Positions 1 through 64,000 of a stretch of 64,000 nucleotides of DNA are shown one piece after another (positions within the stretch are counted from its first letter, which is position 1; each line of letters opens with the position of its first letter). The stretch is from the NCBI RefSeq assembly GCF_964194025.1, contig NW_027450442.1, positions 1-64,000 of the forward strand, given 5' to 3'. The stretch comes from Convolutriloba macropyga (taxonomy: Eukaryota). The position numbers and the translations under genes were made by a program. The notes under the pieces were generated by a model that saw only the letters and a program-made list of their open reading frames with translations, was not told the DNA's origin and made no database searches.

Positions 1-1540
1 GAGAGTTTGCTCCACAAGACACATCGTTGTACTGAGTACCTCGTCTGTGAGGCTTCGGTTGTCCAAGATTGCAATCATCACTTTCTTGCAACTTTGAACC
101 AGTCTTTCCCAGATTCCACCAAAGTGTGGCGCTCCAGGAGGGTTGAATTTCCAAACTATCTTTTTCTGAGCTAAGTCACTTTCAATCTTAGCTTTGTCCC
201 ATTCGTCCATGAATGCTTTGAGTTCTATGGCTGCTCCAACGAAGTTCGTGCCGTTGTCGCTGATGATGGTACTTGGGTAGCCACGTCGTGCGATGAATCT
301 TGTCACTGCCGCTAGACATGACTCGGTGTCCAATGACTGTGCAACTTCGATGTGTACTGCTCTGGTTGTCAGACAAGTGAAGAGGCAGCACCATCTCTTC
401 AATGTACGTCGTAGGAACTTCACTTCTATGGGTCCGAAGTAGTCGACTCCGGTATGGGTGAATGGGAAAACATGTTCATCAAGTCGTTCTCGTGGTAGGT
501 CCGCCATCGGTGGGTGGATTGGGTTGGCGTTCCTGTGTCTGCATTTGATGCATCTGGACTTGATTTTTCGTAACGCATTTCGTATTCCAATGATCCAGTA
601 TTCTTGTTGGAGCATGTTTCTCACGTATTCTGTGCCTTCGTGTAGGTTGTCACGATGAGCTCTCTCCAACAGAAGTTGTACTACTGGATGCTTTGCTGTC
701 AACAGTATTGGATGTTTTGCATTGTAATCGAGGTTTGAATGCTTCAGTCGACCTTTCACTCGAATTGTTCCATCTTCCTCTATGAAGGGTGACAATTTGG
801 CGATGTTCAATGTTTTTGAGATTTCCTTGCTGTTTGTTATCGACTTCGAAACATTCGGGAAGCTTTCGGCTTGAACAAATCGCAACAGAATTTGTTCTGC
901 TCCATGGATCTCCTCAGCTTTGAGAAGTCCCTTCTGCTTCGTCTTGAACCTCATGCAGTAGGCAATAAAGTTTCTGATTCTATTGAAGCTGCTGTATCGG
1001 TCCCAAACAAATGGTTGATGTAGTTTAGTTTCTGCGGCTACAGTACTTGTAGCTTGCTCAGCTTCAATTTTGTTCGCTTGGCACCACGGCTTTGGCCATT
1101 TTTCTTCATCTGTGTGGAGCCATGCCGGCCTGTTTAACCACACGGATTCCTTGAGGCCTTCGATAGACATTCCTCTAGTGCCGATGTCCGCAGGGTTCTC
1201 GATGCCTTTGACATGTCTCCATTGATCCATGGAAGAGCTCTCCAGTATTTCAGCTGCTCTGTTTGCAACAAACACTTGTTGCTTCTTGTGAGCTGATTGT
1301 AGCCACTGTAACACCGTTGATGAATCAGTCCAATGATAGACTTTGTCGATTTTCACGTCATGTTCTCTCAGTATCTGTCTCTTTAGACGAACTCCGTAAA
1401 CGGCGGCTTGAAGTTCTAACTTCGGAATCGTCGTGTGTCTGATAGGTGCTACACGGCATTTTCCAATTACATAGGTTAGTTTTAACGTTGCTTCATCTTG
1501 CAGGTATGCCACTATGCACATCGCTTCTTCTGATGCGTCT
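1..1540 (-). pseudogene. BEL/Pao pol C-terminal part (RNase H and integrase), out of frame with the upstream ORF
   Basis: Manual translation gives DASEEAMCIVAYL...GKCRVAP...WTDSSTVLQW...RFIARRGYPSTIISDNGTNFVG...WKFNPPGAPHFGGIWERLV. Probably absent from the ORF track because it runs off the window. Confidence 0.93.
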
Positions 1541-4500
1541 CAAGTTTGTACATCCGTTTTCGAAATAAAGTCGATTTTTTGACATCGTCCTTATTTCTCT
1601 CAATTCAGAACACCAATCACTGAACAGTTTTGAGTGTTCTGCCGACAATTCTTTGTCCCATGCTTGTCCCATTGCTGCCCAAATGCTTTTGAGCAGAAAC
1701 CGCATTCGTATCGTGAAGGGTGAACATATCCCCAGTGGGTCAAACACTGCTGAGACAAAGGATAGGACAATTCTCTGAGTTCTTTTTGCTGGAACCTCTT
1801 GCTCAGTTCCACGACAGACAATGAGACTATCTGTTTCCACATTCCAGTTTAGTCTAAGTATTGATGATGATTGAGGTTCAGCTTCGAAAGTTTTCACAAC
1901 TTTCGTTGATCTGTCTGTCTCTGGGATCTGTGACTTGACCTCTTCGTCACTTGCTATCCATTTCGTCAGTTTGAATCCACCTTTGCTGAGTACGTCTCTG
2001 ACTTTCTGGTAGATTTGGATTGCTTCTTGGGGGGTACTGACTGACTTAAGGAAGTCGTCCATGTAGAAGTTGCGTTGAACCGTTCTGACGAGATTTTCGT
2101 CGTTGTTCGCGTTATCTTTCGCCACTTGATGCAAAGCGTAGTTTGCACAAGTTGGCGAGCTCTTCGCCCCAAAAACGTGTCGTGTATACTCGTAAACTTC
2201 TATTCTCTGTTCTGGATTGTCTCTCCAGAGAAAACGTAGGCATCGGCTGTCAGCGCTTGGGACACCAATTTGAAGAAACATCGCTTCTATGTCGGCTGAT
2301 AGCGCTATTTGATGTTCTCGGAATCGAAAAATTATTCCGACCAGACTCTGTAGAAGGTCTGGTCCAGATAGAAGTTTGTCGTTGAGTGCCACACCTTGAT
2401 ACTGGGCTGCCGCATTGCAAACTCTTCTGACTTTCTCCGGTTTATGCGGGTTGATGACGGGGTGATGTGGCAAATACCATTGCAGTTCGTCTCTGGTTTC
2501 GTTCAGTTCAGTTTGATCGACTTTGCGAACGTAACCAGCTTTGACATCGGTGTCAATTGTTTCCTGATAGCGTTGTCGTAACGTATCATCCTTCTGTAGG
2601 CGTCGTTCTAGGGACTTGAGTTGCCCCATTGCAGAGTAGAAGTTGTTCGGCAACTTCACTTCGTCCTCTCGCCACAGAAGTCCAACTTCGTATCTTTCAC
2701 CCGTGAATCGCGTTGTTTGTTCCAACGTCTTGATTGCGCGTTGTTCGTCTTTTGACTGGCCTGTGACATCGCAGTTGGAGGCGTAGGATTCGATGTCCCA
2801 CCACTTACTCAACTGGCTTGCTAGTTTGTCCTCTGACACTGAGGTTGCTGTAGTAGCAAGGGTTGCTGCCTGTTTTGCTGGTAGGGGACCACTTAAGGCC
2901 CATCCTCTTTTCGATTTCACTGCCCACGGTGCAGCCTTGTCATCGGACCTCTTAAACTCTAATGGGTGATGGATGTCATAGCAGTCTTGTCCAAGAATGA
3001 CTTGAACTTCATTAAGATTGTAGCTCTGATTCGGCAAGTTCTTCAAATGTGGGTAGCGGTCTTTCAATTCCTGCAGATCCACCATCTGGTCACCCAACTT
3101 CAGTTTCTCGTGCACATAAAACTGCACTGTTGTCAGTGGTCGTGACTTCTCGTGTGCTGAAACAGCTATCGGCACTATTTCAGTCTTGACGTATTCCGAT
3201 CCGTGGATTCCTGCTACTGACAAGGACGCCTTTCTTCCTTGCAGCTGCAGTGTTGATACGATTGACTTGCCCACGAATGAGATTGAAGATCCTGTATCAC
3301 ACATCGCTAGCACGCTCAGGCTGTGGTTCCCATTTACGAGCTTAATTCGCACTACAGGTAGCCCTCCTTGTGTGATGTTAGTCGCTAATGCTGTTGTAGC
3401 GTCTGAGACACTCGTTGTAGCCTCCTTCTTTGAGAAGTCACTGTGCAAAAGTTTGTTGTGTCGTCGTCCACAATTGGGGACACTGCAAGTTTTACTTCTG
3501 CAATCCCTTGATCGATGACCAGTTCTCAGACAATTGAAACACAGTCTGAGCTTCTGAACTTGCTCTCGTCGTTCATTCAGTTTCATTGATTTGAATTTCT
3601 CACAATTCCAGATCGCGTGCTGTCCATCTTTGAATGGACATTCTGAATTCTTTGGTTTTGTAGAATCTTCAGCATTTGATGCGAATGTACTTGTTTTCGG
3701 TTTTTCCCGACTTTGAAACTTAGAGCTTGTCTGAGCTAACAAGTCCTCATGTATGAAAGCTGTTGATTCTAACCAGTCTTTGAAGACAATCAAGTTTGCT
3801 GCCAGTAGCTGGTGATCCTGTAGGTGACGTAGCCACTGCTCTTTGAGTTGAAGGGAGAGTTTTCTTGTTGCTGAACTCAGAACTCCTTCCGATTCCAGGT
3901 CAGGTTGAAATCCAAGCCTGGTCAAAACGTTTACTGTGTTTGTGACTACGTTTGCAAATCGAACAATGCTACTGGAGTCATCGTGTCTGACTGGTGGATG
4001 AGTGTATATCTTCTTAAGTTGAGCTTCGACTATGACTCTCGGTCTGCCAAACTTCTTGCAGAGAACATCCCAGGCTTGATAATATGACTGTGAGCTGAAG
4101 CCCAATCCCGATATTGCTGCTTTCGCTTGACCCGTGAGGCTGGTCTTCAGATACTGCATCTTCTCAGTATCACTTAGCTTCTTCTGATGAACAATTACAT
4201 CGAAGAGTTCACACCACTCAGGCCACTCTAGAGGATCTCCTGAAAACTCTGTTAACTTCAGTTTTGGTAATCCTCTTGAGCCATCACTTGGCATCTGATA
4301 TATAACTTGTGGTGTGGGTTGGCTCAACGTCGTTTGATTACGATTCTCCATCGATCTGTCGCGGGAGTTGTGTTTGGGACTTTGACTTCTCTGCTTGTTT
4401 TTCACTGTTGACGTTCCTTGCTGTTGAAACGTCGTCCTGGACAAATGCACTGGCGGATCTGCCACCCTAATTGATGTAGGGATTTCTGATCTCTTTAGAA

Positions 4501-4735
4501 AGCTTGGTTCCTGTCGTGGGGCTGAGAAGATTCCTACACCCGGTTGGAACAGCGGGGTAGTTTTCGGGTATGCACTGAACCTTTTGTCAGTTCTGTCCTG
4601 TGTGACATTCTTAGGAGGGTCGACCACAACGTTTGGTGATAGTGGCCGGCTAGGATCGGACTGCTCGGCTACGGATTTGAGCCAGTCCTGCGATATTGCT
4701 GGCTTTTGTCTGGATCTCACACTTTCGATTATCAC
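1493..4735 (-). pseudogene. BEL/Pao gag-protease-reverse transcriptase segment (1080-aa ORF)
   Basis: ORF track: DUF1759-like capsid, CFNCLRTGHRSRDC knuckle, CDTGSSISF protease, NFYMDDFL RT. Ends at a frameshift near 1540. Confidence 0.95.
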
Positions 4736-4757
4736 CTGCTTCTGATCCAGATGCTCT

Positions 4758-5738
4758 TTAGCTTCCCTTAGTCAGTTCCAGTTTTAGAACTCTTTCTTCC
4801 TCATCAGCCTCGGCCTTCTTCCTCTCATTTTCAAGCTCTCGCTCATGCTGCCGCAAGCGCAATTCGTCTTCTTGTTGTGTCAGTTGTAAACGCAACTCTT
4901 CCTCTTGTTGTTGTTGCTGGTGCTGTAATTGTAAGCGTAATTCTTCTTGCCGTCGACGCAATTCTATTTCCTCACGTTCCTTCTCTAGCTGACTTTGACG
5001 CTCTCGCAGCCGTTGATCGGCTTCTTTCTTTGCTCTCATGTTTTCGAGTTCTAAGTTCTCAATCTCGCGCCTCCTTGATGAACGTGAGTTGGCAATACTG
5101 GGTTCTTTTTTGCTTCGGTGCGTTCCAGAATGCCTATAGGTTACTTCAACGTTCTCTTCGACATTTTCTGTCACTCCGTTTCCTGTATCAATTACAGTCT
5201 CGTTTGGGTCCTTATCACCTGCCGATGTAGATGACACCAACGATGTTTGATTTCCACTCTCTACGGTTTGCTGGTACTTTTTAAGTAGATCTGTAAGTTT
5301 GGCCATTTCGATATGAGTTGACATGCGCTTTTGCTCTGGTTTGACAAGTCGGATCACGTCTTTCCAATTAATGACTTCAGTACGATACTATTCAATTTCT
5401 TTGAGTCCTGGTACCTTCTCGATGAGCCATTGCAGTACCTTTTTCCTTTCGCCCAATTTTCGCTCAGTGTCGGCATCGAAACTCTCTAAGTACTTTGGCT
5501 TCAGGAGTTGTCTCTGTTGCTGTCTGTTTTCTTTCAGCTCATCATATGTCTCAAAGAAGCATCGATACACTCTTTCAGCTGTCACTGTTTTATTCTGGGC
5601 TAGTTGTGCTTTTACGGCAGTGTCATGCCGGTCAAAGGTTTCCAGCAATTCGGTTTGCTCCTTTTCTAGCTTCTTGAGTTGGCCTGACATCTTGTAGTCA
5701 GTCGTTTTCCAATGTCTATCGGGGCTCTTTCCAGCCAT
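4758..5738 (-). pseudogene. BEL/Pao gag N-terminal coiled-coil region with premature stops
   Basis: ORFs 5388-5999 and 4758-5357 are in the same frame, separated by one TAG at 5388-5390. E/Q/R-rich coiled coil. Probable start MAGKSPD near 5738; the part of the tracked ORF above about 5896 overlaps the LTR. Confidence 0.8.
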
Positions 5739-5880
5739 CGTAAGAATTTCGTTATGGTCCACCAATTTGAATCGAAGATTCTTTGCTGTTCGTGTCACTG
5801 TTGTCTGGATCACTGTTATCCAGATTACAGCTCTCCGGGTCACTGTTGTCCGGGTATCTGATTCGTGTTGTCGTTGTTGT

Positions 5881-5896
5881 CCGGGTCGGCGGACCA
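5881..5896 (-). promoter_or_regulatory. Primer binding site of the BEL/Pao element (TGGTCCGCCGACCCGG)
   Basis: TGG-initiated motif 2 nt after the LTR end ...GCAACA. Resembles the tRNA-Tyr-type PBS (TGGTCCTTCGAGCCGG) common in BEL elements; the primer tRNA is not verified. Confidence 0.8.
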
Positions 5897-5898
5897 AA

Positions 5899-6892
5899 TG
5901 TTGCGGCTGCTCAAGAATCTCAGCGGAACCCAACTTCGCGGCCTGGTTCTCGAGTTTTACGCCGGCCTGGTTCTTCACTCGGTTGCTATCGACTAACACT
6001 CGCGTAGTAACTATTAGTCGCTCAGTTGTAATAAAGGACTGTAACTTTAATTTTTTGTGATTGAAGTTAAGAAAATCCTTGGTGATAATCTATATCCAAT
6101 CTCGTGCTGAAGTTTGTAAGGCTTCAGCCCAAAGCTAGTACTGTTGCTAACTTCTTGTTAAGAAAGCTCAACTAACTTATAACGCTCGAGATCTTAAGAT
6201 CTAGCAAAACTTAGCGCAAAAGACTAAAGTTGATGAAGAATCAAATTATAGTCAATCTGAGAGCCAACTGCTCCTTATGACAGTTTCTAATGGTTCTAAA
6301 TACAATATGGTTACACTATTCAGACAATTGGGTTAAAGTAAATAATCCGCTAAATATCATTTATAACATCATTGTCACTGATCTCTGATTGGTTAATCGA
6401 ATAAAGTGATTTAAGTCAATGTTTACATAGTAAATGTCAAATTACCGCACTATTTGCTTTTGTTGACATAAGCACTGATGGTACATACGTAACTCTAAAT
6501 GCCTCAAATGTATGACAAATGACCTTTAATAAACACTTAAGGGATCATAGAATTAACAATTTAGCAAAATTAACAATAAATGACAAAATATCCAAAAATG
6601 CACTTTTTGCACCATATAAGTGCTAATAGCATCACTTGTAGGTATGATGCAAGGATGTTCGTTGGGTCCATGGATAGCTTAGGGGTTACCCTAACCGTGT
6701 GCTAAAACCTTGGGTTGCTCAGGTTTTCCCTTCCCAAAATCGGGGGGGGGGTGGACAAATTTTCGGTCCCAACTTGTAAAAATTTTCAGTTTTGACCTTT
6801 TTTGAGTTTTGGCAAAATTTCAAGTTTCTGAGTTTTGATTTCATTTCTGTTGGTCTGATGGCTCATGCTTCTGTTCATTAGGGGCGCTAACA
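5899..6892 (-). repeat. 5' LTR of the BEL/Pao element (about 994 bp)
   Basis: On the minus strand it begins TGTTAGCGCC (6892) and ends GCCGCAACA (5899) just before the PBS. Gypsy coding sequence resumes abruptly at 6893. Confidence 0.85.
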
Positions 6893-9360
6893 ACTATTAT
6901 CGGTAGTTTGGGCAACACACCACTTTAAATACTATCTATTAGGATCTAAATTTGAGCTAATCACAGACCACACAGCTCTACTTTCAGCAATATAACCCAA
7001 CCGGTCCAATAAATCACGTCAAAGCAGACTTACACGATGGTTAGACAAATTACTCCCATATATTTTTACAATCAAGCATTTACCAGGGATGGACATGGTC
7101 TTCACCGATTACTTCAGCAGAAATCCCCACTTAAAACCCCCTCCCATAAGTGCAGATGATGAACTTTTTGTCATAAATAGAATAAGAGAATTTACTTTCA
7201 CACTAATCAACGAAGAAAGAAAGCACAACATTTCAACCAATCAAAACGCTCCATTCGGACAAACACAAAAATCACATGACTTAATTAATGAATTTCAACG
7301 AGCGCAAGACAACGCGAACGCTTTTCGCCATTTATCTAACCACAAACGGTCGCTTTCCTTCTCATTATCCAATTCAACTTTTCAAAATCAAAAACTCTCG
7401 TACAACAATAATCCTACTTCTAACAACAATCCTTCTTCATACAACATTAATCCTTCCTCAAAATTAAACAATTTCCAATCATTTCAATTTTCAAATAACA
7501 TTACTCCACATTCAATTCATAAAAATTCTCATAATCAATACCCAAATTAACGTCGTCACCAGAAAAAAACCTAACTTCAATACTTTCGATAGACCAATAG
7601 TTAAACGTGCCAGAAAACCTAACAGAAGAAAAGCTATGAACCCACTTATTCCAAACATCCCCATCTCTCTTGCCGCCCAAACGGACGCAAACCCACCATA
7701 CTCAAATATAGGCCAAGGCCGAGAACCCATCGATTAATCCAAACATGCACCCTTATTTGAATTCGAAAATGAAATCCCTCCCGATTATCGCCGCAATTTA
7801 TCACGAGTATTTGGCGAAGAACTCTTGGCTGAGGCAACTCTTGGCTTCGCCTTGTAAAAACCCACAAATGGGATGAGTTAAAGCTAATCTCGAAGTACTA
7901 CTACAGTCTCCGCAACGACTTATCCGTGGTCCAATCGGGATGACTATTATATGATGGCAAATTAGTTATCCCTTATCAGCTCCAGAATTTAGTCATTAAT
8001 GCCGTGCATCGCACCCACCCGGGCCAAGTTGGGATGATTAGACTAGCGAACCTTATCTGGTTCCCCCAGATACATCGCATTATCGCACTAAGGGCAGAAA
8101 ATTGCAGACAATGCCTTGACCAAGGTAAGAACCTAAAACCAATAATACCAAAATCAAAACTAGGCCAACTACCTAAACTAAGCGAACCCAATGAAGAAAT
8201 ACAATTAGACTTTGCAGGCCCAATAGTAGACACAAAAAACCCTAACAACGAACACTATATCTTACCGCGGTAGACCGGTTCTCCCGTTACCCATCAGCAG
8301 TCGTACATACGAACTGCGACGCCCAAACAGCAAAGAATTCCTTAACCAATATTGCAAGTTCCATGGCATACCACTCAGCATCCGCTGCGACTAAGCAGAT
8401 GCCTTTAAATCTAGAACTTTTGAAATCTACTGCAAAGAAAAAAACATAAAACACATCTTTTCCCCCACCCACGACCACCGAGCTTTGGGCATGGTGGAAC
8501 GCCTAATACAAACATTAAAACGAAGACTAGCAACGATGAATATCGGTCCCATATGAGACGACATCACCATAGCAGAGAAAATCTCCAAAATAATCGAATC
8601 GATAAGATTTATCCCCAACAGGGTCACAAATCCTAACACAAATGACCTAACATACAACAACATAATATCATTCTACTTAGACAAACGACTACTCCAAAAC
8701 CCCACACTGACGCCGGCGGCAATATGGGACCGGGACACTAATTCTGAGGTCAACTTGGACATCCAATACAAGCCGGAGGACACGGCCCGACAGAACCCAC
8801 CATCCGAGGAATCCAAGACATCAGACTCGTCGGACTCCGACAACGCCCCACTCAAGCCAACCCAATAAAGTACAAAAATTCCGTCTAAATTTAAATTCCA
8901 AATAGGAAATAAGACTACAATAATTGACCAAACACGCCGCAACCTAGCACGTAAAACCATTAGAAGAAAAAACCCCGAATCGAGAGAAACACTAAAACCC
9001 CTATGGTCAATAAAACGAGATGGTACTATCGTTGATTATACTCCCCATACCATAACCTTCGACACCCATAATCGAAAAAACACCGTAATACGCAACAGTG
9101 ACATAGCCATATCCTCGGAAAAACGCCGATTACCCCAGGAACCAAAACCCCAAGAACCTAAACTCCGCCTCATAAACTTCGTTGCCTGTAAAACAGTAGG
9201 CAAATATAATCGTAATAAACGTAGAATAGAGAAATTCTGTTTAGCTGAAAAAGCCCAAACAGCGAAGACATCCCAAACGGGACAGCCTGAAAAGAACGCA
9301 GGCAAAGAAGCCCCATCGGAGCCACAAACAATCAGCGAGACACTCAGTCGAAATACGACT

Positions 9361-10254
9361 ATGGACTCACCAGGACCATCCTCCGCAAGCCACCAGCAAA
9401 GCACGTCAACCCCTACCGATGAAGATGATATCACAACCCCAGTAACAAAGGCAACACTGAACATATCCCCTATAATGACCAAAGCACACCCAAGCCCAGC
9501 ACAAAAGAAGTCAACGAAGAAATCCCCAAAACTAACCCAAAGGGGCCAGCGATCTTCAATAAGGAAAAAAGCGACCGTGTCAGCAGCCCGAAAAACAGCT
9601 AACACGAAGCTAACAAAGGCGAAATTAGCAGCATTGAAGCAGAGCTATGTATTCAACCTAAGCCAAAGCCCAATCAACGTGGACAAACTGGGCAAAAAGA
9701 AGACAACCCGCATCTTCACAGAACATTCTCCAGGGCACTCCAAACCCTTCATTATTGCGGCATCCCCCTCAGCGGTGGACTTCATGATTTCAACTCCCAC
9801 AAGGAGCACAGTCTCCACAATCATTAAGTCACCCTCGCTGCTCAACTTTCGCAAAACTATAGCCGAAGCGACGGTCAAGAAACTTCATGTCAAAAACACA
9901 ACTGCCAACCTCGCATCCACTCTCAATATCGACGACTCCCCTCAACAAACAAACACCAAATACACAACAATCATTGATCTAGCCGACACATCGGATGAAC
10001 CCCAACAAAGCACAACTCCTGGCATCAACCCCAACTGCTCCTCCTTGGGACAAGACATCGTAATCCTTTCATCTGACTCACAAGACTCAAGCCCCTCATT
10101 CCACACTGCATCCGTCCACTCAGTACCCACTCCGACTCTCCTCCCAAAGAACCCAACGCCCAAGGATTGGTCCCCAACACCCCAAGACCCCGAACAGGAA
10201 CCACGCGATCACGAGACTAAAGACAACGCTTCAAATGAAGAAGCCCAACATTGA
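9361..10254 (+). CDS. Ser/Thr/Pro/Lys-rich low-complexity ORF, probably the C-terminal tail of Gypsy pol
   Basis: 297-aa open frame ending 20 nt before the PPT; no recognisable domain. Confidence 0.5.
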   Translation: MDSPGPSSASHQQSTSTPTDEDDITTPVTKATLNISPIMTKAHPSPAQKKSTKKSPKLTQRGQRSSIRKKATVSAARKTANTKLTKAKLAALKQSYVFNLSQSPINVDKLGKKKTTRIFTEHSPGHSKPFIIAASPSAVDFMISTPTRSTVSTIIKSPSLLNFRKTIAEATVKKLHVKNTTANLASTLNIDDSPQQTNTKYTTIIDLADTSDEPQQSTTPGINPNCSSLGQDIVILSSDSQDSSPSFHTASVHSVPTPTLLPKNPTPKDWSPTPQDPEQEPRDHETKDNASNEEAQH

Positions 10255-10273
10255 ACTATCGTCTTCATCTCTC

Positions 10274-10283
10274 AAAGGGGGGA
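10274..10283 (+). promoter_or_regulatory. Polypurine tract of the Gypsy element
   Basis: AAAGGGGGGA immediately before TGTGGTG. Confidence 0.85.
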
Positions 10284-10597
10284 TGTGGTGAGCACCTGGC
10301 TCACACAGTAACCAAGCAACTAAACGTATTAATATAAACTCTTACAAGACTCAAAATGTTATTATATTTCTTCTTCTATTGTTGTAAATACGTAAAGCGC
10401 ATTGTTCACTCTTGCTACTTGGTTGTACCAGTTGTCATTCTTAAACTCCGATCGGAGCGCAATAGCTAAGTGCACTCGGTGTCTTAAGCAAAGAAAAAGA
10501 AGTTCGTTGAAGAGTTAATTCTTATTGCGCTAGTCTTTTTACTGCCTTTGGCTAAACAACAGACGATCACCATCGACGAGATTTGGTGGACACAACA
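10284..10597 (+). repeat. Gypsy 3' LTR (about 314 bp)
   Basis: Starts TGTGGTG after the PPT and ends CACAACA (6/7 inverted match); AATATAAA TATA-like motif near 10331. Confidence 0.8.
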
Positions 10598-13500
10598 ATT
10601 NNNNNNNNNNNNNNNNNNNNNNNNNNNNNNNNNNNNNNNNNNNNNNNNNNNNNNNNNNNNNNNNNNNNNNNNNNNNNNNNNNNNNNNNNNNNNNNNNNNN
10701 NNNNNNNNNNNNNNNNNNNNNNNNNNNNNNNNNNNNNNNNNNNNNNNNNNNNNNNNNNNNNNNNNNNNNNNNNNNNNNNNNNNNNNNATGGATTCATCCC
10801 TAAGTTCGACTATTGCTAAATTTTTTGTATTCTGTTTTTCATTGCTCAAATAAAAAAACTTATTTGGTGAAAAATTGATTACTTTAAATTTTTTGTACGA
10901 TGGTCCCTCAATAATTCACTGTGTATGATAATTCCCCCATATTTAATTGTGGTGTGTATAATAGGTCGCCATAATAAAAATAATACTAATAACANNNNNN
11001 NNNNNNNNNNNNNNNNNNNNNNNNNNNNNNNNNNNNNNNNNNNNNNNNNNNNNNNNNNNNNNNNNNNNNNNNNNNNNNNNNNNNNNNNNNNNNNNNNNNN
11101 NNNNNNNNNNNNNNNNNNNNNNNNNNNNNNNNNNNNNNNNNNNNNNNNNNNNNNNNNNNNNNNNNNNNNNNNNNNNNNNNNNNNNNNNNNNNNNNNNNNN
11201 NNNNNNNNNNNNNNNNNNNNNNNNNNNNNNNNNNNNNNNNNNNNNNNNNNNNNNNNNNNNNNNNNNNNNNNNNNNNNNNNNNNNNNNNNNNNNNATGAGA
11301 ATAATAATTTTTATTATAATCATAATAATAATGTTAACAGTAAAAATTATACTAATGTTTTTATTATTACTATTTTTATTATTGTTATTATTATTATTAT
11401 TACTATTATATTTATGAAAATTATTATTAACATTGTTATTATTAGTATTATTATTATTTTTATTATTACAATATCTTTTTATGGATCCATCTCTTAGTTT
11501 GACGATTGCTAATTTTTTGTCTCAATCCTCTCCATCTATCAGAGAAAGCAATTCATAATTGTTTTTTAGAAATGGTTCGATCAAAGTCTTTTGTCATTGT
11601 TTTACCTTCAAAAATGGATCTCTAACAAATAATAATTGTCTTCCTAAAGATTTTTGGCTTAATTAAATTCATGATTATATTTTTGATTAAATTCCAATTT
11701 TTCAAAGCAATTTGATTTAATTGTTACATGTATGTTTGCTTGTACACCTATAATTTTTCACCCAAACTGTTGTGATAGATGATAATGATTGGTTCGACCA
11801 ATCCTGTTTAATACCATTGTCGTTGCCACTAGCACGACTAATTAAATTCCAAACATTGTGTTTTGCATTCATATTGATATTTTGATGTATTTCTAAAAAA
11901 AATGATTGATGCTGTAGTTGTTAGATTGTTTGCTTTCATGCTGCCTGTTGGTTTGTCTAGTATAATCTGTTTCTTGTTAATTTTTTCTCACTTCAAGAAA
12001 AACTGAAAGTGAAGAGCATTTTACTTTGATCTAATTCTAATTCTAAATCTATTTAGATTCATTTTTATTAGATTTTAGCAACAATTTCAAATTTTGAGCT
12101 TAAGTCATCAAGATATCCCCTGTTATATGTTGGGTTTTGTGTGTTTTTTTACAATGAAAAATTCCTATTCGAAGTAGACTTGAACAGCTGTTACCGAATC
12201 CGTAACGCTAAATCTGCGGTTTACCAGTGCACTAGCTGTCTATTGAGAGTGGCGCAGGATATGCTACATATGACAAAAATTTCCCGACTGCGAAGATCAA
12301 CTGGCAAAAATAAAAGAACCGAACTCTGTCAAGTTCTTACCGGCTATTGAGCAGAAACATATCTGCACATCCACTTCAAGAACTGCAAAGGCAGCTCTGG
12401 ATGCTAATCGCGAGTAAAAGGAGAACAAACCCGCTGATCTGAAAAACATCAAAGCAGGCTGTTGTATAGGAAGCCCTCAATATTTTTTTAAAATAATTTG
12501 ACTGTTTGATAGGACCCCATTTTTAATAAAAATCAGGATTTAAAAGATGTTTAACTTGGTTTTTTTGCGCAATTTTGTGTTTATTCCTTGTTTTTGTCTT
12601 CGTCTTCAGTCGGAAGTTTAATTCGCATAAAAACGTGGTCAACAATTTTTGTATAAATGGGCCGTTAAATTATTTTTTAGCATTTGTCTGGTATGAGGCG
12701 TCCCAATTACTAAAAAAATTGTCTGTTTTTTGCTATAAGGCTTTTATTTGCAACAACGAATGCGCGTTTACTGTGGCCCAGTTTGACATCGTAAATTGAA
12801 AATTACAAACATCACCATGGAGATGGAGGAATTTTTTCGGTTATGGTGCGCCCTCAATAATTTTTATTTTAGCGAACGAAAAATTAGGTCAATTAAAAAT
12901 ATGTTCCCGAAAAGATGTTCATACTTTAAACTCAGCAGGGACGCTTTTTTGTATTCTGTTTTTCATTGCTCAAATAAAAAAATTTATTTGGTGAAAAATT
13001 GATTACTTGAAATTTTTTGTACGATGGTTCCTCAATAATTCACTGTGTATGATAATTCCCCCATATTTAATTGTGGTGTGTATAATAGGTCGCCATAATA
13101 AAAATAATACTAATAACATTATTAATANNNNNNNNNNNNNNNNNNNNNNNNNNNNNNNNNNNNNNNNNNNNNNNNNNNNNNNNNNNNNNNNNNNNNNNNN
13201 NNNNNNNNNNNNNNNNNNNNNNNNNNNNNNNNNNNNNNNNNNNNNNNNNNNNNNNNNNNNNNNNNNNNNNNNNNNNNNNNNNNNNNNNNNNNNNNNNNNN
13301 NNNNNNNNNNNNNNNNNNNNNNNNNNNNATGAGAATAATAATTTTTATTATAATCATAATAATAATGTTAACAGTAAAAATTATACTAATGTTTTTTTTA
13401 TTACTATTTTTATTATTGTTATTATTATTATTATTACTATTATATTTATGAAAATTATTATTAACATTGTTATTATTAGTATTATTTTTATTTTTACTAT

Positions 13501-14399
13501 TACAATATTTTTTTTATGGATCCATCTCTTAGTTTGACGATTGCTAATTTTTTGTCTTTGTCCTCTCCATCTGTCAGAGAAAGAAATTCATAATTTTTTT
13601 TTAGAAATGGTTCGATCAAAGTCTTTTGTTATTTTATTACCTTCAAAAATGGGTGAATAACAAATAAAAATTGTCTTACTAAAGATTTTTGGCTTTATTA
13701 AATTCATGATTATGATTTTGATTAAATTCTAATTTTTCAAAGCAAACTGATTTAATTGTTACATGTACCTTTGCTAGTTCCCCTTTAATTTTTCACATAA
13801 ACAGTTGTGTTAGATGATAATGATTGGTTTGACCAACCCCGGTTTAATACTATTGTCGTTGTCATTAGCAAGACTAATTAAGTTCTCAACATTGTAGTTT
13901 GCATTGATATTGATATTATGATGTATTTCTAAAAAAATAATTGATGCTGTAGTTGTTAGACTGTCTGCTTTCATGCTGCCTGCAGATTTGTCCAGTATAA
14001 TATGTTTCTTGTTTTTTTTTCTCACTTCAAGACAAACTGCAAGTGAAGAGTTTTTTACATTGATCTCATTCTAATTCTAAATCGAATTAGATTGAATTTT
14101 ATTAGATTTTAGAACAAATCTTTCAAATTGTGAGCTTATGTCATCATGATATCCCCTGCTTTATAAGTTGGGTTTTGTGTGTTTTTATATAATTAAAAAC
14201 TCTCTATTCGAAGTAGACTTAAAATTTTATAAATTTTTCTTCAATTCTTATATAGTCACCCGTTTTTTTCTGAAATTTTTCACTATAAGTCACAAAACAG
14301 TCATTTTTATAATTGATATCAGAGGCAAAAACTGGTTTTATTTTTTATTTAAATCTGAAATATGTAAATTAAACTAACCACTTAATTAATGTTACATTA

Positions 14400-16817
14400 T
14401 AGAAACTTATTAATCAAACATTAATATTTTCTAATTCATAACAAGATAAACTTAGGTTTTCTTAAAATAGTTTAATAAAAAAATTTGGTTGAATCCTGCA
14501 ACCTTTCTGTCTATTGAAACTCTTTCGTGTCGTTTAAGCATTTCCGCTGCAACTTTTTGTTTAAATTTGGTCTTCGACGTTTCTGTTCTAATTGTAATTG
14601 GAAGTGTATTCCTTTTTCGTATAAAGTTAAGAACAATTGAACCATTACTCCATTTTGACTTTCATTTTTCTTCAAAGAAAAGGTTATGGGTTCGTTTGTT
14701 TGCAATGAATGGCACGTTTTCTAAAAATCTGAACTGTTTTTTAGAGCAATTTTTTGTTTGTTCGAGAATATTGACAAACCCATTTAATGACACCCGTGTT
14801 ATTTGGAGCCCTGCTTGAAAGATTTTAGTCTCCAGAAGTAGATCTTTGGCAATATCGTATTTGGTTTTCATAAAGCAAACTTTTATGTCCCAGTTTATCT
14901 GTTTGTTAATTCTGTCAATAGAGTAAGATCGTAAATTTTGAAAAAAAATGCACTAAAATCTAAATGAGACAAAACTAGTGATTTAAAAAGATTTTTTCTT
15001 ATTTTTTAACGGTACCTGATAACAAACCAAATATAATGATTTGATTGCTGAAACTATTTTACTGATAACCTATTTAGTTAATTTTGGTATACCAGTTCCC
15101 AATCAATTATTACACCTAAATATCTACCTTTTTCAGATGCTTCGAATCGGTGTCCTTTGGAATCGACAGTTTCAATGATGGGCAATTTTTCATTCCTGAA
15201 CTTTATTAACTCCTTTTTTTCCTCATTCAACTTTAACTTGTTTTCTTTCATATATTGTTCTGTCTTGGAACACCGTGATTTACGAAATTCCAATCTAATT
15301 TTGTGATCTCAATTTTTACACTCTGTTTTCTATCACAAAGAAAGGAGTTTAATAAGGTTCTTGCATTCTCTTCAATTCCATACCTTTTTATTTTGTTCAT
15401 AAAAACATCTATAGATATTGAGCTGAAAGCCTTTGCTAAGTCTAAAACAACTGTGACAACAATTTCGTTTTCGTCAACGCATTGGTCTATTTTTTCAGTT
15501 AATGAAATGATAGTATCGAGACAGGACTTTTGCTTTTGAAATCCGAATTGATTCTTGTTAATCAGACCATTAAGATTTATGTGGTGAGTTTGTTGTTCAA
15601 GTAGTAATTGCTCAAAAAATTTAGCTAGAGTTGGTGACCGATATGGGTCGATAGTTTTCTGGTTCTAGTGAGTCTCCTTTCTTATAAACATGTGTAACAT
15701 GGGCTGTTTTCAAAACATTAGGAAACATTTTCGTTTATACATTCATTGACAACAAATTGTAAATGAGTTCCAATAGAGAGTTTACTATCTTTTAGCGCCC
15801 ATGCTGTTATGTATCCCAGTCCGGGCAATTTATGCGTAGGTAGAATACTAATAACATTATACAATTTTTTTTCTGGTGACTGGTCGGAAGCTAAATTCCG
15901 GTCACTCAAATGTTAGGGAAAAATGACTTGGAGAAAAGTCTTTGCCTTTGTATAATCTGAGCCCCGCAAAACAGTTATTAGGAATATTGGCAATCTTTCT
16001 GTCATTCTCAACAAAATAACTATCTTCCCTTAATTTGTCAATTTTTTCTATTTGACTGTTGGAGTTGATCCTGTTTTTGATGAAGTTCCATTGTTTTTTT
16101 GAAGTTGGTAGCTGCTGGAAAAAACTTTTTGGATAATCATCTGCAGCTTTTTTTAGTTTTCTGTTCACTGAATGGCGTAAAGACTTGTAAAAGTTATAAA
16201 TTTATGGATTTGGATTTTTCTTCCACGCAATAAAGAGACAGTGTTTTTCACTTAAAAGACTACGTAATTCCTTTGTCAATCACTGCTTTTGTTTTTTTGG
16301 TATTAATTTCTGCCAACTTCAAAATTGCATGACAATTCAGTATATTTTCGAGAATGTCAATAAATTTCAGAAACATTTCGTTAGGCCCATTTATCTGGTA
16401 TATAAGCAACAAATCTTGCAGCGCAATATCACGATTCAATTTTGATCTTAAATATTTCTTGGTATTACGTATCAAAAACTGTCTTTTCTTGTTACTGTGA
16501 TCTATTATTAATGATGAGTGATATACTATTGTGAAGTGATCAACTCCAAGAGTCGACTCTAGAACATTGGCCTCAAAACTTTGGTTCTTCGAAATCAAAC
16601 AGTGATCAATTACAATTTTTTCCCCATTTGTCCATGTTGCCTCCGTTTCATTAACGTAACATAGCCCATTGTTTGCTGTGAAAATATCAAGTGACTGTAT
16701 ACTTTTGCGCCTAACAAGTTTATTTTGTAATTTCTGAATAAAATTAGAGTATCTGTATACGAATACACTATTTGCGAGTAAAAGGAGGACAAATCCCCTG
16801 ACCTGAAAAATAATCAT
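14400..16817 (-). pseudogene. CR1/L2-like LINE ORF2 remnant (end of AP endonuclease, RT with internal deletion)
   Basis: TWTNG...IDHCL...LGVDHFTI (APE end), SIGTHLQFVVNECI, KKGDSLEPENYRPI, VLDLAKAF, NHGVP followed by a deletion that removes the YADD region, then RYLGVIID. Clearly homologous to ORF2 at 43135-46048. Confidence 0.9.
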
Positions 16818-17866
16818 AGCAAGTTGATGTATAAGAAGCCCTCAATATCTTTTTGAATAATTTGACTGTATGATAGGACCCCATTTTTAATAAAAACCAG
16901 GATTAAAAAGACGTTTAATTTGGTTTTTGTGTGCGATTATGTGTTTATTCCTTGTTTTTGTCATCAGTCGGAATTTTAGTCGGCATAAAAACGTGGTCAA
17001 AAACTTTTGTATAAGTGGGGACTAATAATTGTTTAGCATTTGTCTGGTATGAGGCGTCCCAATTATTTAAAATAATAACAATCCCTTTTTTGCATTATGC
17101 ATTTTTTTGCAATAACGAATGCGCGCTTACTGTGGCCCAGTTTGACATTTTAAAGTGAAAATTACAAAACTCACCCTGGAGGAGGAGGAGTTTTTTGTGT
17201 ATGGTGCGCCCTCAAGAATTTTTATTTTAGCCAACGAAAAATTAGGTCAATTTTTAATATGTTGCCGAAAAAATGTTCATACCTGAAACTAAGTATGGAC
17301 GCTTTTTTGTATTCTGTTTTTGATCTCTCAGCCGAATATTAAGCCTTTTTTGGTAAAAGTTTGTATACCAAAAATTTTTTTGTACGATAGTTCCTCAAAA
17401 ATTCACTGTGTTTGATAAGTCCCCCATATTAAATTTGTGTTATGTATAATAGGTCCCCATAATAAAATTAGTAGTTATAAAAACAATAATAATAATAATA
17501 TAAAAATAAAAATAATAATATTAATAAAATTAATAATAACAAAAAAAAGTTTTAGTAAAAGAAATGATAATAATAACTTTTATTTTAATCATAATATTAA
17601 TGATAACAGTAATATTTATACTAATATTTTTATTATTACTATTTTCATTATTACTATTAACATTATTATAAAATTTATTAGTATTATTATAATTAATATT
17701 AATATTATTACTNNNNNNNNNNNNNNNNNNNNNNNNNNNNNNNNNNNNNNNNNNNNNNNNNNNNNNNNNNNNNNNNNNNNNNNNNNNNNNNNNNNNNNNN
17801 NNNNNNNNNNNNNNNNNNNNNNNNNNNNNNNNNNNNNNNNNNNNNNNNNNNNNNNNNNNNNNNNNN

Positions 17867-19404
17867 TTTAGTTTTCTGTTCACTGAATGGCGTAAAGACT
17901 TGTAAAAGTTATTAATTTATGGATTTGGATTTTTCTTCCACGCAATAAAGAGACAGTGTTTTTCATTTAAAAGACTACGTAATTCCTATGTCAATCACTG
18001 TTTTTGTTTTTTTGGTATTACTTTCTGCCAACTTCAAATTTGCATGACAATTCAGTATATTTTCGAGAATGTCAATAAATTTCAGAAACATTTCGTTAGG
18101 CCCATATATCTGGTATAAAAGCAACAAATCTCGCAGCGCAATATCACGATTCAAATTTGATCTTGAATATTTCTTGGTATTACGTATCAAAAACTGTTTT
18201 TTCTTGTTACTGTGATCTATTATTAACGATGAGTGATAAACTATTGTGAAGTGATCAACTCCAAGAGTCGACTCTAGAACATTGGCCTTAAAACTTTGGT
18301 TCTTCGAAATGAAACAGTGATCAACTAACAATTTTTTTCCCCATTTGTCCATGTTGCCTCTGTTTCATTAACGTAACATAGCCCATTGTTTGCTGTGAAA
18401 ATATCAAGTTACTGTCTACTTTTGCGCCTAACAATTTCATATTGTAATTTCTGAATAAAATTAGAGTATCTGTATACGAATACACTATTTGGGAGTAAAA
18501 GGAGGACAAATCCCCTGACCTGAAAAATAATCATAGCAAGTTGATGTATAAGAAGCCCTCAATATCTTTTTGAATAATTTGACTGTATGATAGAACCCCA
18601 TTTTTAATAAAAACAGGATTAAAAAGACGTTTAAATTGGTTTTTGTGTGCGATTATGTGTTTATTCCTTGTTTTTATCATCAGTCGGAATTTTAGTCGGC
18701 ATAAAAACGTGGTCAAAAATTTTTGTATAAGTGGGGCCTAATAATTTTTTAGCATTTGTCTGGTATGAGGCGTCCCAATTATTAAAAATAATAATAATCA
18801 TTTTTTTGCATTAATGCATTTTATTTGCAATAACGAATGCGCGCTTACTGTGGCCCAGTTTGACATTTTAAAGTGAAAATTACAAAACTCACCCTGGAGG
18901 AGGAGGAATTTTTTTGTGTATGGTGCGCCCTCAAGAATTTTTATTTTAGCCAACGAAAAATTAGGTCAATTTTTAATATGTTGCCGAAAATATGTTCATA
19001 CCTGAAACTAAGTATGGACGCTTTTTTGTATTCTGTTTTTGATTTCTCAGCCGAATATTAAGCCTTATTTGGTAAAAGTTTGTATACTCAAAAATTCACT
19101 GTGTATGATAAGTCCCCCATATTAAATTTGTGTTATGTATAATAGGTCCCCATAATAAAATTAGTAGTTAAAAAAATAATAATAGTAATAATATAAAAAT
19201 AAAAATAATAATATTAATAAAATTAATAATAACAAAAAAAATTTTAGTAAAAGAAATGATAATAATAACATTTATTTTAATCATAATATTAATGATAACA
19301 GTAATATTTATACTAATATTTTTATTATTACTATTTTCATTATTACTATTAACATTATTATAAAATTTATTAGTATTATTACAATTAATATTAATATTAT
19401 TACT
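17867..19404. repeat. Near-identical tandem duplicate of 16152-17712
   Basis: Direct comparison; ORFs 17975-18352 and 16260-16817 encode almost the same peptide. Bounded by N gaps. Confidence 0.9.
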
Positions 19405-20648
19405 NNNNNNNNNNNNNNNNNNNNNNNNNNNNNNNNNNNNNNNNNNNNNNNNNNNNNNNNNNNNNNNNNNNNNNNNNNNNNNNNNNNNNNNNNNNNNNNN
19501 NNNNNNNNNNNNNNNNNNNNNNNNNNNNNNNNNNNNNNNNNNNNNNNNNNNNNNNNNNNNNNNTTTTTTAGTTATGGATTCATCCCTAAGTTTGACTATT
19601 GCTAAATTTTTGTCTCAATCCTCTCCATCTATCAGAGAAAGCAATTCATAATTGTTTTTTAGAAATTGTTCGATCGAAGTCTTTTGTCATTGTTTTACCT
19701 TCAAAAATGGGTCCCTAACAAATAATAATTGCCTTCCTAAAGATTTTTGGCTTAATTAAATTCATGATTATATTTTTGATTAAATTCTAATTTTTCAAAG
19801 CATTTTGATTTAATTGGTACATGTATGTTTGCTTGTACCCCTATAAATTTTCACCCAAACGGTTGTGATAGATGATAATGATCGGTTCGACCAATCCTGT
19901 TTATTACCATTGTCGTTGTCGCTAGCAAGACAAATTAAATTCCAAACATTGTGTTTTGCATTCATATTGATATTTTGATGTATTTCTAAAGAATGATTGA
20001 TGCTGTAGTTATTAGATTGTTTGTTTTCACGCTGCCTGTTGGTTTGTCTAGTATAATCTGTTTCTTGTTAATTTTTTCTCACTTCAAGAAAAATTGCAAG
20101 TGAAGAATACTTTAATTTGATCTAATTCTAATTTTAAATCTAATTAGATTCAATTTTAATAGTTTTTAGCAACAATTCTTTCAAATTTAAGCTTATGTCA
20201 TAATGATTTCTCCTGTTTTATAAGTTGGGGTTTGCGGATTTCTATTTCATTAAAAAACTCTCTATTCAATTTAGAATTGTAAATTATAAGTTTTTCCTCA
20301 ATTCTACTCTAGTCAACTGTTTTTAATTTCTGGTATCTTCCATTAGAAATTACAAAACACTCATTTTTATAATGGATATCAGAATCATATTTAACCAATT
20401 AGCATCAGCACTGATCAACGCTGGCTTTCTAAATATTTGTAAAAGTTTTTTTCCAAATCTGTCTGTAAAAGAGCTTTTAAGTCACTGTAAAATAAAAAAA
20501 AATCTGGACAAGCTGTTTAGTAAAGATTGAATTGTTGTCTTATAAAACAGCTACCCCTCTCAATCCGAGGACTTTCCATGAACTCTACCTTCGGAGATAC
20601 TTTGTAGATCTGCTAAATTTTTCTTTCATTTTTTAGATTTATCAGATC

Positions 20649-21126
20649 AGAAATGTTTATATTGGCGCCTCCGCTAGCATGAGCTGCGATCGGCACCCAT
20701 ATAAACATTACTTTATTTCCCTTTGTTTTATCCACTATATTTCATTTTCTATTCCATCAAAATCTATCATTTCGTGTCTCACTTGGCACAGTGGTTAACT
20801 CGTTGAGTTGAGTTAAGTTGCCTTAGCAAACGGAAGGTTTGGCGTTCCTTCCTCACTGTCTCCAGTGAACGTCCCCCGATTTGATTAATTACTATTAAAC
20901 TAAGTGAGATAAAAAAAACAAAATTCACAGTTCTTAAAGAGAGTGATCCCTGCTTTGAGACTCTATACGGGACACACTGTGATGGGTATAAACTCAAAAA
21001 CGCTGAGATCGGTAGCAACACAGTGATCAGTGTTTTTACGTTTAGTATAACGTTTTATAATAAATCAAAAATTGATTATTCATATTGTTTCATTTTCAAA
21101 ATTAATTTTTATCCAAAATACCAGCT
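20649..21126 (+). repeat. Left terminal inverted repeat of the Maverick-type element
   Basis: Reverse complement of 25355-25832; the mirror ORFs 20779-21021(-) and 25460-25702(+) reflect this. Confidence 0.95.
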
Positions 21127-21159
21127 CAACTCTGTTATAGATATTGACTCATGGTCTAA

Positions 21160-21902
21160 GACTCATAAAATCTAAACTCACCATTACAATTTTTAATACC
21201 TTTATCGTCAAATGGATCAATAGCTATTTTGTATTGTTCTTTTGTTTCTAAATTATGTTTTTTTACTATCAATAGTATAATTAGTTACATATTTACTTTT
21301 TGCATCATAAATAGCATTTTTATAGTCTTCAATAGTAATTTGGTTTTTAATGGTAGCTTCTGTTATAACTTTTATCTTTTTCTCTTCCTCTCTTTTAAAT
21401 GTATTAAAACAATATGCTTTATCTTTAAGGAATCCGGATTCTATAATAGTATCAATAGGTATTTAGTCTTTCATTTTACCTAACTCCGAGTTGTGTAATA
21501 TATCTTTTATCTTATTCTTTCCAGTTTCTATATCATTATCTAAAAGAACATTTATGTTTTGAAAATACTATCAGTATCTGTGTAATGATAATCATAATAT
21601 AACTTTTTCTCAAAGTATTCATATATAGCTTTATGAATAAACATTTTAGCTTTCTTTCTTATAACAAAACCATTATAAATAAACTTCTCTAACTTAACAC
21701 TACCTCTTGGTTAATGTACAGCCATTAGTGCATCATCCAACTCTACAGAATATTCAAAACTAAAATATTTTACAATTTTAATATAACTATCCACATCATT
21801 AACTAACTCTACAACTTGTCTATTGTACACAATTTCTTTTCCATAGAAAGCATTATTCATTAACTTAAAGAATACATCACCAAATTTATCTCCCTTAGCT
21901 TT
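21160..21902 (-). pseudogene. Protein-primed DNA polymerase B, C-terminal fragment (second, inverted copy)
   Basis: FKLMNNAFYGK (motif B), HYTDTDS (motif C, about 21570-21590), ELGKMKD, KIAIDPFDDK; stops and frameshifts present. Confidence 0.92.
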
Positions 21903-24900
21903 CAATCAATTAAACATAAAAAGAATGAGCGAGTATATAATAGAAATAAATTTACTGAGAGTGCTAATGTAAATATAGAACAAAAGATAGATAAACAGAA
22001 TCCTGAACTAGAGGGAATAAAGTATTGTGATAATTGTGACATGTATCTAAATAATAATACTGAATATAGAAAACAAATAGGAACCCTAAAACATAGGAAT
22101 AATGTAAGGATAAATAATGGGAAAATAATAAAGAATGGCAGTAAGTTTGAATGTGTAACATGCAAGTCTACCTTAAGTGAATATAGTGTGGATCAACATT
22201 TAAAAACAAAGATGCATCTAGATAATGTTAAGGGTAAAGATAAGGATAATATATCTAAAGATAATTTTGAAACGCGGTCAATGACCCATAATATAACTGA
22301 AGATAGTACAGGCTATTGCGATACATGTTACCCTAGATATAACAATAAAAATAAACACACTGAATCAGATGAACATAAAGAAAATGTTAAACAAAAAAAG
22401 CTTGCTGATGGTATGTGGAGAGAGAAAGTGGTGAGTTAGGATTAGATCATAATATGAAGTATATTCAAATAATAATAACAAGTGGTAATTATGAAGAACC
22501 TAAATTGTTGAAAGTATTAGAGACAATGTAAAACATACATCCCCATATTAAGTTTAACACCTTTGATGTAGTAAAATATACAGAACCTAAAGATGATAAG
22601 TTAGAAGAAAATGAATTCATTCACATTTAGACTAACGACTAGACAACATAATGGACCTAATGACTTGGATATGATTAATAGTGAACTTGAGACTAGAATG
22701 CAAGAACAAAAAATGAAACAATCTGGTTGGAGCATGCAAAGATTTTTTAAAAGAACTATGTATATGCACAGGTTTTATCCTAGTGGTGGTTGTCATGTAG
22801 AACTTCACTTCAATCAAGATGTATACTTAATATACATAATAATGATAGTAAAGGTTTATTTGGGCGTTTAATAGCTTATCTACATCCTGCTAAATGTAAG
22901 TTTAATAGAACTAGTAATTATAATAAAACTGAACATAAAAATGAGATAAAACTACCAAAGTTTCCACCTCCTTATGGATAAAAAGATAAAAAGAAAATGC
23001 AAGAGTTAAACAAAGATAAAGTATTATTTAATGTTAACTTAAGTTATTTAATATAAATTAATCTAAATAAAAAAAATTGATAATCTTGTTTTAATCAATC
23101 ATAATGATCCTAAAGGATGTAAGTTTTTATACTGGAATAATCATTATTTCCTACGTAAAGATGTATCATTTTTATTAAGATCATCTACACATAAATATTA
23201 TCCATGTCTAAAATGTTGTGTGTTATTTCGAACTGAAAATGCGTTAAATAAACATTTAGAATTGTGTAATAATATTGGAAAAAGAATATTCCATCTTGAT
23301 GATTATCTAAAGTTTGATAAGTTCCACTATTAAAACAGAGTACCATTTGCTATGCATCATGATTTTGAATGTATAATAAAAAACAGAAATTACATTCCTA
23401 TTGCTTTTGGGTTTTATATATAAAAAGTGATTATTCTGATATCTTAGAAGATAAGTAAGAAAGTTTTTGTGGAGAAGATCCACAAAATGGCGGCTGGACC
23501 GAAGTCTTTGATTGGTTTATAAGTAGGATGAGTTATTATGATAAATTATTCAAAGAGATATTTAGTATAAATATTCCATTAAAAGGAGATAGTATTACTC
23601 CACTTCATATTGAATGTTATTATTGTAACGAAGATATGAGTGAAGACATTGTTAGAGATCATGATCACCTAAATGGTAAATATAGGGGATATGCTTACAA
23701 TAAGTGTAACCACCAATCCAAGTACATTTTTGTACCAATATATACATTTAATTCTACTAATTATGATAACCACCTATTTATAACTAAACTAGCAAAGAAG
23801 ATAAGACTTAAAGTATTGACTAAAACTGATGAGAATTATAATTGTATTGATATGAGTCATGCTAAACCATCAGATATGTTTAGGTTGTTCCATCCACTTA
23901 GCTTAGATGGTATAAGTAAAACAATGAATGATAAAGAGTGTGTAACAGTAAACACATTTGAGTAAGAGAGACAAAAATCTATATTCCCATTTGAATAGTT
24001 AGATAGTATAGATAAACCTAATGAAACATCATTACCACATAAGGAAGTATTCTGTTCTAAGTTGAAAAAAGTGGTATTACTAATGAAGAGTATAAGCAAG
24101 CATTAGATTGTTGGAATGAGTCTGGATGTGAAACAATGAATAAAATTTATGATGTCATATCTTAAAACTGATGTATTATTACCAATGGATGTATTTGAAA
24201 GGCTAAAAGATAAGTGTTTAGAATATTATGAAATGGATCCTTGTTACACATATTCCACTGATGTATTGTTACCAGTGGATGTATTTGAAAGGCTAAAAGA
24301 TAAGTGTTTAGAATATTATGAAATGGATCCTTGTTACACATATTCCACTCCTGGATTAACTTGAGTATGTGGATTGAAAAATACTAATGTTAGACTTAAA
24401 TATTATAAAGAAAATACAATTAATTTTTATGATAAAAACATCATGTTATTAGAGGTGGGTTAGCTTCACTATTGGTTGATTGTCATGTTGAATGTAAAAA
24501 TAAACAAATAGATCCTAAGTATAGAGGTAAAGAGAACTTTTTAAAATACTTAGACTTCAACTCATAATATTCCTCTGCCATGGTGCAAGCTTTACCTACT
24601 GGTGTAATGATCCAGAAACTGGCTTTGCAGAAAATAATTCCATCAGCTCTAGTAATAATACAGGCTATATCTATACCATTGGTGTAATGTATAATGATGA
24701 GTTTCAACAAAAAACAAAGAAGTATCCTTTCTTTCCTGAAAAGACAAAGGCTAAGATTGATCAGTTTACATATTATCAAAGTGAAAATGAAAAGCAAAGA
24801 TACAAACCAAATCAAAATTTGATGTTACAATTAACGGATAAGGCAGACTATGTAATTGATGGAGAGATGTTAGTTTGGTATTTAATTAAAGTTTTAAGGT

Positions 24901-25253
24901 TGGAAGATGTTACAATTAAGCAAAAGTTAGAGTATAGTAAAAGTGAAAGATTAAAATCTTATATTGAGTTTAACATTCAGAAAAAAAGAAGCTAAAGCTA
25001 AGGGAGATAAATTTGGTGATGTATTCTTCAAGTTATTGAATAATGCTTTTTATGGAAAAACAAAAGAAAATGTGTACAATAGACAAGATTTAGAGATAGT
25101 TAATGATGTGGATAGATACATTAAATTAGTGAAACATATCAGTTTTTAATATGCTGTAGAGATTGATGATGAACTAATAGCTGTACATAAAACATGAGGT
25201 AAAGTTAGAGAAGTTTAATTATTTTGGTTTTGTTATATTGGAGAAAGCTAAAT
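21903..25253 (+). pseudogene. Protein-primed DNA polymerase B (Maverick type) with N-terminal C2H2 fingers; lacks start and motif C
   Basis: QSGWS motif, HDFECII (Exo I), CYYC...VRDHDHLNGKYRGYAYNKCN (endonuclease VII-like insert), FNSTNYDNH (Exo II), YLKTDVLL (Exo III), IRGG, YLDFNS*YSSAM (motif A), FKLLNNAFYGKTKEN (motif B). Many stops and frameshifts. Confidence 0.93.
24167..24346 (+). repeat. 90-bp in-frame tandem duplication inside polB
   Basis: 24167-24256 repeated at 24257-24346 with two substitutions; peptide TDVLLP(M/V)DVFERLKDKCLEYYEMDPCYTYS occurs twice. Confidence 0.95.
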
Positions 25254-25354
25254 GGGTTTTAGACCATGTTTCAATATCAGTGATGTTGATTCGAAGATTA
25301 TTAATTTTTTCATATAAATATTAGCAAAAGAAATTAACAATCATAAAAGATTTA

Positions 25355-25832
25355 AGCTGGTTTTATTGGAAAAAAATTAATTTTGAAAATGAAACAATAT
25401 GAATAATCAATTTTTGATTTATTTTAAAACGTTATACTAAACATAAAACACTGATCACTTTGTTTCTACCGATCTCAGCGTTTTTGACTTTATACTCATC
25501 ACATTGTGTCCCATATACAGTCTCAAAGCAGGGATTACTCTTTTTAAGAACTGTGAATTTGGTTTTTTTTATCTCACTTAGTTTCATAGTAATTAATCAA
25601 ATCGGGGGACGTTCACTGGATACAGTGAGGAAGGAACGCCAAACCTTCCGTTTGCTAAAGCAACTTCACTCAACTCAACGAGTTAACCACTGTGCCAAGT
25701 GAGACAGGAAATGATAGATTTTGAAGGAATATAAAATGAAAAATAGTGGATAAAACAAAGGGAAATAAAGTAATGTTTTTATGGGCGCCGATCGCAGCTC
25801 ATGCTAGCGGAGGCGCCCATATAAACATTACT
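25355..25832 (-). repeat. Right terminal inverted repeat of the Maverick-type element
   Basis: Reverse complement of 20649-21126; ends ...CATATAAACATTACT. Confidence 0.95.
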
Positions 25833-27102
25833 CAGATCTTCTCCTTAAAAAAGGCCCAAGCATAATTTCAAAAACTATCTTTACTGTTAATCTTTAAAAA
25901 AAATTGCATGGTTTTTGTTTGATAAAATTTTGTGTTTTAAACCTACTGACGTCTCATCTTTATATAGTGGCATAGGTCCTTTCTTTTTTAAAATCTGTTA
26001 GTGCATTAATAAATAGTTCTCTGGAGAGTTGTCGTTGTTGTTCTTATTGATGTTTCATTAGGGAACCTGCTGTTGACATAAGCGTCATTGCAGCTTTGCT
26101 CCTCTACTTTAATTTGAAACAAAGTTAACTGAATAAATTATTTGTGTAACTATTATCCGTGGCTAATTTTTAGATAGCTTACACTTCCCGTCATTTATTG
26201 TCTTATGTCCAGCCTTTGTTTTTAGCATTCTAATTTTTCCACTAATTTTATTGGATTCACTTGTTTTTCATCCTCAATTTGTTTTTAATAGTGCTTTTTG
26301 TTCATTATCAATATAATTACCAATTTTTTAATAGGATATTCAAAAGTTAGATAAAATTATTCAAAAAAAATTTTACTCATCTTTTTTATAAAACTCCGAA
26401 ACCAATTCGGTGATTTTTAGTTCAATTTGTTTTGTTATTGGACAGGAAAAATCTAAGCTAAAATTCAGTGTCGCACATCGAATACTCATAGTACAATTAT
26501 TTTTGATTCAATCGAGAAACGTATTTTGTTTCTAAAACTGACCGAATAAATCGTTGAAGTTGACAGATTTATGTTTTCAAAATTGGAGCAAAATTGAAAC
26601 ACATTTATTCCATCTCATTTGGACATTTAATTATCTAACCCGGTTTGAGAAAAAAAAACGGAAAAATATGTAAGGTAAGCGGTGAAAAGTTGTTTTTTTT
26701 CGCCGCGATTTGCGTACATAATGTTGCCGTGAAATGCGGTGAAATTATGTAAGTTCACCGCTACAAACGAGCGAGCGTACACGGATTCGAAACTCTCACC
26801 TCCTGAATGTCCGCCACTTGTTCTTCCACTGCTCCACTTCTCACTATAATCAAGCATATCTGTTTTGAATTTAAATCAAATTTACTCTTCATTTTGTAAA
26901 ACAAACGCGTTGAACTTTTGAAAGATTAGCGGTGAAATGTGGTGATTTTTTGTAACTTCATTGCTTACTCTAGTGATGAAATTGCATAAATTCAGCGCGT
27001 AAAAAAAGTTTCAAAAAGATGTATGACTGGTCGTGGGTAAATTTTCGGAGATAATTTTAATAAATGTATCTTAACTTCGTTGAACAAAAACAAATCGGAG
27101 CG

Positions 27103-27398
27103 TTTTCTAAGCGATGAAATTATGTTATTTCACCACTAAGTTAAGTGGTGAATTTGTGTAATTTTATCTCTTTCACTGCTGATCTCACACAATTTTAACA
27201 CTATTTCTAAGCAGTGAGTTTATGTAATTTCATCACTAAGTTACGCGTTGAATTTATGTAATTTCACTTCATTCACTGCTGTTCTCATACAATTTTAACA
27301 CTTTTTCCTAAGCGGTGAAATTATGTAAGTTTACCTTTTAGTTTAACGGTGAATTTATGTAATTTCACCGCATTCACTACTTATCGTACATAATTTTG
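27103..27398. repeat. Three tandem units of about 99 bp containing palindromic GGTGAAATTATGTAATTTCACC-like motifs
   Basis: Units begin TTT(T/C)CTAAGC at about 27103, 27203 and 27303; related motifs at about 26735-26762 and 26930. Confidence 0.8.
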
Positions 27399-28149
27399 AG
27401 TTGAATGGCGGTGACGCCTCGACCCGGGAAGTGTCATATCCCAATTACTAGCTTCCTGGTCCCCAAGGAATATACGATTTCTCTGACTTCGATGTCCGGT
27501 TTCAACTTGGCCCCTGAGTGACCTAATGTGACTTTTCAGAGCACTTTGCTCGGTTTTCAGATCATCGTTTCGGGACTCTCTTGTAAGGGAGACAAAAGAG
27601 GAAGCACATATTCTTTCATGTGATTATGCGAGTGTTTGTAATTTTAATTTGGATATGTCGGTTCATCAGGACTATCAAAATTGTAAAATGAGCGCCATCA
27701 TCAACGTCTATCTGATTACTCTACTCGAGAACAATTGTTCCGTCTGTATATGAACATATTGTTTGACTAGTAGTTTGACTATTAATTGACTCATAAACGG
27801 AGAACCATGCAAGATCTTGGGAAATTGATTGACATCAACAAATTTCAGTGATGATCTGTGTACAATTTAAATGCTAATTGCATGTTAGCAAATAGAGAAA
27901 ACCAAAAAGGCGTACTTGCAAAGTTTAAGATCCCAACATTCGACCTCTTCGTTTTTTCTGTCAGCTTAATGACTTGCTAATGGTAACATGACTTATGGTC
28001 GAAACAATTTTTTATGGAAAAACTGGTTCCAGCAGGCAACAATCACTGATCGAGTGAACTATTTTCGTTGTCTAAGACAAGAAACCAGAAGGCCAGAGGT
28101 AAATTTGTTTTCCGCTGCAGGAGAATCATGAAAAAAACGACAAATCACG

Positions 28150-31100
28150 ATGTCGATTTCTTCAGACGGCTGGCTTGAAGCCGAGAATTTTAAGACTTAT
28201 GTTATACTCAATGGCATTTCCGATGCAAATGTATGTTTAAAATGCGGATTAATTTTAGAATTAGTAAGTGGTAATTGCGTCGCAAATGGTGTTTTAGGTG
28301 GTAATTGTGATGCAAATGCTTTATTGCGTATATGTGAATTGGTATTTAGTAATGTAGGTAGTTGCGGCGCGGATGGCCGTTTTAACTTGTGTGAAGGCAA
28401 ATTTGACTTTTATATGTCATTAAATTTTTTAGTTGCGTTTTGTTTGTTTGTAATCAGGTGTTTCATAGAATCACGGATTTTTGATATTGTTGCTACAACG
28501 AAGTGTTCGTCATATGTAGATATCTTTTTAGCTCTCGCATATAGGTTCCTTGAAATATAGTCAACGAGACCCATTTTTGCACCTGGCAAATATTCTATTG
28601 TTAAGTTGTACGGAAGTAGTCTGTCTATCCATTGTGATAGTCGGCTGTTATAAGATTTGTTTGATCTGTGCTCCTTGAGTATGGACAGTAGAGCTCTGTG
28701 GTCTGTTACTACTGTAAAATTTTTTCCGTACAAATAGTATTTAAAATAGTCAACTGACCAAACTATTCCCAATAGCTCCAACTCATTATAACTATAGCGT
28801 TTCTCTGTTGAGTTGAGGAATCTTGATGCGAATGCTATTGGTTTCCAACTGTCTGGTGTATTTTGCTCCAATGCTGCTCCCAGTCCGGAACTGGAGGCAT
28901 CACATTTGACTCGAACATCATGTTTTGGATTATAGTGGCTATTTTCTGTGCTATTGGCAATTTTTTCTTTGATCAGATCAAAATGTTTTGTGTGTTCTTG
29001 TGTCCAGATAAACTTTACTGATTTTTTGAGAAGTGGTCGAAGTGGGTGACATAATTGTGCAAGCAAGATGTGGTATGAATTCTCCAATATAGTGTACTGA
29101 CCCTAAAAATGATCTAAGGCGTTTTAGTGTTGTTGGTGGTGGTATTGTTAAAATTGCTGCAGTTTTACTTTCTAGGGGTGAGATTCCAGTTTGTGTAAAC
29201 TTATAACCCAGCCATTCAATTTCGGTTTTTGCAAAATGACATTTCTGAAGATTAATTCTTAGATTATCGTCATCTAATTTTTTTAAACATTTGAAAACAT
29301 ATGCCAAATGGTCTGCTTCAGTGCCGGTACTGACGATTATGATATCGTCCAAGAAACAATATGTGTTTTGTAGACCTATAAGTGTATAGTCTATTGCTTT
29401 CTGAAATTCTGCCGGCATATCTGTAAGACCATAAAAACCAGTTTTGAATCTATATGTACCAGTAGATTCTCCACAGATGATGTTAAAATTACAGTGTTTT
29501 GCTGTGTCGTGGTGTAATTTTAATTGGCTATATGCATACTTTAAGTCTAATGTGGTGAAATAAGCTTGTTGACCGTTTTGTGTGTTGGTAAGGTGTTGTG
29601 ATATTGTATCAATTAGCATATCAATATTGGGCATTTGATATTTATTTTTATGTATGGCTTTATTTAATACTTTGGAATCTAATGCGAGTTGTATTGATTG
29701 GTCTTTCTTTACTGTGATAACGATTGGGGAGATGAAATGTTCGTCAGAGCAACTAGATAGTTTTTCGATATGACCTTCTGTCTGTAATATCTCTAATTCA
29801 TCCGACACTCTAGGTTGTAGATTTATCGGAACACGTCGACCTTTTTGATGCTTTGCTGTAAACTTTTGATGAACCTTTGATTTCGCTACATGTGTTTTAG
29901 ACAAACCAATTCTTGATACCTAATGAGGAAATTGCGTCGCGATTGTCTCTTTAATTTTACATGTAGAGGTATTAATGTTATTAACGCATTTACCATTTTC
30001 TGGTTGTTGTTGTACCACCGCAAGTCCCAGGGTTGTGAAAAGGTCCCTCCCGATTATGTTTCTGTGCCCATCTTCTACCACAGTCAACATAGCTGCTCTA
30101 TCTTTCCACTGATTGTAGGTTACTGTGGTTTCCAAATGTCCAAGAACTTTTATGGGTTCATTTGAAAAAGTTTTCAAGTTCCTTCTTTCTTTCGTGTCCG
30201 TCCACTTTGCAGATTTTGTGGTTCGGAGGGTTTGGTCTGCCAAAGTTTCTGTTATGATGCTAACTGCACTTCCAGAGTCGATCATTGCGAGTGCTCTAAT
30301 TTCTCCCAGTTTTACCTCTACATTTAATGGTTCCAGTTCATGTACCGAGTCAGACGAAATCACCGCCACGTAATCGTCCGAATCGCTGTCGTAGTTTGAG
30401 TCATACACCTGTTCATACAGTTGTTGGTATCTTGTTATGTAATTTACGGATTCTTCATCATCACTCGTTTCGGGAGACTGGTCAAATTGATTGACGTTCG
30501 TTTGTTGGGCTCTCTGTGTTTGTCCCTGTGACTTTTTCGGTTTGCGGCATTTTTTTGCGAAAGGGCCAATAATGCCACGATTATTACATTTCTTACCATT
30601 CGCGGGGCAAATCTGCGTATGGTTATGACTCCAACGAAGGCCACAATTCATACATTTGCTTGTGTATTGGTAATTCTGGTGCACAGTTGCGTATCGTGTG
30701 AAATCTCGCTTGGTTTGCGTATTTGGTTACTGTTGATTGAATTGACAGGATTTGTGCCTGACATCAAATTCCGGTTTATCTTTTGCTGATTCTGCGCCCC
30801 CATGTCCATTTGCATAGCTATCTCCAATGCTTTGGATTGCTCGACTTCTCTTTCAACAGTTCTTTTTGAGTCTCATGATCAATCATAATCGATATGAATG
30901 CATTGCAAATCAAGGTAGTTTCTTCACTACCAAGGGTACAATTTTCCGCTAGTTCTGTGAGACGACCATAGAAACTTTCAACAGACTCTCCTGTTTGCTG
31001 CTTACATGAATAGAAAACAAAGCGATCGTAAGTTATGTTACGAACTTTCGTGAAAGAATCCTCCATTGACTGCCACAATTCTTTGAAAGGTTGTTTCTCT

Positions 31101-31534
31101 ATTTGGAAGTGGGGGTGTTTACTCCTGAAACTTCGTCGTCCCTCCGTTCCAATACTCAAATACAACAACGATATCGTTTTTTGTTCGCAAATTCCCCACG
31201 GCTTATCTCCACACAAAATTCCAATCTCCTCAACCTTTTTACAACGATTTTGCCAGTTTACTTTCAATTGTTGATTACGGACTTTCTGATCTCTTTCCGT
31301 CGCTTGTGTATGATTTTCTACTGGCTCTTCATAAGTTGGTTCAGGCGGGCAAGTTACTGTTGCGTGAGGATCTTTTAGCAGATTGTCTAATTGGATTCCC
31401 TCTTTAGCTAGTAGTGCTAGTTTCCACTGTTGTGTCCATTTGTCACAAGTCAGAGGAAGTGTTGCTGCCAGCTTTTCCCAAAATGCCTCTATGTGAAGTG
31501 GTGTCTTCTTAGAGTCCGTTGCTGACTGCGTCAT
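28150..31534 (-). mobile_element. Ty3/Gypsy gag-pol remnant (gag, protease, RT, RNase H); no integrase or LTRs found
   Basis: Gag from MTQSATD (31534) with QQTGESVESFYGRL and degenerate knuckles; MIDSGSAVSII protease; LDLKYAYSQL, CFLDDIII RT; CDASSSGLGAAL, ELELLGIVW, VTDHRAL RNase H. Premature stop at 29920 and frameshifts near 30820 and 29070. Confidence 0.95.
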
Positions 31535-32219
31535 GTTATACTCAATTGCAATGGGTAGATTCAATTGAGTTGCAAATGCTTTATTACAAGTCGAACTGAG
31601 CGATTGCGCCGCAAGTGGCAAGCCAATTTCTTATATCCGATTTACTAATATCTAGAATGGTCAATCGCGGTGCGATTGGCACTTGTCAAAATTACTGAGC
31701 TTAATTGAAAAGCGTTTTGCAAGATTTAAATTAAACTGAATTCTAGCGCTGCAAATGGAAGACTGAAATTAAAATGATTACATTTTAAGAAATAAGGTTT
31801 GTTCAACTCGATCACGAACAAGGAATTAACTTTAAGATTTGTTTATAGTATGAACAAATGAATTTCCTGCATAGACAGTATGAACAGACATTACTTTACT
31901 AAAAATGGGAGGAAGTAAAGTTAACTGAAATAAGAACAGCACTTGCCCTTCAAATGGAACTAAATGATGCAATTGAACTAAATACGGACATGGATATGTG
32001 AAGGGTATCCATTGCCGAATGACAACTTACGTTGAAATACGTTGATGCTGAAATCAACGAGCAAAACGCTTGTAAATGTAATCTTTCCTTCATTGTGATT
32101 ACCAAAATTGCAGAGCTTTACGGACGATATTCCAGAAGAAGAGAAGGGAGAGATTACTTCAGAACTGTGAAAAAACTGAAACAAAACAACACCGACAACT
32201 AAATATCTATCCATTATTT

Positions 32220-33625
32220 TCCATTATTTTCCTTCTGTAGTTTTGTTTTCAATTTAAGGTTTGATAACATCTTTTTGTAACAATTTGTCGAAAACATTAA
32301 TTGGTGCTCAAAAAACATTTCTGAACAACCGTTTACCCAATATCATTTCACACATATCTTACGCTTTCAAATGCGATTGTGAGATCCTTCTATGCTACTC
32401 ACGGAAAAAGTGAGTCTTCTAATTTGCTCTATTTATAGATTGTTAGTTTTCAAAAACTTCTAACCACGTTTTTTGTTGCTCTGCAGAATCATTGCAACAA
32501 TTTTAATGCAGCATTTATTTGTTTTCTTTTTTCAGATAAGTTTGGGCTACAATTTATTGCTACAACTCATCGTTGTACACATGACTGATCTGATAACTTC
32601 GCTAGTATTAGTTGTAAAAATGTCTGCAAGATGTAAATCAATTATAACAACAAATCAATTGTAATAGAAATTGACAGAAGAAAATGAGTTGACTTCAAAT
32701 AATACTTGAAAAACTTTGCAGTGACAGTTATTCGTTATAGAATAAATTTACAGCAAATAGCTGGACTACCGTCTAAAAAAAAGTTCAATTAGTTTTCAAA
32801 AACTTCTTTTTATTTCTTCTTTTTAACATCAAAAGAATAAAACAGAATTTAGAAACAGCTTACGCACATTAGTTTGCGAGTAAAAAATATGCAGTTATCT
32901 AGCACAATATTTGCGATAAAAAATTTGCTTTCAGATGACATATAGAGCTTTCAAAAGTTGGGTTTAACAAAGGAAAAACAAAAATGTTAGTGAGCAGTTT
33001 TTATAAGATTTTCCAATGAAATATTTCCTTACGTGTCTGATCAGCAACTACATATTTTTTCGTAATTGAATATTAATCAGGCTTCTTTGTTCCTCTCGAA
33101 ACTTAATTATTTTTCCTACCATGTAGTTTGGTTTTCAATTTTAAGCTTGTTATGATCAGGGTTTGTAGCAATTTGTTTTAAGCATTGTTTGATGCTCAAC
33201 AAATTTTTCTTCGATATCGACAAAGACGACAAATCTAAAATTTTCATAACAAGCGAGTCTTCTGTTTTAATCTTTTCAAAGATTGCTGGTTTTCATAGCG
33301 TCCAATTCAATGCAGCATTTATTTCTTTCAGATAAAAAAAATTGTTCAACAATTTCTTGCTTAAACGTAACACAGCGTTGTACACATGACTGATCTGATA
33401 AGATCGCTATTGTAAGTGGTTAATGTGTTCAAGATACGAATCGATTACAACATGAACAAATTAAGGTTACTTGACAGAAGAAATGACCTGACAGAAATTG
33501 ATTTTAAGTTGTTTTTTGGAAGTTTTTATTTTAGCATTTAAGAGACAATTTTTTCAGAATAGGAGTGACAAATAATCGTTTAGAATATTACAATAAAAGA
33601 CTGAATTATCGTCTAAAAAATTGTT
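32220..33625. repeat. Old diverged direct duplication (about 32220-32780 vs 33110-33625)
   Basis: Shared anchors in the same order: TGTAGTTT.GTTTTCAATTT, ATGCAGCATTTATTT, CGTTGTACACATGACTGATCTGATAA, TTGACAGAAGAAA, CGTCTAAAAAA. Confidence 0.7.
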
Positions 33626-33845
33626 TAAACAAAGATGTAAAGTTTTAGAATTAAACTAACGTTCTTCCAGAAAGTCTTCATTTTACTTTGCGCTTCTCAA
33701 ACTTAACTGGGACACCTATTTAATATTTTCGGCAGACAGTCACTAGTTAAGAAGATAAAACAAACTGAACAATTTGTAAGAAATTGTCTCAATTTTCGGC
33801 TTTTGAACGCAAGTAATCTTTGGTTGCTGGAACAAAACTAATAAC

Positions 33846-34085
33846 TCCACAAACGTAAAAAACATTGTTCCAGTTAGAAAACCCCGTTCTATCAGCTCAA
33901 ATCTCGAAACTTCTCTGATTCGATCGTTTTCCCTTGATATTCTTTTGGACGTTACCGAGATTTTAAACGCGTGCTCATGTGGTAGTCCGCATCGTGAGTA
34001 TTGAGGACGTACGTAGAAGACGTTTCTATATGCTAAAATGAAAGTTGCAACGAGTCGAAGACTTCCGAGCACTGCTGTTTTCCTA
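33846..34085 (-). repeat. Module downstream of LINE A, homologous to 46129-46311 and (distal part) to 38289-38345
   Basis: 31-nt identical core AAACGTCTTCTACGTACGTCCTCAATACTCA (33995-34025 minus equals 46183-46213 plus); 55/57 match of 33846-33902 with 38289-38345. Confidence 0.9.
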
Positions 34086-34467
34086 AGCAGTCGTACTTTA
34101 AATTTCAAAACACTAAATTGATCAGAGGTACAAAAAATTGCATCAATTAGAAAAATTACATAAAAAAGAAAAAAAAGAAAAACATTGTTAATTCCTTTGA
34201 GTATGAACTATAAAATACAGAACATCGTTTAAAGGCAATGTAGTGTTAAGAAGTATAAATGAAACAAACGTCACATATTGTGAAAGTTAAAAATTGTATT
34301 AAATTTACAATGTGCTAAAATATCGACAAATTAAGAGAGATGAATTATAATTGAAAAATTTTAAAAAATGCCAATTCTACAATTAACATTTTCGAGAAAA
34401 GAGAATATTTTTAAAAAAGCTAATTCTCCAATTAACATTTCATAGAAGACTAAACGACGCCCTAAAA

Positions 34468-37400
34468 CTAAATCAAACTAAGATTGAACTTGAAAGATTT
34501 GAGATTAGAATTAAATTCAGAAACCGTTGGGTCTTTTAGAAACTCATTCCAGAAATGATTTTTTATTATAGTTTTGAGAGCCCGCTTTTTAGGGATATTT
34601 CGCCTCAAGGTGAGAGGCAAATCGTTATACCAGTCAATTGCTTTTTTTGAAAAACAGTTTTGCATTATATTTGTTTTTTGGTTTGCTCCAAATGACAGCT
34701 TGTTTGTACGGTCATTCATTTTAGCACTTAGGATGGCTAACTTGAGTTCATCGAAAGCTGGTAGATCTGCTTTTAGAAGCTTTATAAAATATATAATAAC
34801 CCGATACTTTATGAGGTATTCTACTGGTAAAATTTTGTGTTTGATCTTGAGATCAGTGGTCCTGTCAAATTTGGTTTTATTGAAACGTGCCTTTATTCCC
34901 CAGTTCAATTGTTTATTTAGATTAACTCGAAGTGATTTTTTAAGACCTGAGAACAGAACAATTGGGTAATGCAGATGACTTAAAACAAGAGCGTTCAGTA
35001 AAGCAGATCTAGTTTTTTCAGGAAACATATTTTTGATGGAATAAATGACCTTTATGCCAACAGCGATTTTTCTTAGCACAATTTTTATTTCTTCATCGAA
35101 AGAAAGATTACAGTCAATATGAAATCCCAAGTATTTCACAACTTTTTTCTCGAGAACTGTACATCCGTTAACAACTATTTCTTCGATTTTGTTTCTTTTA
35201 GGGGCTCCAAAAATAATGAATTCGGTTTTGCTTTCATTTACATTTAACTCATTTTTCCTAAAAAAGTGAATGAGTTTAGCAATACTTTTTTCAAGATGTA
35301 ACTTTGATTCATCAATTGTTTTTCCACTGCAAAAGATAAAAGTATTATCAGCGTACGGGGTTATATTAGAATTAACATCAGTATCATCTTTCATATCATT
35401 TACATATATGTTGAAAAGCAGTGGGCCTAGCACAGTACCTTGTGGTACTCCACGGTTAAGTGCTATCCATTTTGATTCATACTTCGAGAATTTGACTTTT
35501 TGCACACGGTTTTCTAGATAAGATTTTAGAATTGTATTTGCTTGTGCACTAAAACCTAAAAGTTAAGTTTTGTGCAGAAGAATAGGATGTGATATCGAAT
35601 CAAAAGCTTTAGATAGGTCCAAAAAAAGGTCCTGTGACTATGTTTTTTTTATTGAGATCATATCTGATTTTTTCAGTGCAATATAAAAGAGCAACTGTAG
35701 TTCACAATTGTTTTCTGTATCCAAACTGTGTTGTTGCAAGCAATTTATTCTTCTCTAAATAGGCTAATATTTGATCTTGAAGAAGGATTTCAAAAATTTT
35801 AGCTAGAGCTCCAGTAAGCGAAATTGGTCGATAATTTATCGGATCTTCAGGATCATCTTTCTTGAAAAGAGGCAACACGTGGGCACGCTTAAGGTGGTCA
35901 GGAAAGCGTTGTTCGGTTAAGAATTGGTTGAACAAAACAACAGAGAGGTTCAGCTCTGTGATCTCTTGCATCTTTTAAAGCCCAAGCTGGAATGAGTGAT
36001 GAACCCAACGGTTTTTTAACATTTAAATTGTTGAGTATATCAAATATCTCCTTGGTTGTCGTTTACCTGAATATAAATTTGTTACTGTTGCGTGCCGGAT
36101 TATTACAAAATTGATACTGTTCTTTTTTTACCAAAATATTCACCTAACGCTGAAAATTTATAGTTGAGAAGATTGGCAATATCATTTCCATTGGTCAAAA
36201 CCGTTCCAAAACTGTTTTTGAGTCTTGGTATTTCTGTCTGTGTTTTTTCACAGTTTCTGATTTCGTTGATAAAATTCCACCTTTCTCTTGTACCTTTTAA
36301 GTTTTGAAACACATCTAGCAGATGTTTTTCATTTTCCTGCTTCAAAACATTTTTGTTCTTTTTATTTGATGTCTTTGCAAACTTTTTTACTGTGTTTTTT
36401 GATATCCATTGTTGATGTAGCGTTAGTTTAGGCTTGTCATGGCGTATGAAGACGGTCTTTTGTGGAGCATGCTTTTTAATTACCGTTTCCAATGACGAAC
36501 AAAAGTTTTTATACATGATTTCATGATTTTCTGATAAATAAAATGATATCCAATTTATCTTTCCAATATCTAGGGAAAAAGCATTTTTAGAGTAGTTTGT
36601 TTTATCAAACACAATTTTTTTGATAGCTTCTTTTTTATATTTAAGGGTTTCACCAATTAAAGTAAGCGGGGCTGAGTGATCACTTTTTAGAATCGAGTCT
36701 AGTGTCTGGAAACTAAAAAAATTTTCGCATATAACATAGTCTATTAGCGACTTCGTTCTTGACGTTTCTCTTGTTGCTAAAGTTTTATTTGAATTCAATA
36801 ACCGTACGTCAAGATCAGAGTTTCTAGGAGATTTCTTTCATTGCAATTAAATTAATTAAGGTTGTTGTCACCTAGTAGAAAAATTTTTTTATTTTCACTC
36901 GCTGCTCTATCTAAACCCAGGGCTAGCTCTTCCAAAAACAAATTTATTAGTTGTTTTTTTTTGGACAGTAAGCCAAATTTATCAACGCGGGCTTTTTATT
37001 TATTTTACACTCTACCCAAACACTTTCAAAATGGTTTTTTGACATTGTCTCTAGATCATTTCGTTTTTTGGATGAAATTTTTCCAGAACAAACAAAAGAA
37101 TACCACCGCCTTTATTTTTCTCTTGAAGATCAGTACGTCAGTCGCATCTGAAGGACACTAAGTATTCTGAGTGTATCGACCAAAACGGAATATCGTTAAT
37201 TGATTTCAACCACGTTTCTGGGAAGCCCGAAATACAGTTGTCACCTAGGTCAGTTAGAAAATTCTTAAGGAGCAACCTTTGTCCAAGCACTCTTTGACAA
37301 TTTTGATGTAGAAACTTTACTTGATCGTTGTATTTTTCATTAAGGTGGTAAACTGCCTGTAATTGAGAGGTGGCCCTGGGTTTAATTCTACGTCACCTGA

Positions 37401-37619
37401 CAAAAACAAAAAAAATCTAATCACAACCAAGGAGTAAAGAAAATTATTTAACAGGCAGGTAAAAATGATCTTGTTTTTTGGATACGCATTATTATTAGAC
37501 ATGCACGATGACATCCTCTCACTCTCAGGATTTATTGGTGTAGTAGTGAAGACCCAGTTCCTTTTTGATGTGATTACACACAAAATAAGAAGCAGAATAA
37601 AGTGGAACTGAAGCTTCAT
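34468..37619 (-). pseudogene. LINE A ORF2 (AP endonuclease and reverse transcriptase), fragmented
   Basis: ORF pieces 37317-37619, 36103-36798, 35702-35971 and 34468-35505 in APE-RT order. Confidence 0.92.
37371..37397 (-). other. 2A-like (StopGo) peptide motif GDVELNPGP at the N-terminus of ORF2
   Basis: Exact D(V/I)ExNPGP consensus preceded by hydrophobic FFLFLSG. Confidence 0.85.
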
Positions 37620-37685
37620 TTTGAAACAATAAAAATAAAAGAAGACAAATGAAACTAGGAATATTCAGCAAAACAATTATCTCGA

Positions 37686-38198
37686 CTAGTATTGACCTCT
37701 CATATAATTGTAACTCTGTCTCCAATGATTGCGGTATTTTGGGTTTTGGTTTGGATTACGTTGGTTGTTATTCAGAGCTATTAAATTATTGGATTTGGGA
37801 AGCAATTGAGAAAGCACACAATTTTTTAAAAAAGGGACACCTTGTTTGTAATGGAAATGCAAATCATCATAATACAAACTATCATAGCTTGGCATGGCTT
37901 TCATGAGGTCGTACACAATTGCAACTTTATAATTTTCATCACCTGCTAATGCATTTGTTTTATTATTAAAAAGTTTAATGCGCTCATTAATATGTTCGTT
38001 TTTTGGCAGATTACGAATTGGTGGCACTTGCATTAGTAAAATATTCTCAGGAGACAGCGTGTTTCTTGTTAAATCAACCAAATCTGTATATTTCTCAAAC
38101 AACTCGTCAATGTTTTTTTGTTTTTCTTTCAGAATTGAATTCGTCCCGTCCTGAATGAGAACTGTTTTGATCACTGTTTTTGGCAATTGTTTGCCCAA
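37686..38198 (-). pseudogene. LINE A ORF1 C-terminal SGNH/GDSL esterase-like domain
   Basis: VLIQDGTNSI (block III-like), LMQVPP, RIKLFN, YDDLHF (block V DxxH). Confidence 0.8.
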
Positions 38199-38509
38199 AA
38201 CAGTGATCCCAGAACTGTTTTGCCCAGAACTTTTTTACGTAAATTAAAAAAGTTTCATCAAAAAAAAGTTACTTAAAAAATTAATGATTCCACAAACGTA
38301 AAAAACATTGTTCCAGTTAGAATACCCCGTTCTATCAACTCAAATGCACATCCAGAGCAGTCATTTGAATCACAATAGGCCAACAATTTATGCTCTTTAC
38401 AAAGTGAAAGAATGATTTATTGTTGCTTAAGGCCCTTAACGGTTATTGAATACTATCAACACTTAGTTTCCATCTTGATACCCCGCTTTTAATGATTAAA
38501 TCGACGGAT

Positions 38510-41127
38510 TATGCGCACGTTTTTTCCGACCCCTCTTGAGGGGGAAGGAACTATATGCTCAAATGGGTTTTTTTTTGTTCAGTCAATTTTGGCCAATCGA
38601 TATATTCATCGTAGAGAGTTGAGAGTGGTATCATTAGAAAGCTTGTCCACCGTAGAATATAGAATTAAAAAGATTTTTTTCACTTTCGTTTTTTACGGAG
38701 AGATATCGAGGTTTCGATTTTGAGAAAATAGAGTGAATTCCAGTGAGATTTTATTCCCTTTTTCCGGAATTTTTGAATAAAACTTCGCCAATTTTGTTAA
38801 AAATTGTTAAATTTTTCAGAAAGTGTTGTTAATTTTTACTTGTAATGACACAAAAAATTGTAGGCTATTTTTAATAAATTTTTTGTCAACAATTCAGGCT
38901 AAATATTTCAATATAAAGACTTTTTCATAAAAGACAGCCCGAAATAAGATTTTTTAGTCCAGTTTGATTAAATTTACAGGAAGAAGAGACCCAAACAGCA
39001 CTAACACAATCTTTGTAGACCCAAAGGAGGGCTTTTTCTACCTCAAATTTCGTTGAGAGTGCTCTGTAACTGAAACTTTGCCGTTTTCTGCTAATTTTAT
39101 TCGTTGATTATCAAAAACGCAAAATCTATTTTAACTAACAAAATATCAATATCTATAACATTCGAATAACTAAGTGTTCCTAATGGACAAACAACATTAG
39201 CAGGGCTAGTTTCGGACCAATCGTGGACTGGTATAATCCAAAAATAATTCGGATCAAAATCAGTCGGTCTTTTTCTTAAAAAAAGTTTGATCTTTTCTAC
39301 AATAATTAAGTAACAACAGAACATTTAAAACCAAAGCTCACTGATGATAGTTTCAATTGGTTTCCTTTTTAGCTCCATAATATTGTGTCTAGTTGATTAC
39401 TCGACAGCTTATGGTCGTTTTGACTTTTAAAAGTATTTGATTTTTAAGTTGCCTTGAAGTTGCCTCTATTTTTCTCTTACTTTGATCAACTGGTAGTTTA
39501 TTGTAAGCAACGAAAGAATGCTTCTTTTTTCTTTTTGAAATCAAATTTAACAATTATGGCGGCTTTATGCCTTAAGATATGGTTCTCTGGATATGACACT
39601 ACTAGATTTCACTTTTTAAAAAAATTTTTATGTATTTGCGTTGCGCATTTTTCACGTTTTCTAGTTTTGTCACATAATCACGTTATTGACAGTTCATATA
39701 TAACATTATGGGATTTCAAAATAAAGCAGAATTGATAAAACTTAAAACCTTGAAGATATAGATTATGAATTTATCGGCTTCGACACTACTTTCTCGAAGA
39801 ATTTATTTGAATTTTTTAAAAATTGTCTTTAAGTGCCGCTTTTACTTTGTCTTTTTAGTCGTATCAAATTCCCTGTACAATGACCCAGTTTCATTGGTTT
39901 TTTAATGGACGAATGGATGAGCCAATATTCTGATATTAGTAGATAGCTGAAGGCCTTCATGACTCTGAAAACAATTGTTTTCCAAGTTAAAAAAAAACTT
40001 TTTAACTTCGCAATTTTGTTGCTTTTTTTGTCTGTTTGTTATCTAATCTCGTTATTTACAGGCCAAATATGACATTATTTTTTGCCGAAGGAAGGTTTCA
40101 AAAGGGTATTGGTTTCACACAATCTAATATATTTGGAGAATTCGTTATGACTTTATTGGCTTCGACACGGTTTCTTCAGAAGAGAAATCAAATTAATTTT
40201 TGATTTGACGTTTTTTTGTAGACGGAAAACATGTTCTGGATAATTGCAATTCTCTGGGGTTTTGGATGAATAAAAGAACCTATTTAGATATTTCATTCTG
40301 TAATTAATGGCGTTCATGTCTTTGGAAAAATTTTTCTCGAAAAAAATTAAAATGTTACTTCATTTTGCACTTTTTTAAAAAATTTATTCCACCTGTTACC
40401 TAGCTTCATTAATGAGAGGTCACATAATCGTTTATCGGTGCTCGCAAAAAATGCAATTATCATATTTTGATGGCCATATTATGGTTTTACCGTTTCGAAA
40501 TCCTTTTCTGCCAAGCTTTAATTGATTTTTTTGTTTGTTTTCTATTTGTTGTTCTTTTTGTAACCGCATTAAAAAATTGAATACTGGCAGTTCTTAATTC
40601 CTTCTATAGAAGCATTGGTAATCATACACATATGAAATTTTTAGTTGGTTTCTAATGGTTTTCATTACTATGAAATTAATTGTTTAAAAAAAAATAAGCG
40701 AATTTTTCAATTTTACTGTTTTTGTTCTTTATTGTCTAACTGTTACCAACTTTTTTCATTGACTAGTCCCATATCTTTTCTGGTGAAATACAAGTTTTTT
40801 TTGTTTATTATCAGTTTTATCTGACGCAATTTTGACTTTCTTATTAAGCTTTGTTTTTTAAAACGGACATGAAGTTCTTGATGTAATTAATTTTTGTTGT
40901 TGTTGTTGTTGTTGTTTGATTTTGCTGTTCGTTTTGACTCGCTTTCTTACTATTTGCACATCTCATCAATCTAATGAACCATTTTTACTCCATCACTAAG
41001 TTATTTGCTTTGGAGGCTATCTTTTCGTTCATACACCAATTTTTTTAAAAAAATAATTGAAATTTTGGGTTTTTCTATGTTCCTCATCAAAATTGTGGAT
41101 GAGCGGGGTCGGAACCTTATGCGCGAT
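38510..41127. mobile_element. Possible old non-autonomous DNA element with degenerate internal repeats of about 350-380 bp
   Basis: Weak inverted ends (GCGCA...TTCCGACCCC at 38514-38535 vs GGGGTCGGAA...TGCGC at 41105-41124); recurring anchors GGCTTCGACAC (39776, 40158) and TGTTA(C/T)C (40037, 40394, 40741). Confidence 0.35.
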
Positions 41128-41849
41128 CGCACATTACCGAGTTGCCTTGTTGACTTTAGTCTGAGGTTTCTATGAAACGTTCCCCGCTTTTAACTCAAGA
41201 AAATCAAGCGTCTTGGAGGACTGATTTTTAAGATTGCAAAACCACCTAGGTTTCCGTCTGTTACTTGAACGTTTTTCTTCTATTAAATGCCATTAAACTT
41301 ATTTGCTGTGACCTTGCAATTTTCGTTCAAAGCTGATGAGAGGATTTCGAGGGACCGAGGTTTTTTGCTGAAGTATTACGAGTACTTCCTAGAGAAACTC
41401 GTCAAAGACTTGGCGCCAACAATTATATTAGTTGCAAAATTTATCGTTTCCCACAAAAACTCAATAATGCAAACTAAACAGGGGCTTATTTTCTTAACCT
41501 GCTCTTGTATTACTAACCCTAGTTACGAAACTGGATCATACACCTGCCTACTCTCAGAATTGCGATTTCGTGAGGTCATGCGTCAATATTTGTCTTCAAT
41601 TGCTCCTCGCTACAAGTATTGGACGGTATTTGTTAGGGTTATTGGTCAGAGTTTCAAAAATTTGGATGTATTTTTGTAACTTTGTAATTTGTGTATTGAT
41701 TTTTTTGATAAGTTTGTATTGCTTTGAACTTAACTAAGTACTATACTTAATACTTAGTTAAGGAAATAGAAGTCAAATAGACTTGTCAAATATATAAACA
41801 CGAAATTGAACACGAAAATGATGAAAATTTATCATGGACTCATACATAT

Positions 41850-41888
41850 ACAAACACACACACACACACACAAACACGCAAACAAACA
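41850..41888 (+). repeat. (CA)n-rich microsatellite
   Basis: ACAAACACACACACACACACACAAACACGCAAAC. Confidence 0.85.
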
Positions 41889-42247
41889 GGAACATTTTTT
41901 TGATGCTCAAAAGTCAAAAAGCAAAGTCAGCAGCGTAAATTTATATGAACGAACACGCTGATAGATTTTTTTTCTCTGTTCACATTCTTCATTGAGAACG
42001 TTATCTGACAAAGACCTCTTTTTTTGTTTTTGCGATAAAGCAAACAAGTTTTTTTTCTTCTACAATCAAACCGAATTATTGGGTATTCTATATCTGGACT
42101 TCAAACTGGTGAGACCAAACCAATTTAACCTTTAATTTAATATAGCCTCATTTTCAGGACGCGTCTTTTTTTTCTGGTTTATGCTGGAATAACTGAAACC
42201 AATCACCCTAAAGCATAGATATCAATAAGACAGACACTATTTCGGGT

Positions 42248-43121
42248 TTGTCAAAATGGACAAAAGAGAAACTAGTAAGCGCGGTGATGCAACTAAGAAA
42301 TCAAAGAAGGGAGTCATTTAACTTAGCAAACAAGAATCAAGACAATAACCAAGAATTGGATAGACTTAAGCTCGAATTGGAACATCAGAAAGAACTTTAT
42401 AATCAAGCTCAATATGAGATTCAATTTTTGAGGAGTCAGAATGATAAATTAAAATCAAATTTAATTAGCGAAAAAACAGTAGAAAAAGATGGCGTGAAAT
42501 CTACTGTCAACCGTCATTTTTATCCAAATTTTGTTCCTCGTTTCACAAAACAGTTATTTATTTCTGACAGCTCGTATAAACTGGTTCGCCAAAATGACAT
42601 CAGTAATGATGCTGCCATTTATTCTTATCCATCTTCGACAATAAAAGACCTCAATAATATCATTGACAATTATGCGCCATCAACAAAAGCAGAATGTCTG
42701 ATTATTCATTCAGGACATAATTCCATTGATCGAGGTACGGCAGGAGAAGATGCCGCTAAAGAGTTGGGAGTCGTTTTTATCGAAGTGCGTTAATAAATTA
42801 AAGCCCTACAAAGTAGCGATTTGTAAATTACCCAAGGTAAAAAACGGCAGTCTTGGACGCGAAACTAACAATAATGAAATAACCAAATTTAACCAGGCTT
42901 TAGACGATATAGCAGATGGTTTAAGCGGCGAGTTCCAAAATACCGACATAAAAGTTCTGGATTATAATTTGGAAAAAACATATATTCGAAATGATGGCAT
43001 TCATTCTGATCAAAATGGAATCCAGAAAATGGTTTTTAGCTTAAGAAATTACATATCAAGTGTGGGGTATCAACCTTCTGTCAGCAACGTATCTATGAGA
43101 CGAAGGCTACGAAAAACATAA
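42248..43121 (+). pseudogene. LINE B ORF1: coiled coil plus SGNH esterase-like domain, one frameshift near 42775
   Basis: Heptad-like ELDRLKLELEHQKELYNQAQYEIQFLRSQNDKLK; LFISDSS (block I), IHSGHNSI (block III), RNDGIH (block V). Confidence 0.88.
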
Positions 43122-43134
43122 GACAAACGCAAAC

Positions 43135-46048
43135 TTGCATCCATGTTTTGAATACACAAATATTAGAAGCGTTAACAACAAACACGAAGAAATTTCGGAT
43201 TTTTTGCAGCAGCAGAACAGACAAACATGCTTTATTGTTACTGAAACATGGATTAAAGATAATCAGAAGATACCCATGATTTTTTTCAGCAACAATAACC
43301 ACTTTGTTCATCAAAGCAGATCAAAATTGACGCAGTTAACGAGAGGTGGTCGAGTAGGAATATGGGTACCAAATACATTCAAACATAAAATACGGAATGA
43401 TCTCAACTCTATTAACAGAAGTTTTTTTGAATCACTATGGCTTGAAATACAAGCACCGTTTAAGGAAAAACTTCTAGTAAACGTTTCTTATTGTTCCAAC
43501 AAAAACTTGGGCGAATTTTTTCTAGAAGAGTTGACATCAGAAATTTCAGGCGCATATTCAATAACAGATATTGTAATACTATTTGGAGACTATAACATCA
43601 ATTTTTTCAATCAAAGAGAAAGAGAGTTATTGACAGAATTTGCTTTCACCAATGGGCTTGATATAGTAAATAAAAATACTCCAATCTGAACAAATGGAAA
43701 TCAGGAAACACTGATTGATCACTGTTTAACAACAAAACACCAAATTTTGGATACAACTGTTATCGAGCAGTTATTTGGAAGTGATCATTTTACACAAATT
43801 TTCCTTTCGTCACTGGATATCGATTATGAAAACAACAAAACGCAGTGGTTTACAGGGATACTAGCCAATTTAGTAGAGTTATTCTTAACAAAACAATTGC
43901 ATCCGCGGATTGGAGTCCCATGTATCAACAAAACAATGCAAACTCAACTTTTGAAAAATTCTCAAATATGTTTGAAATTATTCTGAATAATGTAGCTCAC
44001 ATTAAAATAGGAGAGCCATCGTCAAAGTCAACAAAAAAGAAATGGTTATCCAGAGAAATATTGAATTTTATCAGCGAAATGCAAAGGTTTTTCAATATTT
44101 GGAAGGAAAAAAGACGTTGACACATATAGCTCATACAAAAGAATAAGAAACCATACAACCAGACTACTTAGAAGAGCGAGTCACAGTTATTCACAGAGAT
44201 TGTTCGAAAAACTTCCCGATTTAAAACAACAGTGGAAATTCATTAAAACAAAGATTAAACACGAGGATAAAAACAGCGAAATTTCTAGAATTCGCGAAAT
44301 TTCTAGAATTCGGTTCAAACAAGATATTTTAAAAGACAAAAAAGAAATCGCTAACACAATTAATATTTGTTTTTCTAAATTAGGTTTATACGATGGCAAG
44401 ACAGAAAAAGTTGAGCTACCGGACTATGATTTTGACAAAACTGAGTTTTCCTTCAGACATATAACGAGAAAAGAACTGTTTACTGTAATTGATCAATTAC
44501 CACAAAACAAAGCAGCGGGTCCTGGATTACTTACTACATGGTCCTTCAAGTGTAGCAAAATGTCTATTGGAACACATCTTCAGTTTGCAATAAACGAATG
44601 CATATCAAAAAGTGTTTTTCCCGATGTACTTAAAAAAGCATATGTAACTCCAATTTACAAAAAAGGTGATCCACTGGAAGCAGAAAACTACCGACCAATT
44701 TCAGTTACACCGACTCTTGCAAAAATTTTTGAAAGACTTTTGCTCCAACAAATGCTAGAACATGTTGAAAAGTATGAAATAATCACTAAAAATCAGTTTG
44801 GGTTTCTGAAAAGAAAATCTTCGAATGATACAGAAATATCGTTGACAGAATCAGTGGACAGTTTGTTAGAAGAAAACGAAACCGTTGTTAGTATTTTCAT
44901 GGATTTGGCCAAAGTTTTTAACTCAATATCTCACAAAATTTTTCTCGAAAAAATTGCAAAAAATGGATTTAGTACGGAATCAATTGCAATGCTAGAATCG
45001 TTTTTATCTAACAGAAAACAATGCGTAAAGAACGGCATTGAATATTCGAACTGGGTGACAATCAATCACGGAGTACCTCAAGGAACAGTTCTCGGACCTT
45101 TAATTTTTATACTTTATTTCAACGATTTCCCAGAAAAAATGAAAAAAGAGAGGACGTTTTACAGTTTGCAGATGACACATGCATTCTTTGTCATTCCAAA
45201 TCTGATGAAAATCTGTTATGCGAAATTAACAGTGTATTTGAAAATACTGACAGTTATATGAGGCAAAATATGCTAACCTTAAACAGAGATAAAACAGAAA
45301 TTGTGATTTTTTCAAAAAATGGTGAATCAAAAATTGAACAATTTCAATATAATGGAATTTTCATAGAGCCAAAAACAAGTTGTCGTTATTTAGGTATAAT
45401 GATTGATAGCAATCTAAATTTTGATATTCAGCTAAACAAAACGTTAACAAAAATGGCAAATGCTATTAGGTCAATTTACTTAGTAAGACATTTTCTACCA
45501 TTAAAAGCAAGAATCGGGCTGTTTAAATCACTTGTTTTGTCCCATCTCAATTTCAATGCCATTTTTTTTTTCAATCGTTGTCGGTTAAGTCACTTCAGAG
45601 AGTTAATAGACAAATAACTTGGGGAATAAAGGTTTGCCACCTGCGCAAAAATTTTGACAGCGCAAGAGATCTATTCTTGAAAGACAAAATTTTACCAGCA
45701 GAGCTTTTCATTAAAAACGTTTGTCTTCTTAAATTTTTTGACCTCTTCTCACAATATAAAGAGAGCAGTCGAGAAACCAAAAACTCCTCATTCAAGATTT
45801 TTGAAAAGTACGAACTGACCAATAACGCCAGAACTCTCCAGTACTTCCCAAAGAATAAGTGCCAATCCAAATGGAGTGACAGATCACTGATTAGAAATTT
45901 TTCTAGGAAGTGGAATAATTTGCCAATTGAAATCCGAAAAGAGAAAACTAATAAATTTAAGGAAAAACTAAGCAGCGAAATGGTCAAACTGCATGAACGT
46001 TTTCCAATAGATAGACAAATAACAGGCTTTAGAAGTTTGTTCTACTGA
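43135..46048 (+). pseudogene. LINE B ORF2 (CR1/L2-like AP endonuclease and reverse transcriptase), frameshifted
   Basis: YTNIRS, VTETW, RGGRVGIW, FGDYNI, LIDHC, GSDH (APE); NYRPIS, DLAKVFNSI, GVPQGTVLGP, LQFADDT, RYLGIMID (RT). 18-bp tandem duplication at about 44276-44311. Confidence 0.95.
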
Positions 46049-46128
46049 AGTATAAAGACCAAAATATTCATATATTTACGAAGCGATTTTGAAAATGTAA
46101 ATATTTAACCAAACGTTTTTATGGTTAA

Positions 46129-46311
46129 AAAACCAGCACTGCTTGGAAATGTCCCGACCCCTGCGAAATTTTAACGTATATAAAACGTCTTCTACGTACG
46201 TCCTCAATACTCATGCGCGGATTACCACATAAGCACACGTTCAAAATATCGGTCAAAGTTCAAAAGAATATCAAGGGAACACGATCGAAACACAGAAGAT
46301 TCCAGATTTGA
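46129..46311 (+). repeat. Module downstream of LINE B, homologous to 33895-34085 (inverted); contains TATATAAAA
   Basis: Direct alignment with the reverse complement of 33895-34085; TATA-like motif at 46177-46185. Confidence 0.88.
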
Positions 46312-46682
46312 CTGTATACGTAATCCTTCTATTTTTCAACCCTAGAAAATTTCACTATCTAGAACTGATATTCTTTAACTTTATGAAGTTCTTATACATT
46401 ATTAATGTTATTAATGTGAAATACTGCGCGCTAAGGAATGGAGATTAAGTGTAGCCAGGTAACGGATCTTGACCAATTCCACCTCCTAAAGGGATTAGGT
46501 TGGACATGGTTTCACTGTTCCTACGATTGAAAGCTCTTTTTTCACTCTCACCAATCTCTGACGATGGACGCCTCAAGAGTTCCCTTGTCTCAAATCTCTT
46601 CTCAAATAGTCTTTTTTGACTCGTTTTTAACCAATCAGAATTTTGTGAACAATCTTCCCGACAAAATTTGACCAGCAAATAT

Positions 46683-46688
46683 TTTATT
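46683..46688 (-). promoter_or_regulatory. Probable polyadenylation signal AATAAA of the LDLa gene
   Basis: About 115 nt downstream of the stop codon on the coding strand. Confidence 0.55.
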
Positions 46689-46802
46689 AAAAGCAACATT
46701 AATTATTCTAATGCATTTTTTTTCACAAGTTAACATTCAAAGTTCATTAGTTCATTATATATCTTCTCCAATGCCTGCATTAGTTTCTGTTGGTAATAGG
46801 TG

Positions 46803-46938
46803 CTACTGTTGACTAGCGTATAGACTGTCACACTTTTGGTCTATTTCGTCACTGAAGTCATTGCATGGCATTGCACGACAGCAGTCTGCTCTGAAGTTGC
46901 ACATAAGAGACCCGTCTATACATGTTCCATCCTCACAC
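46803..46938 (-). CDS. LDLa gene last coding exon: CEDGTCIDGSLMCNFRADCCRAMPCNDFSDEIDQKCDSLYASQQ* (not in ORF track)
   Basis: TTTTGTAG acceptor, in-frame TAG. Confidence 0.88.
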
Positions 46939-49900
46939 CTACAAAAACAACAAGTACATCAGTAGACGAAACTTAAAAAAGCATCAACACGTTCATGTGT
47001 TCAAGATATGCAGATCGACGTTTAATTTCGCCATAACCCACTAAACAAATTTTTAAGATTAAATGTTGGAATTAAGTCAGCTGTACGTCAGGTCTGCATG
47101 GGAATTTCACGGTGAAATTTTATGAACTTTTCAAACTGTTCTTTCCAAAGACAGCTTTTGATCGCCATTAGCTTAAGAGGCGTTTTTGCATTCAGTTTCC
47201 AGTTTTTTACAATATTCTTATGGTGATAAATTTTGTATTCTGTATAAATTTTGCATATTTTGATTAAATCTCGTTAAAACTGAAAAAGTACAGGCGGGAA
47301 TCTCATTTCCTAAACTGTGTAACCCTTTTTCTTGTGTTTTAAACGTACTGAATGAGAGGTAGAGTGAAAACTAGTCATTACGGATTAAATTTTTGAAATA
47401 CAACCTATTTATGACATTTATTGAAAGCTCTTCTAAAATCCCCACTTAAAATTACTTTTCGCTTGTAGTAGTTTTGTCAAGTAATTTCGATCCTTGCATT
47501 TACATTGGATGGGGGGAGGGAGGTAGGGGGGGGGGGGGGGTATTTTGCAGAAACCAACAACGTCCCATACCAAGATCTGATCTTAATCCAGCTTTGATAA
47601 CCAACACTCCCTGTTTGTTTACCTGTGTTGTCCCTGTGTACACATGGTGTATTGTGGCTGCTGATGTGCTGGACAGGAGAGTTCATCCTCCCCTCGTGAA
47701 CACTCTCGCACACTGTTACATCTGCTCCTCCTGGGCATACACTCCCCATCCCAACAGCGGAAGTCACACTCCACTACTCCCTCGTTGGGGGGAGGTTGGG
47801 GCAGGGGGAACATGGACCCGTCGTCGCACTATTATAAAAAAAGTGCTCAATCTCGACACAAAAGGTGACCGCGCTCGACCGCGCTTTAGTCGTGCTAGAC
47901 CACTGGATCAATAATTGCACCCCCCCCCCCACTAGAATTATGAGTCTTTTCATGTCTTTTCATACAAGTTGAGGTCCCTACTTCCCGTGACCATGAAATT
48001 CTTCACCATTTTTGAGCAGAGTCTGCTTTTATTTGTCCAAAAGCAAGATTGCAGCTAAAACGTGCCAATTCGTAAGTTTTCAATTTACGCTAGTGAATAA
48101 TGACATGGATTATTTTTGTCTTAATCGCTGCAATCCCAAATGAGAAAAATTAAGCTGAAAAATTTTCCGAGACTGACTTAAAAGCGAGAAACACATTCAC
48201 TGTTTGGAAAATTGCGGTTTATTGAGTTTGTATCTGTTATTGTACTGCGCCAAGATTTAAAACTTGGACTGTTTTCCTACGTTGAGTTCGTCGTCTCCCC
48301 CGGGACAGTCTGGCCACTGGTCGCACTGGTAGCTGCCTGGCACACACTGTCCGTCCTGCTGGCACTGGTACTCACTCAGCCCACACCTGTTCCCACCACT
48401 TCCACTACCACCACACTGCTGTTCGTCACTCCTGTCTGCACAGTCGGGGAAGCCATTGCACAGCTTGAGAATGCAACAAGAATGAAGTTCACTAGAGATA
48501 TTTAATTCAGCATGGCGGCAATCCCACACTCAAATTGGACTTCGAATTCAACCAATTCTTATCTCACAAAGAATAAATCGAGAAACGTCTACCCAGGTAT
48601 AGGTACAGAATTATGAAAAGACCATACTCTACTCATTTGAGCTATGAAAAGATCTTAGCTGGACTTTAGACATTCTGGACTTAGCTCGACTCACATTCTC
48701 AAAAAACTTTAGCTGGAACCATAATTTTACAAAAGACTTTGGCTCGATCCAAAATTTGGGCTGGACTTACGCTCGACACAATGTTTGCAAACAAAGTCGA
48801 GTAAAAAGTCTTTTCATAAGTCTGATTTTTGCATTAAAATTTTACGTGCTATATTGCTTATAGCGTAGTCAGCATGTATATTCCTTCATCTTTTACGGTT
48901 CAGAAGAACCACAGATAGACTTCCACCGAATGGTTGTACAAAAATTGCTGCAATATCTTAGGAGTTGACAAAATTTTCGTCTTTTGGCTGATTTCCGACT
49001 GTTTTTTAGTTGAACTGCTCTGGTGTATAGCTATTTAGTCTTGCTCTGGTTCTGCTTCTGTATGTACTGATGAAAAATAAACTTTTCGAATTCTGAAAAA
49101 ATAGACTTCTGAAAAGACTAATGTTGCACCCATGAAAAGACTTTAGCTGGACTTCCTTCGTTAAGAAGACATAAGTTCGACCCATGAAAAGATATTGGGT
49201 CGACTTTAACTAGGAAGCTGGACAGTGTAACGATGGTCAATATTGCCCCCGCTACTAGACTTTTATAAGTCTTTTCATAAGTCGAGGCCTAGACCTAGGT
49301 AGTTTTCGTATTCTTGTTCAAGGTGAGTTCATGCTCTTTTTACTGCTAAAATCAATACAATTAGGTTCGCAGTGATTATCATTGTTTATTCGAGTTTGAC
49401 CAAAGCAAATCACAAATTCCTGTAATCAAATCTTTGCTCGCAGTTCTCGATGTTCATGCCGTTCAAGTTCCCAGTTACTATAAACCTGATACTTGATCAG
49501 TTACTATTGATCTCCTCCCCCTTTGAATGAGACTAATATTTGTTTACTTTCATTACCATTGCAGACGTCTCCCGGTACCAAATGTTGCGATAAATTTACT
49601 CAATTTTGTAACCACATTTCACTTTTTCTACTTTATTACTTATACGTGTAAAACGAATTTCCAAAACTTAAGGATGAAAAGTTGGTGCTCTATATGGAAC
49701 TTCCAGTCAGTGTTCTTCACTTTTAAACTCGAAGCTGAAAAGTTGATTCGACTTTCCGCAAAATACATGCCGAAGCCCAATCCACAAAAACTGCCGTAAT
49801 TAGATTTAAATTCATTTGGGAACGCATATTGCGTTTTCAAGGACTGGAAGAAATTATCACTTTTAAAAGGCACTGAATTTGTTTTGACTGAATTGCCTCG

Positions 49901-52900
49901 AAACATTGATTTACAAATAAAATTGCAGAAAAAGAAGCAATATTCACAAAAAATGAAGGCTTCAGATAAGTCAGACAGACGAGAGAACAAACACACGGAC
50001 CATAAATTGTGCGGGAGACTAATTGCAGTATAATCGCGAGTTTTAATCAATTTTGAGAAGTGTCTTAGTCCTATGTGCCGCCTGTTTAGGAAATGTTTGT
50101 GCAAAAGTTTAGTGCACTTATCCTGGATTTGAAAGTCATTTCGGAAAGTAGGTAATTGTGGAAAACACGTCCATTATGGTACTTGAATCAGTGTACTAGA
50201 GTCCTAAATATAGTATTTCATACTCTTTGCGAAAAATACTTTAAAAATTTGGTGGGCTTATCTAAATTATCCAAATTCGATTCACTTCAAAAAGGGTTAA
50301 AAATTTTGTGGAATGCCCTTACCGCTGAATCTAACTCTTAATCACATTTCTTTCCATTCTTTCCATTATTTTCCATTTAAGCTACTTACTTTCCGTGTTG
50401 ACACTTGATTTAGGCGCTTTTCACATTGGGCGTCAGAAGACGACGGGAAGTTCAAGCCACATTTTTGAACTAGTTTTTTGTTTTGTCGAAGCTTGTAATA
50501 TTTAGGTGTTATTGATATGAATTTTGAACCATGTTCTCTGCTTTGGATAACTATTTCAGCTGCTGAATTTGCATATGATTATGTGACCAGGTTCTTTTGT
50601 GTTTGTATGTGGCAATATCCTCTCTGGGTAGGGGGTCGACTTTTCAAATTTTTCAAGTTTTTCGAAAACCTTTTTTAGATTACCACCAATTCTTTGGTTT
50701 CCACGCACCATTTTTCCTTGATTTTCTTGTTTTAATTTATGCATTATTTATGCATTATTATTTATGCATTACAATTGCATACCAATAATGAGCGACAATG
50801 TCGATAGGAGAACATACCTTGTTAGTGTTGACACACGTGGTGCCCTGGTCACAACTGTGTCTGGGAGGATTGCATGTGTTTTGGTGTGAGTTTGAGTTGT
50901 AGCAACTCTCTTCATCTCTCCCGTTAGAACACTCCAACATTCCATTGCACACTGCTGTTTGGAACACACATTGCCACCTACACAAAACATAAAAATCACG
51001 AGTTACAGTCAACATTAGGTACCTCCAGGGGATGCATGATAAGGGGGGGGGGGGGGGCTCTTCCTACGTTGAAAAATCGGAGCTCAAAAAAATTTGAAAA
51101 ATTGGATCTTGACTGATCGTGCTAATCATTTCTTTGTATGGTCACATTCGCAGCTTCTGATTTCACTACGGCGAATCCATAAGGATTGAACTCTAAATAG
51201 CCATGCTTTTTTGAAGGGGGCACGGCCAAGTTGCCAACTCACAGTCATGGTGTGCTGGTCCTATCTATATATTTATCTATCTACTTATTCAATTATTTGT
51301 TCATAATTCAAAAATGATCTTTTTCTGTTTATTCGTTTGTTACCTTCACTACCTGCATGATGTATTTTATATTTCATTTCAGGAATTAACGAGTCTTTTT
51401 TCCTCACTTGGTGAATTTTCCTCACGATCAATCACACAGTAATTGAAGTAATATTAAAAAAAGTTTGATAGTTATGATTGTTGACCTGCTGCATCTGAAC
51501 TCGTAACTCTGGCACTGTCTCGTTTGAGCGTAAGGAGGCACGGCCAAGTTGCCCACACACAGTCTCGAACTCTCGTCCTCTCCCAGCAAACAGTCCTATC
51601 ACATTAAATCAAATTAATTCAACATCAAATTAATTCCACATCAAATTAATTCCACATCAAATTAATTCCACATCAAATTAATTCCACATCAAATTAATTC
51701 AACATCAAATGAATTCAACATCAAATTAATTCAACATCAAATTAATTCCACATCAAATTAATTCAACATCAAATTAATTCAACATCAAATTAATTCCACA
51801 TCAAATTACATCAACATCAAATTAATTCCACATCAAATTAATGAGAGTTCAAGCTTGCTACATTGTCTTAACTCTAAATTTGGGACAGAATGCACAAACA
51901 AACAATCTGTCGCTGTAAATTTCGGTCATTATTGATACTTTATCCTAGTTTTGGACCTAGATCATTCTCGTGTTCTCAGGTATAGAGGATTATTAATAGC
52001 TATTTCAGGCTAAATTTGGGAGTCAATCAGTGATAGTTGTTGAGACCTGTACTGATCAATTATGAACTTTATTTGCGCTTTTGTGATGCGTGATATGAAA
52101 TATCCCCCCGGATGTTTTTTTGGTACTACTATATAATGGGCGGTTATATTGTACGTATGATTAATGTACTTAGCATGTGCTCCTAATAACAGTTGAATAA
52201 TTTGTAATTCCTCGCATAATTTAGATAATGTTGTACCTCGTATCCGTCGCATCTTCTAGAGAGTGGAATGCACTTGAGTTCACTCTCACAGCCATATTCC
52301 TCTGGAAGACACTTGAAATCCACCTGTCCACCTGGGTTGCTTCCACCACACCCTGTCTCATCCGACCCATCCAGACAGTCCTTGGCACCATTGCACCTGC
52401 AACACCACCAAATTTTTGTTACCAATTTTTAGAGTTGGATCTTTGTATATTAACATGCATTCATTAACAACTAAATAAAGGTTTATTACACTGTATTCCA
52501 ACAGTATTGGCCACTGCAATCGTCTGCTGGTATCGAATTTATTAAGTTGCCAGAATCTCATATGGCTGGTTTCCACTTTGGTGTTTTTAATACATCGTAA
52601 TTGAACTATACGTACTTACAATTAATAGTTTAAATTGGTCTTAAGTCTCAGTCTCTGTCTTCTAAAGTTTTCCACTTTATTCCAGTATTCCAGTACTGGT
52701 AGACTCTGGGAGTGTCATTCGCAGTACTTACAACTATTTTTCCCGAAAACTTTTTTGTTTCCATAAAGCTTGTAAAAATAAATAAACAATGCCAACCATT
52801 CGTTTGTTATCCGATTGAAAATATCATAGCAAGCTTCGCAGCTTTGCATTTCTGGTTTTAGTCCGCTATGAGAAAATTTCTACAGCCTGTTGTACATATC

Positions 52901-55900
52901 CTATTCTATTTTTTGGTCAGTCCAATTCTGTTAAATTTTGTTCATGTTTAACTCAGTGAGTGAAAGTAATGTGTATATGGGCTTACAGGGCCAGGGGAGG
53001 GGTGACACAATTGAGTTTTAGAAATTATGTGTCTCCCCTCCCCTGGCCCTGTAAGCCCATATACACATTACTAGTGAAAGGTTTTCCTTATGACTGCTGA
53101 ACAAAGAATGAGATCACATTGTGTTCACTCCACCCACCTCTTAGTAGCCTGAATACACTGTCGTCCATTATAGCACGCCCACTCATTCTGGTAACAGTTT
53201 CCTGGCGAGGGAGGTTGAGGCTGAGGGTTGACTCCTCCACCACCTCCAGATGGACAGTTGAACTCATCCGATCCATCCGGACACTCTGGCACTCCATTGC
53301 AGTAAGCACCCGGGGCAGCACACGCTCCATTGAGACACTCGAATTCCAGAAGGGTGCAGCTGAACACAAACGACTGATATTTTTTTGGTTTTACTTTCTG
53401 GTTAATATTTATAAATCATAACTTGGTTTCCTGAATGTACTAATAAGTTAGCATGTGTTATAATGCACAGGTGGTAGCTAATTAAGTGGGGGCCATACTC
53501 TGTGTCTGATCAAAACTTAGACATCAAATCTGATCAAGTTTCATTGAATTTGGTCACGTCAGCGGGTTAACTACGGACAAATTCAACGGATAAGCTTCTT
53601 GATTCAAATAGAACTCGAGGCTTGTTCTATGAAAGCAAAAAACTTCTAATCCATTGGTTTACTTTCTCAGAGTCACAGCAGGCTGTAATACTTTCCGAAG
53701 GTAACTTGAATTTTGTCAACAAAAACACTTTTCGATTTGAATACAACGACTGAAATGTCCGAGAACAACATACGTACCCGCAATTAGCCTCGTCACTTCC
53801 GTCTCCGCATTGACTGATTCCATCACAGAGTGTAGCCATGGGAACACACCCCCCATTGGCACAGGTGAACTCCACCCCCTGCACACACCCACACCCTGAC
53901 TCATCGGACCCGTCCTCGCAGTCGGCAACTCCATTGCATCGAAGATATTTCCCTAAAAACCGCCACCTTTTCAACGATCAGGCTAGCAGCTTAAAATTGT
54001 ACTGATAGAGCTCAATGATCGAATGATCGAATGGTAGTCTTCGAAAGCCTGTGAACTTCTGCCACCAAACTAGCACGCATTCTCAAAGCGTTCTTTAAAG
54101 GCACCAGTTTTTGATTTATATTTTTCTAACTGCATGCCTATAAGTTTTCATTATTCTTTAGGCGTCATGTAATCAAGTTTTTAATTCTAAGATTAGTGAA
54201 ATCAGACAACGCTGACCCAGATGCAGACTTGCGGATGAAACAAAGTTCCTGGGTGAAACTAAGCTTGAAAGATCTGGGCAAAACATAAACTAGGCATTTT
54301 TGCACTGAGACGTTATCGGGGCGAGAGAGGAACATGTTGAAATGATCGAAACTTGAAGTTGGCCACAAACTTGAAGCCGATTTGAAGTTGTGCACATTTG
54401 ATTTTTAGTATTCAATACTGGTCTTCGCGTTCGCGTGAGACTAAAATATTTTTCTCGAGCTAGTTGTGGATGCTTTGACTAATGGATCTCATGTTGTACG
54501 CACCAACATCCGCATGGACTCAACACGGCCCTGCAATCAGTTACGAACTACCTGTGAACTTCCGATAACTATGCCATAGCTTGTTCAGGCAATGGTCCAA
54601 GAGCCAAATTACATTGCATTGTCGTATCGGACATAGTAGTATAAACAGTAGTTCAGGCTTTAGGGTTTTTCCAGGTGTGCCTCGAGGCACCCTTGTTTTC
54701 GTTTCCAACTTCTATTTGATTCTCTTTGGTGCGTTGCACGGCTCAAATTTACAGCATACTTCACTTGCATTTGTTGTTCAGTCCTATTTTGTATGAAAGA
54801 AATTCCAGTAGATTTATAAAATTCCAGTACATGTCCCGTCATCGCAGTAACAACAATAAGCCTTTAACACCTTCGCAGCTTATTGCAGTGCTTGCAGAGT
54901 ATCAGGAGCGCATAGGAGCTATAGTGTATTGCCCCAGAGAGGGAATTCTTGACATTTACTATCAGCTCAAGCTTAGTACTTTAGTTACCGTCAATATAGT
55001 GAAAGACTGTGTCTAGACAGAAGGAGCCCAGTGTAAAGCGTTAAATCAGAAGCCGGCGCTTGACCTGAAAACCCACTAGTGTTGTTAGCACACAACCTGT
55101 GGTCTTCGATAGCACTAATGACCCAAAAAACTTTCAAAGCGCCGTCCTAAAACGCTTTGCACCCGTCATGCGTTCGAGGAGGCGGAACTCGTCCAAGCCA
55201 TTGATATCCTAAATGATACTTAGTCTTCTGTTGTTGGGGTATACCCGCTGACTGGTGGTGTGAATTAGTTTACTCACGAGTTTCGGGTTATTTTGTGGTT
55301 GGTTGTCTCCAATAGCGCTTCAAGATATTTCGCTCCCCTGAAAATTTTTTTGAGTTAATCACTACCGTTTGTTTTCCGCAGGTTATCTGGCTCGTTTTTT
55401 TGCTTCCGTCTTTTTGTTTTCGTTTCGCCGTGTTTTTTTTCTGTTCACAGTTTATCTGTTGTATTATGTAATATGTCGTTTTTAATGTAAAATTTTTCTG
55501 CTAGTATGCTGGTTGGTTGTTTAGTCTCGTTGCTTGCTAGGGCCCAACTCGAGTTCGTTCTAGAGGTATGGCTGGTTCATTTAATGGCGTTCACCACACT
55601 AGTTGGCTAGCAATTCGTTGTATCTTGGTTAATTTTGGTAGTATGTGCTTTTGTTTTCTGGGTATTGTGGCTTGCTAGAGTGTAATTTGTTTTCTAGATT
55701 TACGGCTAGTAAATTTTCTGACCTTTTCGACTTTTTGTTATACTATTTCGTTGCCGTAAATTGTTTTGATAACGGTAGATAAAGCCCGTAATGACTTGTG
55801 CTAATTTGCTTGGCAGTAGTTTCTCTTTTTGGGGTGTGACAAGTTTGTTCTGGAGTTAGGAATAGTTTCTTTGGGTGTTTGTCGCTGTGGTCTGCTAGCA

Positions 55901-58900
55901 TTGCTCTCCTCACCTCTTCGCTCGAGGCTCACCATCTCCCGCAAGTACTATCCCTGCTTTCCTTTGTCGCGCACTACCCATCAAACGTTTCCGTTCCGTC
56001 CAGATGGTTCCTGGTCTTATCGTGTGTAGTTCACCCGACGTTTCGGTCCCACTCAGTGCCGTTTTGCCGCTTTGTCGCACGCCCATCGCCCGACGTTTCC
56101 GACCCGCACGTACCGTACAGTTCTCATGCTGTCACGCGCTGTTTATCCGACGTTCCCGCTCGTCCGTCCGGTTTCCGGTTGCGCCGTGCGTTTCTCGTTT
56201 GGCGTCTCTTCGTCCTTGCCGTCTCCCGTTCTTTCCCGTGTTGCTTTTTGTGCTCACCGCTTATTCATTCGCCGGGTACTACTGTACTCAAAAATCTCTG
56301 CTCTTTGGCAATTCGCTAGGCAAACCGTCATATTAGGGTTCGAGTTAACCCGTTTGTGTTTTGAGTATGCTCCCTTCTATTGATGAATTAAACTTCTGTT
56401 TCCTGTGTTGATATGGCAACATTGCAGGACAAATTCACCAAAGTTTATACACTGCTAGGGCAAAAATAGAGGCTGAAGTTAATAACTTTTATAATGCAAT
56501 TAACAGAGCTATGGATAAGCAAGACAGGAAACTTGATATCGAACGTCTATTCAGGATCACTATTGTGAAATGCAAAGATGCTTTTACTATAGTTGATGAG
56601 AATGAAAGATCCAGATGCTGCTTGTAAGAACCTTGACAAATGGTTACCGGCTAACTAAGAAAACTGACGAGTTCATTGCTGCTTCTCGAGGGTACATCAA
56701 TTCAGTCCAAGACAGACAGCAGAGTAATATACCTCTCACCATTCAATATCAAGTTCACACATGACTTCCTCAAAAAGATCAAGTCAGCGTCTACAAGACT
56801 TAGAAATAAGACTTAAAAGGGAGGAACTTGAAACATGAGGCAGAGCTGCGCATTGCTAGACAACGTCATGAAATTGAAACAAACGCAATTTCAACAATTG
56901 GAAATACAGCAGCTTGAGGAACATCGCCAGCAAGTAGCTAATGCAGCCCTTAAGGAAATTGAGTTGATGACAACATCAGACGGGTCTAGTACAGTCAAAA
57001 CAAGAGAGCTCTTTAATGAAGGAAGGTCAGTCAAGAGCAAGAAATTTCAAGATTGCTTCAATTCTACACCGACCCAGACTGCATTTTTCTGGTTCCATCG
57101 CCAAATCCAGCCAAGCAGTTGTCCCGTATTCCTGAATTCAAGCTCTAAACTCACACTAATCTCAATACACATGATCAAGTTCAGGCTAACATAAACCTCC
57201 CTGTTCCTGAGCCGCACGAACCAAGTAGTAGAACCAATGTAACCAATAATGCATATACTGCAATCATGCAAGAGCAGCAACAGCCTGAAATTGCGCATCC
57301 ATCACCACCAATAAACTTTGATATGCAAACAACTAACGCCCCAAACACAGCCCGACAACTGTCTCAAGCAACAATGCACTTTGATGGTTTACAGATTAAT
57401 TCTCTCGCAGGTTGAGCATGCTGGGACAGTTGAATTTAGTCAGCTCTTTGCTTTCACCAGCTTGAATGCACTCGCTAATGCTCCGATAGCACCTATCCGC
57501 CACAAGCGCACAAATAAACCTGCCCTCCCATCCCGTTTTAACTCCGTATCAGCGCAATTCCCGTTAATTCCGCCAGCATTTTGGTTTGCTCGTTGCCGCT
57601 ACAAGCATTCCCACTACACACCAATAACCCCGTGGCGAATAATGTCAATCCGTTACCTCTTTTTCCGCCTGCACAATTCATTTCCTCCGCAAATGTTTTT
57701 GTACCACAGTTAATTCATCCACCGCCCCCACAAAAGAGATACCAGTCAAATTTTTGTCCCCATAAACCACTCAGCGCCTGCTCTTTCTGGCAGCAGTCTT
57801 TTCTAACGCAGTACCACTTGTAGGAACATCTGTTAATTTTAAACACCTGTACAACTGGCCCCGTTACGTAGCCCTTAACCTCTCCTCTTATTGCTCCGCT
57901 CCTCTTTTCATGTGAAAACAACAACAAGGTCACAAACTCTTAACAGCAGACTTCATGCAACCGAAACCAGTAAGTTCTTCCACAGGTACCACCCCCACGT
58001 TTGTTACTCCGATCATTCCAAAGTATGGAGCTATCGTTCCGAACCCTTAGTGTTGGGGTGGCCACCGCATCCCTCACCTTCAGCTCTTGACGGATTTGAG
58101 AAAACATTTGTTAGAAGAACGATCCATTACCCAAGTGGAAGATGTCACAGTACAATGGTGATCCCCTGCAGTGGCATGGATGGTTCTGACAACTTAAAAG
58201 CGCCATAGACTCAGTCCTTGACTGATGATGTCAAATAATCGTACTTAAAAACTAACTGGAGAAACTAAAGCCGCCCTCGCTGAGTTCGCATAGTGTGTTG
58301 TAATGCATAAGCACGCACTTAAGACGTTCGAAAGTAAAATTGTCCAATCCCAGGCAGTAGTCAGTTCACACTTAGACCCACTCAGCTCTTTTCCACCACT
58401 AAAGATGCACAATAGTGATATCAAACTATAATGCCTTGCTCTGAAACGGCAGTGCAAAAATTGGCAACCATTGTGAAAGAGACTTGGTCACTTTCTACGG
58501 TCCAAATGCATTGGATAAAACCGACACTCAATGACTGGTTGAGGCAAAAAGCCGAGACTTAAGGAAACAATCAAAGGCAAAAACTGCGCACTCAGAGACA
58601 AACCTCAACATCGGCAATGCCTCCAACCCCTCGCTACAATGTGTGTAAAAGTAACCATTGCATCTGAGTGTCGAGTATTTAATGAAGAGTCTCCCACTCA
58701 GTGAGCAAAGGTAGTGGCGGAAGCAAAACTGTGCTATTTGAGAGAAAATCATATGTTTAGGCTATTGCCAAATCCTATGAAATGCAGGAAGGATGGATGC
58801 AACAGCTCCCACAAAACAATTCTCCAGGGAGCTGAGAGGGTTTAACCATCAAAGTCCCCTTCAACCAACAATAATTAATCTAACGCTGGCGCAAGTCAAC

Positions 58901-61900
58901 TTAAACCTTCTAATGTCGATACCACGGCTTTGAATTAAAATTGAAGAGCTCTTCTGGTAAAGATACCACGTCTTTAGGTTTGTGCGATACCACTTGCAGT
59001 TACTCTTGCGTGTCCAATAATCTTGCAAGTAGTCTTGTTTGCACTGTACAGCATTGAAACTAAAGTCAAGGGTATAAATACCGAGGTTGTAGACAAAATA
59101 GTTGGACTAACACCACGCGACAACCAAGCATTTAAAACATTCAAAGTCTGTTTACGTGTAAGAAAATTTGAACGTAGGCGCCAATGTGATCAACTTTAAA
59201 GCTTTTCAAGAAACATACCAGCACCTAGCATTTTTAGACCCAGTTACGTTGCTATGAAAACTTCGAGATGATACTTGAACAGGATGTGTATCATGCCATC
59301 CACCCGTTAGAGTATTTCGCTGCCGACGAGATGTGCCGGCCTTTCGCTGTTCGCTTGCCCACAGGTTGGTTCTAAGTCGCCCTCAACCGTCCTCTTTAGG
59401 TTTAGTCTCGACTTGTTTTAAAGCAAATATGGAGCAGGAATTTGATTTCGCTATTCAGGTAAAATAGGAAATTTTGTCTTTGTTTCTATTGAAGATGAGC
59501 TGCCGAGTGCTATTGCCAATTTTGAGGGACAAGTTGTATGTTTGCTAACATGTTCACCAAGGTCTGCAGCTAATTATGAAGCAGAACTTCATAAATTCAG
59601 CTTTGTATTCTCATGGAATACGATGCAAAGCGTAGCCCTGAATTCTTTGTAGCCATAAAACCTGGCAGGCAAGATACAGCTTTTATCTGCTTGAATAGAA
59701 AAACAGAAACAAACAGTATGTGGTTCCGTAGATGGGAAAGGTGTGCAGTTCGCTGTGTTCATACGTTGTCAAAAAGCAACTGTTTCCGCTTGAATCCGGA
59801 CAAAACAAATTTCAGTGTCCTGATCATAATTTTTTCCTGTCTGTAGACTTCCAAGGAAGGTAGACATCAAAGGAAAGGAAGTGGCAACAACGCAAGTTGA
59901 ACTGGAGATGTCCGGAGAAAAACTGTCCATTCTCCTTGTGCCAGAACCATCTGAGCAGTTGCGGACAACTGACAACGATTTCTGTTACCAGCTGCACAAA
60001 AATCTGAATAAAAACTGAAAACTAGAGGATAGTCCTGACGGTGATTCAGATGATTTAGAGGATTCCAATGACATGCAGTGTGAAAATTCAATTGCAAATG
60101 AATTTCTGTTTGAGCCACCAATGCCTACGACCGATATTTTATCAAGCCATGCTGATACAAATTTCGGGGTTATGGCATCTCCAGTTGAGGTGTCAAATCT
60201 TTCAGACAATATAAAGTCATTCCGATTCAAGCACATTTAAACAGCTTTCTGTTCGGTCTGAACAGACCCAGAAATCCTGTCAAACCGTTTCAAACATTTC
60301 CTCCAGACGCTTACATCAAAATTTCCAAAGTGCTCTGTCTCTTTATTACAATCAAAAGCTTTGCTTTTTCCCACTATTTTTATCAGATGTAAGACGGTTT
60401 TTTCCCTGGTGCACTGCCAAACTTCTTGCACACTCTCACCGCAAATTGTATCCAATTGGGATTGATGATTTAATTCAACATTTTGTTGTTACTCGCATTA
60501 CAGGCATTTCTTTGCTGACATCAACAATTCCTTACATTCAGTACGCAGTGGACTGACTGATAGACTGTTCACTTGTGAGGCAGCATTCAATCCTTTTTTC
60601 GGAAAGGCGTTCAGTCGTTGGAGTTGCGGGGTAGAGAGTCATCCATGTTCTATAGGAGTGTAATTGTTCAATTAAAGGATTCAGAGCGATGTGTAAAGGA
60701 GCTTTCAGCAGCAGTTGCAACAGAGCCACCAACGCCTTTTTTACTCTTAACTTGTAATCAGAAGTGTTTCCCAGGTATGAGTTCGTTAAAATCGCAGTTA
60801 AATAACAAGTATGAGGGTTGCACCTATGAGGTACGCAGAGCATCGGTTGATAGCGTGATGACAACAGCAGTTCGTTCGAGCATGGAGCAACTGCGTTGGG
60901 TTCATGGATCATCTAAAAAGTAAGCTCAATCTAGGAAAAGTAGTCAAGTGGTCAAAATTTGGGTCAGGGCTGAATTCTAAACAACCGTTGGGAACTTGCC
61001 ACATTGCCACATACTACTGTGGTCTGAGATAACAGAAACTGATTTAGAGGATATTATCCAATGCGCGCATAAACATACGTTATGCCCTAATAGTGTAATG
61101 AAATCATAAGTGAGGTTGATTAAAGATCAAGGGCATCTTGACGAGCTAGGGCATCAAGGTCATCACACGCACAGATGTGAGATGTCAAACTATCACTGTC
61201 TGAATTAAGGACGGAACGAGGACAGGAATACCACCGTACCCTGTCAACAACTGTCATTGGAAACTGCCAATCCAAGTTATCAATCCAAGGTAATTCACCA
61301 GCGTGAATTACCTTTTTAGTGAAGACAAAAAATGTGATCGCAAAGTAGAGAAAGATGAGTGCTCACTGCTTGCAATAATGTGGCGTTCATTGATATGTAA
61401 GCTGCCTTATGTATCATAAATTTTTTGTTTTTCCATGTACAAAATGTGCCTAGAGAAGAACGGTTTGTGGCCTCAAAGGGAAAATAACGCAGTCTTTCAA
61501 AAAGCTGTCCATTTGAGACGGCAACTTTTTCCACAGTACAGTTTGCATTCATTAATAGAATCACAAAATGCTATCATTGAAAACTCTGTACATAATCAAG
61601 AATTTTGTACAAAGTTACTGTGTTTGGACTTCGGTCAGAGTTATTATGCGCAGACTATCGAAATGTATTTCCGATGTTTCTCAATTGAGTCCAACTGCAC
61701 TGCACCGCTATTAGGTCAGATATTGACCTCACTGAACAAACACGCACAGCACATGTTACAGAATGCGACCCTGAGTTCGATTACAATTGCTCTCGAACAG
61801 GTGGCATGGAGTTGATTAAAATGCTTATGTCTACAAATAGAATGTACCCTGCACGCACAGAATCTGTAAAGCTAAAACTTTGCAGACATTTACAAACATA

Positions 61901-64000
61901 GCCGGTAGATTGCCAGAAAATAGCCGCAATAGCTTCGTAAAATCAAATGTGACCAAAAGTTTAATCACGCGAATGAACAAAAAACTCGCTCCACTAAGAG
62001 CGAAAAATGACGTCACTCGCGCAATTCAGTTGAAATTGCATGAACGAATAAGCAAAAAGCAGATTTGAAGTTGTTGTGACGTCGTATGGTCTAAAAAATC
62101 GCGACGACGAAATTTAAAAAACCTAGAGAAGGCCAATAATAGCCCCATCTATCGCTGTGCGGCTATTAATAAATACTTCACACTTCGTTCGGAAGCAAAT
62201 AAAAAACACGTAGTACCCAAGACAGTAAATGTTCCCTTTCTGGGAGCGTACTTTCAAGACCTCACAGTCATGGTATCTGCACCTGAATAACAGTCTTGTC
62301 CCAGGTTCGGCTCTCATCGATATACTTTGAGCCCTTTAGGTCACTGACCTCTCGATCTCTCGATATGTTCTCTTAACCATGCTGCTCAATGCGGCTCTTT
62401 AACATGCTCTTCGGGAGGCCTCTTGATCATGGAAAAATTGTGCCCCTTTTAGAGCTCACGCCTTTAATATTTAGGATAGGATAGTATTCTGATTGGATTA
62501 TACGAACTAGTTGAAACAATGCTGACATGCACGAAAATGAAGCCTTAAGATGTTGTCTGCAAACAATCCAAGAAAAGTTCACGGTTGCCGCTGTTTTTGA
62601 GAGAACATACGTATTCCAGCCGTATTTCGAAAAATGGATTCACGATTAGCTTCTGAACCATAAAAGGAACTTGCCGTAGAAATAAATGAACAATCTACAA
62701 CACGATCGTCGTTGACATCCAATCAGTTGAACGTGAACCCAATGAATACTACCTCATGACAAGATATCAACTCAATATTTCAAAGCACACTTTTTGGCTA
62801 CAGAAAAGCCTTAAGATCAAAGAAACAAGATGCCCATCTTGGAGCTTAATACCCATTGGCGTATGTCTGGCACACTAGGCTTAAGAGATTACTGGTTCGA
62901 ATCCAGTACTCAGTACTACTGTAGTAACGCCTGCTTAAACTCGCCTCCTAACAGATTATGGAACGAGACCGTCTCTGAGCTCAAAAATGACAAATAGTTA
63001 TAATTATGAGAGATGCAAAATTCAAGTGGGAGTGTTAGGTTGAGAGCGAACAACCTCAGTCAGCCTTGTGAAATGATTTGGGAGATCTTGAGTGCCAACT
63101 TTGTCAACGACTCATCACAATCACTTTGGGCCTCAATTAGTAATAAGTAAACTTTTGGCGTTAAGAACTAGAATCAGAAGTTTTTTGTTATAGGTAGGAC
63201 GGCCTGCCAAAAGTCACCCAAAAAAAATCTGCCTTAATCGTAACCCCCAGATGTTTGAGTCGTATGCCTATTTATAATTTTTTGACAGTCAGGTAACCTT
63301 CCTTTGCTACATGCACATGGCTAGATTGAAATATGGCACAGACCTGGATTCTGAATCTTGCATTGCAGCTTTCCGTTATCTTGAAACCTGCAAAGGTTTT
63401 TAATCAGCTTCGTGTTCCTATTTGCAGGTAACGATCCTGACAGCATCTCTTTTGCTGCCTTGGTTTTTGTTTTCAAGCAACTGTACTTGGGCCATCTTCC
63501 ATTTTGAGGGGGAAATGTAACATGTGAACACAGTTATGGGATAAACCGATTTCGTTTGTAGCTAAGCGTAATGACTGAAGCAATATCCGGACCAATTGGA
63601 AGCAAAAGGAAGTCCATGTTTTACGCTAGCTTAGAAATGGACGAAAAAAAATTGGTGTATCATTTCAAAGCTTGCTTCACAATAAAATCTATCCTTTTTT
63701 TATCAATTTACAAAGAGAAGTTCCGTGAATACGCGCATGCGCACAGGAAATTAGATTTTCTAATAGTCTTCCGTAAAAATCAAGTATTTTGAACTTAAAT
63801 ATTTGTTGTTTTTGTTTATTGATTGCTTTTATCTGAGCAGGACTCGTTACCATGCCAAAAGTGCCGCAACTCAGGTCACCGCTTCTGTCTGCCTTAACAT
63901 CAATAATTTGTCTTACCTATACAGCCTCCGGTAGTACACTGGAACTGCTCTGGACCACAGAAGCAGAGCACCTCGTCAGACAGATCTCCACAGTCATCGA
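46803..64000 (-). CDS. Host gene, 3' part: multi-LDL-receptor class A repeat protein (at least 11 repeats, 477 aa in window). Exons: >64000-63917, 53952-53778, 53359-53138, 52396-52237, 51595-51486, 50977-50818, 48463-48281, 47828-47623, 46938-46803
   Basis: All eight introns are GT-AG with compatible phases (1,2,2,0,2,0,0,2). The spliced frame is open to TAG at 46803-46805 and repeats C-x-C-x-C-x-C(D/N)G-x-C-x-DGSDE-x-C. Confidence 0.92.
47623..47828 (-). CDS. LDLa gene exon: CDDGSMFPLPQPPP...CTQGQH
   Basis: AATAG acceptor supplies the missing terminal Cys of the previous repeat; AG|GTAAAC donor. Confidence 0.9.
48281..48463 (-). CDS. LDLa gene exon: LCNGFPDCADRSDEQQC...CPGGDDELN
   Basis: TCTCAAG acceptor, GTAGGA donor, phase 0 on both sides. 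Confidence 0.9.
48592..49299. mobile_element. MITE-like DNA element (about 710 bp) flanked by TA, intronic
   Basis: Left TA|CCCAGGTATAGGTACAGAATTATGAAAAGAC vs reverse complement of right TA|CCTAGGTCTAGGCCTCGACTTATGAAAAGAC; internal GACTTTAGCTGGAC-like repeats. Confidence 0.72.
50818..50977 (-). CDS. LDLa gene exon: WQCVFQTAVCNGMLECSNGRDEESC...CVNTNK
   Basis: TGTGTAG acceptor, AAG|GTATGT donor. Confidence 0.92.
51486..51595 (-). CDS. LDLa gene exon: DCLLGEDESSRLC...QCQSYEFRCS (not in ORF track)
   Basis: GATAG acceptor, AG|GTCAAC donor; completes the repeats begun in the flanking exons in the correct phase. Confidence 0.87.
51608..51842. repeat. 16-bp minisatellite ATCAAATTAATTC(A/C)AC, about 14.5 copies
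   Basis: Direct reading of the tandem units. Confidence 0.95.
52237..52396 (-). CDS. LDLa gene exon: CNGAKDCLDGSDETGC...RRCDGYE
   Basis: TTGCAG acceptor, GAG|GTAC donor. Confidence 0.9.
52965..53072. mobile_element. 108-bp hairpin mini-element with Maverick-like termini and 6-bp TSD AGTGAA
   Basis: 45-nt arms matching at 44 positions with an 18-nt loop; AGTGAA at 52959-52964 and 53073-53078; terminus matches the Maverick TIR at 17 of the first 18 nt. Confidence 0.9.
53138..53359 (-). CDS. LDLa gene exon: CTLLEFECLNGAC...CYNGRQCIQATK
   Basis: TGTTCAG acceptor, GTGGGT donor. Confidence 0.92.
53778..53952 (-). CDS. LDLa gene exon: KYLRCNGVADCEDGSDESGC...GDGSDEANC
   Basis: TTTTTAG acceptor, GTACGT donor. 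Confidence 0.92.
55229..56421 (+). repeat. Possible LTR (TGTTG...CAACA) ahead of the decayed BEL gag
   Basis: TGTTG start, ATTAAA at about 56387, CAACA end. No PBS or TSD found, so the boundaries are tentative. Confidence 0.35.
56422..59460 (+). mobile_element. Heavily decayed BEL/Pao gag-protease remnant in the 10-kb intron
   Basis: PLPKWKMSQYNGDPLQWHGWF (about 58125-58185), CRKDGCNSSHKTIL knuckle, CDTTCSYS protease-like motif, QDVYHAIHPLEY; homologous to the 1493-4735 ORF. Confidence 0.8.
63917..64000 (-). CDS. LDLa gene exon (partial): DDCGDLSDEVLCFCGPEQFQCTTGGCI
   Basis: Donor G|GTAAGA, phase 1, joins the GG at 53952 to give CIGKYLRC. Confidence 0.9.
   Translation of the reverse strand, partial: SMTVEICLTRCSASVVQSSSSVLPEAV

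Follow-up and report, generated by a model that had tools for sequence, protein, structure and literature searches.

The window, a stretch of 64,000 nucleotides, contains a 5,184-bp unit that is bounded by terminal inverted repeats (TIRs) and flanked by the 6-bp target-site duplication (TSD) CAGATC (20643-20648 on the left and 25833-25838 on the right, both on the plus strand). The left TIR (20649-21141, plus strand) and the right TIR (25340-25832, minus strand) pair with each other over ~470-490 bp at 94% identity, and the outermost 64 nt of each form a terminal palindrome, at 20649-20712 (plus strand) and 25769-25832 (minus strand), respectively. Most of the interior is taken up by a plus-strand polymerase gene (pPolB; 21901-25252), which is broken by many stops and frameshifts; a terminal-protein-like S-G-W loop lies near 22720, and a weak endonuclease VII-like zinc motif lies in an ORF at 23459-23965 (PF02945, E 8.5e-5, under the Pfam cut-off). 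Near the left end, the C-terminal part of pPolB is present a second time as a broken, inverted copy (21162-21884, minus strand), which is 70-82% identical to pieces of the polymerase found with the same hairpin type, called type A here. The pol region as a whole shows 77-82% nucleotide identity to that of a 17-kb type A relative. The integrase, capsid, ATPase and putative protease of the relatives have no tblastn match in the window copy; it is thus a decayed, non-autonomous Polinton derivative with polymerase pieces only. A 13.3-kb version with flanks matching those in the window (G000:C6:3528133-3541486; 82-90% identity in matched blocks) is a haplotype or segmental duplicate of the window element.

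Elsewhere in the window, BEL/Pao retrotransposon ORFs occupy 1493-6089 on the minus strand (DUF1759, RT, Peptidase_A17), and further retroelements are represented by reverse transcriptase and RNase H remnants at 28410-31630, 34468-35562 and 44065-45261. An AT-rich block at 10500-20250 comprises repeated units of ~1.7-2.0 kb, short tandem arrays and several N stretches. Two other tandem arrays lie at 26736-27404, with ~100-nt units built of 34-nt self-complementary subunits, and at 51560-51895, with a 16-nt unit.

Coordinates and folding bear out the description of the two ends as self-complementary 64-mers that differ at four positions. Read from the outside in, they differ at positions 3, 15, 47 and 54 (4/64); folded as DNA, the left end reaches -15.1 kcal/mol (z -4.75) and the right end -25.9 kcal/mol (z -9.30), and 0/200 shuffled 64-mers fold equally well. 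Block shuffles of the window (n=10) yield 0-2 arm pairs each at a threshold of at least 17/21 matches and a 15-40-nt spacer. Both palindromes consist of a 21-nt outer arm, a 22-nt spacer and a 21-nt inner arm, and have the same outside-in loop orientation. The earlier note had drawn them with a 21-bp stem and a 22-nt loop; the stem stands, pairing 18/21 positions on the left and 20/21 on the right, but the loop is itself partly paired, which extends the hairpin by an imperfect upper stem whose own loop is 4 nt. Further in, the left TIR holds a decayed second inverted end motif (20725-20739, plus strand; TIR position ~78-91), which matches the inner arm of a different hairpin type, B, and is clearer in the copy of the right TIR.

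The assignment of these ends to a Maverick, or Polinton, was sound: TIRs, a 6-bp TSD and pPolB are all present. The TIRs have AG...CT tips and measure ~490 bp in the window and 120-700 bp in the relatives; the TSD is exact in 7/11 type A pairs, including that of the window, has one mismatch in 2/11 and is absent in 2/11. The polymerase gene, broken in the window, is recognized as pPolB in a type A copy (PF03175, E 6.9e-13), and the catalytic motifs are found in family members. Longer type A and type B copies additionally carry an integrase (with a weak rve match, E 1.1e-3), a double jelly-roll (DJR) capsid (PF21738, E 5e-16) and an A32-like ATPase (PF04665, E 7e-8), and the hairpin family is therefore Maverick/Polinton, as defined, with its polintovirus and adintovirus-type members, in the accessible text of PMC4196379 and PMC11296320. 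The polymerases of types A and B are only ~27% identical, yet their integrases are 68-78% identical and their capsids similarly close (L076-L077 versus L169, G000:C2), which suggests that the polymerase was exchanged within a single capsid lineage. The type B pPolB ORF of L169 contains a long, in-frame expansion of a low-complexity repeat (L169:3947-4827). Two type A derivatives, the 13.3-kb copy on C6 and a copy at G000:C12:8986924-8996994 (L089-L090), have inverted polymerase pieces and no capsid or integrase match, and resemble fold-back defective genomes; the two flanks of the C12 copy are inverted copies of each other.

Terminal hairpins of three types, unrelated in sequence, are found. 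A genome search with both 17-nt arms exact gives 103 type A sites of 63-66 nt; type B, unrelated to type A past the AGTA tip, has 882 exact-arm sites of 117-126 nt; and type C, with 116 nt, occurs in one element. All three fold flush from nucleotide 1 (z -8.3 for A, -13.4 and -12.8 for B, and -6.6 for C, whose nucleotide 1 pairs with the last base), and every end examined begins at the outer arm. At the 78 sites that have a type A inner arm together with the internal TIR, the outer-arm core is exact in 60, mismatched in 12 and damaged in 3; the other 3 are type B ends, in which the inner arm of type A survives as a relic further in. None of the 78 is a type A end that cleanly lacks the hairpin, in keeping with the universality across the family that the earlier note had raised. 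The TIRs of the dominant B subfamily, at 128 and 136 bp (120 bp in another B copy), are little more than the hairpin, so that the terminal cis signals common to both ends must sit within it. Extra inverted end motifs occur in the TIRs at positions 64-65 and 91 in type A, at positions 118 and 204 in one B subtype, and four times in type C, which suggests that ends have been re-made from different internal motifs. The terminal hairpin is a real, clade-wide and structurally conserved end feature of hundreds of Polinton copies.

A search of sequencing runs listed 7, all of them assembled contigs and none from RNA. Among these, low-depth contigs under two other organism labels, which may be close relatives or mixed samples, cover both hairpin types, a weak indication for other organisms. 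With the polymerase alignment as query, 102 distant loci are obtained (80 from metagenomes, 22 viral), mostly 26-46% identical, with two at 55% and 68%; no AGT...ACT terminal hairpin is seen in these, most of the contigs stopping short of the element ends. No relative turned up among viral contigs when individual polymerase pieces of types A and B served as queries. A short palindrome of opposite polarity at a contig edge (L237) was left out of the counts. A 157-bp remnant (G000:C11:3133007-3133163, L085) consists of two type A hairpins joined via 25 nt of TIR, with no matching 6-bp duplication, and is probably a product of recombination or deletion.

The two arms of the hairpins change together. 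Among 21 type B ends, 9/25 stem pairs have changed on both sides and 97.9% of cells are paired; among 18 type A ends the values are 5/21 and 94.2%, as against at most 51% paired in slid controls, the rows having been picked to span subtypes and being mutually related, which the shuffle control ignores. As far as such alignments go, the mirrored changes show that the arms are coupled but do not by themselves demonstrate selection. At 3/30 loci of the type B search (L133, L147, L155) the arms are hybrid, and genome-wide the upper stem of type B shows one conversion from the outer to the inner arm and one from the inner to the outer, leaving a directional conversion of outer from inner arms unsupported. 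Counts of outer-only against inner-only cases (47 against 11) were set aside, since the way in which the ends were collected biases them. Conversions in both directions would be in line with hairpins that have no function, arisen as template-switch accidents at the ends and kept in register by passive arm-to-arm copying and homogenisation of the TIRs. The existence of a plain-ended lineage (M, described below) points the same way, and accidental annealing is given as an alternative in the accessible text of bioRxiv 10.64898/2026.07.28.741278. This origin is nevertheless quite unlikely: three unrelated hairpins are all flush at nucleotide 1, ~1,000 ends from two polymerase types carry hairpins, and the lower stems are near perfect while mismatches in the upper stem stay fixed.

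The loops do not occur in the mixture of flip and flop orientations that the earlier note had considered. Inverted loops number 0 among 100 listed of the 112 type A sites, and 1 among 100 listed of the 169 anchored type B ends; a further 36 type B hairpins, partly overlapping these 100, are all in the standard orientation. The listed type A sites comprise 35 convergent pairs (70 sites), of which 34 are spaced 13.6-21.4 kb apart and one is the 157-bp remnant, and 30 singles, each followed by the internal TIR on the expected side (30/30). The sole inversion occurs in a type B copy of 5.8 kb (G000:C9:38610811-38616633; L165, L291) and affects its left end; the right end is standard and the TSD, TACCAA, is intact. 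Hairpin transfer of the type found in AAV leads to about half of the loops being inverted, and is therefore rejected for the elements studied here. The fold-back step that the earlier note had proposed for replication or end repair accordingly divides: repair of ends by folding back is plausible, but replication by hairpin transfer disagrees with these counts. A hairpin could still prime replication from its 3' end, as proposed for the virophages of Halocafeteria, if resolution were asymmetric, as at the left end of minute virus of mice, and so kept one orientation. A flush 3' hairpin would be a ready primer, the one inverted loop lies in an element with an intact TSD, and hairpin priming as such is set out in the accessible part of the same preprint. 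We consider this unlikely, given the scarcity of inversions; furthermore, no Rep/HUH nickase or helicase family is found in a Pfam scan of 68/80 ORFs (at least 110 codons) from four longer, decayed copies, in which broken or divergent genes could escape, and the motifs of terminal protein and vOTU-like domain are kept.

The ends are also very improbable as mini-transposons in their own right, which would make the 5.2-kb unit a composite transposon shedding free hairpin elements. Such an arrangement could be read from the tip motif, which each hairpin shows on both sides, and from short elements that have this 18-nt tip as well and are flanked by 6-bp duplications. Hairpins standing alone with their own TSD, however, which the earlier note had envisaged for the 64-mer, number 0 among the 100 listed type A sites, where all singles are attached to a TIR, and 0 among the 36 type B hairpins fetched. 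Nor do the ends correspond, as had been suggested, to the 108-nt mini-element at 52965-53072 (unstranded; duplication AGTGAA): only the first 18 nt are shared with the 64-mer, with 17/18 matching, and the mini-elements come from another lineage, with lengths and interiors that vary by site. The set of these elements, drawn from 40 scored of 65 candidates, has 17 sites with paired ends and lengths of 108-328 bp, of which 14/17 have a 6-bp duplication at 0-1 mismatch. Since their interiors match the end of lineage M (70-91% in matched pieces) yet differ in length or content between sites, they would be better explained by M elements that each lost internal sequence independently than by a MITE that amplifies. 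The element at 52965-53072 is an internal-deletion relic of this hairpin-less sister Polinton lineage rather than a 64-mer set free. At G000:C1:85.88-85.89 Mb (L075), a larger unit includes several M-type mini-elements, 164-171 bp in length, in tandem repetition.

Lineage M has the same 18-nt tip, and its capsid genes are 46-78% identical in matched pieces. Its ends are plain: both of the ends attached to a capsid gene (2/2), which are old fragments, do not fold (z 0.49 and -0.36). An exact search gave 6 matches and no complete M element; a 22-kb copy at C6:44.51-44.53 Mb, considered as a full M element, was ruled out, being type C. Given the plain ends of lineage M, some Polintons of the genome do without the hairpin.

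The polymerases of both types likely keep putative terminal-protein and vOTU-like domains, as judged by motifs. Among pPolB homologues, a loop flanked by Gly contains Ser or Tyr in 37/38 rows, the vOTU-like Cys is present in 37/38 and the His in 36/38; type A keeps these residues too. The same TP-vOTU layout at the N-terminus of Polinton pPolB is described in the accessible text of PMC11071308; a PDB profile search bearing on these domains gave no relevant match. Both polymerase types further have weak Pfam matches to Endonuclease_7 (E 2.5e-5 and 8.5e-5, the latter value also in the window), and the DHxH/CxxCN motif does not vary across 38 rows. T4 endonuclease VII resolves cruciforms, and the palindromes might likewise act as release signals for an integrated provirus: a cruciform would be extruded and cut across the junction, at the boundary between flank and outer arm, by the endonuclease VII-like domain of pPolB or by a host resolvase, and strand-displacement synthesis starting at the nick would restore a blunt end from nucleotide 1, leaving the loop unchanged. 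Such a cut predicts exactly the fixed orientation and the start at the outer arm that are found, and would, if true, provide a mechanism for the exit of Polintons from the host genome, for which the literature consulted offers a model. We regard it as rather unlikely, however. A cut along the opposite diagonal should yield inversions, which are rare; only 1/3 of the Endonuclease_7 matches reaches the curated threshold; distant pPolBs commonly have the domain as well; and such insertions in pPolB are taken for relics of homing endonucleases or inteins in the accessible part of PMC11071308.

The 64-mer is, in our view, a conserved terminal palindrome of an animal Polinton clade and likely a folded end signal for protein-primed replication, a reading in which we place middling confidence; its role would most likely be that of a structural end signal or of an end-repair template for protein priming. 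Two pPolB types as far apart as those of A and B share the terminal hairpin, which supports this reading; the plain ends of lineage M, the conversions in both directions and the hybrid arms count against it. As protein priming is likely retained and the loop orientation is fixed, the simplest role for the hairpin would be on a displaced single strand. Strand displacement by pPolB would free a 3' end; folded back to pair flush with the inner arm, this end would present the tip to the terminal protein and polymerase, and terminal bases that had been lost could be restored with the inner arm as template, as in the telomeres of Streptomyces. Protein priming would reset the new 5' end and so keep the orientation of the loop. 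An end that folds onto another of the inverted end motifs within the TIR could give rise to a new hairpin type; this would account for the relics of the type A inner arm in type B and of the type B inner arm in type A. The initiation of copying in Polintons and their exit from the chromosome have been modelled, without a test in the literature consulted; for both, the elements described here provide natural controls, with ~1,000 ends, three unrelated hairpins, a hairpin-less sister lineage and a subfamily in which TIR and hairpin coincide, and they narrow the cis signal to 64-124 nt.

In the rolling-hairpin ends of parvoviruses and densoviruses and in the flip/flop telomeres of poxviruses, a longer inverted repeat is capped on its outer side by an imperfect terminal hairpin. 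The ends studied here share this architecture, with an imperfect hairpin outermost on a longer repeat; they differ in showing no mixture of flip and flop, in the lack of any Rep/NS1 among the ORFs scanned, and in integrating with a 6-bp duplication. For bidnaviruses, the repeats form no hairpins according to the accessible text of PMC4061559. The elements otherwise resemble animal Mavericks/Polintons, with their length of 15-20 kb, TIRs, 6-bp TSD, AGT...ACT tips, pPolB, retroviral-type integrase, A32-like ATPase and double jelly-roll capsid. The standard model for these, in the sources as far as accessible, pairs the TIRs in a panhandle ('racket') and names no terminal hairpin; here each end itself forms a flush palindrome, beyond which the TIR of one subfamily hardly extends. 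In the literature searched, subscription papers and Repbase lying outside it, terminal hairpins are not reported for animal pPolB Polintons, and the accessible portions of PMC11296320, 10.1101/2022.05.25.493380, PMC12721341 and 10.64898/2026.10.13.758929 contain nothing on such hairpins.

That replicons with protein priming have no need of terminal hairpins, as the earlier note had held, is too strong a statement: the telomeres of linear Streptomyces replicons, in the accessible text of PMC5449611, combine protein-capped ends with a terminal palindrome, whose 3' fold-back serves as a template for priming and for the repair of truncated ends. They differ from the present ends in being bacterial, with an internal origin, the proteins Tap and Tpg, and a palindrome of 13 nt that is one among several; the parallel is one of analogy only, without homology. 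Terminal palindromes in integrated elements are described in the accessible part of bioRxiv 10.64898/2026.07.28.741278 (2026) for the virophages of Halocafeteria seosinensis and one PLV subtype, which have mostly non-pPolB replicases. As here, these palindromes lie in TIRs beside the TSD (52 nt in a figure legend of the preprint), and the elements have an RVE integrase and integrated copies. The Halocafeteria elements, however, are from a protist and mostly lack pPolB, and hairpin priming is proposed for them in the text accessible; here the host is an animal, the Polintons have two kinds of pPolB with terminal-protein-like motifs, and the orientation counts argue against symmetric hairpin transfer. 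Terminal palindromes do not imply that protein priming has been lost, and the association drawn for the protist virophages is qualified accordingly.

Follow-up and report, generated by a model that had tools for sequence, protein, structure and literature searches.

An element of 5.2 kb, at positions 20649 to 25832 of the window (the whole stretch of 64,000 nucleotides of Convolutriloba macropyga DNA analysed here), carries outward-pointing polB ends in both of its arms and raises the question of how a Maverick with two like ends arose in this genome. An earlier note on this DNA had proposed that one template switch, possibly between two related Maverick variants, gave rise to a defective genome, with replication and integration in trans.

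Results

The element is flanked by a 6-bp target site duplication (TSD), CAGATC, at 20643-20648 and 25833-25838 (plus strand), and is bounded by terminal inverted repeats of about 490 bp (20649-21138 and 25343-25832) that are identical at 460 of 489 aligned bases. The left repeat, which by the terminal-repeat alignment takes up the outermost 490 bp of its arm, begins with an imperfect hairpin of about 64 nt (DNA fold, z -4.6), and the right one ends in ATTACT. The left arm contains the 3' part of a protein-primed polymerase gene (pPolB) on the minus strand (21160-21902) with motif B, motif C (YTDTDS, near 21567-21584, minus strand) and the C-terminus. On the plus strand, the right arm (21903-25252) runs from the zinc-finger region through the exonuclease to motifs A and B, including an EndoVII/HNH insert at about 23612-23713 and a 90-bp tandem duplication at 24167-24346. 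About 478 bp with motif C and the polB C-terminus are missing from this arm at 25252..25253 (plus strand), where a short ATG microhomology is present. All reading frames are disrupted by stops and frameshifts, the A32-like ATPase of the family described below is deleted, and the frames on both sides of 21902/21903 start mid-domain. The earlier note had described the TSD, the two polB arms, the missing stretch and the mid-domain starts correctly. It had also pointed to the two motif-B copies as more diverged than the terminal repeats, which was confirmed (222 of 253 versus 460 of 489 ungapped columns identical; Fisher p=0.004). The differences between them, several of which it had called synonymous, were not enriched for synonymous changes: they were distributed 15/6/10 over the codon positions, with a dN/dS of 0.78 (84 codons).

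The origin of the 21902/21903 junction is indicated by a second copy of the same insertion. At G000:C6:3.528-3.542 Mb, a 13.4-kb palindrome has the same flanks, the same TSD and the same motif-C deletion breakpoint as the window element, embedded in wider synteny. The common host flanks cover 20194-20648 (89% identity) and 25833-26133, and the two loci match again over 26138-28202, the counterpart of which lies some 29 kb further on in C6. Because this insertion is a complete palindrome at C6, the window copy appears to have lost about 8.4 kb after integration. The deletion junction (21901..21903), placed by comparison with C6:3531871-3540226 and nine other breakpoint contexts, shows a 2-bp TT microhomology. 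The deletion removed the apex together with the greater part of the left arm and the inner part of the right one, and it was asymmetric, with 1.25 kb of one arm and 3.9 kb of the other left; comparable asymmetric deletions are present in other family copies. Read against its C6 counterpart, the window element belongs to a family of Mavericks that are palindromic over their whole length and has lost its interior, and the junction most likely formed in the chromosome after integration, not via an earlier template switch.

The single TSD pair around the 5.2 kb and the excess divergence of the motif-B copies would suit the template switch. The same divergence pattern is seen between the arms of the C6 copy, where polB identity is likewise below that of the terminal repeats (85.4% versus 91.1%), and a full palindrome with the same motif-C deletion occupies the same site. 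The missing synonymous excess and the search for the junction, which among the best 40 of 1057 candidate matches returned the window only, argue against such an event. Two variants as sources of the arms are not indicated either, given that the left arm is 87.7% identical to its own right arm and at best 88.4% identical to any other copy. Moreover, polB is present in each arm of full-length relatives, an arrangement that the earlier note had itself named as contradicting its reading. For the window copy, a 5.2-kb defective genome integrated as such is therefore hardly credible.

It may also be asked whether the 8.4-kb deletion is an assembly or long-read error at a palindrome, on a haplotype carrying the full element. 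The contig with the window is small and unplaced, other contigs of the assembly in some cases stop shortly behind an apex, and no contig listed from four runs bridges 21902/21903, although such a gap proves nothing. Contigs from four runs (two samples of one study) span the 478-bp deletion, bridged in 4 of 4, and reach across the two ends of the element, in each case with 0 differences, and contigs match adjacent window-specific sequence exactly. Given the strong asymmetry of the deletion, its microhomology and the similar deletions in other copies, an artefact is very unlikely. The family-level result is independent of whether the window deletion is real.

The family comprises dozens of 12-17-kb palindromes that span the whole element. 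Each arm, 5-7.7 kb long, is ordered from the terminus through pPolB, a small gene and an A32-like ATPase to a further small gene, and the two arms are joined at a conserved hairpin apex of 2-5 nt without any unique core. Self-alignment is continuous across the centre, and the apex folds as a perfect stem-loop. All 21 elements for which both outer arms were fetched, at loci picked as likely pairs, were palindromic, with arm identities of 85.8-97.3% (median 94.1%). In a less selected set, an inverted partner was found at 12 of 18 further zinc-finger loci. At least 117 listed ATPase matches included 28 convergent and 0 divergent pairs, and the stretches around the matches listed as unpaired contained a convergent pair in 25 of 37 cases and a long inverted repeat in six more. 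Three sequence types of a tight apex were found, at 19 loci altogether; many copies have lost it, and the centre finder used fails where the arms are offset by indels. A half-length element, seen at C4244 and at C3:11.24 Mb, was considered as an integrated monomer parent and rejected, since the two represent one allelic deletion derivative with flanks 95% alike; this half-length form retains sequence from past the apex.

The polymerase matched the pPolB profile PF03175 in a B1 arm (E 7e-14) and in a B2 arm (E 1e-15) and contains an Endonuclease_7-like insert (E 8.5e-5 to 3e-3) that conventional elements have as well. The A32-like ATPase (PF04665, E 1.6e-5) resembles the second ATPase that conventional copies encode (about 27% identity) and not their protease-fused one. 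With a conventional integrase as tblastn query, a match was obtained in 1 of 39 palindrome stretches, where it lies in the flank, and in none of 37 further stretches. Major capsid, minor capsid and protease genes, found in conventional relatives, were detected in 0 of the 39 palindrome stretches, and a protease-ATPase match in 1 of the 37 further ones lies outside the arm order. There was no protelomerase match among 19 ORFs scanned and no RNA holding family sequence among the matches listed.

Perfect 6-bp TSDs were present in 8 of 11 B1 and 4 of 6 B2 copies. The family ends are of the AG/AGT type, the TSDs belong to the 5-8-bp class, and both TSDs and flanks differ between copies, which were thus inserted independently. 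Palindromic elements have their termini and polB end in common with conventional Mavericks of the same genome (75-92% nucleotide identity), and 19 end-paired elements with common termini comprised 16 conventional and 3 palindromic ones. B1 ends match a first conventional Maverick family and B2 ends a second one; B2 copies have an unchanged inner module, but in each arm it is attached to the other family's terminus and inward polB. Palindrome polBs are mixed among conventional polBs in the tree, and the polB and ATPase trees rejected each other (SH p=0 in each direction; the AU test was run with 2000 replicates, which is under the number advised by the program). A conventional parent of the inner module was absent from the 37 stretches examined and from viral contigs, and the 41 database homologues are all at least 57% identical.

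In the trees, the two arms of an element were sisters in 15 of 15 polB and 25 of 26 ATPase cases. Estimated as uncorrected Nei-Gojobori counts on decayed copies and from non-independent pairs, dN/dS was near-neutral within elements (polB 0.79, ATPase 0.97), indicated purifying selection on polB between copies (0.22-0.32), and amounted to 0.22 for polB and 0.51 for the ATPase in the between-element excess. The C6 arms have 26 derived sites in common versus 9 and 8 for the other pairings, and in several copies private sites common to both arms are spread evenly over codon positions. The arms may therefore have been homogenised after insertion as well, so that their sister relation may not stem from replication alone. 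In one copy at C5:41.19 Mb the arms are of mixed origin (dN/dS 0.33), and such homogenisation is therefore not obligatory.

Discussion

We infer that these elements are best explained as helper-dependent snap-back replicons, which would use their own protein-primed polymerase and a helper integrase. To the reading as a whole, a palindromic Maverick family with a polymerase gene in both arms and without integrase and capsids, which likely replicates through a snap-back hairpin and likely depends on conventional Mavericks for integration, we assign a probability of about 0.65. The terminal-protein polymerase of the family would prime at either end and displace a strand, which, being self-complementary throughout, could fold into a duplex of about 7 kb, capped by protein on one side and closed by a loop on the other. 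Priming at the capped end would then copy through the apex and restore a dimer with two like ends, and a helper integrase would insert this dimer with a 6-bp TSD. Recombination with co-replicating helpers could exchange the cassette of terminus and polymerase, a change that would reach both arms, and inserted palindromes would decay, often losing their middle, as presumably happened to the window copy. Against this explanation we count the loss of the apex from many copies, the lack of a conventional parent of the inner module in what was examined, the signs of homogenisation after insertion, and the fact that no fetched palindrome exceeded 97.3% arm identity, so that the family need not be active today. 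The earlier reading, while wrong for the window copy, is partly supported in that it fits its family in spirit: integration in trans is what the parent family suggests, together with a snap-back form and dependence on a helper, and one other copy, that at C5:41.19 Mb, does have arms of mixed origin.

Instead of the dimer, the replicon may be a linear monomer of about 7 kb that carries a terminal protein at one end and is covalently closed as a hairpin at the other. Dimers would then arise only as intermediates. Their extruded apex would be cleaved, with the EndoVII/HNH domain of the polymerase as a possible nuclease, and the integrase would occasionally capture one of them. The fold point, which persists although the apex occurs in three sequence types (loops of 2-5 nt), and the Endonuclease_7-like insert point in this direction, as does the hybrid hairpin/terminal-protein plasmid pELF1 of Enterococcus (PMC6863802). 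The insert is, however, also present in conventional elements without an apex, no integrated monomer was found, the sole half-length form being the allelic deletion derivative, and the mixed-origin arms at C5 suit a persisting dimer better. We therefore consider a resolved monomer rather unlikely.

Another route starts from conventional Mavericks whose terminal repeats extended inward until they met, with chromosomal gene conversion mainly keeping the arms alike and the apex having no role. The terminal repeats of conventional copies in this genome measure 270-900 bp and in some cases extend into the 3' end of polB, traces of arm-to-arm conversion after insertion are present, and Butterfly polintons are described with repeats of about 2 kb that carry capsid and protease genes (10.1101/2025.02.07.637071). 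Conversion leaves unexplained, however, that one apex is common to many loci, that the TSDs around complete palindromes differ, and that B2 copies, although inserted separately, have the swap of polymerase and terminus in each arm; purifying selection between insertions also requires a replicating phase. Inward growth is thus unlikely, and the helper-dependent snap-back replicon remains our preferred model.

With Polintons/Mavericks (adintovirus-like), the palindromes share a protein-primed polB, AGT...ACT ends, a 6-bp TSD and a length of 12-17 kb. An HNH insert in pPolB and pPolB exchange between families are described for nematode Polintons, and published terminal repeats measure 100-1500 bp (both 10.1101/2023.08.22.554363) or 46-1447 bp (PMC8097293). 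Compared with those published elements, the repeat of the palindromes is the entire element (5-7.7-kb arms), all genes are doubled, and integrase, capsids and protease are lacking. The Pannagram preprint reports polB-less polintons that still amplified; these and the Butterfly polintons resemble our family in repeat-borne gene duplication and helper-dependent spread (10.1101/2025.02.07.637071). Butterfly polintons, as portrayed there, retain a unique core and have capsid and protease doubled, whereas the palindromes have no unique core, polB and ATPase doubled, and a conserved apex.

Snapback genomes of AAV and copy-back or snap-back defective genomes of RNA viruses are likewise self-complementary subgenomes with one end present twice and a need for a helper (PMC8235507). 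Unlike such transient by-products, the palindromes form an endogenous lineage that is stable, under selection and present in many copies, encodes a polymerase of its own and is integrated with TSDs. pELF1 has the same end geometry as predicted for the folded form, but it is bacterial, 143 kb long, unintegrated and without Maverick genes (PMC6863802). Halocafeteria virophages and PLVs have 52-nt terminal palindromes, comparable to the short end hairpins of about 64-65 nt observed here; their palindromes are short, confined to the ends and mostly found in non-pPolB elements, and the accessible part of that study mentions no whole-element palindrome (10.64898/2026.07.28.741278). Our search of the full-text literature, mostly at listing level and with subscription journals, Repbase reports and supplements outside its coverage, yielded no whole-element palindromic Mavericks. 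Palindromic forms also exist among phi29 replicons, where they are short, and among Streptomyces plasmids.

Maverick replication has been modelled, but to our knowledge it has not been directly observed in animals. Strand-displacement replication via a fold-back intermediate would be expected to leave just such a footprint as is seen here, with self-complementarity from end to end, purifying selection on the polymerase and modules exchanged in each arm, and the family may be regarded as a satellite trading origin and polymerase between two Maverick families that are likely its helpers. More tentatively, and with considerable doubt, animals might host a distinct class of satellite replicons, linear DNAs bearing a terminal protein at one end and closed by a hairpin at the other, in which a conserved apex module repeatedly captures the origin and polymerase of the Mavericks it meets; integrated dimers would then record Maverick strand-displacement replication. 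If the model is true, a hairpin of about 7 kb and a dimer of about 14 kb should occur in natural host DNA. In genome annotation, palindromic elements look like inversions and duplications, and a copy that has suffered a deletion passes for a one-off copy-back genome, as happened with the window copy.

Derivation of the window element

The Maverick-like insertion at 20649-25832 is flanked by the hexamer CAGATC on each side, and its outer 490 bp form inverted repeats (460/489 identical). In raw translation, the left arm (minus strand) holds motif B, YTDTDS and the polB C-terminus, and the right arm (plus strand) holds zinc fingers, an EndoVII-like insert, the exonuclease and motifs A and B and is without about 478 bp including motif C; every reading frame of the element is broken. 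Alignment and raw translation thus reproduced the layout described in the earlier note, with its CAGATC target site duplication (TSD), terminal inverted repeats, outward polB ends and loss of motif C. The motif-B overlap (21645-21902 against 24994-25252 in reverse) is 84% identical with gaps and 222/253 ungapped. Its differences had been called mainly synonymous, which they are not: they fall 15/6/10 by codon position, with a dN/dS of 0.78.

The same note read the element as a copy-back genome arising from a template switch, possibly between two related variants. A full palindrome of 13.4 kb at C6:3528133-3541506 shares the TSD of the window element and the host sequence on either side of it (window 20194-20648 and 25833-26133), and the breakpoint of the 478-bp deletion is also present in one of its arms. 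Compared with this copy, about 8,356 bp are gone from the window, and the breakpoint shows 2 bp of microhomology. The search for the same 21902/21903 junction at other loci found none: among the 40 matches listed for a 301-bp junction query, the window alone matched end to end and the other 39 ended at 21902. The left arm is at best 88.4% identical to any other copy versus 87.7% to its own right arm, and the C6 arms, too, are less alike in polB than at their ends; a switch between two variants is therefore unnecessary. We consider it very probable that the window copy derives from a full palindrome by internal deletion, and the finding as first written is an ordinary post-insertion deletion.

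Similarity to the C6 region extends beyond these flanks in both directions (window 26138-28202 at 90%; 12202-13127 and 16768-19402 at 79-83%), which points to the window contig as a diverged haplotype or an old duplicate. Read-derived contigs of both forms were present in four runs from two samples of one study, possibly the very data from which the assembly was built; among the contigs listed for these runs, none spans the 8.4-kb deletion junction. The flank at window 20194-20648 (L034:7128-7454 in a fetched stretch of C6) is weakly integrase-like (E 2e-5) with about 40 weak genomic matches, and the insertion appears to have hit an older mobile element.

A family of palindromic elements

Genome searches that used the zinc-finger region, the ATPase and the apex as queries turned up many loci with two head-to-head arms, in elements of about 12-17 kb. 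Arm identity was 85.8-97.3% (median 94.1) in 21 elements that were picked as likely pairs and had both outer arms fetched; no copy among those fetched reached near-100%. Eighteen further, less selected zinc-finger loci comprised 12 with an inverted partner, two with the central palindrome only, two representing one deleted derivative and two conventional copies. Of 2982 ATPase candidates, 117 were listed (one fragment row dropped), and 56 of these formed 28 convergent pairs, with no divergent pair. Among 37 stretches, not all independent loci, at ATPase hits partnerless in that list, 25 held a convergent pair, six a long inverted repeat only and six neither.

Each arm of B1, the subfamily of the window element, runs from the terminus through an outward pPolB, a small gene, an A32-like ATPase, an inward small gene and short repeats to the apex. 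B1 TSDs (n=11) were perfect 6-bp repeats in eight copies; one had a one-base mismatch, one did not match and one had a damaged end. The terminal 16-mer often occurs twice, about 50 bp apart, because the B1-type terminus is itself an imperfect hairpin of about 65 nt (window 20649-20712; L013:2480-2545; many other ends, conventional copies included). The inner-arm unit also forms a tandem array (L165/L166, C7:58.58-58.60 Mb), and one copy has a duplicated apex (L045/L079, C15:10.277 Mb).

Where the apex survives, the paired arms are separated by a loop of only 2-5 nt; across all fetched loci, the survey recorded 24 rows, representing 19 loci with an apex. Three related types (GCA-GAA-TGC, GCAC-GC-GTGC and GCAC-GA-GTGC) occur in both orientations, and two examples have predicted near-perfect stems (z -21 and -17). 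The GCA-GAA-TGC type had 22 genome matches at <=1 mismatch versus three for the reversed control. The centre of many copies is deleted (250-620 bp), as would be expected of unstable palindromes. Near-perfect palindromes may be under-assembled; L144, L131 and L157 comprise two contigs that stop a few hundred bases beyond an apex and one stretch that becomes N some 90 bp beyond it.

Conventional Mavericks and subfamily B2

The terminal 16-mer has 833 occurrences in the genome, and pairing by eye among the first 100 listed gave 19 elements, 16 conventional and three palindromic. The 16 conventional copies have one polB each and terminal repeats of mostly 270-900 bp. One copy has genes for an rve integrase, a double-jelly-roll capsid and a likely minor capsid, and for a second A32 ATPase in addition to a protease-ATPase fusion; protease and minor capsid, both without a Pfam hit, were presumptively named by motif and position. 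In 39 palindrome stretches, capsid or protease gave no hit and integrase one, in a flank; only the outer ~5 kb are common to palindromes and conventional copies.

Some conventional terminal repeats extend into the polB 3' end (L092/L093, C2:28425458-28441368; L090, L096, L100, L113, L117), one of 907 bp spanning about the last 250 codons. A single ORF at L091:4300-5901 (minus strand) joins what we take, from its motif and with no Pfam hit, to be a protease-like N-terminus to an Asn/Asp-rich linker and a packaging-type ATPase, and a second A32-like ATPase adjoins it.

Palindromes of the second subfamily, B2, have the same inner module as B1 (81-86% nt) but differ in their terminus and in their polB (65-70% nt), which points inward in both arms; TSDs were perfect in 4/6 copies. 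Of 35 close matches to the B2 polB, 26 lay in 13 convergent pairs (three of which may be one local triplication), four were extra or single at palindromic-type loci and five lay in conventional elements. These five have integrase and capsid, and both of those with resolved ends carry the B2-type terminus. The shared inner module, combined with ends and polB of a second conventional family, indicates that a single hairpin module has been combined with termini and polymerases from two helper families. That second family (L190-L199; C4:24.42, C9:63.0, C9:45.24, C1:87.10 and C2:43.81 Mb) has the core genes of the first, a different inward polB and different ends (132-bp repeats), and probably represents a polymerase-plus-terminus replacement among autonomous elements.

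Evolution of the arms

The arms were sisters in 15/15 elements in the polB tree, from which the short left window arm was excluded, and in 25/26 pairs in the ATPase tree. Palindromes interleave with 16 conventional copies in the polB tree, and the topologies conflict, each rejecting the other over the 13 elements they share (SH p=0). For polB, the two arms of an element had a median dN/dS of 0.79, against 0.32 when palindromes were compared with each other and 0.26 for conventional copies; with within-element decay subtracted, between-element values were 0.22 (polB) and 0.51 (ATPase). Sister arms and these ratios together suggest that the two arms differed little at the time of insertion and that selection acted on the polymerase between insertions.

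The C6 arms (L033/L034, C6:3.528-3.542 Mb) have 26 shared derived sites versus nine and eight for other pairings and group together in the polB tree, the window arm standing apart. Private sites common to both arms are even over codon positions in several copies. This pattern suggests arm-to-arm conversion in the chromosome after insertion, despite which the 478-bp asymmetry of the C6 arms persisted. In the C5 copy (L015/L016, C5:41.185-41.200 Mb; dN/dS 0.33) the closest conventional relatives of the arms differ over the first ~1.3 kb of polB, so that its arms seem to be of mixed origin. The C6 shared derived sites, the even private sites, the mixed C5 arms and the lack of a near-100% copy among those fetched count against a clean reading.

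Proposed replication and integration

Polymerases of this class are established to work by protein-primed strand displacement, starting at either end. The displaced strand of a wholly palindromic template would fold back into a duplex, with protein at one end and a loop at the other, and priming at the protein end would copy through the apex and regenerate the dimer. The TSDs around whole palindromes fit this scheme, because only the dimer would offer an integrase two free ends. If one arm acquired a new terminus and polymerase, copying would give both arms the change, the arrangement seen in B2. The dimer length (12-17 kb) is close to that of helpers without insertions (15-17.6 kb), which would, hypothetically, suit packaging in helper capsids. 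We conclude that these Mavericks are palindromic over their whole length, encode a polymerase, have no integrase, share a conserved apex and have exchanged cassettes between two helpers; they probably work like a snap-back satellite and are not autonomous Mavericks; to the snap-back, helper-dependent model as a whole we assign a probability of about 0.65.

Such a family is unusual. The literature search found no report of whole-element palindromic Mavericks, and none is described in the available portions of PMC6431247, PMC8502044 and 10.64898/2026.10.13.758929. As far as the accessible sections of each source go, related features include repeat and TSD sizes, an HNH insert and pPolB exchange in Polintons (10.1101/2023.08.22.554363), repeat sizes, ends and TSD of Polintons/Mavericks (PMC8097293), polintons with 2-kb gene-bearing repeats and amplified polB-less polintons (10.1101/2025.02.07.637071), 52-nt end palindromes (10.64898/2026.07.28.741278), a hybrid-ended plasmid (PMC6863802) and snap-back defective genomes (PMC8235507).

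Other features of the window

Elsewhere, the window contains a BEL/Pao retrotransposon ORF, along with three further fragments of reverse transcriptase (1493-4771, 28978-29919, 34468-35562 and 44065-45261), a tandem duplication of about 1.7 kb at 93-97% (16152-19563) and a 34/100-bp repeat array with internal inverted symmetry (26736-27404).

What the first reader, a model, noticed from the sequence alone, without database searches (positions are those of the whole stretch)
52959..53078. 108-bp hairpin mini-element with Maverick termini and its own 6-bp TSD: candidate Maverick-dependent MITE
Seen: a near-perfect fold-back (44/45-nt arms, 18-nt loop) beginning AGTAATGTGTATATGGGC and ending GCCCATATACACATTACT, flanked by an exact AGTGAA duplication. 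The PolB element 27 kb away has the terminus AGTAATGTTTATATGGGC (17/18 identical) and also a 6-bp TSD. Beyond nt 18 the two are unrelated, so this is not simply a deletion remnant of that copy. Established: Mavericks/Polintons have AG...CT ends and make 6-bp TSDs with a retroviral-like integrase, and MITEs are usually described for cut-and-paste transposase families. Inference: an 18-bp end signal is enough for mobilisation, and tiny non-coding hairpins parasitise the PolB/integrase machinery of this Maverick lineage. I do not know of a described family this small, but I cannot search to confirm novelty.
Basis: partly seen in the sequence, partly recalled or inferred. Interest (0 to 1): 0.9.

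Follow-up and report, generated by a model that had tools for sequence, protein, structure and literature searches.

The report
Tiny hairpin insertion with Maverick ends
A 108-bp non-coding DNA hairpin in an animal genome carries the same 17-18-base ends as the virus-like Maverick transposons of that genome and the same 6-bp insertion scar, so it was put there by Maverick-type integration; only one copy was seen, so it is not shown to be a multiplying parasite of Mavericks.

Summary
Window 52965-53072 is a 108-bp fold-back (arms 44/45, 18-nt loop) flanked by an exact AGTGAA duplication. Its terminal 17 nt are identical to the tips of Mavericks in what is probably the same assembly.

The "PolB element 27 kb away" (20649-25832, TSD CAGATC) is a real but defective Maverick derivative.

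- Ten of 12 Maverick termini examined are themselves 54-66-bp fold-backs. They consist of the outer 18-mer, a polar conserved spacer and an inverted 18-mer, and the arms co-vary.
- The hairpin shares only the 18-mer. It lacks the spacer, so it is not a stand-alone copy of any sampled terminus.
- The 5.2-kb element is an inverted duplication of a Maverick right end ("copy-back"-like) that still has a perfect TSD. Palindromic two-identical-end derivatives therefore do get integrated here.

Best reading (confidence about 0.45): a miniature, trans-dependent Maverick-end element integrated as a small unit. The main rival (about 0.3) is the collapsed remnant of a full element from an unsampled subfamily.

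No second copy was found in about 304 kb sampled, and no empty site could be found. Copy number, the decisive fact, is untested. I rate it a new variant of a known kind, of moderate interest.

The parts
52965..53072 (.). 108-bp non-coding fold-back element (hp108): arms 52965-53009 and 53028-53072, loop 53010-53027
52965..52982 (+). left terminal 18-mer shared with Maverick tips
   Evidence: profile positions 1-18 only
53055..53072 (-). right terminal 18-mer (inverted copy)
52959..52964 (.). target-site duplication AGTGAA, left copy
53073..53078 (.). target-site duplication AGTGAA, right copy
20649..25832 (+). 5.2-kb defective Maverick derivative: the right-hand part of a Maverick plus an inverted duplicate of its right end. 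It lacks the ATPase, capsid and integrase genes.
20643..20648 (.). TSD CAGATC of the 5.2-kb element, left copy
25833..25838 (.). TSD CAGATC of the 5.2-kb element, right copy
20649..20712 (+). 64-bp terminal fold-back module (outer 18-mer, polar CCTCCG spacer, inverted 18-mer), left end
25769..25832 (-). 64-bp terminal fold-back module, right end
20649..21902 (-). left arm of the extended inverted repeat. It carries an inverted copy of PolB C-terminal coding sequence and is about 2-4 times longer than native TIRs of the lineage.
24994..25832 (+). right arm of the inverted repeat (native right end)
21903..25252 (+). broken zinc-finger/PolB gene region, given as one part. Homology to relatives is split into many pieces over all three frames, and the N-terminal part of the upstream ORF is missing.
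   Evidence: counts and outer bounds only

Best explanation
hp108 is a miniature, non-coding derivative of the Maverick lineage of this genome. It is a duplex whose two ends are inverted copies of the 17-18-nt Maverick tip. It was inserted as a small unit by the lineage's retroviral-type (rve) integrase, which left the 6-bp AGTGAA duplication.

It has no genes, so everything it needs would come in trans from Mavericks. Only the tip is shared, so the tip is the part recognised.

Its form fits a pattern seen at three scales here:
- each Maverick tip is a 54-66-bp fold-back;
- a 5.2-kb derivative is a right end joined to an inverted copy of itself;
- hp108 is a 108-bp fold-back.

I infer that such palindromic molecules arise when replication of the linear element switches strands near an end (copy-back), giving a molecule with two identical, integration-competent ends.

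Shown: the anatomy, the shared tip, the TSDs, the Maverick gene set of relatives, and the inverted-duplication structure of the 5.2-kb element.

Inferred: integration as a 108-bp unit, trans-dependence, and the copy-back origin.
For: - Perfect 6-bp TSD and near-perfect arms.
- The tip is identical over 17 nt to L057 and L061, 16 nt to L062, and 14-15 nt to L058, L059 and L060. The motif occurs 6 times in the window against 0.02 expected.
- Relatives carry PolB PF03175, rve, DJR capsid and A32 ATPase.
- rve integrases typically make 6-bp TSDs (PMC12220804). Vertebrate Mavericks have AGT...ACT-type end motifs and perfect 6-bp TSDs (PMC8097293).
- hp108 shares nothing but the 18-mer with 12 termini: alignment scores are at chance, and the profile matches positions 1-18 only. 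It lacks the polar CCTCCG spacer, which is exact in 9 of 12 termini (7 of the 10, plus L099 and L100). This is as expected for a unit evolving on its own under constraint on the tip only.
- The 5.2-kb neighbour has a perfect TSD although its left arm is an inverted duplicate of the right end. That arm reaches about 1250-1290 nt from the tip, against 330-575 nt of native left/right similarity, and holds 217 PolB residues against 26-57 in a native left end.
- An in-situ deletion of about 16 kb leaving only 45-63 nt at each end is a priori unlikely.
Against: - Only one copy was found in 303,758 nt sampled, and the sample is biased towards Maverick loci.
- No empty site or second haplotig is on record.
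- No parent whose tip continues as the hp108 arm was found among 12 termini.
- The Maverick copies sampled are mostly degraded (fragmented ORFs, 58-78% amino-acid identity between copies), so a current source of integrase is not shown.
- A 108-bp duplex is short for both ends to reach one integrase complex (general knowledge, not tested).
- A protein-word search with the frame running through the hairpin found nothing. This is uninformative, because the window's own ORF was not called.
Confidence: 0.45

Rival explanations
1. In-situ remnant. A full-length Maverick of an unsampled subfamily was integrated at AGTGAA and later collapsed to 108 bp.

There are two routes:
(a) 'Solo fold-back'. Each tip of these Mavericks is a near-palindrome, so the outer arm of the left tip and the inner arm of the right tip are direct repeats. 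Recombination or slippage between them deletes the whole interior and leaves one terminal fold-back between the intact TSD, as in solo-LTR formation.
(b) An ordinary internal deletion with breakpoints 45 and 63 nt from the two ends.
For: - Ten of 12 termini are fold-backs with 18-21-nt arms present as direct repeats at the two ends.
- hp108 against its own reverse complement is 89% identical over its length, so a 108-bp terminal fold-back would behave like a short direct terminal repeat.
- Solo remnants are known for another self-synthesising transposon, the casposon solo-TIRs (PMC4779613).
- The Maverick population here is old and decayed.
- Only a single copy was found.
Against: - hp108 lacks the polar spacer that marks genuine terminal modules (exact in 9 of 12, near-variants in the other 3). 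Its interior matches none of them. Route (a) therefore needs a parent lineage with a quite different, 108-bp module that was not seen.
- No solo copy of the common 54-66-bp module was found in 304 kb, although 12 termini were.
- Route (b) needs both breakpoints within about 60 nt of the ends of a roughly 16-kb element.
Confidence: 0.3
2. A member of a different transposon superfamily that also makes 6-bp or similar TSDs, or a host palindrome, whose ends resemble Maverick tips by coincidence.
For: Only the short tip is shared. The interior is unrelated to any Maverick sequence sampled.
Against: - 17 of 17 identity at both ends with tips of Mavericks of what is probably the same genome.
- An exact 6-bp duplication has about a 1 in 4096 chance of arising by accident.
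- In 304 kb the motif occurs nowhere except at Maverick tips and hp108.
- Hits in metagenome, viral and prokaryote collections are single, unpaired chance matches.
Confidence: 0.04
3. Assembly artefact of a long-read assembly (spurious fold-back).
For: The relatives come from a contig-level long-read assembly. The window is probably from the same one.
Against: An artefact would not carry a lineage-specific 18-mer at both ends or a precise 6-bp duplication. The flanks are unique and continuous.
Confidence: 0.02

Closest known systems
Maverick/Polinton self-synthesising virus-like transposons
   Same: AG...CT-type tips beginning AGT, a 6-bp TSD and TIRs. Relatives encode protein-primed PolB, rve integrase, DJR capsid and A32-type ATPase (features as described in PMC8097293 and PMC5499653).
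   Different: hp108 is 108 bp with no genes, whereas intact vertebrate Mavericks are 12.7-24.6 kb (PMC8097293). The 54-66-bp terminal fold-back with a polar spacer was not described in any paper I could search.
[quoted passage not shown]
   Same: Small and non-coding, with TIRs matching those of an autonomous family only at the tip, a TSD of the partner's length, and a hairpin-forming shape.
   Different: The partner would be an integrase-bearing, PolB-replicating virus-like element, not a cut-and-paste transposase. High copy number, a hallmark of MITEs, is not shown.
Solo-LTRs and casposon solo-TIRs
   Same: A small terminal remnant left at an insertion site of a larger element (PMC4779613).
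   Different: hp108 has both element ends and an intact TSD, and it does not match the terminal module of any sampled Maverick.
Copy-back (snap-back) defective genomes of viruses (general virology, from memory)
   Same: Molecules with two identical, complementary ends made by a strand switch during replication. The 5.2-kb element (stem about 1.25 kb, unique centre) and hp108 (stem 45 nt, loop 18 nt) have that shape.
   Different: Here the products sit integrated in a chromosome with TSDs. The replication step itself is inferred, not observed.
Foldback-type transposons (FB, Galileo)
   Same: Long inverted terminal structures and hairpin-like derivatives (Galileo is discussed in PMC3573991, listed).
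   Different: Those belong to P-element or other transposase families, with different TSD lengths and no PolB or capsid genes.

Membership tests
Maverick/Polinton (the lineage that owns the 18-mer tip) | [quoted passage not shown] | tested here: met
   PF03175 is found in long relatives of the window's fragment and in sister loci L060, L061, L062, L063, L065, L066 and L099.
Maverick/Polinton (the lineage that owns the 18-mer tip) | Retroviral-type (rve) integrase | tested here: met
   PF00665 has an unmarked precomputed hit (E at most 1e-5) in L065. My own scans gave E 1.8e-6 in L062 and 4.8e-6 in L059, both just under Pfam's gathering score.
Maverick/Polinton (the lineage that owns the 18-mer tip) | Capsid and packaging module (DJR major capsid, A32/FtsK-type ATPase, cysteine protease) | tested here: inconclusive
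   DJR-like PF21738 scores 78.6 bits and Pox_A32 PF04665 scores 32.4 bits, both above their cut-offs, in L062. No protease family was detected by Pfam. The minor capsid protein was not identified.
Maverick/Polinton (the lineage that owns the 18-mer tip) | TIRs, AG...CT tips and a 6-bp TSD | tested here: met
   The 5.2-kb element has TIRs and an exact CAGATC TSD. All 12 tips begin AG and end CT. A TSD could not be checked for any full-length element, because no locus held both ends.
Maverick/Polinton (hp108 itself as a member) | Encodes PolB and integrase | tested here: not met
   It is 108 bp with no genes. It can only be a non-autonomous derivative or a remnant.
MITE (hp108) | Small (under about 800 bp), non-coding, TIR-bounded | tested here: met
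   108 bp with 45-nt arms. There is no Rfam match.
MITE (hp108) | TSD of the same length as the presumed autonomous partner | tested here: met
   A 6-bp AGTGAA, against the 6-bp CAGATC of the Maverick derivative.
MITE (hp108) | Tip similarity to an autonomous family in the same genome | tested here: met
   14 to 17 nt are identical to the tips of six sister Maverick ends (L057-L062) in the BLAST. The L065, L066, L099 and L100 tips match the 18-mer with 1-3 mismatches, and the window derivative's tip is 17/18.
MITE (hp108) | Multiple dispersed, homogeneous copies with different TSDs | tested here: inconclusive
   One copy in 303,758 nt. The whole genome could not be searched with these tools.
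MITE (hp108) | Insertion polymorphism or an empty site | not testable with these tools
   No second haplotig or paralogous locus is on record. The flanks are unique in the sample.

The most novel reading that the evidence does not exclude
Animal Mavericks of this lineage replicate as free linear genomes whose ends are structured, self-complementary modules. Strand-switching during that replication throws off palindromic defective molecules of any size, from 5 kb down to about 100 bp. The integrase accepts anything that ends in the 17-18-nt tip. hp108 would then be the first example of a MITE-like parasite of a self-synthesising, virus-like transposon, and it would define the minimal cis signal for Maverick integration.
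Probability: 0.3. Interest if true: 0.75.

Novelty: new variant of a known kind. Interest (0 to 1): 0.55.

Why it matters
How Mavericks/Polintons move is still unknown: whether by an extrachromosomal replication cycle, what the integrase recognises, and whether they excise. PMC2836005 states that the excision mechanism is unknown.

Natural derivatives are the only descriptive handle on the cis requirements. Three observations bear on them:
- a 108-bp element keeps only the 17-18-nt tip yet has a clean 6-bp TSD;
- a 5.2-kb two-right-ends derivative also has a clean TSD;
- the terminal fold-back has co-varying arms and is conserved across diverged subfamilies.

Together they suggest that the tip alone suffices for integration, and that replication intermediates with strand switches exist. 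If the hairpins prove to be a multi-copy family, repeat annotators would need to look for Maverick-dependent miniature elements, which current classifications assign only to cut-and-paste families.

Tried and rejected
1. Public-collection scans for the 18-mer. There were 55 metagenome hits, 1 viral hit and 32 prokaryote-genome hits. All are single and unpaired; the metagenome and viral hits, which I also checked for extension, showed none, and the prokaryote hits were judged from the one-match-per-locus table. I treat them as chance. The 21-mer found nothing in viral contigs. The metagenome scan used the GGGC variant only and so missed the commoner GGGT variant.

2. Protein-word search with the reading frame that runs through the hairpin. 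There were no candidates, but this is uninformative.

3. Haplotig or empty-site search through ORFs near the hairpin. Only one ORF is on record, on one contig, in a cluster of one.

4. Enlarging the genome sample through transposon ORFs recorded on many contigs. None exists.

5. Getting both ends of a full-length element through two genes on one contig. The contig holds rearranged tandem copies without termini.

6. Permissive scan for AGTAAT...ATTACT pairs with a TSD. Only hp108 passes. L059 4765-6243 has a 6/6 flank match, but its arms are unrelated (18/40), so it is chance.

7. hp108 as a stand-alone copy of the terminal module: rejected.

8. Known RNA family: no match.

9. Literature. No paper in the library describes a Maverick-derived MITE or a terminal fold-back in Mavericks. 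The founding Polinton papers are not held, so I cannot exclude that short non-autonomous Polintons are listed there or in Repbase.

Full report
**What is there**

Window 52965-53072 is a 108-bp fold-back. It has 45-nt arms with one mismatch and an 18-nt loop. As single-stranded DNA it folds at -54.8 kcal/mol, z = -17. It is flanked by an exact AGTGAA duplication at 52959-52964 and 53073-53078.

Its first 18 nt and their reverse complement at the other end recur in the window only at the two ends of an element at 20649-25832. That makes six sites at up to 3 mismatches, against 0.02 expected. That element has its own exact 6-bp duplication, CAGATC.

A 7-bp reading of the hairpin's duplication is formally possible, because the next base is A. 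The 6-bp reading keeps the AG...CT symmetry and agrees with the unambiguous neighbour.

**Setting**

The window is repeat-rich animal DNA. It holds BEL/Pao and other reverse-transcriptase ORFs. An exon encoding two LDL-receptor class A repeats lies about 560 bp from the hairpin on the minus strand. The hairpin's flanks are unique in everything I sampled, so it sits in single-copy, probably intronic or intergenic, host DNA.

**The lineage that owns the tip**

The 168-aa open segment at 23459-23962 gets only a sub-threshold Endonuclease VII-like hit in Pfam. An exhaustive HMMER search links it to 1170-1330-aa proteins in which this motif directly precedes PF03175, the protein-primed PolB.

More than 140 fragmentary relatives of 58-78% identity lie on long ENA contigs. 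All 12 loci I could fetch come from one assembly, ERZ25071359, which is probably the window's own genome. These loci carry:
- DJR capsid-like genes,
- rve integrase,
- an A32-type packaging ATPase,
- a P-loop protein of a very large family,
- PolB.

L062 is the most intact copy. This is a genuine Maverick/Polinton lineage. No protease was detected.

I examined twelve termini from eleven elements. Ten are 54-66-bp fold-backs. Each consists of the outer 18-mer, a G+C-rich spacer and an inverted 18-mer. In L058 and L059 the inner arm is degenerate.

The arms co-vary. Positions 9, 15, 18 and 19 differ between elements, but both arms of a terminus carry the same variant. The pairing is therefore maintained, or one arm is copied from the other.

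The spacer is polar. It begins with CCTCCG at nt 20 in 9 of 12 termini and with near-variants in the other three, always in the same orientation relative to the tip, at left and right ends alike. A profile of the 12 modules scores the ten fold-back termini at 35-71 bits in the outer-to-inner orientation and 18-35 bits reversed. The two degenerate ends (L058, L059) score about 46 bits forward and about 9 bits for a partial reverse match.

hp108 shares only the tip with these modules. The tip is 17/17 identical to L057 and L061, and 14-16 nt to others. It has no CCTCCG spacer. Its interior scores at chance against the inner 150 nt of all 12 termini. The module profile matches it only over positions 1-18. 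Its tip variant, G at position 9 with C at position 18, was not seen in any sampled Maverick.

The PolB region of this element is collinear with that of relatives, but the homology is broken:
- It is split into eight pieces over three frames against the L062 ORFs.
- It is split into five pieces over three frames against the C-terminal piece of L061. The two sets overlap, so there are on the order of ten frame disruptions.
- The upstream zinc-finger ORF lacks about 200 N-terminal residues.
- The right-hand copy lacks about 130 C-terminal residues that the inverted left copy still has.
- All genes to the left of PolB are absent.

The left arm is an inverted copy of the right end. It reaches about 1250-1290 nt from the tip and contains 217 PolB C-terminal residues. 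In contrast, the native left end of L062 holds only the last 26-57 residues, within 438 nt of the tip. Native left/right similarity reaches 330-575 nt.

A single strand switch during replication of a free linear genome (copy-back) gives exactly this shape. An in-situ origin would need two template switches while keeping the left junction intact. The element nevertheless has a perfect TSD. I therefore infer that a palindromic, two-identical-ends molecule was integrated.

**Explanation**

The hairpin's two Maverick tips and its 6-bp duplication show that a Maverick-type integration happened at AGTGAA. rve integrases typically give 6-bp TSDs (PMC12220804). Mavericks have AGT-type end motifs and perfect 6-bp TSDs (PMC8097293).

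The open question is whether the integrated unit was already 108 bp. I favour that reading, with confidence 0.45, for three reasons:
- hp108 shares only the tip with every sampled terminus.
- A collapse of about 16 kb to within 45-63 nt of both ends is unlikely unless it is structure-driven.
- The same window shows that palindromic defective derivatives do get integrated.

The main rival (0.3) is an in-situ remnant. I note a specific route for it. The tips are near-palindromes, so the outer-left and inner-right arms are direct repeats. Recombination between them would leave one fold-back between the intact TSD, like a solo LTR. Casposons leave solo-TIRs (PMC4779613). Against this rival, the hairpin is not the module of any sampled subfamily, and no solo copy of the common module turned up in 304 kb.

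**Limits**

- I could not search the eukaryotic genome as a whole.
- About 304 kb was sampled, and the sample is biased towards Maverick loci. It held one hairpin.
- No empty site, second haplotig or orthologue was available.
- No full-length element had both ends within a locus, so 6-bp TSDs are documented only for the two small elements.
- The organism is not identified.
- The Maverick copies seen are mostly decayed, so a present-day source of integrase is not shown.

**Novelty**

In the searchable literature I found non-autonomous Polintons mentioned only in passing, and no MITE-sized derivative or terminal fold-back. The founding papers and Repbase could not be consulted. I rate this a new variant of a known kind, with interest 0.55.

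- Scripts printed only counts and outer bounds for the broken PolB region.
Consensus lines printed by the alignment tool were not used.
- While reasoning, I worked out from the repeat table roughly where the two arms of the 5.2-kb element differ in length. That place is not given in this report or in my notes.
- The N stretches were left alone.

Noticed in passing
window 20649-20712 and 25769-25832; L057 12360-12424; L060 12106-12159; L061 12749-12814; L062 6604-6664; L065 12675-12739; L066 12307-12371; L099 14181-14245; L100 12905-12969: Maverick tips of this lineage are 54-66-bp fold-backs with co-varying arms and a polar, conserved CCTCCG-type spacer. This may be a cis element for replication or integration, and I did not find it described in the searchable literature.
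   Followed up: yes
L057, L058, L059, L061 right-end flanks: Four of eleven right-end flanks begin with AAC (AACGAG, AACAAA, AACAGA, AACAAC). This could be a target preference or a 3-nt longer tip in one subfamily. It is unresolved because the left ends were out of reach.
   Followed up: partly
window about 52979-53002 (and the other strand of the right arm): The hairpin's arm contains four runs of three or more G with loops of 6, 3 and 1 nt, which is a canonical G-quadruplex pattern. I read this off the sequence and did not test it.
   Followed up: no
window 24167-24349: A 90-bp tandem duplication (2 copies, 97% identical) lies inside the PolB region of the 5.2-kb element.
   Followed up: no
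window 33897-46311: Inverted repeats bracket two reverse-transcriptase-bearing copies in opposite orientation (34468-35505 on the minus strand, 44200-45261 on the plus strand). This is probably two retroelement copies head to head.
   Followed up: no
window 1493-5999 (-): BEL/Pao-type retrotransposon ORFs (DUF1759, zinc knuckle, RT, Pao peptidase).
   Followed up: partly
window 27103-27397: A 100-bp tandem repeat (2.9 copies), each unit containing short palindromes (GCGGTGAA...TTCACCGC).
   Followed up: no
window 51608-51842: A 16-bp tandem array (14.7 copies, 94% identical) lies 1.1 kb from the hairpin.
   Followed up: no
window 53630-53977 (-): An exon encoding two LDL-receptor class A repeats. 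The best PDB matches are LRP2 and VLDLR. This is the host gene nearest the hairpin.
   Followed up: partly
L063 5110-12899; L099 3582-8313: Tandem duplications inside Maverick copies: P-loop plus DJR genes twice in L063, and the A32-ATPase region twice in L099. This shows frequent rearrangement of these elements.
   Followed up: no
window 10601-19563: Five N gaps lie in very AT-rich simple-repeat DNA (GC about 25%).
   Followed up: no
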